Assembly (NCBI GenBank): GCA_964016885.1
Contig: OZ024743.1
Span: 169,260,001 to 169,324,000 of the forward strand
Reading direction: 5' to 3'
DNA: 64,000 bases
Source: Eledone cirrhosa
Taxonomy: Eukaryota
Both the position numbers and the translations under genes were made by a program. Below the pieces are notes generated by a model. That model was not told where the DNA came from, ran no database searches, and was given only the letters and a program-made list of their open reading frames with translations. This document shows, piece by piece, positions 1 through 64,000 of the stretch. Every line of letters begins with the position of its first letter. Position 1 is the first letter of the stretch.

Positions 1-1020
1 GGTGTGGTCAACGTTTGCCAGACGTGTTTTTCCCCAGGTCGTCTCATTAACGGAGCTGCAGTCCTGGATCAGGAAAAGACCGAGGGATAGTGCTTGGAAG
101 CTGGAATGTCTCCAAGTGCTCACAGCCTTCTACCAGCTGGGCACTAGTATCGGTGGGCACCACCTCGGCGTTCTATAGAGGATGAGTGGAGGGAAGAGTG
201 ATGACGTTCTCGGGGAGACACTGGGAATCGAAGATGATCAACTGTTCGCTCTCTTCAAGAGAACTTTCAGACTGAGGCCTATGGACAACTTCCAGAAATC
301 CCTGGCCTGGCAGTGTTACCGGGGAGCGTTGCCGGTTCGAGATAAGCTCTACAGGCACGGAAGTACCGTCAGCCGAACCTGTCCGAGATGCGCACAGAGC
401 GACGAAACCGTTGTGGACGCACTCGTTCAGTGTCCGAGCTATGTCGAACATTTGCTGTCACGTGTAATACAGATCCGGTTATCGACTGAGTCTATTGTGC
501 AGATAGCCCCGCCGTCCCCCTTTAAGGAGGAGGAAAGGCGGGCAGTTTTCATCTGCCTGGTGGCCATGGCGAAAGAGATTGTATGGTGGACAAGATTGAA
601 AGGATTGAAGACGGACAGTTTCCTCTTCGGCGAATCCATGATTAACTTTTTCAAATTTCACTTGAAGAGGAAAATCAGGGTGGAGGCAAGTGCTGTCTTC
701 TAGTAAGTTTGTTGAAAGGTGGGTGAAAGTGGCGAATCTGGTCCGAGTGAACGGGCTCGCTCTGAGTATGTGCCTGTAGACTTAGGAGTGGGAGAACTGA
801 GAGAGGGCGCTTGCCCTGGTGGTCAGGGTGGCCGTGGTCTTTTGTGTGGTTTTCGGTACAAGTGACCCTTGGAAATGTTCCCCCTTGGGGAATTCTTTTG
901 ATATTTCTATCTTATAACCTTTTTTTACACAGCCAAAACCCACTTTGTATCACCCTGTACCGTTCTGTGTCGTCTGTAATGTTTTTCTTCATGTTAGCCC
1001 TTGTAGCCATTAAAGAAACC
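1..1020 (+). mobile_element. 3' part of a Tx1/L1-like non-LTR retrotransposon (C-terminal zf-RVT-like Cys/His region plus 3' UTR), degenerate
   Basis: ORF 182-703 has WQCYRGALPVRDKL...CPRC...ETVVDALVQC, the zinc-knuckle region that follows RT in L1/Tx1 ORF2. It is closely similar to ORF 11837-12418(-). The 3' UTR ends near ATTAAAGAAA at about 1010-1020. Confidence 0.75.
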
Positions 1021-1029
1021 ATCATTATT

Positions 1030-4000
1030 ATTATTGGCGTCTCAGTGGTTTATATTATTTAACTGGAAAGTTTGTTGAAATGAACATCAAGCAGCTATCT
1101 GCAGCCTCAGATATTCAGGATATATCGGAGGGTTCTTGCTGTTCTCAGCAAGCATGCCTTTTGAAGTGTTCCAAAAAGGGGACTGGACTAATGTTCTTTA
1201 ACCATCTTTGCAAGCTCTTTGAGATATTACATAGTGCTTCTATGACAATCGCGACGACCTTGATTTTATAAAAGTCCCTAATCCTTATTAATTACCACCT
1301 TAAATCCTGGTATCGCTTAATTTTCTCCTTCTCCTTTTCTTGCACTCTCGTGTTAAATGGGCAGGCTACATTTACAATCAGGCACGATCGTTTTTCCTTG
1401 TCAAAAACCACCACGTCAGCCCTATTGGGTTCTAATTTCTTGTCTGTCTGTATCCTGAAATCCCATAGCACATTCACTTGATCGTTTTCTATCACTGACT
1501 CTGGCTTATTCAAATACAACTTCTTAGAATGTGATACATTATTTAGTTTGCATAAATGCCAGTGGAATCGCATTTACTATTATATCATGCCTCCAGCCTA
1601 TATATTGAGTCTGGGCTAGGTGTTGTTTACACTCGGATATAATGTGAACCACAGTCTCCTCACTCTCTTCACAGATCCTACACAGTGAGCTAGCCTCATC
1701 GTTGTCAATATGGTGTTTCACCCACTTCGTTCTGAGGTCTTGCTCTTGTGCAGCTATTGGCATTCCTTCTTTGGCTTTTTTAAGGTCTCTTTTTAACCAG
1801 CTCCATGTCTGTGGAATTCTGAATTCCGTTTTCTTAAAAAAGGTGATATGAAGGGATTTTTCATGAAGATTGCTTTTCCTCTTTGTTGTTATTTCCTCCT
1901 TGGACATACCCTGGTCTATTATCTTCTCTTTCAGTACAACTTTAAGCATTGGCTCCCTACTCTCAGACACATATTTGTGCAAACTGTTTTTCTCCATCTG
2001 AACACAGTCCTCTTCGCTGATAAGACCTCTTCCACTTTCAGATCTCTTGTGGAACATGCTGTAGGTATTCATTAGCTTCCTAGTCTTTCTATTCATTTCA
2101 TTTTGTTCAGTAACATTCCATTTGAGAATTCCCGCACTGTACCTAATTATAGACACAGCTCCGGAATTTACTGCACTTATGACATTCCTACTATTTAGAT
2201 GTGATTTTAGTATGTTCCTTCGTGTCCTTATGTATTCAGATCTTATCAATTCCTTCATTTTATTGTTCTTGATGTCATCTACCCCAGAACACCCAAATAT
2301 TCGTATCCTTCTTCAGTGTCGATTTCCTTTACCATCTCACCGGTTGTTATTTGGATTCCGTTACTTCTGTTTAATTTACCCCCACTTCATCATAAGGACT
2401 CCACAAAATACGGACAGTGTTAACAAGTACATCCAACTCCTCACTTTTCCCAAAGAGTTTTAGATCGTCCATGAAGAGGAGGTGGTTGATGGTAAGCCTT
2501 GCTCTTCCCAGTTTGTATCCTGCTTTCACTTTTCGCAATATGAGGGACAAGGGTATGAGGGTAAGGACAAACAACAAAGGGGACAAACTATCACCCTGGA
2601 ATGTACCTCTCTTGATCTTCACACCTCCCAATGATTCTCCACCTGATGTTAGCTCTGTTTCCCAAGACTTTATACTTTTACTTAATAGCTGTCTGATGGT
2701 GTCTGTAACCTTGAAGATCTTTAGGCTTTTGGCTATCCAAGAATGAGGTACCATGTCGAATGCCTTCTTGTAATCTATCAATGCCATGGCAAGATCAGTA
2801 TGCCTCTTCTTGCAATTCCTTATCACCATCTTATCAATAAGTAACTGGTACCACGGGACTACTTTCGGCATCCTTTCTGTTCGTCCGGTAACAAGTTGTT
2901 TATGTGGAGGTGATAGTAGATTTCCTCAGACACAATGCTTGTTAACAGTTTCCACATTACGGACAGACATGTGATAGGCCTATAGTTGGAAACCTCATTA
3001 CCCTTGATTCGGTCTTACATTACCAGAACTGTGATACCTTTTGTCAACCACTCTGGTACTTCCCCCGACATCAAGTAGTCATTGAACACGGCTGTCAGTT
3101 TTGGAGTGATGTTATATTTTTAATCCAATATCCTTGCACACCATCTGGGCCTGGTGATTTCCAGTTGGTTAGTTTTTTGGCCTGCTTTTTAAGAGTTTCA
3201 GCTATGATACTCAAATTAGGTTGTCGGTGTGCTTTTTCACAGTTCTCCTTTTTAACTGCCTCAATTCACACTGCCTGACTATGTTCAATATCCTGCTCCC
3301 ATATTCCTCTCCAGAATGTCTTAGTCTATTCAGCCTCAGGGATCACGTCGTTACTTCTTTCTTTCCCTTCAAGCTGTCCAAACAACATCTTCTGGTTGTT
3401 GTCAAACATGTGGTTCTGCCTATACTGACTAACTCTGTTCTCATATCGCTTAATATTTACGCTTTTTGCTACTATGCATTGCTTCAGTTCATATATGATA
3501 ACATTTAGCTCTTTTCCCTTAGTGTTGTATGTTATTTTCAATCTATCTTTAGTGCCTATGTTTTGTAATGTCCCATTTAGTAAAGACTCAAGCTTTCCAG
3601 TGTCTTTTCTCATTTCCTTGATTTGACCATTCAGTGGTTTCTTCCACCAAGGCTCTGTTCATTATGTTTGTTGTTTCCTCTCGTTTTGACACCAAGTAAT
3701 TTAATTTTTCATCACATTTGCGATTGCTTTGAGGATGTTGTTGCATTGGTGAATGTTCTTGGCCTAAGGGTATGGGATGACCCTGTTTACCTTAGCTGTC
3801 GTTTCTTTTAATTTTTTCCTGTCTACAAAACTTAGATTCATAGGTTTTCCACTATCATTGTTCATTTCATCTACCACTAAGTTCAGGATATCAACCAAAT
3901 CTTGCCCATTTGCTCAATGGCAGTATCTTTGTTCCAGAGGTTATTTATTTCAGCATTCAGATTATTGTCTGCTTCGGTTGCTTCCTCAGGTTTCTCAACC

Positions 4001-4410
4001 TCTTCACCCTCATTTCCCACTGGCTCATTTGCCTAATATACCCCACTTTTCATTTCTAACTCAATCTCTCTGCTCAGTTCCTCCTTTTCCAACTCACTTA
4101 TCCATCCATTAGTTCTTATTACACGAGCCTAACCAGCCGATTTTTGTTCAGCTAATTTAAATAAACCAATCTTGTTCCAGATGTTATGCATCCGCTTCCT
4201 ATAGCCTTTTTCCATTGGGTTACTCTTCAGACAACATTTCATGACAGTTCTATTAAATTTTTTCATCTAGTTGGTTCTTGTCCTCTTCCTTCTTCTTCCT
4301 CCAACACCAGCAGTATTTGGAACAGCCAGGGAACACTTACTGGGTGATAGTCTTTCACATGACGTTCCAGCCTCCTTTTCACCGTTATTCGAACTGTTTA
4401 GGTTCGACAT
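1030..4410 (-). mobile_element. R4/Dong-like non-LTR retrotransposon (N-terminal domain, RT, CCHC, restriction-like endonuclease), frameshifted
   Basis: Minus-strand fragments: DYKKAFDMVPHSW, FQGDSLSPLLF and HLLFMDDLKLF (RT); CRICEESEETVVHIISEC (CCHC); WDFRIQTD...NRADVV...VACP...EKIKRYQDL (RLE). The N-terminal GYRKRMHNIW motif lies near 4190-4210. The 3' end abuts a (TAA)n tract at about 1025-1034. Confidence 0.85.
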
Positions 4411-4428
4411 TTAAACACTCATATCGAG

Positions 4429-4893
4429 CGTAGCGGAACTACTTCATACCTTGCAACAACAATGTTTCATGTGTGATTTGATTAAACAAACCAATCGTAT
4501 TCGATCGTGTATGAATACGTTGTTGCCCCCTTCTTATAAAACCTTCTGGTTCACCAGAGGGATAACTCTCTTGGGCAGCAAGATGATAAGACCTTCTACG
4601 GAGTAGCTCCTGCATATTCCTTGTATTTTCCTGTAAAGAGGAACTAAATATTTATCAACTAGTTATATTCTACATCTCGGGAATTATTCTATATTCAACG
4701 TTTCCTGTTCTGTTCTAGAAAGTATTTATCTAGCTTCAACCTAATGGGCAGTAATTGCGTTCATTTCTTATATCCTCCTGTGTGTATAGAAATTCGACTT
4801 TCTAACAATAAATATGTATTTATATCGAATTGAGTGTTAAAAAAGATAATTATTTATATATGGATGTCAGAAGCCTGTCGCTGCAAGTAAAAG
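4429..4893 (+). repeat. 5' LTR of the Gypsy element
   Basis: Direct repeat of 8842-9252. It begins (C)GTAGCG and has CGCTGCA near its end, matching degenerate TG..CA inverted termini. Confidence 0.85.
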
Positions 4894-7800
4894 AATGACC
4901 ACACTAAACAAGGTCGATAAATGTTTCAACTTGTAAATTATTAATAAGCAACAACGAACCATTTTTCTTCGCCCATGGAATTTTCATTCAATATGGCCGC
5001 CTATTTTGTCATCTTCGTGGTCTTTTCTCGTTAAGAAGGAAATTCTTCAGCGTACTTCGATTTCAGCTGAAAAGAGGTTCCGTAAACGATAAGCATCCTG
5101 GCGATCGTCGGCCTACATAGCTCTTGTGTAGAATGAGACAGCTTGTAGAAGATTCACCGGCAGACAGCATAATGATAAAGCAGTTGTTTTTCTCAAGGCT
5201 GCCACCTTATGTGCAGGCCATTTTGGCAGCGATGATGGAGACTAGTTCGGCGGATCAACTAGCTTCGTCCGCCGATAAGATCGTAAACTATACCGGCAAC
5301 TCTACCACTTCTACCCCGACGCGACTCGCGGCAAATTCTTCTTCATCTTCGCCAGTCGCATCGGTATCTTCAAATGCTACATCTCCCACTGAGCCAACGC
5401 TTAAGGCCATTCGAGAATTAACAAAAGAGGTCACAATCTCCTCGACAACGGTCGCTAAATCACTGACACTCATCAAGTTGTCGTTCTCAACCTTCAACAT
5501 TGCAAATATGCTGGTATCATAGGCGATTTGGAGCTGCAGCTCATAAGTGTATCCAGCATTGTTTCTTTCTCAACGAGGGAAACGAATCCCCGGAGAACTG
5601 GGCAAGATACCTTCTCCGCAATCTTACACGAACAGTCATGCATTTTTTATCACGGATTCCTTCTCTCACGCACGCTGTCTCATTGACACGGGTGCGTCGT
5701 GTAGTATTTGGACATTAAAGCTTTTAAAAGAGAAACCTCCTCTCTCACAGATATCGCTACAGCCGTCAACCATTCTGCTATTCCTACATATGGACAAATC
5801 TCTCACTCTTTGGACCTGGATTTACGTAGAGATTTCACATGGATTTTCACCATTGCGAATTTGCCATATCCTATACTGGGTGCCGGTTTTTTACATCATT
5901 ATAATCTCATGGTTGATATGCGGGTACATCGTTTATTGGACGCGACTACGGATCTTTCTGCGCCTGTACGTACATCAGTAATCCAGTCTATCAATCCAGT
6001 CTTCTTCATCGCTACTTCGGAGGACCCTTATCATGCGCTTTTACATTCCTTTCCGGAATTAACTAATCTGAACTTTGTGGTAGATACCCCTACTCACTCT
6101 ACCAAGCATGTTATTGAGACTAAGGGTGCTCCAGTTTTTTCAGGCACTCGTCGTCTTTCTCTAGAAAAATTGAAAGCGGCTAAGGCAGAGTTTAATCATA
6201 TGCTCCAGTTGGGTATCGTTCACCCTTCTTCCAGTCCGTGGGCCTCGCCTTTGCATACGGTTCCGAAACGTTCGGGAGACTGGCGCCCCACTAGAGATTT
6301 TCGGAGACTGAATTCGCTGTGCCTGACCGTTATCCAATTCCTCACATCCAGGATTTTGCTTCTTCTCTTCATGGATGAACCATTTTTTCCAAATTAGACT
6401 TGGTCAGAGCTTACCATCAAATTCCTGTGAATCCTGCGGACATTCCTAAAACTGCTGTCACTACTCCTTTCAGTGCATTCGAGTTTTTAACAATGCCTTT
6501 CGGATTATGCAACGCTGCCAGTACCTTCCAGCGGTTTAAGGACGAAGTCGTCCGTGATTTAGACTTCGTATATTGTTACATCGACAATATTCTCATCGCG
6601 AGTGCTTCACCGGAGGATCATATCTCGCACCTCCACCAACTGTTTGAACGATTTAGGCAGTACCAAGTTCGTATTAACCCTGCGAAGTATATTTTCGGTG
6701 CTGCTTCACTCGTCTTTTTGGGCCACTCTGAGGGAATATCACCACTTCCTGAGAAAGTGAAGGCTCTTCAGGAACTTCCTCCGCCTACTTCCTTGCGACA
6801 GCTGCGGCAGTTCCTGGACCTCCTTAATTATTATCGCTGGTTAATTCCGCATCGCGCAGTTCTCTTATCTCCAGTATCTGATCTCCTGCGTAGCAAAAAG
6901 AAGAAAAATGAACCAATCGCTTTCGGTTCCATGCAGCTTGAGGTATTCTCCAAAGCTAAACAGAATTTAGCAAACGCATCTCTGCTTGCACACCCTGTGT
7001 CTGGAGCCCAGTTGTGGATGCATCAAACACGGCTGTATGTGCAGTATTGCAACAGCATCACCAACAACCGCTTCAACCCCTTGTTTTATTTTCAAAGTAG
7101 CTAAACCCGCAGAATCCCGCTATAGCACTTTCGGCCGCGAACTGTTAGCCATTTCCCTGGCTGTCAAACACTTCCGGCTTTCACTGGAAGGCTGACAATT
7201 TACGATCTTTACCGACCATCGTCCGCTTACATTCGCACTTAGTTCCAAGCCGGTCAAATACTTGCCTCGGGAAACTCGTCATTTGGACTTCATTTCCCAG
7301 TTTACAAATGACATTCGTCACATCCCTGGGGAATAAAATACAGCGATGGATGCCTTATCTCGCCTGCTCATCAATTCCTTGTCAGCACCTGCGAATATTG
7401 ACTTGCATCTCATGGCTGCAGTACACCCCACCCTAGATTCGTTGGATCTTTCTTCACCGGAATTAGCAACCTACAAATTCAAATACCTGCTTGTACCCAC
7501 TTCGGACACTCAGATTCTCTGTAATACTGCGACTGATTCACATCACCCTCTGGTCCCAGAGGCTCATCGTCGAATAGTTTTTGACTCTCTACAGTCTGGC
7601 ACAACCCGGAATTTCAACCACAGTGAAACTCATTTCGGCTAGATTCTTCTGGTCGAATATGAGACGTGATATCGCTGCTTGGTCACGTTCCTGTTTGTCT
7701 TGTCAGAAGTCGAAGGTGTATAAGCATATTTGCGCACCTCTCGGTACACTTAGCACACCTGACGCACATTTTTGCCACATACATATCGATATCGTGGGAC

Positions 7801-8841
7801 CTTGGCCCGTCAGTCGCGGGGATATTCATACATCCTGACCTGCATTGATCGTTTCACCCAATGGCCTAAAGCCATTCCTCTTAGTGACATAACTGCTGAA
7901 TCAGTAGCGCGAGCCCTGATTTCAGGATGGATATCGCGCTATAGAGTTCCTACCTCTATTACTACAGACCGTGGTAGGCAGCTAGAATTTCACCTTTTCA
8001 TGGAGCTAACAAATATCATCGGCGCTCAACGTATCCGGACTACCAGTTACTATTCTGCATCTAATGGAATGGTGGAGCGTTTTCATCGCCAGTTGAAGAC
8101 CGCATTGCGTGCCTATCCAGATACTCTACGCTGGAGTGACTACCTCCCCATAGTACTACTCGGCATCCGCACTTCAGTTAAGGACGACCTTGGATTCTCT
8201 CCAGCCGAGCTTTTGTACGGCACTCCTTTGTTTTTGCCAGGGCAGATGCTTGCCCCAGTCGATCTTTCTACTCAGGATCCAACACTCTATGTGAACCGTC
8301 TGCGTTCGTATTTTCAAGTCCTGCCTCCTATGAACACGCGGCAACAAGCCATTAAATCTTTGGTCCCGAGGGATATTGTCTCGTGGACCTATGTTTTTGT
8401 CAGAAATGACGCAGTGAGAAGCCCTCTCACTCCATCTTACTCTGTGACTATATCGCGTGACAAACATTTCGTACAGACAAACATTTCACCATTGACTTTA
8501 ATGGACATAGAGACGCAGTCTCTATTGACAGACTGAAGTGGTCCTACACAGATGCTCTCACTATAGAGCCTCATACTCCCCCTCCTACACAGTGTCAATA
8601 CAAAGTCCACCGCAAGTACCACAAGTTCATACAATCATTGCTTCACCTTCAACAAACGTCACGACAACCCGGAGTCCATTGGCCCAAGAAGCTTTCTAAA
8701 ACAATTTACATATGTGATTGATTTATGTATTACAAACTTTGAAACTTGCCTTGAAGCAGGAACTATTCTTTTTTTGTATTTACTTTGCTTGACTTGTGTT
8801 ACCTTTTAAGAGATTTTCTACTCATTTTTATCAGAGGATGA

Positions 8842-9252
8842 TGTAGCGAAACTACTTCATACCTTGCAACAACAATGATGCCTCCTCCTTATAAAACCTT
8901 CTGGTTCACCAGAGGGATAACTCTCTTGGACAGCAAGATGATAAGACCTTGGGAGTAGCTCCTGTATATTCCTTGTATTTTCCTGTAAAGAGGAACTAAA
9001 TATTTATCAACTAGACATATTCTATATCTCGGGAATTGTTCTATTACGGTATGAGATATTCAACGTTTCCTGTTCTAGACAATATTTGCCTAGCTTCAAC
9101 CTAATGGCCAGTAATTGCTTCATTTCTTATATCCTCCTGTGTGTATAGAAATTCGACTTTCTAACAATAAATATGTGTTTATATCGAATTGAGTGTTAAA
9201 AAAGATAATTATTTATACATGGATGCCAGAAGCCTGTCGCTGTAAGTAAAAG
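8842..9252 (+). repeat. 3' LTR of the Gypsy element
   Basis: Begins TGTAGCG after a purine-rich AGAGGATGA and lacks about 60 bp present in the 5' LTR. Confidence 0.85.
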
Positions 9253-9389
9253 GTATTAATAAGGATTTGATTCGCTTTTCATTATACCAGGATTAGTGAA
9301 TTTATGGTTGCACCAGCACCAGTGTTTTTAGCGTGACACCGTCACGTTAAAAGAAAAAAAAAATTGTGATATTTATCTATCATTATTTG

Positions 9390-9475
9390 TGTAAATTCCA
9401 ATGAGAGAGTCTTGTATCTAAACCGACTCTCTCTCTATTGGTCAAAATTCAAAAAATTATAAAACCAAAAGAATA
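9390..9475 (+). mobile_element. Short 3' tail of the R4/Dong-like family 2
   Basis: TAAATTCCAATGAGAGAGTC...GACTCTCTC...ATAAAACCA is shared with 10147-10232 and 16507-16592. Confidence 0.7.
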
Positions 9476-10019
9476 TACATACATATCTAGAATTACATTA
9501 TCTAACATATGTCTTTTTTCTGAAGTGATTGAGGTGTGATTTCAGGACGGTGAGGGTGGAAGGAGCTCGCCTTTCCAAGATCGATACAATAAATTAGTAC
9601 TCTAGTACTGGGTTACATTTAATTAACTGCTGGTCTAAACAAACAACGGAGTAACTTGATAGAGAAGAGTCCAAATCCCTGGCTCACCTGTGAAATGACA
9701 CCCTATTACTTATCAGTAGTAATCTCTATATCACTGGAAACGTACACACGTAGGCGCAGGCACACACAATCACACGACCATGCACACATACACACACACA
9801 CGTACACGTCTTATTCCTCTCTCTCTCACTCCCCCTCTCTCTCTTTCTCTCAAGAGAGCCTCATTGAAAAGAATAGCACTAAAGAAAATGAAGCCTGGGC
9901 GTATTGCTTATGCTGAATCAGTTTAACCTCGCTCTGCTTCAACTGATCATTCTGGCTACACGAGTAATCTTGTTTGAAATGGGTGGGTATTATACACACA
10001 CGTGCGCGCGCACAGAATC

Positions 10020-10232
10020 ACATTCATACATAAACAGACACATATATATCTCAAAGCATACACATCCACACATACAATAACATCCATGCCTGCACATACA
10101 TGCATGCATGCAGAAATGCACACATATCTACCTAATTGATGTTGTTTAAATTCCAATGAGAGAGTCTTGTATCTATGTTAGAAACCGACTCTCTCTCTAT
10201 TGATCAAAATTCATAAAATTATAAAACCAGAA
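10020..10232 (+). mobile_element. 5'-truncated 3' UTR copy of the R4/Dong-like family 2, ending in (TACA)n
   Basis: Matches about 16390-16592 and is followed by an ACAT/AC microsatellite. Confidence 0.75.
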
Positions 10233-10311
10233 CATACACACACACACTCACATACATACATACATACATACATACATACACACATACATACGTAAATACA
10301 CACATACACAC

Positions 10312-11410
10312 ATCAGTCAACGCGATCAGTAGCACATTTTGGTGTCGGAGACTATTCATTAAATTTAAGATGAATACTATCTCCGACAGTAATGCCACAA
10401 CTACAAGTCATATAACTGGATTTTCTTCTAACTATATCCACTGAAGACACCTTTTATTCAAATTCGTAGAGATATTCGACTAAATACATAATTCATTTTA
10501 CAAGGATTTGCTACAAACAGCATGGCTGAACACAACATCAACAACAACAACATCAGTGGAATACCGAAGAAAGGTAAACAAAATTTATTCAGTTGTAGCT
10601 ACAGAAGAAACCGAAATTATAAATCGCATTTCTCTTGGAGTTGCGAACTTAATGATGATTTATTTAATTGTTATAAAATGGCAAAAAACAATCCCTCCAT
10701 TGGCTATATGAACAGAATGAAGCTACACTGGGACGAAATACACCCAAAGCTAAATCACTTCACAGCGAAACAATTACGCCAACAAGCGACGTTTGTTGAA
10801 CGTAAAAATAAGATAAATATTATTAATTGTAAGTTGCCCCACAACAAACATGGAATCAACAACACGTGCTACAGGTCGCCATGCTACTAGGCTTCCTAGA
10901 AACCAGGTCGGACGGTGCCTTGAAACAACTATGCCTGTAAGAAATTTGACACCACGTGTACCATCTAAGTCTACCTCGAATGCTGGGGAAAAACGCTATC
11001 GATAATAATAATAATCGAAGAAATTTGACACCACGTGTACCATCCGAGTCTACCTCGATAATTGTGGAAAATACTATCGATAATGATAATAATCAAAAGT
11101 ATAAACAATAAAAATTTCCCTCAACGACATCTTCCAGAGAGAAATTAATTCATGTATAAACATTTCTCTTGCTGAACGTATTAAAACAACAATATTTAAT
11201 TTAAAAAAAACAAATAATGAAATATTACGTGTTATTGACGAAATAGGGGATGAATATTTATAACGGATAAAAACCCCAACATTTTGGCAAATCAACGCCT
11301 GTTTATATGCCTTAGCAACGACAGTGAAGCATTATCTTGGTGATAGCAGAGATATTAACAAGAACAAAACACCACCAAAAATACCATCATCTATAACTAA
11401 AATAGAGAAT
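10312..11410 (+). mobile_element. 5' part of R4/Dong-like element 2 (N-terminal domain)
   Basis: ORF 10522-10890 has W..ELN.DL..CY......GYMNRMKLHWDEIHP..HFTAKQLRQQA, the pattern seen at the N-terminus of R4/Dong ORFs. It probably continues at about 13915 after nested insertions. Confidence 0.65.
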
Positions 11411-11580
11411 GTCTGTCTGTCTGTTAGCTCACTAAAACTCAAGAACCACCCAACCGATTGTTTTCAAACTTTACACATGTAATACTTATAGTCCTGTGAG
11501 TGTTTTGAACAAAACAATTGCAAATTTTCAATGCCCTAGGAACCGCATTAGGCGATTTATAATTCTTAGTGTTTCTTTTT
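11410..11580 (+). mobile_element. Helitron/Helentron-associated (DINE/HINE-like) non-autonomous fragment
   Basis: (GTCT)n followed by ACCGATTGTTTTCAAACTTT, a motif arrangement typical of these elements. This rests on pattern recognition only. Confidence 0.4.
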
Positions 11581-11599
11581 AGATAGATAGATAGATATA

Positions 11600-12435
11600 T
11601 TTCTTTATTAGCCACAGGGGCACAAAAGAAGGGGACAAATACAAAGGGGGAAGTTTACATACAATAAAAACGTGTAAAATGTTATCACAGATGGAATTTA
11701 AAAGTTAGTCGATTTTCCCCAATAGAGGGAGACAGTTTATATGGGTAACACAGACCCCCGAAAAAAATGTGCAACCCTCATCTCCAGGAGTACGAAGAGC
11801 TTGTACTCCTTTCCTCTCCTCCTCCTTTTCCTCAACCTACAGGCTGATATAGAGAGAAGGCCCATTCACTCGGGCCATTCTCGCCACTTTCACCCACCTT
11901 TCATAAAACTTGCTGGGGTACAGCACCTCTCTCTCCATCCTGATTCTTCTTCCAAAGTGGTATTTGAAAAAAAGAATCAGTTGTTGGCCGGAGAGAAAGG
12001 TGTCTGACCTCAGCCCTTTCAACCTTGTCCACCATACAACCTCTTTCGCCATAGCTATCACACAAAGGAAAACCGCCTCTCCTTCGTTTTTGAAGGAGGG
12101 TGGCGGTTTGATCATGACAATGGACTCGGTGGTCAACTGGATTGGTCCCACCCGCGACAATAGTCGTTCCACATAGCCCCACAGGTCAGTGACGCCCGGG
12201 CAGTGTATGAATGCGTGCGCGACGGTTTCTTCGTCTCGCACGCACCTCGGACAGATCTTTTTTGCAGGGTCCCTGCCCGGGCGCCCATGTCTGTAGAGCT
12301 TGTCTCGAACTGGTAGAGCTCCTCGGTAGCACTGCCAGGCCAGGGACTTTTGGAAGTTGTCCATCGGTCCCGGGCGGAAGGTCCTACCGAACAGACTGGC
12401 CAGTTCATCTTCCTCCACGCCTAGAGTTTCACCGA
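11600..12435 (-). mobile_element. 5'-truncated Tx1/L1-like LINE with a 15-bp target-site duplication in (GATA)n
   Basis: ORF 11837-12418 has FQKSLAWQCYRGALPVRDKL and CPRC..EETVAHAFIHC. AGATAGATAGATATA occurs at 11585-11599 and 12436-12450. Confidence 0.82.
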
Positions 12436-12633
12436 AGATAGATAGATATAACGTCGCGCCCTTATAATATCTGTCTGTATGTCTGGCTGTCTACATTACG
12501 TCATTATGACGCGATCAGTGTGTGTGTATATATGTATATATAGTGTGTGTATATATATATATATTCTTATGCCAGGGAACGTCTTCACGAACGAAAGTAT
12601 CGTCTTGCTGTTTTCTTTCGGTTGTAACGTTTT

Positions 12634-12952
12634 TCGAAATATTTACTTCTGCGTTCACAGATTGATTTTTTTAGTTTCAGAAGATCCCGTTAAGGGTGAA
12701 AGCAGCGATTCTTTGCTTAAATTTTAATATGTACTTTTTGCATACACAAAAACAATTTTAATATGATATTTTTGCATACACAAAAACAAAATATAAACAA
12801 ACAAGTCCGGCGATTACATATTCACATGCATCACTGACATATTTTTGCATACACAAAAAGATGTCGAAATATTTACTTCTGCGTTCACAGATTGATTTTT
12901 TTTAGTTTCAGAAGAACCCGCTAAGGGGGAAAGCAGCGATTCTTTGCTTAAA
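12634..12952 (+). repeat. ~88-bp direct repeat (period 230) carrying degenerate HHR-like motifs
   Basis: 12634-12721 repeats at 12864-12952. The copies read CAGAAGA-TCCC-GTTAA-GGG-T-GAAA and CAGAAGA-ACCC-GCTAA-GGG-G-GAAA. Confidence 0.6.
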
Positions 12953-12978
12953 CTGTAATCTGTTATTTTAATATATAT

Positions 12979-13323
12979 CATCATCATCAGGTCGAGCTTG
13001 CTCGGCTTTCTACGACACGTTTCCTCCATCCATCTCTGTCTCTCATAGCATTTGCCAGTTCTTCCGCAGTGCATCCAGTATCGTCCTCAAGCTGCTTGAC
13101 GTATGTCTTCTTGGGACGACCAGCATTTCTTGCTCCATGAGATGGACTCCATAACAACACATCACCTGCTATTTCTTCTTTGCCGCGCCAACAGTGGCCA
13201 GCAAATCTGAGTCTCTGTCCACGTATTGACCTGGGTAGCTATATCGCCTCCACAGAACATGATGTTAACATCAGACTGGGAAAAGCCTGGGGAGCATTGA
13301 ATGCAATGGAAAAGATATGGAAA
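12979..13323 (-). mobile_element. RTE-clade LINE 3' fragment with 5' inversion, (GAT)n tail and 11-bp TSD
   Basis: The minus strand reads RLRFAGHCWR...LLW.P.HGARNAGRPKKTY...MRDRDGW. Positions 13234-13323 on the plus strand read GSYIASTEHDVNIRLGKAWGALNAMEKIWK. TTAATATATAT lies at 12968-12978 and 13324-13334. Confidence 0.8.
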
Positions 13324-13570
13324 TTAATATATATAAATATATATATATAGAGAGAGAGAGAATGTTTAAGTATCGAGAGAGAGAAAAAAAGAAGAGATAA
13401 GCGATATATATATTTAGTTGCCAATAGTTTGTGCAAATGTGCTCAATACTTATGCCTACAGGGTTAAATATTAGAAGCGTTAATATTTAGTGGGCGAGAA
13501 TATAAGCAGAGCGGTTACAAGTGGAATGAATACAAAGGAGAATATACCGTTAAAAGATGTTTATATAACA

Positions 13571-13615
13571 ATGCACCTACGTACGTTTCGCCCAAAAGTG
13601 GCTTCTCAAGGGCAT
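13571..13615 (-). ncRNA. Minimal type I hammerhead ribozyme motif, U3-A8 core
   Basis: Minus strand: ATGCCC-TTGAGAA-GCC-ACTTTTG-GGC-GAAA-CGTACG-TA-GGTGCAT, with a palindromic stem III and a GUA cleavage triplet. Confidence 0.65.
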
Positions 13616-13914
13616 AGAAAACAAAAAAAAATGATCTAACGCGATCCAGGAGGGGTTTTAAGGTTAAATTTACATCAGAGTTCATTCTTCGTTTAAGTAC
13701 ATGTGTTGTTACTGCCACAGAGCAAGGGGAGTAACTCCGGCCGGTGCTTGAATAATCTTCTCCCACTGCTTTTTTACCCGTTCACATGATGGTGTTTTGC
13801 GTTATTATTTTGTGGGTGCTGCTTTACTAATGCCTGTTTGAGCCGGGTCTGGGATGTATATTTAGTTCACAGATGTTTGTTTGCGCCGCCTGCCCACCGG
13901 AGTGTTATGGTTTG

Positions 13915-16592
13915 GGCAGAAAGACATAGATTCCTTTTGGAGAAAAATATGGGGTGAAAAGAAGAATTTCAACTAAGATGCAGTGTGGCGAAAAGAAATC
14001 CAAAAGAACTATTGCTCCTACACTTCAGCAAAAACATACGAAATAAGTGAGGGTACTCTGAGACTGTGATAGGAAAACTCCAAGATAAGAAAACACCAGG
14101 GAGAGACATGATTGTCGGCTGCTGGTACAAAAAAACTGATATTCTATCGGAGGTATCTTACCGACCTCTACCAACAAGTTCTTAAGGGAGATACACTTAT
14201 ACCAGAATGGTTGACATTAGCACAAACATTACTGGTCCCCAAGAACAAAGACACCCACCTGGCAAAAAACTACAGACCCATTGCGTGTCAGAACCTGATG
14301 TATAAGATGTTTACAGCCTGCCTGAACCTATTCCTCCAAGATCACTGTGACAATAATAACATCATCACAGATGAACAAGCAGCTGGAAAGAAAGGGGTTT
14401 GGGGATGTGCTGAACAACTCCTAATCAACAAAACTGCGATGTCGGAGGTGCGACAAGTTAGGAAGAAAATATGGCTACAGTCTGGCTGGACTACAGGAAA
14501 GCTTTCGATTCTGTTCCCCACTCTTGGATGATAGAGGCCCTCCGACTTGCTAAAGTCCCAGACATTATTATCAGAGCCATATAGAAGCTGTCTTCTTCTT
14601 GGGCTACTATCCTAAAGTTAAAGACAGAGAAAGAGGACTCTATTTTCACTGATAAAATAAAATATTGCAGGGGTATATTTCAGGGAGACTGTCTCTCTGT
14701 GATATTATTCATCCTGTCATTAAACTCTTGTCCTTTCTGCTCAAGAAATGGGAATGATACATCATTGGCTCACAGGAGGACAGAAATACGAACCTAACCC
14801 ATAATCTATTTGTGGATGATCTGAAACTCTATGCCAAGAACATGGATGGGATGAAGAAAAATCTGGACCTGGTTACAACATTCTCAAAGGATATAGGAAT
14901 GGAGCTTGGCCAAGATAAATGGTCATATATGACTGTAAAGCGGGGGAAAACAACAACCCAATCTAGCAACATTTGTATCAATGGCCTAACTGTTTCACCA
15001 ATATCTGATGAGAACTGCTACAGATACCTGGGGATAGATGAGAACATATCCTATAATGGCATCTGTAATAAGGAACGCGTAACCAGGGAATACTACACCC
15101 GATTAAGAAAGATATGGTCATTGGAACTCTCTGCGCAAAACAAAACAGTGGCTCCCAATGTGTTTGCTGTGCCTGTCTTAACACCAACTTTTGGAATACT
15201 CAATTGGACGATAGACGAAATCCGAGCGAAAAATACTAAACACCACCGGAAGCTTCCTCATCAACAGTGACATAGACCGCCTTTACTTGAAATGTAAGCA
15301 GGAAGGCAGAAGCCTAACATCAGTCTAGACAACATTTGAATGTCGCATCATATCCCTCCGACAACATCTACGAATCTCAAAGCGTAGGAGCCCGTCTCTC
15401 GAGCAAGTCTATCTGCATGAAACAGATAAGATCATGAGAGTTGGGAAGGAACTCCTCGAGAGGTATTCCCTGTGTGATAATCAAAAACTCACACCCAGAG
15501 AAGTCGCTCAGCAGTATCGCAGTGAATCCATGGATGAAAAACTGCATACTTATCAGCAAAAAATCATGCATGGATATGTTGCCAGGAAGCTCTACAGTGA
15601 GAGTAATGTAAATAAATAAAGTAGTCTATCTTGGAACAACAACCGCTATATTGGCTCCAACTTTGAAGGATACGCCTTTGCAATCCAAGAACAGGAAATC
15701 AACATGAAATACCTGATTCACAAAAGAGATAGGGATGCAGGCAAAACACCTAAATGTGATAACAAGTGCAGACACTGCAGAATTAACATCGAAGATGTCA
15801 CCCATGCCATAGGCAGCTGTCCAAAGATGTCATTGCGGTTCTATCTACCTATGAGGCATGATGTAGTGGCCAAAACACTGTACAATGCAATCCGTAGAAA
15901 AGATAGCCCCGATAATAAACACATTAAAAGCTACAGCAATGTGGAAGACATACATATACATAATATGAAAGAATACTGGTGGAATGTTCCAGTAAAAACC
16001 CCAATAAAATGCAGGCATAACAGACCAGAAATAATGATATGGGACAGGGAAAAGAAGCCATGCACAGTAGTGGAAGTTAGCTGTCCAGCAGATGCCAATA
16101 TAATATCAAAGATTAGCGAAAAGGAGAATATTTATGCAGAACTGATGAGAAATCTGCAGATACTCCACCCTGATTATACCTTCAGATTTATGCCTGTAAC
16201 TATTGGGGCACTGGAATATGTTAGTAACTGCCTCAATACAAATATTGAGAAGTTGGGCTTCACAGGACCAGAAAAAACACAACTAGTTAGGAAATTACAA
16301 GTACAATCCATTAATGGAACAGTAAAAATATGTAAAACATTCCAAAGATTTTGCATCTAATAACTGCATATACACATGTACAGATATTAAGCATATACAC
16401 ATGCACATATACAACTCAAAACGTACACATCCAGACATACAATAACATCCATACTGGCACATACATGCATGCAGACATGCAGACATATCTACCTAGATGA
16501 TGTTCTGTAAATTCCAATGAGAGAGTCTTGTGTCTAAGTTAGAAACCGACTCTCTCTATTGGCAAAAATTTGTGAAATTATAAAACCAGAAG
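13915..16592 (+). mobile_element. R4/Dong-like element 2: RT, CCHC, RLE and 3' UTR, degenerate
   Basis: YRPIACQNLMYK, DYRKAFDSVPHSW, FQGD and FVDDLKLYAK (RT); CRHC...EDVTHAIGSC and RHD; NRPEIMIWD...VVEVSCP (RLE). The tail ends at (TACA)/(TA) repeats. Confidence 0.87.
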
Positions 16593-16650
16593 AACATACA
16601 TATATATACACATTCTCATACAGACACACATACATACACACATACACGCT

Positions 16651-17032
16651 TACATGGTGGCTGCCAACTCGTTTTCGAGTACGGCCACTACTTTATATCC
16701 ATGTAGGAGAACCCCAACTGATGCGCTGAACGAGTTTGACTTTTTAGTCCAGCCAGCGACTTGAAAACTCTGGTACAAACACTACACTTGTTACAGTTAC
16801 TGACACATAGTGCTGGGCCCATGGTACCATGTGATGACAAGTGCAGAGAGATCTCCAGATATAAAGCAATGCCTGTGCCGTGAAGCTTTTATAGTGAGCA
16901 AAGGCACTGCACAAAGCCAGTCCCACTCTCTTAACCAAGATGATATTTACCAAAAAGAAGAACAAGTCAACATCAGTGGATACCATCAGGGTTGCAGGTT
17001 TTCCTTCTCCTAGAATTCTGCCTTGACAAAGG
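16651..17032. mobile_element. ~390-bp dispersed non-autonomous repeat, copy 1
   Basis: Highly similar to 37962-38356 with the same two ends, flanked by TACA/TA microsatellites. Confidence 0.75.
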
Positions 17033-17526
17033 TTAAGGGGTCATCTCTCACGCTTACATACATACATACATACATATATACATACATATATACACACATA
17101 CACACTCATAAAGACACATACATACACACATACATACACACATACATACACACATACACACACACATACATTCAAACATACATACAATCATACATACATA
17201 TATCAGTACCATGATATTACTGCCGTTAACGTGACAATATCAACACTACTATCACCAACACCGACACCCTCACTGAAACCACACCTCCACCACCACAACC
17301 ATCAACATTACAAGTGCCCACAACACCAGCCAGGCCACGCTGGTAACACTACAACCACTACTACCACCAATACAACCACCACCACAAACACCACCAATGT
17401 GGTTACACATATTCACCGCCACTGCTGGTATTGAGTAAGACTCCATCACGATCATTAGTTCTAATATTATTTGTAAGCACTTCCACTGAAAATGTAAGAA
17501 TATTACCGCCACCATCTAAACAACTA

Positions 17527-17537
17527 CCACCACCACC

Positions 17538-17622
<85 letters not shown>

Positions 17623-17681
17623 AGTTCGCTGACCGAAATCCGTGGATGTATCAGTGTGAACAGGATTATATAAAATATGCC

Positions 17682-17747
<66 letters not shown>

Positions 17748-17772
17748 GGTGGTAGTGGTGGTGATGGTGGTG
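17527..17772. repeat. (CCA)n(CTA)n - 60-bp spacer - (GTA)n(GTG)n complementary microsatellite pair
   Basis: Read directly from the sequence; the two tracts are reverse complements of each other. Confidence 0.9.
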
Positions 17773-17887
17773 GAATGGTGATGTTTGTGGTGGTATTTAG
17801 ATTATATATTAAATAATCACTTTTGGGTGTGTCAGTTTCTCGCGCTTTTAAACAACATTTGTTGAAAGCTGTTCTTTTTGAACTGAT

Positions 17888-18200
17888 ATTGGCATAATCG
17901 GTTGAGCATCAGACAAAATGCCATACTTCTTTTTGTGTTCTCAATTAAAATCCCACTGAAGCCGATTGAAAGACAAATCAGTCATGTATTGGTTCAATTA
18001 CGCTTAATATATCTGATCGTGTACTTATAAATCATTATGTAGAGAGCAGATATAATTGTGTGGCTGAAAAGTTTGCTTCCTAACCAAGTGATTCTGAATT
18101 TCATAACCGATCCCACTGCGTTTCTCTTTGTAAATCCAGGCTGACTAATTCATTGTGAGTGACATTTGGGAGATAGATACTGTGAGGCAAGCCAGAACAA
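17888..18200 (+). mobile_element. Two decayed tRNA-derived SINE fragments (Octopus-type)
   Basis: TGGCATAATCGGTTGAGCATCAGACAAAATGC and GTGTGGCTG..AAGTTTGCTTCCTAACCA..TCCCACTGCG..TTGTGAGTG resemble cephalopod SINE heads as I recall them; not searched. Confidence 0.5.
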
Positions 18201-19011
18201 ATTCCGCAATGAATTGCGTTTTACGCTCGAACGTCTCTCATATTTCACCACCTAATATGTCGTGGGTGTGAGAAAGACAGTGAGAGAGGGGGGGAGAAGA
18301 GGGGGGGGGGATAGGGGAAAAGGGTGACAGAGAGACACCTTATCAGTAATTTCTCAATTAGCCGAGTCTTTTCTAGTTTTGTTAAACTGATTTTCACAAA
18401 ACGAGAAAGAATATAACTTAGCTAATTCAGAAAGTACAATTACAAGATATTAATTTCAGCGTGGAAATATGCAAAACATTTAAACCAGTAATAGGTACAT
18501 TAGGTATACAAATGAACGTATATATATAGCGGGGTGAATAGTAGTGTGGATAGTTGGTTATGTTGTGGTGTTGATTCATTTATTGCATGTCTGCTCACTT
18601 GTAGATTGTTGAGTGTTGTGGTCGCTGTTGACAGTGTGACCAGAGATTGCGTGTGTGCAAGTAAGTGAGTAAGTGTTCATTTAGATGATGATGATATAAT
18701 GGTTCCTCAATCACGCAGGAAATGAAATATATAAAAAAAAACACTATAACACAAAGCCGCTATATTACTATTTATTGAATATAGCTTACGCCGAAGCTGT
18801 ATGAAAATACACTAAGAGCAAATGAGCAAATAAACACAGATGAATTGTGTGACGTTATTTGTCAAGATGTGCGTGCGTTTTCTGTTTGTTTGTAAAAGTA
18901 TTAAAGTTACTAAAACTTCATTGGTGTGCTGAACTTCGTTGGCTTGGTCGAGAGAGAGAGAGAGAGAGTAAGTAAGACCAAAAGGGTCTGTTCTGTGTAA
19001 AACAATAAACT

Positions 19012-20001
<990 letters not shown>

Positions 20002-20617
20002 AATGTAGAAAAGTAACACACGAGTTGATATATATAAAAACAAATAATAGAAAGGAAAAAGATTCTTTCAGTAGAAAATGTTGAAGAGACATTTTTCAGA
20101 GAGGTATGAAAACAGTAATTTATTTACAATACCGGTTTCAGCATTAAATGCATTGTCAATTGCAGATAAGCAGAATATTGGTAAGTTGAACATTTGTACA
20201 AATAGTGATAATAGTAATAATAATGATGAAGGCAATGAAAATAATATAAAATGCGGAAGAAAAAAAATTAATTAATTTTCACATACATGTTCTTTCAGAG
20301 AAGTCATTTCTCTGTGTCTTTTATACTCTGCTCCAAGCTAGAAGCATATATATATATATATATACAAATTTAAATTTATATTCTGGAATGTATCATGAAA
20401 TGGCCGTATAAGTGAACTTTAGACAATTTAGGTTTGATTCTTTCTATAAGTGAGTACATTTATTAGTTATCATTCTATATATATGTACATGATATTGGTT
20501 GTTTCTCAACTAGATGCATTAAAGAGACTTTTTCGTATATCATTTGAATTTGTATAAATTATGCTCTGAGATTAATGTTCATTGAATTTTCTTTGATGAT
20601 TAAGTTAATCAATATAC

Positions 20618-20681
<64 letters not shown>

Positions 20682-21235
20682 TAAACGGAATAGAAAATGC
20701 TGACAAATTGTTCACAGTTGAAAAATGGTTTAATTAGGAATAAAAGAGTATTAGTGATTGTATGGGCTAGTATTCAGTTGTGGTTTTAAGTTTTTAAGTT
20801 TTTACCGGTTGCGTATTTCTAAATGCTTTTCAAAAATAATTTTGAGATAGAGTGTCCGTGCTGTTTGCTCTGATCTGATTAGTTTTGGGAATTCTACCTG
20901 TTTTTATGTTAAAAAAGTGGCTCCAATTTGCAAAAGTTCTTGTGGTCAAAACAATTTTGATTGGCCAGTAGAGGTCATGTGAATGTAAAAAATTGATTTT
21001 GCGCCAAGACTGTTTTTATGTTAAAAAAGTGGCTCCAGCAAAAATTATTGTGGTCAAAACAATTTTGATTGGTCGGTAGAGGTCATGTGAATAAAAAATT
21101 GGTTTTGCGCCAAGATTGAGAAATGACTCTTTCACAACAAATGTGTGTGTGTGTGGGGGGGGGTAGTAGTAGTAGTAAGGTGTTCGATGTTGTGATAATG
21201 GTTAGCAGCGATGTGTGTCAAATGGCTGTTAAGAT

Positions 21236-21306
<71 letters not shown>

Positions 21307-21679
21307 TGTGTGTGTGTGTATAGCAGAGTAATTCGTGGTGGCAGGGATGGTCAGTAAGAATGTGTCTGAAAGCAATGGGGGGTATTTTAGCATGTCAAAA
21401 GATATTTTTCAGCTTTTGTCTTATACGGAGAAGTGCGTGTGTGTGTCGTGTGTATATATAAGTCTCTTTGTATGTTGATGTACGCGTGTGTATGTGTGTG
21501 TGTATATGTGTGTGTGTGTGTGGGGGTGGACCAGTATTTTTTCCCCCTGGTAAAATGGTGTACATTATTAGATTTTTTCAGTAAAATCGGTTCTCTTAAT
21601 AGAACATCAAAAATCTTAACAATAAGAGGTGTGAAATGATATTCACTATATATATATATACACACACATATATATTCAC

Positions 21680-21719
<40 letters not shown>

Positions 21720-22182
21720 TATATATATGCACATATATCTTTTTGTGTTGCACCATAGAGCATGTGTGTTTACGTATGTCATTGTGTTTATATGTGGGTA
21801 GAGAGGTGTGCTGATGTAGGTATGTATGTTGACGTGTGTATGTTGTGGGTTCGTCTTAGGGAGAAGTGTTTAGACGGGGTCCGTATTTGTTAATGAAGTA
21901 AGATTCCTTGCTGATGCGCTGGGTGTGGGTGGCATTATTTTTAAATTTGTAGAGGGAAAGATTCTGAAGTTGGTAAAAACTTAAAAACTTAAAAACTTAA
22001 AAACTTAAAACCACAACTGAATACTAACCCATACAATCACTAATACTCTTTTATTCCTAATTAAACCATTTTTCAACTGTGAACAATTTGTCAGCATTTT
22101 CTATTCCGTTTACCAATATATAATAACTTGTGTGTTACACCTCTATTCTTTTAACTATCATATCCTCACACGAGATACAGAA

Positions 22183-23449
22183 AATGCCAACAAAAACGGA
22201 TACAACCCTCATCAACTCAAATGAAGAGATCCTACAGGAACTCAAGAAAATCAACACCAACCTATCTTTGCTGGTCGACAAACTTGACTCCACAAATAAG
22301 GAAACCGCCACCGGATACAAACCATCCGAAATCGGCGACAAACTCCAAAACCTTTGCGATACTATCCAAACTATGTTCACTACTACCAACCCAGGAAAAA
22401 CCAACGAAGAACCATGTGAGATTGATTCACACAAAATGAAAATTCGAACAATTCCAACATGGAACAAATCCCTCAGAGACAGAAAGTTCTCATTCTGGAA
22501 GATGATACAAAATCACAACAAAGCAGAGATATATGAAAAATGGCTTAACTCAACCCCTCTAACTCTCCCCCGTAAACTACAAATAAAGTCCATTTCAAAT
22601 GAACCCGAACCTCAAAGACACCTTAGGGAAAGAATGGCATTGGAAAAAATGAAGACAGATATTGAACTTCTTAAACTGAGGGCCCAGACAAATGAGGAAA
22701 AAATCAAAACCATCGATGAAGAGATCCTCCTGGAAATCAACAACAAAACTGAAGGCCCCAAGGTAGAGAAGTTCTCCAAATTATGGAAATGGGACTGCAA
22801 CAGAGAAGAACTGAAATCCCTTCAACGCTGGGAAAAAAGTGCCGCTTGGTTCCTACACTATGAATCGACTTTTCAAACGGATTACACCTCCAATAACCCG
22901 TTCATTAAAATAGGAAAACCCATAACTGAACCGCACAACAACTTCTCAAACACCCAAGCCTCTAACAAACGAAGAAGGAAGCACCACACCGAAGATGAAC
23001 TTCCCAAACTCGCTACCATAAGAAGGAACAAAAACCCAAGAAATCATCTCCCCCAGAATGACATTTACAACTTTCCCCCTTCAAGGAGACACCATACCAA
23101 ATCACTCAACTACTACGCGGATGCCTCATCGTCAAACATAGGGAAAAGATACCACCGATGTAACAACTTCCCCGCTTCAAGGGGACAGCAAGGTAATTAC
23201 CATTTTCTCAACTCTCGCTTCCACAATACACAACAAACCCACACCACACGATACAACCAACAACGTAGGCCACTTATAACACCACAATACAACAGGAACA
23301 CCCCATTCAATCTACAACCACCAACCCGAACCACATTTTACAACAACAAGGAATATAACAAACACAGGAGACCACTTAACATCAGCAGACAACCCCTCTA
23401 CCCCAACCATTTTTTAGACACAGCACACAGATACAGGCAAACAAAATAA
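22183..23449 (+). CDS. PLE ORF1-like protein (predicted coiled-coil N-terminal half, basic low-complexity C-terminal half)
   Basis: Uninterrupted ORF of more than 420 codons; first ATG at 22183 (MPTKTD). It has heptad-like Leu/Glu/Lys-rich segments and ends just after the in-phase T TTT TTA at 23410-23416. Confidence 0.65.
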
Positions 23450-25738
23450 CACAAGACAGGGAGGAGAAACCTATAGTAATAAAAATTATCAATCTTACTA
23501 CTGCAGAACCAACATCCAACCTTATCAACTTACTCTCCAAAGGTCTTAAATTCAGACCGACCTCCCTACGTCCTAACTACTATGAAATGAAGGAAGACAT
23601 CACAGACTTCTGTAGAAAGTTACGACTTAGTGAACAACTATTCGACCAGTACAATGAGGATGAATCATTAGCCAGAAATAGAAGCAATTACACCCCTTCA
23701 AAAGGTAGAAATAAAATCCTGGACGAATTCCGTGAACACATCACAAACTTCCCTTACCAACACTTGCACCGACAAAAACACAAGCCAAACCTCAACAAGA
23801 AAGAATGGGAAGAATTAAATAGATTAAAAACCGACAGAACCATTACAATTAAAGAGGCTGATAAAGGGAGTACAGTAGTCCTAATGGAGACAGAATTCTA
23901 TATCAACTTAGCGCTCTCCACTTTGGAAAACGAAACATACTACGAAAAGGCTGAACACTACAATCAACAGAAAATTAAGAGAAACCTAAAAACTCTAATC
24001 AACCAATACAAAGAAGGACTCACTAACAAGGAATTCAGCTTCATCACAGACATCACAGACTTCACAAGTAAATCCAGCCTTTTCTACGGTATCCCTAAAG
24101 TACATAAAAGCGAATCAATAAGTAAGGCATGCAAGGAAGCCACAGACATAGTCATCAATGTCCCCTCACCCAATGATCTCAAATTAAGACCCCGCAGGCC
24201 CCGCTTGCGTAACGCACCGTCTTAGCAACTTCATTGATACCCTTCTCAAACCCTTCCTCAAGCACATCAAAAGCTATATAAGGGACGACCTAGATATGCT
24301 CAATCACCTCCCTAATATGCCACTTTCTGAACAAACCCTACTAGTGACGTTCGATGTAGTCAACCTATACTCCAACATCCCCCACAACCTAGGAATAGAA
24401 GCTATCCAATTCTAGCTGGATAATTTCCACAATGAACTCCCACAACGCATCAAGAAAGAATTCGTGATAGAGGGACTCAAATTTATCTTGGAGAACAATT
24501 ACTTCGTTTTCAATAACAAACCCTACAGGCAGAAATCTGGGACCGCTATGGGAACGAAAACAGCCCCTACTTATGCCAACCTAGTCATGGGATACCTGGA
24601 AATCACCCTCTACACTAAAGTCCTAAACGAATTTGGAAACACCCTCCACTTACACATTGAAAGGAACTGGAAGCGATATCTAGATGACTGCTTCATCCTT
24701 TGGCACGAAAACATCGAAAAACTTAAAGAATTTCACACCCTTATAAATGGGCTCAACATAAATATTAACTTCACGATGGAATACAGCCATCAACAACTCC
24801 CCTTCCTCGCCATCCTCATTAAGATCCATAACAAAAAAATAGAGACAGACATATACTACAAGCCCACAGACTCCATGCAATATCTCCCCTTCAACTCTTG
24901 CCACCCTAGACACGTTAAAATTAATATTCCCTACAACTTAGCCAAGAGAATCTGTACTATAGTCTCCAATAAAAACATCTGCTACTTACGGCTACAAGAA
25001 CTAAAGGACACACTCATACGCAGGGACTACCCTGCATCACTAATTGACAATGGAATCCAACGTGCCCTAAAACTCAGTACCCAGGACCTTAGACACCCTA
25101 AAGTAAATCAACCAAAACTAAAAGCTCTTCCATACATCACCACACACAACCCCCTCAACAATGAGGCCTTTGACACCATCCTCCAGAACATCCCTGTATT
25201 GAAAAAGGACCATAGAATGAACCAAATTCTACGAACACACGATATCATAAAGAGCAAAAGACAATCCAAGTCAATGAAAAACATCTTAACACATGACAAA
25301 GTACTGCCAACCACAACAACGAAACCCACAGTAAAAAAATGCGATAGACCCAACTGTGGCATTTGCATCAACCTAATAGAGGGTTCGGAATTCTATTTCA
25401 AAGATGGACAACGTTTTATAGTAAAACACAATTTCACATGTGCATCGGAAAATCTAATATATGTATTAACTTGTTCAGGTTGTCGAGAACAATACATAGG
25501 CCAGACCAAAAACAGCCTCCGCCAACGCATGACTGTCCATAGATCCCAAATCAAAATACGGGAATACAGGAAAATACCACTGAGTGAACACATTGATATC
25601 TGTGCCGCCCCAAATCATCCCAACTTCAGAATCTTTCCCCTCTACAAATTTAAAGATAATGCCACCCACACCCAGCGCATCAGCAAGGAATCTTACTTCA
25701 TTAACAAATATGGACCCCGTCTAAACACTTCTCCCTAA
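23416..25738 (+). pseudogene. PLE reverse transcriptase-GIY-YIG ORF, disrupted
   Basis: The -1 frame is open from 23416 through IINLT...LLSKGLKFRPT into ORF 23587-24225. There is a frameshift near 24190 and a TAG near 24413, then ORF 24464-25738 carries YLDD and the GIY-YIG domain. Confidence 0.88.
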
Positions 25739-25874
25739 GACGAACCCACAACATACACACGTCAACATACATACCTACATCAGCACACATCTCTACCCAC
25801 ATATAAACACAATGAGATACGTAAACACACATGCTCTATGGTGCAACACAAGAAGATATATGTGCATATATATA

Positions 25875-25944
<70 letters not shown>

Positions 25945-26275
25945 ATATATATGTGTGTGTATATATATATAGTGAATATCATTTCACACCTTTTATTGTT
26001 AAGATTTTTGATGTTCTATTAAGAGAACCGATTTTACTGAAAAAATCGAATAATGTACACCATTTTACCAGGGGGAAAAAAATACTGGTCCACCCCCACA
26101 CACACACACACATATATATACACACACACATACACACGCGTACATCAACATACAAAGAGACTTATATATACACACCACACACACTTCTCCGTGTAAGACA
26201 AAAGCTGAAAAATATCTTTTGACATGCTTTCAGACACATTCTTACTGACCATCCCTGCCACCACGAATTACTCTG

Positions 26276-26343
<68 letters not shown>

Positions 26344-26939
26344 ATCTTAATAGCCATTTGACACACATCGCTGCTAACCATTATAACAACATCGAACACC
26401 TTACTACTACTACACACACACACACACACACACACACATATTTGTTGTGAAAGAGTCATTTCTCAATCTTGGCGCAAAACCAATTTTTTATTCACATGAC
26501 CTCTACCGACCAATCAAAATTGTTTTGACCACAAGAATTTTTGCTGGGGCCTCTTTTTTAACATAAAAACAGTCTTGGCGCAAAATCAATTTTTTACATT
26601 CACATGACCTCTACCGGCCAATCAAAATTGTTTTGACCACAAGAACTTTTGCAAATTGGAGCCACTTTTTTAACATAAAAACATGTAGAATTCCCAAAAC
26701 TAATCAGATCAGAGCAAACAGCACGGACACTCTATCTCAAAATTATTTTTGAAAAGCATTTAGAAATGCGCAACCGGTAAAAACTTAAAAACTTAAAACC
26801 ACAACTGAATACTAACCCATACAATCACTAATACTCTTTTATTCCTAATTAAACCATTTTTCAACTGTGAACAATTTGTCAGCATTTTCTATTCCGTTTA
26901 CCAATATATAATAACTTGTGTGTTACACCTCTATTCTTT

Positions 26940-26992
<53 letters not shown>

Positions 26993-28199
26993 TATGAAAA
27001 ATAGTAAAGACAATCACAAATCTAACACGCTCAATAATACAAAAAATGTCGTTAGTTTAACGCAGAGGTTCTCAAACAGTTTGACCCCCACCCACGGCCA
27101 CGCAATACCCTCAGCGTCCACACCCCTATTTCCAGAGAGACCTGTCTACACGCAAATTGTATGTAACATATAATAAACACCTTAGGCGAAACAATATTCA
27201 TTGTGTAATGTTTTGTTGGTGTCCAAATGAATAAATTGTTGCTACAGACTCACAGACATATGCTCTCACATACACTCACATACATATACTAAGACAGACA
27301 CACACAGGCATACATTCACGCAGACGCACGCATAGTTTTTCACCTCAATTGTTTTGTCAGTTGCGACATATGTATATGCAAGTGTAGATGTGTGTGTGTG
27401 TATTTAATAACGTACCTAATGAACACGCGCACACACACTCACAGACACATACATATTCATATACAAAATGTGACGCCATTGTGTTGTTTTCTATTGTTTT
27501 AATTCAAATGAAAATAAAAATTATCACACATACACTCACACACACATACACTCTCACATACAGTCACACACACATACACTCTCACACACACACTCTCACA
27601 TACACTCACACACACTCTCTCATACACTCACATACATATACTAAGACAGACACACACAAGCATTCATTCACGCACACCTATTACTTCTCTGTCAACACAT
27701 ATGCATCTGTATGTGTAGATGTGTGCATGTGTTTAATTGTCTGTGTGTGAAGATGTGTATCAACTTACTAAGGTTATATGTATGTGTAGATGTGTGTGTG
27801 TGTGTTTAATTCTGAGGCCTAACGTTAAAATAAAAATTATCATAATACGCTCACACACACATACACTCACACACACATCACTCTCACACACACATACACT
27901 CACACACACACACATACACTCTTACATATATATACTAAGATAGACACATACAGACATACATTCACGCACACCTATTACTTGTCTTTCAACACATGTATAT
28001 ATGTGTGTAGATGTGTGTGTGTGTGTTAAATTCTCTGTGTGTGAAGACAATGTGTATGCAACATACTAAGGCTATATATATGTGTATATGTGTGTGTGTG
28101 TGTGTTTAATTCTCTGAGACCTAACGTACGTAACGAACTCACAAACGCACACGCAGACACATACACACTCATATACAACATACACACTCATATACAAAA

Positions 28200-28390
28200 T
28201 TTGACGCCGTCGTGGTGAAATATTATTTTAGATAAAATGTTATATTGTTTTAATCTAAATGAAAATAAAAATTACATGTTGACACTACCGGGGTCTACCT
28301 TGTAAAATTTGATTTGATTTGGTCGAGCCGTTTGAGAATTCATAGGAACAGACAGACAAACAGAGAGACAAAGAATTTTATATATAGAGA
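28200..28390 (-). mobile_element. Helitron/HINE-like non-autonomous element terminus
   Basis: AAATTTGATTTGATTTGGTCGAGCCGTTT...(CAGA)n...TTTATATATAGAGA pattern. Confidence 0.4.
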
Positions 28391-28630
28391 GAAATATCCT
28401 TTGATATTTAATACACTATTACACCATATATATATATATACAATATGATGATAATATTATAAATAATAAATTCATAGTGTCCACTAATCAACCACCAAAA
28501 AAGAGACCTTCCTACATATGCAAATATATTCTTATTCAATAAAATAATGCCCAAAATTACAACGTATATTGGAGAAGTAAATAGTATACCACTAAAACAG
28601 CCCATCCAGATAGGTTTTTAGGGAGGGGGT

Positions 28631-28780
28631 TCAATGAGAAGGATGAGTTAGGTGAAGTGAAAGTTGCCTCTCAATCTCAGGCTGAATTGTACTAAGAATA
28701 AGTCTGAGATCTCCACGTTCCATAATTTGAAGCTTGCTCCGCTGCTTTGTAAGAAGGCAGGTGACCACACTAAATAGGAT
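28631..28780 (-). pseudogene. hAT (Charlie/Buster-like) transposase C-terminal fragment
   Basis: FSVVTCLLTKQRSKLQIMERGDLRLILSTIQPEI...HPSH* matches the C-terminal dimerisation region of this group. Confidence 0.7.
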
Positions 28781-29699
28781 GTTGAAAAGACAATGAAGAA
28801 CAATTTGACTTTCTTCCAGAGCTCCGGATGACCTGTTACACCCCCAATCAGTGGTCAAGGAATTGAACTATCATTGTTATATTTGGGGAGGGTCATGATG
28901 TCTTAATATTGCCAGAAAAAGAATAGTAAAACACACCACACTCACTCTTTGGTTCAGTAAATTTTTATATTTCTATAAATAATGTAGCTGGCAATCAATA
29001 TTTATCATTGATTGATCAGCAGTTAAAAATATAAATATAAATATAGTTTCTCAAAGTTCTTTCATCACGCATATCTGTAACGTAATCAGTGGTTATAATG
29101 TTACCATGTTTCCTCCCATGTTTTTCATTAGTAGTAGTATATATTGCTCTTCTTCGTTGGCTGTAGTGTCACCGTAGATTCCAGTGTATGGTCTTTGGTA
29201 AACTCTGTAAGCAATGTGACATCTGCCACAAATTCCGTCGATCTTGTCTGGGTATTTTCGCCCCGCTCTTTGTTTCTTTTGTTGTTGTTTTTATTGTCCT
29301 TCATCCATCTTGGTCTTTTGTTAAAATGTTTTTTGCATTCTTTTCGAGCAGATTTCGTTTCTTGCTGAATGATTTTCATGAACTCAATTTTCTCGTTTAG
29401 TGTGACATCTTCAGTGATCATCATGTTTCCATGTTTCCTTCCGTTGTTTTCTTTTGATTTTATTTATTTATTTATTTATTTATTTTTGTCTATGCGTTTA
29501 TTTGTACACGCATTTATGTGGTGTAATTCTGTTTTCTGTGTGCTCGTGCGTTCGTGTCTGAGTCTCTGTGTGTTTATGTGTATATATTCAAACTTTGATC
29601 ACTAGTATGTGTTTGTGTGTGGGAGTTGTTATTGCATCTGTGTATATTTATATTCTATCTTAGATTACTAGTGTGTGTTTGCGTATGGTTGTTGGTATT

Positions 29700-30370
29700 C
29701 CATTCATGTTTTCTGTTTAGCCTAGGTTTTCTAAATTCTATTTCTGTACCCTCCCTAATTTGCCTAATTATCGAGTCATTCAAATGTATAGATATTTTTT
29801 TTTTATTTCTATGTTGTCTAATTTACCATCATGTTTTAGTCTGGCGTGTTCATATAGTACTGAATTGTCTATTTATCCTTTTAGTTCATCTATCCTCTCT
29901 CCTATGCTACGGGCATATTATTGTCATAATTCTGCAGGCACCCTCTGTGCATCTCATACTATAGACTACATTTCTAGTTTTACAATATATTTGAGGAGTT
30001 ACACTACATATTAGACATTCCTTATTTGTACAGCAGGTTTTCTTAAAGGGGTAAGTTTTACTGATTATGGATTTTGTGGTAGTTCTTGGCTTTTCTACCA
30101 CTTTAATATTTAAATAGGTCTTTCTTGGGGCCTTTCGAAGTTGGTTTGCTAATTCATCTCCAGGGGTAGCATCCACGAACATGACACTCTGATATCTCCG
30201 ATTGACGTGCCATGAGTTGGCTTTCCCTATTATTGGCCTGGTTTTATCTATGCTATTCTATTATTTGCTCCTGTACAGCTGGCAAATTCTTTTCATGTCC
30301 ATCTCTATGAGGGTCTTGTATTTCGCCGTGGAACCTTTGTACACCCTAATTCTGTCTCTTTGGTTGTAGA
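29700..30370 (-). mobile_element. Decayed PLE fragment (thumb/linker and start of GIY-YIG)
   Basis: MFVDATPGDEL...IKVVEK...CCTNKECLIC...CKTRNVVYSMRC..C. Confidence 0.65.
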
Positions 30371-30521
30371 GATTGACATGAAAGTGATTTGTCCGCTATA
30401 GAGGAGCAAATCTCTCTCGCTCTCTTTCTCTCTGTATATATATATAACTGCACGGAAATGCCCCTTTCTTGGAGCTGATTTATTTTAAACGACTGAGAGT
30501 TTAATCTCAAAATATAATATA

Positions 30522-30568
<47 letters not shown>

Positions 30569-30662
30569 AACGATCGACTTTCGTCAAATCGGACCGAGGG
30601 AACAATGTTTCCGTTGGTCTTTCCAATTGCTAATACTATCTATCGGTCGAAACTCCAGGTAG

Positions 30663-30783
30663 AAGGAGCAACGTGAAATAAAGTGTCTTGCTCAAGGACA
30701 TAACGCATCACCTGGTCCAGGAATCGAACTCACAATCTTACGATTTCGAATCCAATTCTCTAACCACTCAGCCACACGCCTTC
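30663..30783 (-). mobile_element. tRNA-derived SINE head
   Basis: The minus strand has an A-box-like GTGGCTGAGTGGTTAGA, a B-box-like GTTCGATTCC, and then CCTTGAGCAAGACACTTTATTTCACGTTGCT. Confidence 0.75.
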
Positions 30784-31526
<743 letters not shown>

Positions 31527-31539
31527 TAGTGGTGGAACA

Positions 31540-32436
31540 CTGGAAAGTAATATCCTTAGTGATAGAGCACTCAGTCCAAGGGACGAGTTAGGTAGAAGTG
31601 GTTACACAACAGTTAGTTCACCATACCGAGAACAATTGTTTCACCTTAGCGGATCTTCAGCTCGGAATGGGCATGGTTATAGGAACAGGAAGGACAACCG
31701 TACGAACGCGCATGCGCAGAAACCCGGTCACTTCACACAGGCAATACTAGACTGCATGCGACAGGTGTAAGGGAGATAACTGCGAAAGTCCGAAAAAATT
31801 TTAGGTTGAAAATAAAATTACAAAGAATCAGTCCAGAGCCATGTAGTTATGCAATAGGTGTTTGGCGACGTGTGGACAACGTGTAAAAATTTCACTTCTC
31901 GTGTTTAGACAATCACTATTGCGTAATCTCTTTAGAATAGTTATTCGTTCGTCAATACATAAGCCACACGTCGGATTTCTCCTTGCGTATGGCTTGGACT
32001 TAGTGATGGCTTTCCATTGAATGGAGTAGTCTATACTTGAGTCCTTGGGGGACCATACGTGGCACGCGAGTTTCATGAATGAACGCCTGTCCGGGTATCT
32101 GAAGGTAGACTGGTGGTTCAGGAAACGTTCCTTGAATCGGCCCTCCCCTATGCCCACATAGGATTTGCCCTCCTGTGGTTCGTTTGGTCGGTTGGAAGTG
32201 ACCACAGCTTCATCGATTACCCGTTGTCCACACGTCGCCAAACACCTATTGCATAACTACAAGGCTCCGGACTGATTCTTTGTAATTTTATTTTCAACCT
32301 AATAACTTTTTGGACTTTCGCAGTTATCTCCCTTACACCTGTCGCACGCAGTCTAGTATTGCCTGTGTGAAATGACCGGGTTTCTGCGCATGCGCGTTCG
32401 TACGGTTTTCCTTCCTGTTCCTATAACCATGCCCAT
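31540..32436 (-). mobile_element. Truncated PLE (GIY-YIG 3' end) with inverted 3' duplication
   Basis: ORF 31828-32241(-) reads SYVGIGEGRFKERFLNHQSTF...IQW...CGLC...CPH. 31667-31881 and 32222-32436 form inverted repeats. Confidence 0.8.
31626..31665 (-). ncRNA. Minimal type I hammerhead ribozyme in the PLE 3' region
   Basis: CCGAG-CTGAAGA-T-CC-GCTAA-GG-T-GAAA-CAATTG-TT-CTCGG, with a perfect 5-bp stem I and a palindromic stem III. Confidence 0.8.
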
Positions 32437-33460
32437 CATATGCTGAGTCTGGCAAAAAGGTTGGATCCTATGGCCGGCCAGGGCTAGAGTAATATTGAAA
32501 AACGATTCTTTTATCGAAGTAGAAGGATCGGCCATTTGGAGTTCAAACCAGGCCACCTCCCCGAGTTGAACTCTGGGCAATATTGACTGTCTATTAGTCA
32601 GTGGCGAAGAGCTTGGAAATTACTGAATAATTTTTTGTGTCATATAATTTGTTGTTTTATTATTATAGCTGACCACTTATAGATAAGCATGTTATGTATA
32701 TCCGTATTAATTTGGCATTTGTATAAACCATTTCAAGTAAATAGGGACCTTTTTTACATTGACGGACATCTTTTATATTAATTATCTCTATCTATATCTA
32801 CATATAATATAAAAGATTGGAACTTCCATCATCCTTTTGCGAAACATGGAACAACCACGTCGATGCAATGATACACGTATTACAGTCAGGCAGAAGATGA
32901 ACCATCTCCTAGAGTTCACTATTCTAGGTGGGAGCACCTAGAATTGTTCATATACTATGCACAAACGGTACAACGAATAATCTGGTATATCTGGAACATT
33001 TTTTTTACTATTTATTCAATTGCATATATACATACACACATCTATACACATACATGCACGTGCATACGCGAAACGCACGCCGTACGTACATATACCAGCA
33101 CATACACATAAACACGCGCACATGTATGTAAACCAGGCACGACACATATACCTTCACACATACGAACGTTTACACCAAATACACACATATATACATATAT
33201 GTGTGTGTATGTATACATGTATACATGTGTGTGTATATACATGTAAAATATACGCACACACATATACATACATACCTACACATAAATACCTACACATACC
33301 TACACACACATACCTACACGTAAATACATATATCTTCAACAAATGTATATATACCAAAACCATATGTACACATATACACAACATACATACGTGCAAATAC
33401 ACATACACACCTATATATACACATAGACATATATACATATATGTGTATATAAACAATACA

Positions 33461-33508
<48 letters not shown>

Positions 33509-33538
33509 TACACACACACACATATATATATATATATA

Positions 33539-33585
<47 letters not shown>

Positions 33586-33806
33586 GGATTAACAAATAAT
33601 AGTTAAATGCAGTCCACTTAGGTGAAGTCCAGTTATAGTATTCCAGGTAGTGGATGATATTAACGCTTGGCTTGGTTTGACTCAACAAGGCGTTTTCATA
33701 GTGATGCTGCGGGTATGCTGTAATTCTTATGTTGTAAACACTTGGAGTAATAATAAATCAGGAAAGAAGGTTTACATGGTTTGCTATACAAAAAAGTTTT
33801 TAATCA

Positions 33807-33919
33807 CATAGCTTACATTTGTTTCACTGAACTGGTATGTCTAGAGATCGCTATCCGCTTAATTTTGCGTTACTCGATCGCCAATACAGAATTATAACCA
33901 GTCAGATCTTCGGAGCATG
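33807..33919 (-). ncRNA. HHR motif with extended stem II (PLE sense strand)
   Basis: Reverse complement of 37633-37745. Confidence 0.6.
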
Positions 33920-34650
33920 CGAGAATGCAGAAAATACACAGGCAAGAAAAGAAAAGAAAAAATGGAGTAGTTATGGCACTCAATTAGAACAATAACAACA
34001 ATTACAACAATGCTATCAATAAACTATTTAAGGAGACCCTGACATTACTTAGGTGGGGGGTATATAATGTATCTAATGTTACGGCGTGAAAACCAGCTGT
34101 CATAAGGCAAAAAGTATCGTAGTGTGTATCAATTTTAAATTATAAAGATAAGCTAGTTTTTACAGTCTTTCTCTTCATCTTCAACAGTATACATGAGTGG
34201 GACCACTGTCAAAGCTCAATAGTTGTAGAGTTAATACAGAGGTTAACGAATTAATATACGCATATATCTACGCGCACACACACACACATACACATACACA
34301 CACACACACATATGTATATATAAATATATATACACATATATGTGTACATAGACACATACATACACATCAATATACACTCGTACACAAATATACATACATG
34401 CAAAGAGAAAAGCGTGCTAATTGTAATTATGGCAAAAAGAAGGTAAAGTAACATTGTAGTAGTGAAATGAGAAAAACTAGGATCTAGGATCAAATGATTG
34501 CAGCAGCTGAGAAGGAGTAAGATTGTTGGTAGATGAGGTACTTACAGACAATTGTGTGGTATAGACTTGTGAAGGAAATAGTATACTTAATGAATATATT
34601 TCTGTGGGTAGTAGGTATCCTAATTTAAAGCTATGTTATGTTGGTTCGAT

Positions 34651-36640
34651 TCACGGAGGTTTGAATCTTATGAATTTAGTGGCTATTCTATGTCTGCAGA
34701 AGATAGATCTTTCTAACTTATTATTAAGTAGCTTTTTAACATTTCTAAGGATATACAATAGCTCAAGATCACACAGCCCGCAATAGGACATCCCTGTACT
34801 ATAGGTTTTAGCAGCCGACAACTTCGACCAGTTGATAGTGTAGCTAGTGTTGCTGTCCTTCAATTCCCATATTTTTCTGGCGAGGGTGGTGGAACCCATA
34901 AGTGCACGGTTTTTCATTGAGTGCCTGTGCACATACCATCTTTTCTTAAAAGAACCCGCGGTGGATCCTATGTAATTCCAGGTGGAGTTACCCGAGATGA
35001 CAGTGCACATGTACACCAGGCTCGAATCGAGACATCTGTTCGCCAATGGGCACCTACCTGGGAGGTGACAGTTGCAGTTTGAGGCGCTATTTTGTGCAGC
35101 TTTTACATTCCTATTTAGTACCCTGTTATAAGTGGGTTGTGATATATGCCCAATGGGGTTTTGCTGCTGCGCGTTTGTATGCGCTTGTGGTTGTGATGTT
35201 GTGATGAGTTTGTGCTTATGTATAGGTGCAATTGATTTACTTGAGATATTTCTGTGGTTGATCTTGCGTATGTGTGATTCTATGTTAGCTGCTGTTGAGA
35301 AAGAGAGTTTTATAGTAGATCTATTGAGTATTTTGTGATATCTATGCGGGATAGGGAAGTGTTTATCTATTAGTTTAAAGAATGTAGAGGGCAGTCTAGT
35401 TTTTATAGAGGAGTTGAATATTGGGTTGAACCATAGGTATTTTCTTTGTTTGTTTCTTCTATTGTTTCTAGGGTTTACGTTATTAGTGTTTTGGCCGTTT
35501 ACTCTAGGTGTTACATGTCTAACCCTATGTCTAGTCAAGCTATTCCTATTATTATGTGAGCGGTTGGAGTAGAAATTACTAGGATTGTTTATGTTGTCCT
35601 TATTCACTATATACTGTAGTTTATCTTTATGACCGGCCCTACTTAATGCTGCATTATAATAGTCAGCATGCTCGTTAAAGATTTCTAGGTTTGAGGATAG
35701 GCGGGATATTCGGAGGGATATACTACGTGCTATGGATTTAATTATGGATTTGGGGTGATTTGAGTTGTAACTAATGTAGGCAAGATTTTCATTATTTTTG
35801 TGGAAAGGTTCTATTAATCCAGTATTTAGATTTAGAGTTACATCTAGAAAATTTACCTTCTTATGGTTTAGTTCGTAGGTAATACTTAGGCCTAGTTTTT
35901 TGAAGAATATTCTAATATTTTTCCTTAGTCTTTCCATGCTCTGGTTGTTTAGGTTCCTAGCTATAAGTAACGTGTCGTCCCTATAAATTCCTCCTTGGAG
36001 GTTACTGAATTCCTTATGTACGTTGTGTGCTATGAATAGCCCCACGATATCTGTAATTTGCGCAGAATCATTTGATCCCATTGTAATATCGAAGCTATTT
36101 ATTCTATCCTTTCTTACCCAGTAGTTATTTTCAAATTTTACGATAGTCCTTCTAGCCGCTATTATTATTTCAATTTCATCATGGGTAAGATCAGAGTTAT
36201 TTTGGGCAAATATAAGCGCCTTATCTAGGGTAGCTGGGGATATGGATGCATAATAGTCGTCTATATCAAATTGTATGAAGTTACACGTCTCCCTATTTTG
36301 TATTTTATTGAACCATTTAATTGCCGCGTTAGTGTTGTCCCATAAATTGATTTCTAGTTTACCCTTTATTTGTGCGATTACCCTATCTAGAATGTTTTTG
36401 CTAATTTTACCTATGTCTGACTTGGATGGGCATATTAATCTAATGGTGGGATTAGTTTCAAAGTTATTTTTGTGATCTTTCAGGTTAAATGTAGGGTTGC
36501 ACGGGGTAAGCGGTTCGGTCCTATCTGAAATTCCGAGTTTATTAACTATCTTGAGGCCCTCCATGTTTATGCTGGTGAGTGTAGATTCATTTGTTTTTTT
36601 ATATTTTTTATGTAGTTCACGGGTTCTTTTAAGAAAAGGT
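34651..36640 (-). CDS. PLE reverse transcriptase plus C-terminal GIY-YIG endonuclease (open frame, N-terminus lost at the inversion junction)
   Basis: About 660 stop-free codons: RLICPSKSDIGK, FDIDDYYASI, FDITMGS, GIYRDD, FLDVTL, WFNP, CNC....CPL, VYMC..YIGST..FKKR..H, CGLC. Confidence 0.88.
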
Positions 36641-37632
36641 GGTATGTGCACAGGCACTCAATGAAAAACCGTGCACTTATGGGTTCCACCACCCTCGCCA
36701 GAAAAATATGGGAATTGAAGGACAGCAACACTAGCTACACTATCAACTGGTCGAAGTTGTCGGCTGCTAAAACCTATAGTACAGGGATGTCCTATTACGG
36801 GCTGTGTGATCTTGAGCTATTGTATATCCTTTGAAATGTTAAAAAGCTACTTAATAATAAGTTAGAAAGATCTATCTTCTGCAGACATAGAATAGCCACT
36901 AAATTCATAAGATTCAAACCTCCGTGAATCGAACCAACATAACATAGCTTTAAATTAGGATACCTACTACCCACAGAAATATATTCATTAAGTATACTAT
37001 TTCCTTCACAAGTCTATACCACACAATTGTCTGTAAGTACCTCATCTACCAACAATCTTACTCCTTCTCAGCTGCTGCAATCATTTGATCCTAGATCCTA
37101 GTTTTTCTCATTTCACTACTATAATGTTACTTTACCTTCTTTTTGCCATAATTACAATTAGCACGCTTTTCTCTTTGCATGTATGTATATTTGTGTACGA
37201 GTGTATATTGATGTGTATGTATGTGTCTATGTACACATATATGTGTATATATATTTATATATACATATGTGTGTGTGTGTGTGTATGTGTATGTGTGTGT
37301 GTGTGCGTAGATATATGCGTATATTAATTCGTTAACCTCTGTATTAACTCTACAACTATTGAGCTTTGACAGTGGTCCCACTCATGTATACTGTTGAAGA
37401 TGAAGAGAAAGACTGTAAAACTAGCTTATCTTTATAATTTAAAATTGATACACACTACGATACTTTTTGCCTTATGACAGGGTAATGTCAGGGTAATGTC
37501 AGGGTAATGTCAGGGTCTCCTTAAATAGTTTATTGATAGCATTGTTGTAATTGTTGTTATTGTTCTAATTGAATGCCATAACTACTCCATTTTTTCTTTT
37601 CTTTTCTTGCCTGTGTATTTTCTGCATTCTCG

Positions 37633-37745
37633 CATGCTCCGAAGATCTGACTGGTTATAATTCTGTATTGGCGATCGAGTAACGCAAAATTAAGCGGATA
37701 GCGATCTCTAGACATACCAGTTCAGTGAAACAAATGTAAGCTATG
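37633..37745 (+). ncRNA. HHR motif with extended stem II, U4C core variant
   Basis: CATGCT-CCGAAGA-T-CTGACTGGT...ACCAGTTCAG-T-GAAA-CAAATG-TA-AGCTATG. Confidence 0.6.
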
Positions 37746-37793
37746 TGATTAAAAACTTTTTTGTATAGCAAACCATGTAAACCTTCTTTCCTG

Positions 37794-37846
<53 letters not shown>

Positions 37847-37961
37847 CAAATAACGAAACGAAATTAAATTTCGCTTCGTTTGTAACTCACTTTTGTATGA
37901 CTGACGCTTAAACAATTAAGTTAAAAATATATATATATATATACATATGTATATACATATA

Positions 37962-38356
37962 TACATGGTGGCTGCCAACTCGTTTTCGAGTACGGCCACT
38001 ACTTTATATCCATGTAGGAGAACCCCTACCGATGCGCTGAACAAGTGTGACTTATTAGTCCAGCCAGCGACTTGAAAACTCTGGTACAAACACTACACTT
38101 GTGACAATTATTGATACATAGTGCTGGGCCCATGGTACCATGTGACGACAAGTGCAGAGAGATCTCCAGATATAAAGCAATGCCTGTGCCGTGAAGCTTT
38201 TATAGTGAGCAAAGGCACTGCACAAAGCCAGTCCCACTCTCTTAACCAAGATGATATTTACCAAAAAGAAGAACAAGTCAACATCATTGGATACCATCAG
38301 GGTTGCAGGTGTTATATCAGAGTTTTCCTTCTCCTAAAATTCTGCCTTGACAAAGG
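37962..38356. mobile_element. ~390-bp dispersed non-autonomous repeat, copy 2
   Basis: Co-terminal homolog of 16651-17032. Confidence 0.75.
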
Positions 38357-38491
38357 CTACATATACACATAGATACATATACATGAACACACACATATAT
38401 ATAAGTATCTATATAAGTACACACACGCAAATATAAACATATCCATAATACACATACATACACAAGCACATACACACATTCCCATATATCC

Positions 38492-38524
<33 letters not shown>

Positions 38525-39399
38525 TGTATATACATATATATATATACATATATATATATACATATATATATACATGTATACACATATATATACATAAATA
38601 TGCATAAATACATATATATACGCATGCACATATACACTCATATACGCATATATATACACACAAACACGAAATACACATATACACATAAACATATACATAC
38701 ATACACGTATATATAATATACACCTATAACATATACAAGCATAAATACGTACGAAAAAGTATACGTACCTCCACAAACATACGGGTAAGATGTACTTACC
38801 TATACAAATAAGTAAAATATACTTAGCTACCACATCAAGACGTAAATTATCCGCGTAATGTTCGTACTATCCGTTAGGGTATAATCTGGTGCTGCAATAC
38901 AGGGAGGGTTTATGCAATTTGTATTTACAAGCCGAAATTGCCTCAGATTTTTTGTTTAAGATGTGACCATTGGCGTAGAGTATTTATAGGGCTTCAGCAG
39001 CGCAAAGATCGCATCGTCTTTTGTTTCCGTTATGCGATATAGCTTTAGCTAGGATCTCCCAGTGTAACCTATATTAGACTCCAGATATAAGCTGAAAGGG
39101 ATGTCATATTCCTTTTTAAAGAGTTAAGAAAAGAAAGGGTGTGCATGTAAAGACACTGCTTGAATCTATTGGCGGTTAACCCTATGTAGGCCCTATTAGA
39201 CGTGGGTGTGTCGACCTTACATTTGTAGACAATATTAATGAAGAGGCATTTCCCGGATAGAAGCCAGTCTTCCCGATTCCTACAATTACAGATACAGTAG
39301 TGCTAGCTACAGCGTTGCTAGCTACAGCTAGGTAACTTGGCTAAATTTGATTCAGTGATATTATGTGCAAAGTTAGGAGTCATGGTTCCCTTCCCTGCA

Positions 39400-41330
39400 C
39401 CAGACCCCGCTTCCACACATGCCCTCACATTACCAACACCACCACCGTCCAGGGTCCCAACGGCCACTCTCTCTCTCTGTCCAGCATGCCTTTCGCAGCA
39501 CCTCCTCCAGCCTCGTCTACGGACTTCGCTGCACGGAGTGCGGCGCGACCTAAGTCGGACAGACCGGACGTCGCCTGGCCGACCGCTTCATCGAACACCT
39601 CCGAGACAATCGTCACGGCGGAGTTCCCCATCGCCCGCCACTTTGGCTCTGCCGGACACTCCGCTCTCAACTTGACTGTCTGCGGCCTGATTGAGTGCCC
39701 TGGAACCCTCGACGCGCGACTTAGGGCTGAACAAACGCCCCATCTTCTTATTACAGACCTGCACCTCCCGGTTTGAACTCCCCACCCCTCTTCCTTTAGC
39801 CTTCAACCGGTCTCCTCCCTCCCACTCCCCTACCTGCCTCTCTCGCCTCGCTACTAACACCACTAAAACCACTCCCAACATTAACAGCCCCCTCACCTTC
39901 CAGCCACTCCCACACCCACATTGGACCAACCCACCACTAATAATACTAACACCCCACCCTCTTTCCCTCTTACCACGCACTCGCACTCACACTCTAAACA
40001 TGCACGCACACACCAGTATATATACACTCACTCACACATATGTACACACCCATGCTACCACCACTAACCTCCACCCACATAATAATACCCACCCTACCAC
40101 ACACACGCACTCACACCCAAAACACGCACACACACACCAGTATATATACACTCACTCATACACATGTACACAGCACCTCCTCCGCCCCTCTCTCTCTCTT
40201 CCCCCCATACTACCAACACCACCTCCACCACACACCCACATCCTACTAACACCTCCACTAATATACACCCCCAAACACCCACCACCCTCTCATTCAACTT
40301 TTCACACTGACCTCACCTCCTGTCATGTCTACCACACCACCGCACACATATACACACAACTCCACACATACTTACACACATGCCACTCTCACCCCTACAC
40401 GCTTGCCAGCTACTACTTCCCATCACTGACAGCTCTGCTACTACCTCTCACCAGTCTCTTCTACTCACCTCCTCACCTCCCTCTCTCTTACACATTACCC
40501 TGCCATCTACACCCTCACCACCCTCCCCCACCACTTGACTTGACCATCTTGACCACTTCCTGTTGCGCGCGCCCCATAACATTCCACTTCCTCCTCACCA
40601 TTCCTACAGATCCTACCACAGGGCTTACACCCTAGGATACCAATGCGATTTTAACTCGGAACCGTGCCGTCACTTACACATACACATCGACAACCATTCA
40701 GAAACTTAGACACACACAGACACTTACACCATTTTCGCACACACGCAACCATACATTCCATACGAACCCACATCACCCTCTCCTCACCACAAAAACACAC
40801 ACATGTGCGCATCCTCACATACACCCACACTGCCTCCGGATTTCGCACGAACTCCCCCACTCTATCCAAACCCTTTCCATCCATACACACACACATAGAG
40901 ATTTACACTCCACCCCAACATACACAATTGTTTTTCAAAACCCACAAGCTCGTATCCCCGCTCTCCTCCAGACTCTCACACTTACATCCACGTATACCCA
41001 CACATGCGTACACCTACACACACACACATACCTCACCTTCCGCCATTCCCGTTCGAACTCCTTTTTCCTTTCCCTTCTCTCTTTCCTCCTCCATCCACCC
41101 CTCACATACCACTACCTCTACACGCCTCTCATCTTTTTACCTCTATTTTAACTTTTTATTTTCCACTTCATGTTTTATCTTTTTCTCCTGTTTTCCACTA
41201 ACTCCTCTCTCACTCCTTCTCGGAGTTCCTCCCCCCTCTCCCGATGAAGGGCTTATGCCCGAAACGTCGCACTCAAACCCCACTCTCACTAAGCATGAAC
41301 CTAATACCATTTGTAACTTGTACTCCTGCG
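39400..41330 (+). mobile_element. PLE 3' fragment: decayed GIY-YIG, long C/A-rich 3' region and minimal HHR motif
   Basis: TECGAT*VGQTGRRLADRFIEHLRD...PIARHF at about 39530-39645, and CCGATGA-A-GGGC-TTAT-GCCC-GAAA-CG-TC at 41241-41268. Confidence 0.7.
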
Positions 41331-42074
41331 TTGTTTTTTTATATTCACGCAGTTATTGAACGCTCTGGGAGTAGATATATTGTCTTTAAAACGTTGAAAT
41401 ATCCGAGATCCCAGTAGACAACTGATGAGGAACTCCCATGCCTCGTTCTTGCTTTATTCTTATTCTCATTCCATTTTTAAGCTTAACTTAACTAGCAACT
41501 GCACAACCATCGTATTCTCCATATATTTTATTATGTTTTGCTGTGACCCGTCTTCTCTCTCCCTCTACCTACCTATTTCCTTACTATCTACTCTTCCCCG
41601 TCTTTCTTCCTCTTCCATTCTCCCTCTCATTTTCACTCACCTTCTCTCCTACTGTCACCTCATTGTTTCCCTCGCCTGACCTTCTAGCAGTCCTTTTCTC
41701 ACTTACACTCGCTTGGGTTAGTCGTGTCTTTTCGTTCGATCACACGCTCTTGAACTTAAGTTCAGTTATCGTTGTGGTCTTGGATTCTCTTACCTTCAGT
41801 TACTCGCACATTGTTAACAATAATGTAAACACCCTAATCAATAGTAGGGCTTCTAGAATCGATACTGATCTTAGTGATCTTGATAAAATTAGGCATACCA
41901 CTAACATCTTTGCTGGTAGTGATCATAACATGGGTATATTCAATAATAATTGTTTCTACCTTTGGCACAAGACCAGCAATTACCAAGTACATTACTGGTA
42001 CTTTATTTTATCGACCCCATAGGGATGAAAAGGCAAAGTTAACCTCAATAATAATATTAAATAATAATAGTCGC

Positions 42075-42340
42075 CCTTTAGTGACTAAATGTAATTGTAG
42101 AATTCTTGATAATTGCCCATTTGGAGGTAAATGTCTTAAAACTAATGTTAGTTATAGATGTGAGGTTTCAACTAGGGATAATTGCTTTAATTATATAAGT
42201 GCTACTGCCAATAAATTAAAAACTGGATTCTATACTCATGCTCATTCTTTTAAAGACAAGAAGCTGAAAAATACAACTTCTCTGGCAAAATTATTCTGGT
42301 CCCTTAATGAAGATAAGATTAATTATAATATTAAATGGTA
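42075..42340 (+). pseudogene. PLE GIY-YIG endonuclease fragment (same type as 34651-36640)
   Basis: KCNCRILDNCPFGGKC....SYRCEV...YISAT...H.HSF...TSLAKLFWSL...IKW. Confidence 0.75.
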
Positions 42341-42506
42341 TGTGTGTGTGTGTGTATATACATATATTTATGTATATTTATGTGGATGTTATTTTGTATG
42401 TACGGGCTTACCTCTTTCAATTCTATATATTTCAATTTAATTTTTTTATTTATATTTTTATATATTTATTTGTATGTGTATATATATTTCTCTATATATA
42501 GTTTTA

Positions 42507-43216
42507 TATAGTAGAATAATCGAGAATCGGAATATCAGCCCACGAAATCACGATAAACAATATCCGACATGCGTGGCAGAGGGCTCATTAATTTGGATAA
42601 ATCAGAGCTATAACTATCGTTAAAATACCAACTCATAGAGAACATGCCTAAAATCACCCATGCAGCCGAAAAAGAACGACCAGGAAGATTCGGGTTACTC
42701 AAATAAAATATCAATAAATTAATAAATTAAATGAATGTAAAAAACTCACCCGGACCCGCTAGAAAGATGTTAAATCTAGCTTCTTGGGTTTCTGCAATTC
42801 CTTAATCCAATCACTATCAGCCCACATAAAAATATATAAGACTTCTAGAGAAGGGACAAACGAGGAAAGGCTTCGTCAACGAGTTTTCGTCCAATAATAC
42901 AGAGGGGACCCAAGGACAAAAACGCACATGGTATTCAGCAAGGGAGGGAACCCCTATATTAGCGAAAGAATTCGGTGATGTGTAAATTATATAAGAATAC
43001 AAATTATCACATATCGAATCAGAGTGCTCAACAGACGTGTTAAAATAAACAAGAGCTATTCAACAGTCAATAAGATCAACAAAAAAAAATCATCAATAAA
43101 ATTAACTGGTCAATAGCTAAGGTCTAGAGTTAAATATAGTAGAATAATCGAGAATCGGAATATCAGCCCACGAAATCACGATAAACAATATCCGACATGC
43201 GTGGCAGAGGGCTCAG
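42507..43216 (-). mobile_element. Diverged relative of the 617-bp repeat: 628-bp unit plus ~80-bp terminal repeat, HHR at 42748-42884
   Basis: The reverse complement aligns along the whole array unit (e.g. TATTTTAACGATAGTTATAGCTCTGATT, GAGCCCTCTGCC, GAAGCTAGATTTAACA, GGGTCCGGGT). GTAGAATAATCG occurs at 42511 and 43139. Confidence 0.85.
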
Positions 43217-43479
43217 TATTTTTTGATATGACTGTTTGGGTAGTAGTGTGTAAGTATATATGGGGGTGTGTATATGTATGTGTGTAAATGTATGTGTATA
43301 TATATATATATTTATATATATGTATATATATATATGTATATGTATTTCTATATATGTGTGCATGTGCGTATGTATTTGTATGTGGCTATGTATGTTTTTA
43401 TGTATGTATAAGTGGGTGTTATCTCTCTATATACGTGCATTTATTTATGTATGCGTGCATGTATACTATGTACATTTAG

Positions 43480-46400
43480 GCGGGGTGGTCGTCAGTCATC
43501 CCGTCTAATTGGATATGGTATACTGGCACATAGTCAAACAAGGAAGAAGGAACATACCTCAGTATTATGTTATAGAAACATTTTTAATTAGAGCAATTAA
43601 AAGAATATATTCAAATACATCAGTGCTCCTAGGTTGGGATATATTTTAGTCATCATATAAAACCGCATGGTGTGATATCGTCCTTTGGATCACTGCGTCT
43701 ATTTACCCCGAGGAGATCATCGTTTAATAAATATTGTTTCAGCTACTGACGTCAGAACGTGACGTCAGAACGTGACGTCAGAACTAAGGGCAGTTAATCT
43801 ACTGCCTTCCCAGTCGACGCTAGATGGCGTGATCTTCTACATGGCCTCCCACCATATTTTTAGAAAATTAAATAAAAATCGGTTCATCGAATCATGTATG
43901 TGGAAAAACCGATTAGCAACCATCAAAAATCCCAAACCAAGGAGCAATCAGCCCAACCGAGCCTGAAGAGCACAATAAATTTAAAAAATACATACTAAAC
44001 AAGTATGGAAGAACGTGAAGGGAAAAGAAAAACAAATGTAATAAAATGTAAATACAATTTCCTAAAAGTTCCAATAGTCACTACAGGATTAAAGCACCGC
44101 ACAATAGCAGTTTAAAGATATACCGTGCTACACAGTTTTTTTGGCCAATAAACCCTCCGACCGGAACGGGTCGTAGTCTTATATCTTGGTGATGGGGGGG
44201 GGGGGGAGAAGCAGGTGTGTGTGCAAAAGAGAAAGATGGGGTGTATGTGGCTCAGTTGTATGTAGCATCTGTGTGGGCCCGTTTAAGTCTATCAACCGCA
44301 ATGGTCTCTCTGGATCCCTTAATATCTACAGTGAAATGTTTATCAGAACGAGCCAACACACGGTAGGGTCCAGAGTACGGTTGTGTGAGAGGTGGTCTCA
44401 CAGCATCGTTTCTTACGAATACATGGGTCCACGAGGCAATATCCCTCGGGACTGCATATTTTACAGTTTGTTTCCTCGTATCCATCGGCGGCAGGTCCTG
44501 AAAATAAGAACGCAGATGGGATACGTAGGAAAGCGGATCTTGTGCAGCAAGATCGACAGGGGCAAGCATTTGCCCAGGCAACGCTAGAGGAGCACCATAC
44601 AATAATTCGGCCGGGGAGAACCCAAGGTCCTCCTTTATTGATGACCGAATCCCCAACAACACAATAAGGAGGTACTCGCTCTAACGCGTAGAGTCAGGAA
44701 AAGTCCGTAAAGCGGCTTTTAGTTGTCGGTGGAAACGCTCCACCATTCCATTAGAGGCAGGATGATATGCAGTCGTTCGGATGCGTTTAGCGCCGATGAT
44801 TTTCGTTAATTCATGGAAGAGATTCGATTCAAGCTGTCTTCCACGGTCCGTTGTAATCGTGGTTGGCACTCCAAAGCGGGAAATCCATCCTGATACTAGG
44901 ACACGCGCTGTCGTTTCAGCAGTGATGTCTTTCAAGGGGATGGCTTCAGGCCATCGCGAAAAACGATCAATAACAGTCAATAGATAAGTATGACCACCAC
45001 TGACTGGCCAAGGTCCCACGATGTCCACATGAATATGCCGGAAACGAGCGTCCGGTGTACTGAACGTACCGAGCGGAGCCTTAACCTATTTATGGATTTT
45101 CGATTTCTGGCAAGGGATGCAGGAACGGCACCAAGCAGTAATATCGCGCCTCATATTTGGCCAGAAGAATCTGTCTGTTATGAGCTTTACTGTGGAAGAA
45201 GATCCTGGGTGGGACATGGTGTGTAAAGCAAGAAACACAGTACGACGATGGTTTAGCGGGACGAATGGTCTCGGTGAATCCACGGAAACGTCGCAGAGAA
45301 TCTGTCCGTCTGCCGTGGGCAATGGCAGGTATTTCAAATTACTCGTCGCAAATTCGGCTGATGTAATATCCAACGATTTCAGTGCAGGGAACTGATCGGC
45401 AATCGAGACAGGGCGTCAGCCGCTGTGTTTAATGAGCCTGGAATGTGTTGGATGTCGTTTGTGAATTGCGAGATAAAGTCGAGATGCCTTCTTTCTCTGA
45501 GCGAGTACTTGTCAGACTTTGTCCTTAAAGCGAAGGTCAAAGGTTTATGGTCAGATAGATTGTAAAACACCTTCCTTCGAGCATATGTGAAAAATGTTTC
45601 ACGGAAAGGTAGATGACTAACAGCTCCCGGCCAAAGGTGCTGTAGCGAGTTTCTGCAGGCTTCAACTTCCTGGAGAAAAATTCCAATGGTTGTTGGTGAT
45701 CGTCACTACTCTGTTGTAAGACTGCACCCACTGCAGTATCCGACGCATCAACACAAAGCGAAAGCTTTGCATTGGACACTGGGTGGGCCAGCAAATATGC
45801 ACTAGCCAATGCTGATTTGGCTTTTTGAAAATCCTCGGGCTGAGTCTGAGCCAAAGAGATGTCCTTATTTTTCTTGCGGCAATTTTTCAGAATGTCAGTA
45901 AGAGAGAAGAGTAGATTAGCACAATGCGGAACAAAACGTCTATAGAAATTTATCCGTCCTAGGAATTGTCACAACTGACGAAGTGAGGTCGGCGGAGGCA
46001 AATCCTCTATAGCCTGAACTCGTTGAGGGAGGGGTCAAATACCTTCGGAGTCAATGACATGACCTAAAAAATTCAGCGATTCCGCACCGAAAACACATTT
46101 TGTGGTATTTATTTGAACACTGTAATCCTTTAGCCGACAAAACAAAAGATTCAAATGACGTATGTGTTCTTCTCTGGAGGAACTAGCAATAAGCAGATCA
46201 TCAATATAAGTGTAGACGAAGTCTAAACCACGAGTGACCTCATCCATGAACCATTGAAAGGTGCTAAGTCTGAAAGGCATGGTAAGAAATTCAAATGATC
46301 CAAATGGAGTCGTAATGGCCGTTTTCGGAATATCTTCTTTCTTGACAGGAATCTGATGATAGGCTCGCACCAAATCGAGCTTCGAGAATATTTTATATCC

Positions 46401-47325
46401 CTGCAATGACGATGCAAAATCTTGCAGGTGTGGAATAGGATATCTATCCGGGACAGTTATAGCATTTAACTTCCTATATTCCCCAGTGGGTCTCCAGTCG
46501 CCAGAAATCTTGGGTACCATGTGTAACGGAGAAGCCCAAGGGCTTGTAGAAGGGCGAATTATGCCTAGCTGCAGCATGTGGTCGAACTCGGACCGTGCTG
46601 CCTTCAATTTGTCCACAGGCAAGCGACAAGGACGTGAGAACACTGGGACGCCAGTTGTAGAGATAAAATGCTCCGTTGTGTGAGTCGGTTCAACAACTCG
46701 AAAATTTCCCTGAGTAAGCTGTGGGAAAGAATTCAACAATGCATCATAGGGATTCCCAGCATTAGCGATGAAAAAGGTCGGGCTAACTGTTGGAAAATTA
46801 GCTTTCTGGCCACGAAGAGAAAAAAACAGTAATGTCGTCTACTAGGCGTCGGCCACGGACGTCCACCGTCAATGCAAAATGGTGTAGAAAATTCGCTCCC
46901 AAGATCGGATATGGTAGGTCAGCAACCGTAAAAATACATTTGAATTCTCGTCGAAGATTTCTGAATTGCAGAGGAAGCGAGATTTGTCCAAAAGTCCGTA
47001 TCGGCGAATGATTGACAGCTTGTAGAATCATTGATGACTCAGGAGGAGTTACTGTCATACAATTGACAGGCCAAATACTGCACGAAGCTCCTGTGTCTAC
47101 GAGGAAGGCTTTTCCAGACACGAGGTCCTCTATGAAGAATGGCGGTTCTATTGTGTCTCGCAGAGTTCACTTGCCGCCTTTAGTGACTCTGATCTACATT
47201 TCCCGAAGCTGAATATTTACATGGAGGCCGGCAATGTTTTGCCTTATCCGCGAAGGTGGCATGATACCAGCAAAATAATGGATTGCTGGTGGGCGAAGTA
47301 GTATGCTGACGTGAAGTCGCGAAAG
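43480..47325 (-). mobile_element. Ty3/Gypsy LTR retrotransposon, 5'-truncated in gag, related to 4429-9252
   Basis: Minus strand: gag CWYH..F...A..C..PC, LVDTGAS, YIDD, DASD..VGAVL, and integrase HPG..Cxx[14 protein letters not shown]. The 3' LTR starts TGTAGAAGATC at 43841 after the PPT GGTGGGAGGCCA; its far end is approximate. Confidence 0.9.
43747..43780. promoter_or_regulatory. Three perfect CRE palindromes (TGACGTCA) at 13-bp spacing in the LTR
   Basis: TGACGTCA at 43747, 43760 and 43773; function untested. Confidence 0.5.
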
Positions 47326-47389
47326 AACAGATAAAAAATATCAATAAAACAATACGTCAATAATTTAAATAGTTTTCCATTTATTTAAT

Positions 47390-47441
<52 letters not shown>

Positions 47442-47910
47442 ATTAAATAAATGGAAAACTATATTTATAAAACCATATTTATTTCATTATATATATTTCG
47501 GGGATATCATATTAACAATATGCTATGCCTTCATCAGACAAAATACAATATAAACAGTTTTATAGATAAATATATTCGACATACCGTAATAAACATCAAC
47601 TTCATTTGAAGAGGTTCACTCTAGCAGTGAAAATACAGAGAGAAAGAAAGAGAGAGAGAAAAGAGGGAAATAAGAAAGAAAGAAAGACAAAACGAAGAAA
47701 AGGAAGAAAAAGAAGAAAAAGAAGAAATGCATGGGACAAAATAGAGAGATGGAAAAATAGATAAAGCGAAGAGCTTCATGTAAAGAGACCGAAAGAGATA
47801 TATATATATATATAGAGAGAGAGGAAATAGAGATAGATACATATATAAATATAGATATAGAAAAATTAGGTAGTGGGAGGTCATTTTGAGTAAGTGTATC
47901 AATGATGCAT

Positions 47911-47945
<35 letters not shown>

Positions 47946-48752
47946 GCTCAAGTATTAATGTAAGGGAGATATATAGAGAGATATAGAGAGATATAGAGAG
48001 AGAAAAATTTAAAAATAGCCAGACATATTCGAGGCGTAGAAAACCCTATGTTTTAATGTATTAGTATTTATAAAACTTACACTATATTGTAAATATCAGT
48101 ATTCCTGAATGAAACAAGTATTCACAATGCGTGAAAATTCATTATCTTATGTTTAGTTTTTTAAAAAAAATTCATATGTCTATGTGAATCCAACTGATTC
48201 ACTCCGCAAATTCAAAGTTACCGGAAAACATTCTCAATGTGGTATAAAAATTTGAGCGTATTATTATTCTTGCGATTACTCTACAAGATTATCTATCAAG
48301 CAGAAATAGAGAGCAGATTTCAATATACTAATCGAAAATATATATTATATTATAAGCAGAGATAACAATAATAATGATAATAAGTAAAAATATATAAAAA
48401 TATAAAAATATAAAAATATAGAATAGAAAACTAAAAAAGAATATTACGAAAGAATATTACATAATAAAAATATTGCATATTAAAAATACTACGTATTAAA
48501 AATATTACGTATTAAAACTTTACATATAAAAATATAAAAAACTAAACATAAGATAATGAATTTTCACGCATTGTGAATACTTGTTTCATTCAGGAATACT
48601 GATATTTACAATATAGTGTAAGTTTTATAAATACTAATACATTAAAACATAGGGTTTTCTACGCCTCGAATATGTCTGGCTATTTTTAAATTTTTCTCTC
48701 TCTATATCTCTCTATATCTCTCTATATATCTCCCTTACATTAATACTTGAGC

Positions 48753-48787
<35 letters not shown>

Positions 48788-49256
48788 ATGCATCATTGAT
48801 ACACTTACTCAAAATGACCTCCCACTACCTAATTTTTCTATATCTATATTTATATATGTATCTATCTCTATTTCCTCTCTCTCTATATATATATATATAT
48901 CTCTTTCGGTCTCTTTACATGAAGCTCTTCGCTTTATCTATTTTTCCATCTCTCTATTTTGTCCCATGCATTTCTTCTTTTTCTTCTTTTTCTTCCTTTT
49001 CTTCGTTTTGTCTTTCTTTCTTTCTTATTTCCCTCTTTTCTCTCTCTCTTTCTTTCTCTCTGTATTTTCACTGCTAGAGTGAACCTCTTCAAATGAAGTT
49101 GATGTTTATTACGGTATGTCGAATATATTTATCTATAAAACTGTTTATATTGTATTTTGTCTGATGAAGGCATAGCATATTGTTAATATGATATCCCCGA
49201 AATATATATAATGAAATAAATATGGTTTTATAAATATAGTTTTCCATTTATTTAAT

Positions 49257-49305
<49 letters not shown>

Positions 49306-49364
49306 ATAAATGGAAAACTATTTAAATTATTGACGTATTGTTTTATTGATATTTTTTATCTGTT
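47326..49364. repeat. Near-perfect ~830-bp inverted repeat with ~375-bp spacer (PLE pLTR-like)
   Basis: 47326-48162 is the reverse complement of 48536-49364. Each arm has an HHR-like motif (CTGATGA-AGGCATAGCATATT..AATATGATATCCCC-GAAA at 49161-49202) and a (TA)n-centred mini-palindrome. Confidence 0.93.
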
Positions 49365-52300
49365 TGTCCCGAATCTTCCTTTATCGATTTTATATCGTAT
49401 GGTTGATTGTAGACTTGTTCTATATGTTACGGTATTTTAACGATAGTTATAGCTCTGATTCATCTGAATTATTGAGCCCTCTGCCGCTCATGTCGAATCT
49501 CGTTTATCGTGAACTCGTGCGCCGATTTTTCGATACTCGATCTTTCTAATATATTTAGCTCTGGACATAGCTATCCACCAGTTAATTTTATTGCTCATTT
49601 TTTGTCGATTCTATTGAGTGATGAATAGCTTTTGTTTTATTTTAACATGTCTATTGAGCACTCTAATTCGATATGTGTATTTCCACATTCACTCGAATTG
49701 TTTTCGCGGATATAGGGGTTATCTCCCTTGTCTAATGCCATGTGCGTTTTTCACTGGTAGTTAGCTCCTCTACCGCCAGGAAAAAAGCTCGTTGAGAAAG
49801 TAAAACTCCGTTCCGCTTGCTCTAGTAAGCTTTTATATTTATATGTGAGCTGATAGAGTACAGTCTAAGGATTTACAGAAACCCATGAAGCTAGATTTAA
49901 CACCTGTCTAGTGGGTCCGGGTATGATTTTACATTCATTTAAATTATTGACGTATTGTTTTATTGATATTTTTTATCTGTTTGTCCCGAATCTTCCTTTA
50001 TCGATTTTATATCGTATGGTTGATTGTAGACTTGTTCTATATGTGACGGTATTTTAACGATAGTTATAGCTCTGATTCATCTGAATTATTGAGCCCTCTG
50101 CCGCTCATGTCGAATCTCGTTTATCGTGAACTCGTGCGCCGATTTTTCGATACTCGATCTTTCTAATATATTTAGCTCTGGACATAGCTATCCACCAGTT
50201 AATTTTATTGCTCATTTGTTGTCGATTCTATTGAGTGATGAATAGCTTTTGTTTTATTTTAACATGTCTATTGAGCACTCTAATTCGATATGTGTATTTC
50301 CACATTCACTCGAATTGTTTTCGCGGATATAGGGGTTATCTCCCTTGTCTAATGCCATGTGCGTTTTTCACTGGTAGTTAGCTCCTCTACCGCCAGGAAA
50401 AAAGCTCGTTGAGAAAGTAAAACTCCGTTCCGCTTGCTCTAGTAGGCTTTTATATTTATATGTGAGCTGATAGAGTACAGTCTAAGGATTTACAGAAACC
50501 CATGAAGCTAGATTTAACACCTGTCTAGTGGGTCCGGGTATGATTTTACATTCATTTAAATTATTGACGTATTGTTTTATTGATATTTTTTATCTGTTTG
50601 TCCCGAATCTTCCTTTATCGATTTTATATCGTATGGTTGATTGTAGACTTGTTCTATATGTGACGGTATTTTAACGATAGTTATAGCTCTGATTCATCTG
50701 AATTATTGAGCCCTCTGCCGCTCATGTCGAATCTCGTTTATCGTGAACTCGTGCGCCGATTTTTCGATACTCGATCTTTCTAATATATTTAGCTCTGGAC
50801 ATAGCTATCCACCAGTTAATTTTATTGCTCATTTTTTGTCGATTCTATTGAGTGATGAATAGCTTTTGTTTTATTTTAACATGTCTATTGAGCACTCTAA
50901 TTCGATATGTGTATTTCCACATTCACTCGAATTGTTTTCGCGGATATAGGGGTTATCTCCCATGTCTAATGCCATGTGCGTTTTTCACTGGTAGTTAGCT
51001 CCTCTACCGCCAGGAAAAAAGCTCGTTGAGAAAGTAAAACTCCGTTCCGCTTGCTCTAGTAGGCTTTTATATTTATATGTGAGCTGATAGAGTACAGTCT
51101 AAGGATTTACAGAAACCCATGAAGCTAGATTTAACACCTGTCTAGTGGGTCCGGGTATGATTTTACATTCATTTAAATTATTGACGTATTGTTTTATTGA
51201 TATTTTTTATCTGTTTGTCCCGAATCTTCCTTTATCGATTTTATATCGTATGGTTGATTGTAGACTTGTTCTATATGTGACGGTATTTTAACGATAGTTA
51301 TAGCTCTGATTCATCTGAATTATTGAGCCCTCTGCCGCTCATGTCGAATCTCGTTTATCGTGAACTCGTGCGCCGATTTTTCGATACTCGATCTTTCTAA
51401 TATATTTAGCTCTGGACATAGCTATCCACCAGTTAATTTTATTGCTCATTTGTTGTCGATTCTATTGAGTGATGAATAGCTTTTGTTTTATTTTAACATG
51501 TCTATTGAGCACTCTAATTCGATATGTGTATTTCCACATTCACTCGAATTGTTTTCGCGGATATAGGGGTTATCTCCCTTGTCTAATGCCATGTGCGTTT
51601 TTCACTGGTAGTTAGCTCCTCTACCGCCAGGAAAAAAGCTCGTTGAGAAAGTAAAACTCCGTTCCGCTTGCTCTAGTAGGCTTTTATATTTATATGTGAG
51701 CTGATAGAGTACAGTCTAAGGATTTACAGAAACCCATGAAGCTAGATTTAACACCTGTCTAGTGGGTCCGGGTATGATTTTACATTCATTTAAATTATTG
51801 ACGTATTGTTTTATTGATATTTTTTATCTGTTTGTCCCGAATCTTCCTTTATCGATTTTATATCGTATGGTTGATTGTAGACTTGTTCTATATGTGACGG
51901 TATTTTAACGATAGTTATAGCTCTGATTCATCTGAATTATTGAGCCCTCTGCCGCTCATGTCGAATCTCGTTTATCGTGAACTCGTGCGCCGATTTTTCG
52001 ATACTCGATCTTTCTAATATATTTAGCTCTGGACATAGCTATCCACCAGTTAATTTTATTGCTCATTTTTTGTCGATTCTATTGAGTGATGAATAGCTTT
52101 TGTTTTATTTTAACATGTCTATTGAGCACTCTAATTCGATATGTGTATTTCCACATTCACTCGAATTGTTTTCGCGGATATAGGGGTTATCTCCCTTGTC
52201 TAATGCCATGTGCGTTTTTCACTGGTAGTTAGCTCCTCTACCGCCAGGAAAAAAGCTCGTTGAGAAAGTAAAACTCCGTTCCGCTTGCTCTAGTAGGCTT

Positions 52301-53244
52301 TTATATTTATATGTGAGCTGATAGAGTACAGTCTAAGGATTTACAGAAACCCATGAAGCTAGATTTAACACCTGTCTAGTGGGTCCGGGTATGATTTTAC
52401 ATTCATTTAAATTATTGACGTATTGTTTTATTGATATTTTTTATCTGTTTGTCCCGAATCTTCCTTTATCGATTTTATATCGTATGGTTGATTGTAGACT
52501 TGTTCTATATGTGACGGTATTTTAACGATAGTTATAGCTCTGATTCATCTGAATTATTGAGCCCTCTGCCGCTCATGTCGAATCTCGTTTATCGTGAACT
52601 CGTGCGCCGATTTTTCGATACTCGATCTTTCTAATATATTTAGCTCTGGACATAGCTATCCACCAGTTAATTTTATTGCTCATTTTTTGTCGATTCTATT
52701 GAGTGATGAATAGCTTTTGTTTTATTTTAACATGTCTATTGAGCACTCTAATTCGATATGTGTATTTCCACATTCACTCGAATTGTTTTCGCGGATATAG
52801 GGGTTATCTCCCTTGTCTAATGCCATGTGCGTTTTTCACTGGTAGTTAGCTCCTCTACCGCCAGGAAAAAAGCTCGTTGAGAAAGTAAAACTCCGTTCCG
52901 CTTGCTCTAGTAGGCTTTTATATTTATATGTGAGCTGATAGAGTACAGTCTAAGGATTTACAGAAACCCATGAAGCTAGATTTAACACCTGTCTAGTGGG
53001 TCCGGGTATGATTTTACATTCATTTAAATTATTGACGTATTGTTTTATTGATATTTTTTATCTGTTTGTCCCGAATCTTCCTTTATCGATTTTATATCGT
53101 ATGGTTGATTGTAGACTTGTTCTATATGTGACGGTATTTTAACGATAGTTATAGCTCTGATTCATCTGAATTATTGAGCCCTCTGCCGCTCATGTCGAAT
53201 CTCGTTTATCGTGAACTCGTGCGCCGATTTTTCGATACTCGATC

Positions 53245-53255
<11 letters not shown>
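49321..53255 (+). repeat. Tandem array of a 617-bp HHR-containing unit, about 6.4 near-identical copies (retrozyme-like)
   Basis: Units start at 49321, 49938, 50555, 51172, 51789, 52406 and 53023 (partial). Only scattered single-base differences were seen. The array ends at (TA)n. Confidence 0.97.
49787..49922 (+). ncRNA. Type I hammerhead ribozyme, U3-A8 core, enlarged stems II and III (repeated at +617-bp intervals, six copies up to 53007)
   Basis: GCTCG-TTGAGAA-A-GTAAA.TCC...GGA-TTTAC-A-GAAA-CCCA-tgaag-CTAGA..TCTAG-TGGG-TC-CGGGT. Pairing is preserved in the diverged copy at 42748-42884. Confidence 0.72.
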
Positions 53256-53302
<47 letters not shown>

Positions 53303-54164
53303 TTGTCGTGGCAATAAAGTCTTTAGAATAGTAGACTGTGTGCCGTATATAGCAGTAAATGTAGCTAATATTAGTTGGAATTTTAACTTTGTTGTACATT
53401 TATATATATATATAATTAGATAATTAGAGAATTACACAGATTTGCAATACACTGTACAATAGAAATTATTTCAAACATTTACATATGTTTCATTGACATG
53501 TATCGAAGATCATCTAGAAATCGCTAATCCTAATAATCTATCGGGGAAAAATCGAATGATGTAAATTGTTTTTTCACTCTCAGCACATCAAATTATCAAA
53601 ACAGAATAACGACCTGAGCTTGTTTGGACCTTATAAGAAGGGTAGGTATATAGATGGGAAGATGAGTAGACATAAAATAGATAGACATAAAAAAGAAAGG
53701 AAAAAAGTAAGTAATCATATACAGAGAGTTCATAGTAAAGATCAGATGCTGTTGTCTACTTGTTTTGGGTGTATATTCTTTTGGGTGCCTGTCGACGGGA
53801 TTGGATGATGATTGGTTGAAAGCGTCTTGATGTATTGACCAATGGCTATTTGTCATAGAAACATGTTGACATGCACCGTGTCATTGATTTCTATGGCTGT
53901 GAAAGGGTGTTAATAGATTTATAGATAAGGAATTGCCATTGTTTTATAGCCATTCCGATAAGACTTAGATAAATGTTTTCAAATGTTTTCAGTGGCGTCA
54001 AAGTGTACATGAAAGGTATAATAAGGAAATGAAAAGGTCTAGGAAATAAGGTTTATATATGTCTGAGTAGAATGTTAGATGGATTGAATCTTAGGCTATA
54101 CCTGTTGGTAAAGGCTTTAACAATGGAGAGTAATAGAGCACAGGGAGAAATACTTAGAAAATTA

Positions 54165-55392
54165 GACGAGGCATCGCGACCGACAGGCTTGCGGCGAAAT
54201 TGGCCCTCGTCCAGTTCTTCAACGCAGAGCCCGAAGGCTGCGTTGTCAGAGATAGGGCATGCGTTCGCAGACACGAGGGGATGAAAGCAGTTCAATGGGC
54301 CCGAGTGGCGGAGGCGCGTCGTTGCAACAAAGTCATGATCCGGTCTTTGGTGGACCACGACGGGCGCATGCTACTCGATCCCGGGCAAATGTGTGCGACT
54401 TTTCAGCGACACTTCGCTCAGCTGTTCGGGGGAAGCGGCGGGCCGGATCGCAGGATGGACTTTAGTGCCTACCTCGATGGACTGCCGCGGCACTCTGCCA
54501 CTAAGGCGGGGTGTTGCGAAAAGCCGATAACAGCAACCGAAGTTCGGGAGGCTATGACTGGCTGCACAATAGGTAAATCGCCTGGTTTGGATGGTCTGCC
54601 CTACGAACTTTACGACCATATGCCAGACTTGTTTGGAGACCTCTTGGCGGACATATACTGCAATTGGCAGCAGAACGGGAGAATTCCCAGCTCTGTGGGC
54701 CGAGGAGTGGTGGTGCTGCTGAGAAAGGATCCGAACAAGGGGGATAACATCGATAATTTCAGGCCCATAACTGTTAAACACAGAGATCAAGATTTTGGCA
54801 AAGGTGCTAACAAAGAGGTTGGCGCTTGTCGCTGGTGGTCTGGTGGGAGAGGCGTAGACATGCGCCATTCCAGATAGATCCATCCACGACAACCTCTACC
54901 TCATGCGATACATCGTCGAGAGGGTAGTTAGGGAACCTGGCACGGATGGTTCCTTTATCAATTTCGATCAGCCGAAAGCTTTCGATAGGGTCAAACAGCG
55001 GTATCTGGCGGCAGTCCTGAGGGCGGCTGGCTTTGGGCCCGTCTTCAGAGGCTGGATCACTGCGATGCACAGCGACACCTGCTCTGTGGTGAGAGTGAAC
55101 CTTTCGGAAGCGTTCAATCTCATGCGCTCGGTCCGCCAAGGATGTCCTATTTTGTCCCTGCTGTGCGTAATGAACCTCGAGCCATTACTGCACAAACAGG
55201 AGACGTTGAGGGGGTTCCCGCGGGTACTGGGATACGGAGGAACCGTATCAGTATATGCAGACGACATCACCGTAGTGGTGTCGAAAGCTAAACATCTCGA
55301 GGCGATCGGCACCACACTAAAAGAATGGTGGAGACAGGAGCTACGATCAACCAGGAAAAGTCGGTGGGCCTGCAACTCGGCACCTGTAGAGG
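54165..55392 (+). mobile_element. Tx1/L1-like LINE RT fragment, frameshifted
   Basis: KSPGLDGLPYELY, FRPIT, DQPKAFDRV, VRQGCP, YADD. Confidence 0.85.
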
Positions 55393-55399
55393 CAGGGAT

Positions 55400-55442
55400 A
55401 CGCTGCTGACGATAGCTAATAAGCTTGAAACTAGTACATCGT
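55400..55442 (+). ncRNA. Minimal HHR motif
   Basis: ACGCTG-CTGACGA-T-AGCT-AATA-AGCT-T-GAAA-CTAG-TA-CATCGT. Confidence 0.72.
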
Positions 55443-55646
55443 TCCTGTGTCAGTGTTGAACAAAAGGGCGACGATGGTTGCCGAGCACTGTACGGCGTAA
55501 TTCGGGCTGTTTGTTTACAAACAAACCGAACATTATAATAAATGTTCGGTAAACCCATACGTACATATATATATGTGTGCATGTATTTATATATATACAT
55601 AATACTGTTCGTCTGTACATATATATGTATGTACGTATAAATACTT

Positions 55647-55697
<51 letters not shown>

Positions 55698-55847
55698 CAG
55701 GTACACATACATATATGCACGTATCAGTTTAGCGGACGCTTATTATAACGCCGCTTTGTTCGTTTGTAAACAAACTGAACAGCCTGAATTTATGCCATAC
55801 GGTGTTAAGGCAACCACGTCACCTTTTTGTTCAACACTGACACAGGA

Positions 55848-55890
55848 ACGATGTACTAGTTTCAAGCTTGTTAACTATCATCAGCACCGT
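55848..55890 (-). ncRNA. Minimal HHR motif (inverted sister of 55400-55442)
   Basis: Minus strand: ACGGTG-CTGATGA-T-AGTT-AACA-AGCT-T-GAAA-CTAG-TA-CATCGT. Confidence 0.78.
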
Positions 55891-55965
55891 ATACCCATCT
55901 GCCAGATAGTTGAACGTTCGAAAGTGTCCGCTAAACTGATACGTGCATATATGTATGTGTACCTG

Positions 55966-56030
<65 letters not shown>

Positions 56031-56093
56031 CCCGACTGCATTCGTTAGGTTGGTTGCAACCAGAGCTTCGATGATGCTGTACTAAATTTTATT

Positions 56094-56134
<41 letters not shown>

Positions 56135-56518
56135 AGATAAATCTACCAAAATATACCGTAGTGTCCAATCCGTATGAAGAACTCAATGTAATCCAAATAT
56201 CATGAAAAGAAAATGATGTATTCAAACATTTTTTCCGCTGAAAATCACAGGAAAAAGGAGTCAAGATAAATTAATAAAAACAATTAATAAAAACAAAGAA
56301 ACAGTTCCTTATATTAAAAAATTCATCATTTTACGATCGTTTCTAGGATATATCTGTGTGTGTTGGTCGGTATATCATATAGATCTATGTAAAAAAATTT
56401 ACAAACTATTAGAGGGAATATACATACCTACACATATATATGCTGTCTTGAGAAATAATAAATATATATATATATACACATATATATACATATATATACA
56501 TATATATACTTAATGGGC

Positions 56519-56643
56519 TTCCACTGATGATTTATAAACGCCCACCTAAATATATTCTAACATGAATGTATTTTAGGCTTCTACATAAACTGGAAATATT
56601 CTCCGAATTTGTAGAAAACTTATAATGAAACAATTGTTTGGAA
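56519..56643 (+). ncRNA. Type I HHR with canonical core and multibranched stem II
   Basis: TTCCA-CTGATGA-T-TTATAA-[two hairpins]-TTATAA-T-GAAA-CAATTG-TT-TGGAA. Confidence 0.82.
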
Positions 56644-57515
56644 AGAGAGATATATTTTCACTTTAATTATATCTCATAAAATAATACAACTGGCTTTTCC
56701 ACATAATACATATTGTTAGCACCCCAAGCATTTAAATTGGGTTTATATTAAAATATAACCTAATGTTTGTTGAGTGAGATGGTTACCAGTCAGAGATTAG
56801 CTTTAAACTATCTCTGTTATTGTATTAATATTTTACTCTTGATTGGCCAGAGGTGTTTATTTCCAGGTACCTTATAAATTTGACTTTCCGTATTTATTAC
56901 TGTTGTGCGATATTGTGGTTTTTATTGGTTGTAACTTCTCTGTTTTATAGCCTAAGAAAATATATATATGCCTATGTATATAATTACATGCATACACTTA
57001 TTTTTTTTAATTAATTGAGTTCTTTACACGAGGAATTGATATTAGTTTTGAAATAACTAATTAACCCGCGTGTGTTTTATATTTTACTCTTAATTCGGCC
57101 GGATATTTACATTCCCATTTGCCCTTTAAAGCATAACTTTCCGTATTTACTACGGTTACGAGATGCGGTTTCTTATTCAGGTACAATCTCTGATTTTAGC
57201 CTAAGAAAATATCTATATGCGTGTGTAATTTATACACGCATATATTTATTTTTTTAATTTCAATTGAGTTCTTAACACGTTGGATTGATAATGTTTTCGA
57301 AAAAACTGATTAACCCGCGTATATATTATTTTTTTCCCTCCTTTCGTGGATCGTAGTTGTCACCCCTTCCCGCTTAGTGACGCTATAATACTTCCTCAGT
57401 CAAAAACTGCTGGAATTTCAAATTTGCCCGTCATTCAATGCGGGAAGGAGCAACTTAACAGACACGATCTTAACTGCGGTAAGAAAATTTTTTTCTTATA
57501 TCAAAATTTAATGGC

Positions 57516-57640
57516 TTCCACTGATGATTTATAAGCACCCACCTAAATATATTCTAACATGAATGTATTTTAGGCTTCTACATAAACTGGAAATATTCTC
57601 CGAATTTGTAGAAAACTTATAATGAAACAATTGTTTGGAA
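57516..57640 (+). ncRNA. Second copy of the multibranched HHR
   Basis: Same motif as 56519-56643. Confidence 0.82.
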
Positions 57641-57829
57641 AGAGAGATATATTTTAACTTTAATTATATCTCATAAAATAATACAACTGGCTTTTCCACA
57701 TAATACATATTGTTAGCACTCCAAACATTAAATTGGGTTATATTAAAATATAACCTAATGTTTGTTGAGTGAGATGGTTAACAGTCAGAGATTAGCTTTA
57801 AACTATCTCTGTTATTGTATTAATTATTA

Positions 57830-60244
<2,415 letters not shown>

Positions 60245-60247
<3 letters not shown>

Positions 60248-60948
60248 CTATATCCAAAATTAAGATAAATTAAATGAATTTAACCGAAATCGAAATTGTG
60301 TGTGTCATGCCATAACGGCGTGCGCCATATCGCCCGGAAAATAAGCTCAAAGATTCTATCGTGTAGGTCCGAGCATCTTATAATAACTAGAAATTGATTA
60401 ACATATATATAAACATGAATAATCACAGGAGATAATTTTTACAAGCGTGTAACCACGCATAGCTAGTTGGGTAACAAATATATAAAGTTGACTAGAACTT
60501 CATAAATAGATACCTTTTAATATGATTAATCTTCCCTGTATATATTCCATTAAAGAAATATATTTCACCAATTAATCAGATGGTAAGTCACGAAAAGTGG
60601 ATATTATTGGATTATCAACAAGGAAGAACAATGTCCAGCAATCCATGCTTACACAGCGATTTCAAACCTGCAACTGGCCGCTACCACGTGTTGTGTTTAC
60701 ACATCACAGCAGCTTCGTCTCAGTGGCGTGGAAAGGTATTCGACAACTAGAAACAGCAGTCGATTCCTTTCAACAGAATTAGCTCTACAATTAAGGAGCC
60801 GTATTTATATATCTATATCCAAAATTAAGATAAATTAAATGAATTTAATCTGAATCGAAATTGTGGGTGTCATGCCATAACGGCGTGCGCCATATCGCCA
60901 GGAAAATAAGCTCAGAGATTCTATCGTGTAGGTCCTAGCATCTTATAT
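60245..60948. repeat. ~560-bp unit plus ~135-bp terminal direct repeat between (TA)n tracts
   Basis: TATCTATATCCAAAATTAAG...AGCATCTTATA occurs at about 60245-60382 and about 60810-60947. Confidence 0.8.
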
Positions 60949-62229
<1,281 letters not shown>

Positions 62230-62390
62230 GTCTAATAAATTTTAATTCGTCGCACCACTCATTCTCCGTTTCTTATGTGATATTATACTCTGCTCTGTAA
62301 GAGCATCGAGTGCTCAAACGGCCTACCGCATACAGACGCTTTAAGCATCCTACACCAATTATATGTATATATATTTATATACATATATAT

Positions 62391-63507
62391 ACTAGCTAGA
62401 AAAATGCGTACAGCAAAAAAAAGTAATATTGTTGGAACAAACCTTTAAAAATACAGGACAAGGAAGTAAGATAAACCTTTAAAAATACAGGACAAAGAAC
62501 TAAGATAAAACTTTAAAAGAATAGGACAAGGAATATAAATTTTTACAATAATATTAGTGGCAAAATTCAATTGGTAAAAAATTGAGTTTCCATCATTACA
62601 CCAATTACAACTATGATGTTCCGCATGCATCCACTCCAACCATGATCACTTGTCTGTCATCTTTCCCGGTCCAACTCCTCGCGGATGACCCGGCGCAACT
62701 CGGACTGGGTCGGAGCAGGAACTGGAGGGGGAGAGGGAGGGGTACGGGTCTTGACTCTGGGACGATGACGGCGAGTGACCAAGGTGAATGGGCCCGTGTT
62801 CGACTCGGAATCCTGCTGGTCCTCGATGACACTTTGAGGCACGGTTGACGGTTCCGGACTGGCTTCATGGGCAGTGGTAGAAGGGCAGGTGGATAGGGCA
62901 GAGTGCTTCTTCCCTGGAGAGCACTTGAAGCAGGTGAAGCCGGCGCCGGACTCGTTGAACCACTTCCAGACAGCACTGGGCATGTTGGCGCAGCAATGAT
63001 GAAAGTTGAAGCAGGCGACGAGGGGGGAGGAGGTGGAGGCGTTGGTGCAGGAGCAACAGACTGCTGATTTGGGAGTCATTGTAGCTGGGGGATGCAGGCG
63101 CTGAGGGGGCTCGAGTAGAAGGGAAGAACAGAAATGAACCATGATGACTTTTCCTACATTTTTCCTGGCCCACTTCCTCATGAACCAATGAACCAGTTGG
63201 TACAACTCGGACTTGGAGGAGGAACACAAGACAGGGATCAATTTCATTGTATTGATATTTCTCATTAAGTAATTTCATGTTACTCAAATAAATCACTTTT
63301 ATTTGATCAATTATCTATTTTTCCAATAAAATTTTTGCCACTAATATTATTGTAAAAATTTATATTCCTTGTCCTATTCTTTTAAAGTTTTATCTTAGTT
63401 CTTTGTCCTGTATTTTTAAAGGTTTATCTTACTTCCTTGTCCTGTATTTTTAAAGGTTTGTTCCAACAATATTACTTTTTTTTGCTGTACGCATTTTTCT
63501 AGCTAGT
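62391..63507. repeat. 175-bp inverted repeats with ~33-bp internal subrepeats enclosing ~770 bp
   Basis: 62391-62565 is the reverse complement of 63333-63507. Confidence 0.9.
62657..63085 (-). pseudogene. GC-rich fragment encoding a PHD-finger-like region and coiled-coil start, probably LINE (CR1/L2-like) ORF1
   Basis: VCCSC...LVAC..FHHCC...WKW......FTCFKC, then a Pro-rich linker and ELRRVIREELDRER. Confidence 0.5.
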
Positions 63508-64000
63508 TTCCTATTTTTCAAGGCAATGCAAACAACAACTACTTAATTAAATAGTTATTACTTTAGTTACTTCTATCAAAAAATCCCAAAAATGATGTTA
63601 ATGAAAACTATAGGTGAAAGTGAAGCTATTCTTTTGTGACCTCTTAGTTACTTGTACCAATTTTGAATTTAATTCAAGCTACAGTGTCAGCCTGTGCATT
63701 GGAGTCACAGAAATAAGTTGAGATATTTTATCTAATTGGTACAAGCATCCACTCCACATGGCGGGGACATAGGTCAGATCGTGGAGCACTCACCTATCTT
63801 AAAAATATTAACTTATGATAAATAAGAGTCATTTAAGAAAATACAATTTTTTTAAATTAGTAGGTGAGCATTAACAACTGAATCTAAATGGAGCAAATTT
63901 GCACCATTTGCATTTAGTTGAAAATAACATTTTAATTAAACATGACAAATTCTAATGCAATAGAAGGCAAATATCAATTTTCACATGCAAATTTTTTTGG

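What the first reader, a model, noticed from the sequence alone, without database searches (positions are those of the whole stretch)
42507..43216. Diverged sister copy keeps the ribozyme pairings and the same 3' end
Seen: an opposite-strand 628-bp unit plus about 80 bp of repeat, clearly diverged from the array. It keeps the HHR fold: stem I ACUCG/CGGGU (G-U becomes A-U), core UUGACGA, stem II GC..UUCCU/AGGAA..GC, and stem III ACCC/GGGU with GCUAGA/UCUAGC. It ends at the same internal position (TTCTA[A/C]TATAT) as the array. Inference: structure-preserving changes indicate selection on an RNA fold. A shared 3' end with greater-than-unit length fits priming at a fixed site on a circular or multimeric RNA.
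Basis: partly seen in the sequence, partly recalled or inferred. Interest (0 to 1): 0.75.

Follow-up and report, generated by a model that had tools for sequence, protein, structure and literature searches.

The report
Hammerhead retrozyme sharing Penelope start signal
This is one copy of a protein-free, roughly 620-base jumping repeat found thousands of times in TA microsatellites of this animal genome; it carries a predicted self-cutting RNA motif, almost always ends at one fixed site, and shares the 12 letters at that site with an intact Penelope-like retrotransposon whose enzyme likely copies it, probably from a circular RNA.

Summary
42506-43215 (minus strand) is one 628-bp unit plus an 81-bp repeat, 75% identical to the 617-bp array at 49320-53259. 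It is a separate lineage of a family with at least 2,914 insertions, not a decayed array copy. 164 of 167 insertions examined end at the same site, mostly followed by (TA)n. 5' ends vary but pile up just 3' of the predicted hammerhead cut (23 of 83; replicate 17 of 59). The hammerhead core is fixed across lineages, with N7 free and U3 always facing A or G. The last 130 nt also covary. The read-through at the fixed end (TATATTTAGCTC) is identical to that of a young Hydra-clade Penelope-like element with an intact ORF. So the fixed end most likely reflects internal initiation by that enzyme, and it does not by itself show a circle. Evidence for a circle comes from haplotype-pure arrays. Cleavage and expression are untested, and stem I is not predicted to form at equilibrium. 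The window copy is probably a dead end. It is a new member of the animal retrozymes. This scan has noted similar Hydra-dependent families in this genome before.

The parts
42506..43215 (-). Whole insertion: 1.13 units of a non-coding hammerhead repeat (S lineage) in degenerate TA/CA microsatellite, no target-site duplication seen
   Evidence: no stop-free frame of 120 aa or more inside it
42507..43134 (-). Full 628-bp unit (S1-628)
43135..43215 (-). 5'-truncated second pass (S548-628), matches the unit's 3' end exactly
43127..43138 (-). Read-through of the start site at the unit junction, TATATTTAACTC here; the family form TATATTTAGCTC is in 45 of 52 junction contexts, and this variant is in 1 of 52
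42748..42884 (-). Predicted type I hammerhead: stem I 42884-42880 with 42752-42748; core U3-A9 42879-42873; extra A 42872; long stem II 42871-42794; extra A 42793; G12-A14 42792-42790; stem III 42789-42754 with extra hairpin; C17 42753
42719..42752 (-). 34 nt just 3' of the predicted cut, where family 5' ends pile up
   Evidence: 23 of 83, 17 of 59, 7 of 41
42507..42635 (-). Conserved 3' RNA domain (three-way junction plus terminal stem) directly upstream of the fixed end
   Evidence: 6 of 29 pairs with changes on both sides in 27 copies
49320..53259 (+). Young array of the A lineage, 6.4 x 617 bp, core UUGAGAA (U3-A8), same fixed end followed by (TA)n
33580..36657 (-). 5'-truncated Hydra-clade Penelope-like element, a member of the candidate partner family; ends in TATAT then (TA)n; inverted arm at 36620-37799

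Best explanation
This is a copy of a non-coding hammerhead-bearing repeat (a non-LTR retrozyme) that is likely copied into TA microsatellites by the enzyme of a Hydra-clade Penelope-like element, which would start reverse transcription at one fixed internal site of the RNA. Inferred cycle: (1) rare multimeric source copies are transcribed. (2) The hammerhead cuts after GUC, giving linear pieces and probably ligated unit-length circles. (3) The Penelope protein binds the structured 130 nt upstream of the start site and the hairpin just downstream, nicks (TA)n and primes on UAUAU. (4) It copies until it falls off, or until it meets the cut end or stem III just 3' of the hammerhead; going round a circle gives 1.x to 19 units. 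Shown: fixed 3' end, TA target, variable 5' end with a hotspot at the cut, lineage-level conservation, the shared 12-mer, and an intact partner ORF in the genome. Inferred: transcription, cleavage, circularisation (about 0.6) and which enzyme acts. The window copy has one hammerhead and a private change in the start-site motif, so it is probably a dead end.
For: At least 2,914 dispersed termini. 164 of 167 insertions end at one site, and 160 of those 164 are followed by TA-rich sequence; this includes 14 of 14 found by a mid-unit query. 5' hotspot 3' of C17: 23 of 83, p=6e-11; replicate 17 of 59, p=2e-8; two 5' ends lie exactly at C17+1 (L159, L284). Windows with longer TA runs caught only 1-4 ends. 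The 11 canonical core positions have no lineage-level variant, N7 takes all four bases, and position 8 is A (56) or G (45) opposite U3 in 101 copies. The 3' domain covaries. A Hydra-type element (RWK, DKT, CxCX5C motifs, 808-aa open frame, copies about 98% identical) ends in (TA)n in 93 of 100 listed rows and reads through as TATATTTAGCTC in 7 of 100, the same 12-mer as the repeat's read-through. Cut-to-start distances are similar: 247, 254 and 234 nt (the partner's hammerhead was read by eye). At least 7 of 19 young arrays carry a variant in every unit that is seen in no other array sampled. There are 0 indels near C17 in 132 units.
Against: No cleavage or RNA data. Stem I has about zero probability in ViennaRNA ensembles of both window units. 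The core is non-canonical (U3, and an A facing an A at the base of stem II) and Rfam does not hit it. Only 3 of 34 hammerhead pairs change on both sides, a number that 441 of 500 shuffles reach. The 5' hotspot fits polymerase stalling at stem III equally well. Apart from the 12-mer there is no BLAST similarity to the Hydra element or to 20 regions upstream of related ORFs; those relatives keep only an AGCTC/GGCTC-type hairpin start. One 17-unit array shows a 4-unit higher-order pattern, so some arrays grew at the DNA level or from a multimer. Unlike the partner, this repeat rarely has an inverted second arm (1 locus among 159 records).
Confidence: 0.72

Rival explanations
1. Same Penelope-dependent mobilisation, but from linear multimeric transcripts only. 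The hammerhead merely trims 5' ends or is vestigial, and no circle forms.
For: Internal initiation on linear RNA is shown for an anole Penelope element, where hammerhead cutting was dispensable (PMC11167929, parts 1-2 read). 615-bp arrays at different loci are identical, as copies of one long master would be. Stem I is not predicted to form.
Against: About 14 array-wide haplotypes among 19 young arrays need frequent single-unit bottlenecks. Linear copying alone only shortens arrays, yet the youngest lineage has the longest ones. The core is conserved across all lineages.
Confidence: 0.17
2. Insertions arrive as short or monomeric copies, and multimers form later by unequal crossing-over (satellite-like DNA amplification).
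For: The 17-unit array at G000:C4:157.18 Mb has a repeating 4-unit variant pattern. Some variants are shared by two units of one array.
Against: Arrays of 14-19 units in the 615-bp lineage have 0-3 singleton differences among the units examined and nearly the same haplotype at five loci. Older lineages that had more time are mostly under two units: 3 of 83 have two hammerheads, and 0 of 11 against 11 of 14 loci have two or more.
Confidence: 0.07
3. A SINE-like or LINE-mobilised element whose fixed end is simply the RNA's 3' end with a (UA)n tail, the hammerhead-like fold being incidental.
For: Ladder-like tree of subfamilies, as in SINEs. Structured 3' domain.
Against: Seamless head-to-tail units lack an internal TA tail. 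The sequence 3' of the end is conserved although it is never copied there, and it matches a Penelope element. The variation pattern of the core follows hammerhead rules.
Confidence: 0.04

Closest known systems
Metazoan non-LTR retrozymes (Cervera and de la Pena 2020, PMC7229834: passages, sections 14 and 17 read, supplement not readable; Li, Clavereau and Pollet 2026, 10.64898/2026.07.22.740005: parts 1-3 of 5 read, supplements closed)
   Same: ORF-less tandem units with one type I hammerhead each, monomers to multimers, unit size within the 51-972 bp range reported, co-occurring with Penelope-like elements, rolling-circle reverse transcription proposed.
   Different: Larger than the 170-400 nt invertebrate examples. 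Non-canonical core with long stems II and III. The parts read describe no fixed 3' end, TA targeting or start signal shared with a named partner. RNA circles were shown there and not here.
Hydra clade of Penelope-like elements (Craig et al. 2021, PMC8557442: passages, section 11 and a supplement search)
   Same: (TA)n target, fixed 3' end, 5' truncation, partial tandems, hammerhead about 240 nt upstream of the end, same 12-mer at the end as the young family in this genome.
   Different: No ORF and no wider sequence similarity. It uses one end only and almost never has an inverted arm. Four family motifs were absent from the paper's supplement.
Anole Poseidon element PAc (Frangieh et al. 2024, PMC11167929: parts 1-2 of 4 read)
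   Same: Reverse transcription starts inside the RNA, downstream of a hammerhead, on AT-rich nicked DNA, which fixes the genomic 3' end.
   Different: PAc is autonomous, has two start sites and primes without homology. Here there is one site, with UAUAU matching the target.
Minimal hammerheads of Penelope-like elements (Cervera and de la Pena 2014, PMC4209133: parts 1-2 of 4 read)
   Same: U3-A8 core variant, an extra nucleotide after A9, long helix II, short helix I.
   Different: Here helix III is long and stable, a second extra nucleotide lies before G12, and U3-G8 is common. The last two features were not seen in the parts read.

Membership tests
Type I hammerhead ribozyme | Core U4 G5 A6 N7 .. 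A9, G12 A13 A14, A15.1-U16.1, H17 in type I order | tested here: met
   No lineage-level variant in 101 copies; N7 free
Type I hammerhead ribozyme | Pair between positions 3 and 8 (canonical C-G) | tested here: inconclusive
   U-A 17, U-G 13 of 30, never C-G; U3-A8 is a published variant (PMC4209133); the window copy has the wobble
Type I hammerhead ribozyme | G10.1-C11.1 directly flanked by A9 and G12 | tested here: not met
   G-C pair in 30 of 30, but with an unpaired base on each side
Type I hammerhead ribozyme | Stems I, II, III form | tested here: inconclusive
   Stems II and III predicted (0.66-0.99), stem I about 0; two double changes in basal stem II, stems I and III nearly invariant
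Type I hammerhead ribozyme | Rfam hammerhead model match | tested here: not met
   the long insertions may explain it
Type I hammerhead ribozyme | Self-cleavage after C17 | not testable with these tools
   Indirect only: 5' ends pile up 3' of C17
Non-LTR retrozyme | ORF-less tandem units each with a type I hammerhead, dispersed in the genome | tested here: met
   the window copy itself has only one hammerhead
Non-LTR retrozyme | Expressed as unit-length circular RNA | not testable with these tools
Non-autonomous Hydra-clade Penelope-like element | (TA)n target, fixed 3' end, variable 5' truncation, partial tandems | tested here: met
Non-autonomous Hydra-clade Penelope-like element | Sequence shared with an autonomous element at its end | tested here: inconclusive
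   12 of 12 at the start site; nothing further by BLAST against 30 loci of the family, its 3' UTR and 20 upstream regions; most of the 38,648 first-look candidates were not examined
Non-autonomous Hydra-clade Penelope-like element | Inverted 5' arm and second end (tail) | tested here: not met
   1 locus among 159 records

The most novel reading that the evidence does not exclude
The family is a genomic recording of a Penelope reverse transcriptase running round a ribozyme-closed RNA circle. One 12-nt start signal borrowed from a currently intact Hydra element sets the 3' end, a non-canonical hammerhead (U3 with A or G8, a mismatch at the base of stem II) is active and sets a per-pass stop, and only one of the partner's two start sites is kept. 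With near-identical 14-19-unit arrays and an intact 808-aa partner ORF in one genome, retrozyme mobilisation can be reconstituted in vitro.
Probability: 0.4. Interest if true: 0.65.

Novelty: new member of a known kind. Interest (0 to 1): 0.42.

Why it matters
How animal retrozymes move is open in print: Penelope-like elements are proposed as helpers from co-occurrence and phylogeny (PMC7229834; 10.64898/2026.07.22.740005). This family names a candidate helper with an intact ORF, a start site known to the base and a shared 12-nt signal, so the in vitro assay of PMC11167929 can test it directly. It also offers a natural hammerhead variant whose tolerated changes can be read from about 100 copies. 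Searches found no paper on this link or on cephalopod retrozymes. The class is known, however, and this scan has already noted several comparable families in the same genome.

Tried and rejected
Rfam scans of the window and of the unit gave no hammerhead, only microsatellite-driven miRNA matches. The gapped hammerhead pattern had a wrong spacer, so its blank means nothing. Run search: no RNA holder listed; three contig runs of one sample hold the family as DNA, which says nothing on expression. A depth peak over the 3' junction suggested that other element families share it, but the 30 deviant loci fetched were all further lineages of this same repeat. BLAST of the units against Hydra loci and upstream regions found no wider homology. 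The idea that U3-G8 explains the short length of older copies was dropped: short older copies include both A8 and G8 lineages, and age and array collapse confound it. TA microhomology alone as the cause of the 5' hotspot was rejected. The literature search for core-variant terms returned nothing. Look-ups of earlier findings by sequence and by nearby place were empty. L185, a 29-bp stub that does end at the fixed site, was mis-chained by the script and dropped from the 84-insertion sample. L391 ran off the fetched stretch and was dropped from the replicate.

Full report
Observation. The minus strand of 42506-43215 holds one 628-bp unit and an 81-bp repeat that matches the unit's end. It is about 75% identical to the 617-bp array at 49320-53259 on the plus strand, and both end at the same internal position. 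Two details differ: an unpaired base lies on each side at the base of stem II, and the terminal stem I pair is not conserved (A-U 16, G-U 6, unpaired 8 of 30). No stop-free frame of 120 aa or more lies in the unit or the array. Rfam gives no hammerhead match.

Family. The window lies in a 3.0-Gb animal genome; I did not determine the organism. Exact patterns give 2,461 hammerhead 26-mers, 589 S-type 3' motifs and 2,914 termini followed by TA, each against 0 for the reversed control; these are lower bounds. A tree of the 3'-most units collected is ladder-like, with the window copy and the array on separate long branches. The 'sister' is therefore another lineage, with relatives at 93-98% identity.

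Ends. Pooling all loci fetched up to, 164 of 167 distinct insertions end at the fixed site and 160 of these 164 are followed by TA-rich sequence. The three exceptions are one locus with an inversion, one next to an assembly gap and one that runs into unrelated sequence. Much of this pool was found through the 3' end, but 14 of 14 insertions found with a hammerhead-region query also end there. 5' ends vary. In a position-ordered sample (first 100 of 589 rows, 84 insertions, one dropped), 23 of 83 start within 34 nt 3' of C17 (p=6e-11); the stop rate there is 0.74% per base against 0.07-0.14% on either side, and 5 of 11 copies stop there on the second pass. A second sample, mostly other lineages (60 loci taken from the first 100 of 2,914 rows and not held before, one dropped), gave 17 of 59 (p=2e-8), with a mode 14 nt after the cut at a TA and only 1 of 8 stopping on the second pass. 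Young arrays gave 7 of 41 (p=0.007). Two copies start exactly at C17+1. Windows with longer TA runs caught 1-4 ends, so microhomology alone does not explain the hotspot. A cut RNA end and stalling at the stable stem III cannot be told apart here.

Fold. In 101 copies the 11 canonical core positions have no variant shared by three or more loci, N7 takes all four bases, and position 8 is A (56) or G (45) opposite an invariant U3. The extra A after A9 becomes C in the youngest lineage. Shared variants occur at 5 of 33 core and stem columns and 246 of 593 others (p=0.003). Rare variants are equally frequent in both (0.72% and 0.78%), so selection acted on source elements and not on inserted copies. 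Other parts of the unit are about as well conserved (for example 10 of 50 variable columns at S51-100 and at S401-450). Covariation in the hammerhead is modest: 3 of 34 pairs change on both sides, which 441 of 500 shuffles reach, and two of these are single lineage events in stem II. The last 130 nt fold into a three-way junction and a terminal stem with 6 of 29 pairs changed on both sides (15 of 500 shuffles; structure derived from the same alignment). Against activity: stem I has about zero probability in the ensembles of both window units, while in the window copy stems II and III score 0.66-0.99. Penelope hammerheads are reported as weak or protein-assisted (PMC4209133, PMC11167929).

Partner. 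The Penelope-like element at 33580-36657 belongs to a young family with 808-aa open frames and RWK, DKT and CxCX5C motifs, which fits the Hydra clade, a (TA)n inserter. Its copies end in TA runs in 93 of the first 100 of 476 rows, and in 7 of 100 they read through as TATATTTAGCTC into the ORF leader. The repeat's read-through at its own fixed end is the same 12-mer in 45 of 52 junction contexts; the window copy alone has one changed base. The part after TATAT is never copied at a 3' end, so its conservation points to a signal on the template and to internal initiation, as shown for the anole element (PMC11167929). The distance from predicted cut to start site is 247 (S), 254 (A) and 234 nt (partner, hammerhead read by eye). 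Limits: there is no further BLAST similarity, 20 regions upstream of related ORFs lack the exact 12-mer and keep at most the hairpin start, and the repeat has an inverted arm at only 1 locus among 159 records, whereas the partner copy in the window has one.

Circle. Each young array is nearly uniform for its own haplotype. By my count there are about 14 haplotypes among 19 arrays, and at least 7 arrays carry a variant in every unit that no other sampled array has. No indel lies within 6 nt of C17 in 132 units of 18 arrays, and five arrays of the 615-bp lineage differ by 0-3 singletons among the units examined and share nearly one haplotype. In the first 100 rows, 11 of 14 loci of one type had two or more hammerheads against 0 of 11 of the older type. 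Repeated copying of one unit-length template is the simplest account. Against it: one 17-unit array has a 4-unit higher-order pattern, linear transcripts of uniform arrays would also give uniform daughters, and old arrays can collapse to 1.x units. I put the circle at about 0.6.

Comparison and verdict. It works like the non-LTR retrozymes of PMC7229834 and 10.64898/2026.07.22.740005 and carries the insertion footprint of Hydra-clade elements (PMC8557442). It meets the structural definition of a retrozyme; circular RNA and cleavage could not be tested, and the hammerhead fails the strict canonical descriptor. Papers were read in part as listed under Closest known systems; the supplement of PMC7229834 and those of the preprint could not be seen and may list related elements. 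Searches found no report of this family or of a shared start signal. Earlier notes of this scan describe other Hydra-dependent retrozymes in this genome, most with two ends, and some with a shared start signal; these are unchecked leads. I noticed the 12-mer, after one search had shown a note about hairpins shared with Penelope elements. Verdict: real, a new member of a known kind, useful as a test system; interest 0.42.

Noticed in passing
window 47326-48163 and 48535-49364: 99% inverted duplication of about 840 bp that includes the first 45 bp of the young array, so it formed with or after the insertion. The flanking sequence resembles a stretch in L343 and may be another repeat.
   Followed up: partly
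G000:C1 13.09, 36.02, 44.27, 49.83 Mb (L261-L268): 615-bp lineage with arrays of 14-19 units, almost identical within and between loci: likely active very recently. The extra A after A9 is C in this lineage.
   Followed up: yes
G000:C4:157.177-157.188 Mb (L121, L122): 17-unit S-lineage array with a repeating 4-unit variant pattern and a 72-bp tail-to-tail inverted piece.
   Followed up: partly
L312:475-615 (pLTR of the Hydra family; also in window 33800-33930, minus): Hammerhead-like fold read by eye, with core CCGAAGA, a mismatch at the base of a long stem II and a GUA site.
   Followed up: partly
window 22127-25738 (+), inverted repeats 20612-21973 and 25620-26995: Second, different Penelope-like element with RT and GIY-YIG Pfam hits, broken into several frames.
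   Followed up: partly
window 42080-42340 (+) and 31828-32256 (-): Hydra-type endonuclease fragments; the first lies just beside the finding on the other strand.
   Followed up: no
window 5121-8536 (+) and 44235-47166 (-): Two broken LTR-retrotransposon pol-like regions, 65% identical to each other; the label is from reading the translations.
   Followed up: no
window 57828-61946, 61943-62229, 62391-63507: 4.1-kb (TA)n tract followed by a palindrome and an inverted pair of 34-bp tandem repeats.
   Followed up: no
window 32538-32616 (+): Weak Rfam match to an HDV-type ribozyme (27 bits, E 0.66, below the gathering score).
   Followed up: no
G000:C19:16.425-16.428 Mb (L130): The only two-armed locus seen; its forward arm ends about 100 nt early, at a TA run.
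   Followed up: partly
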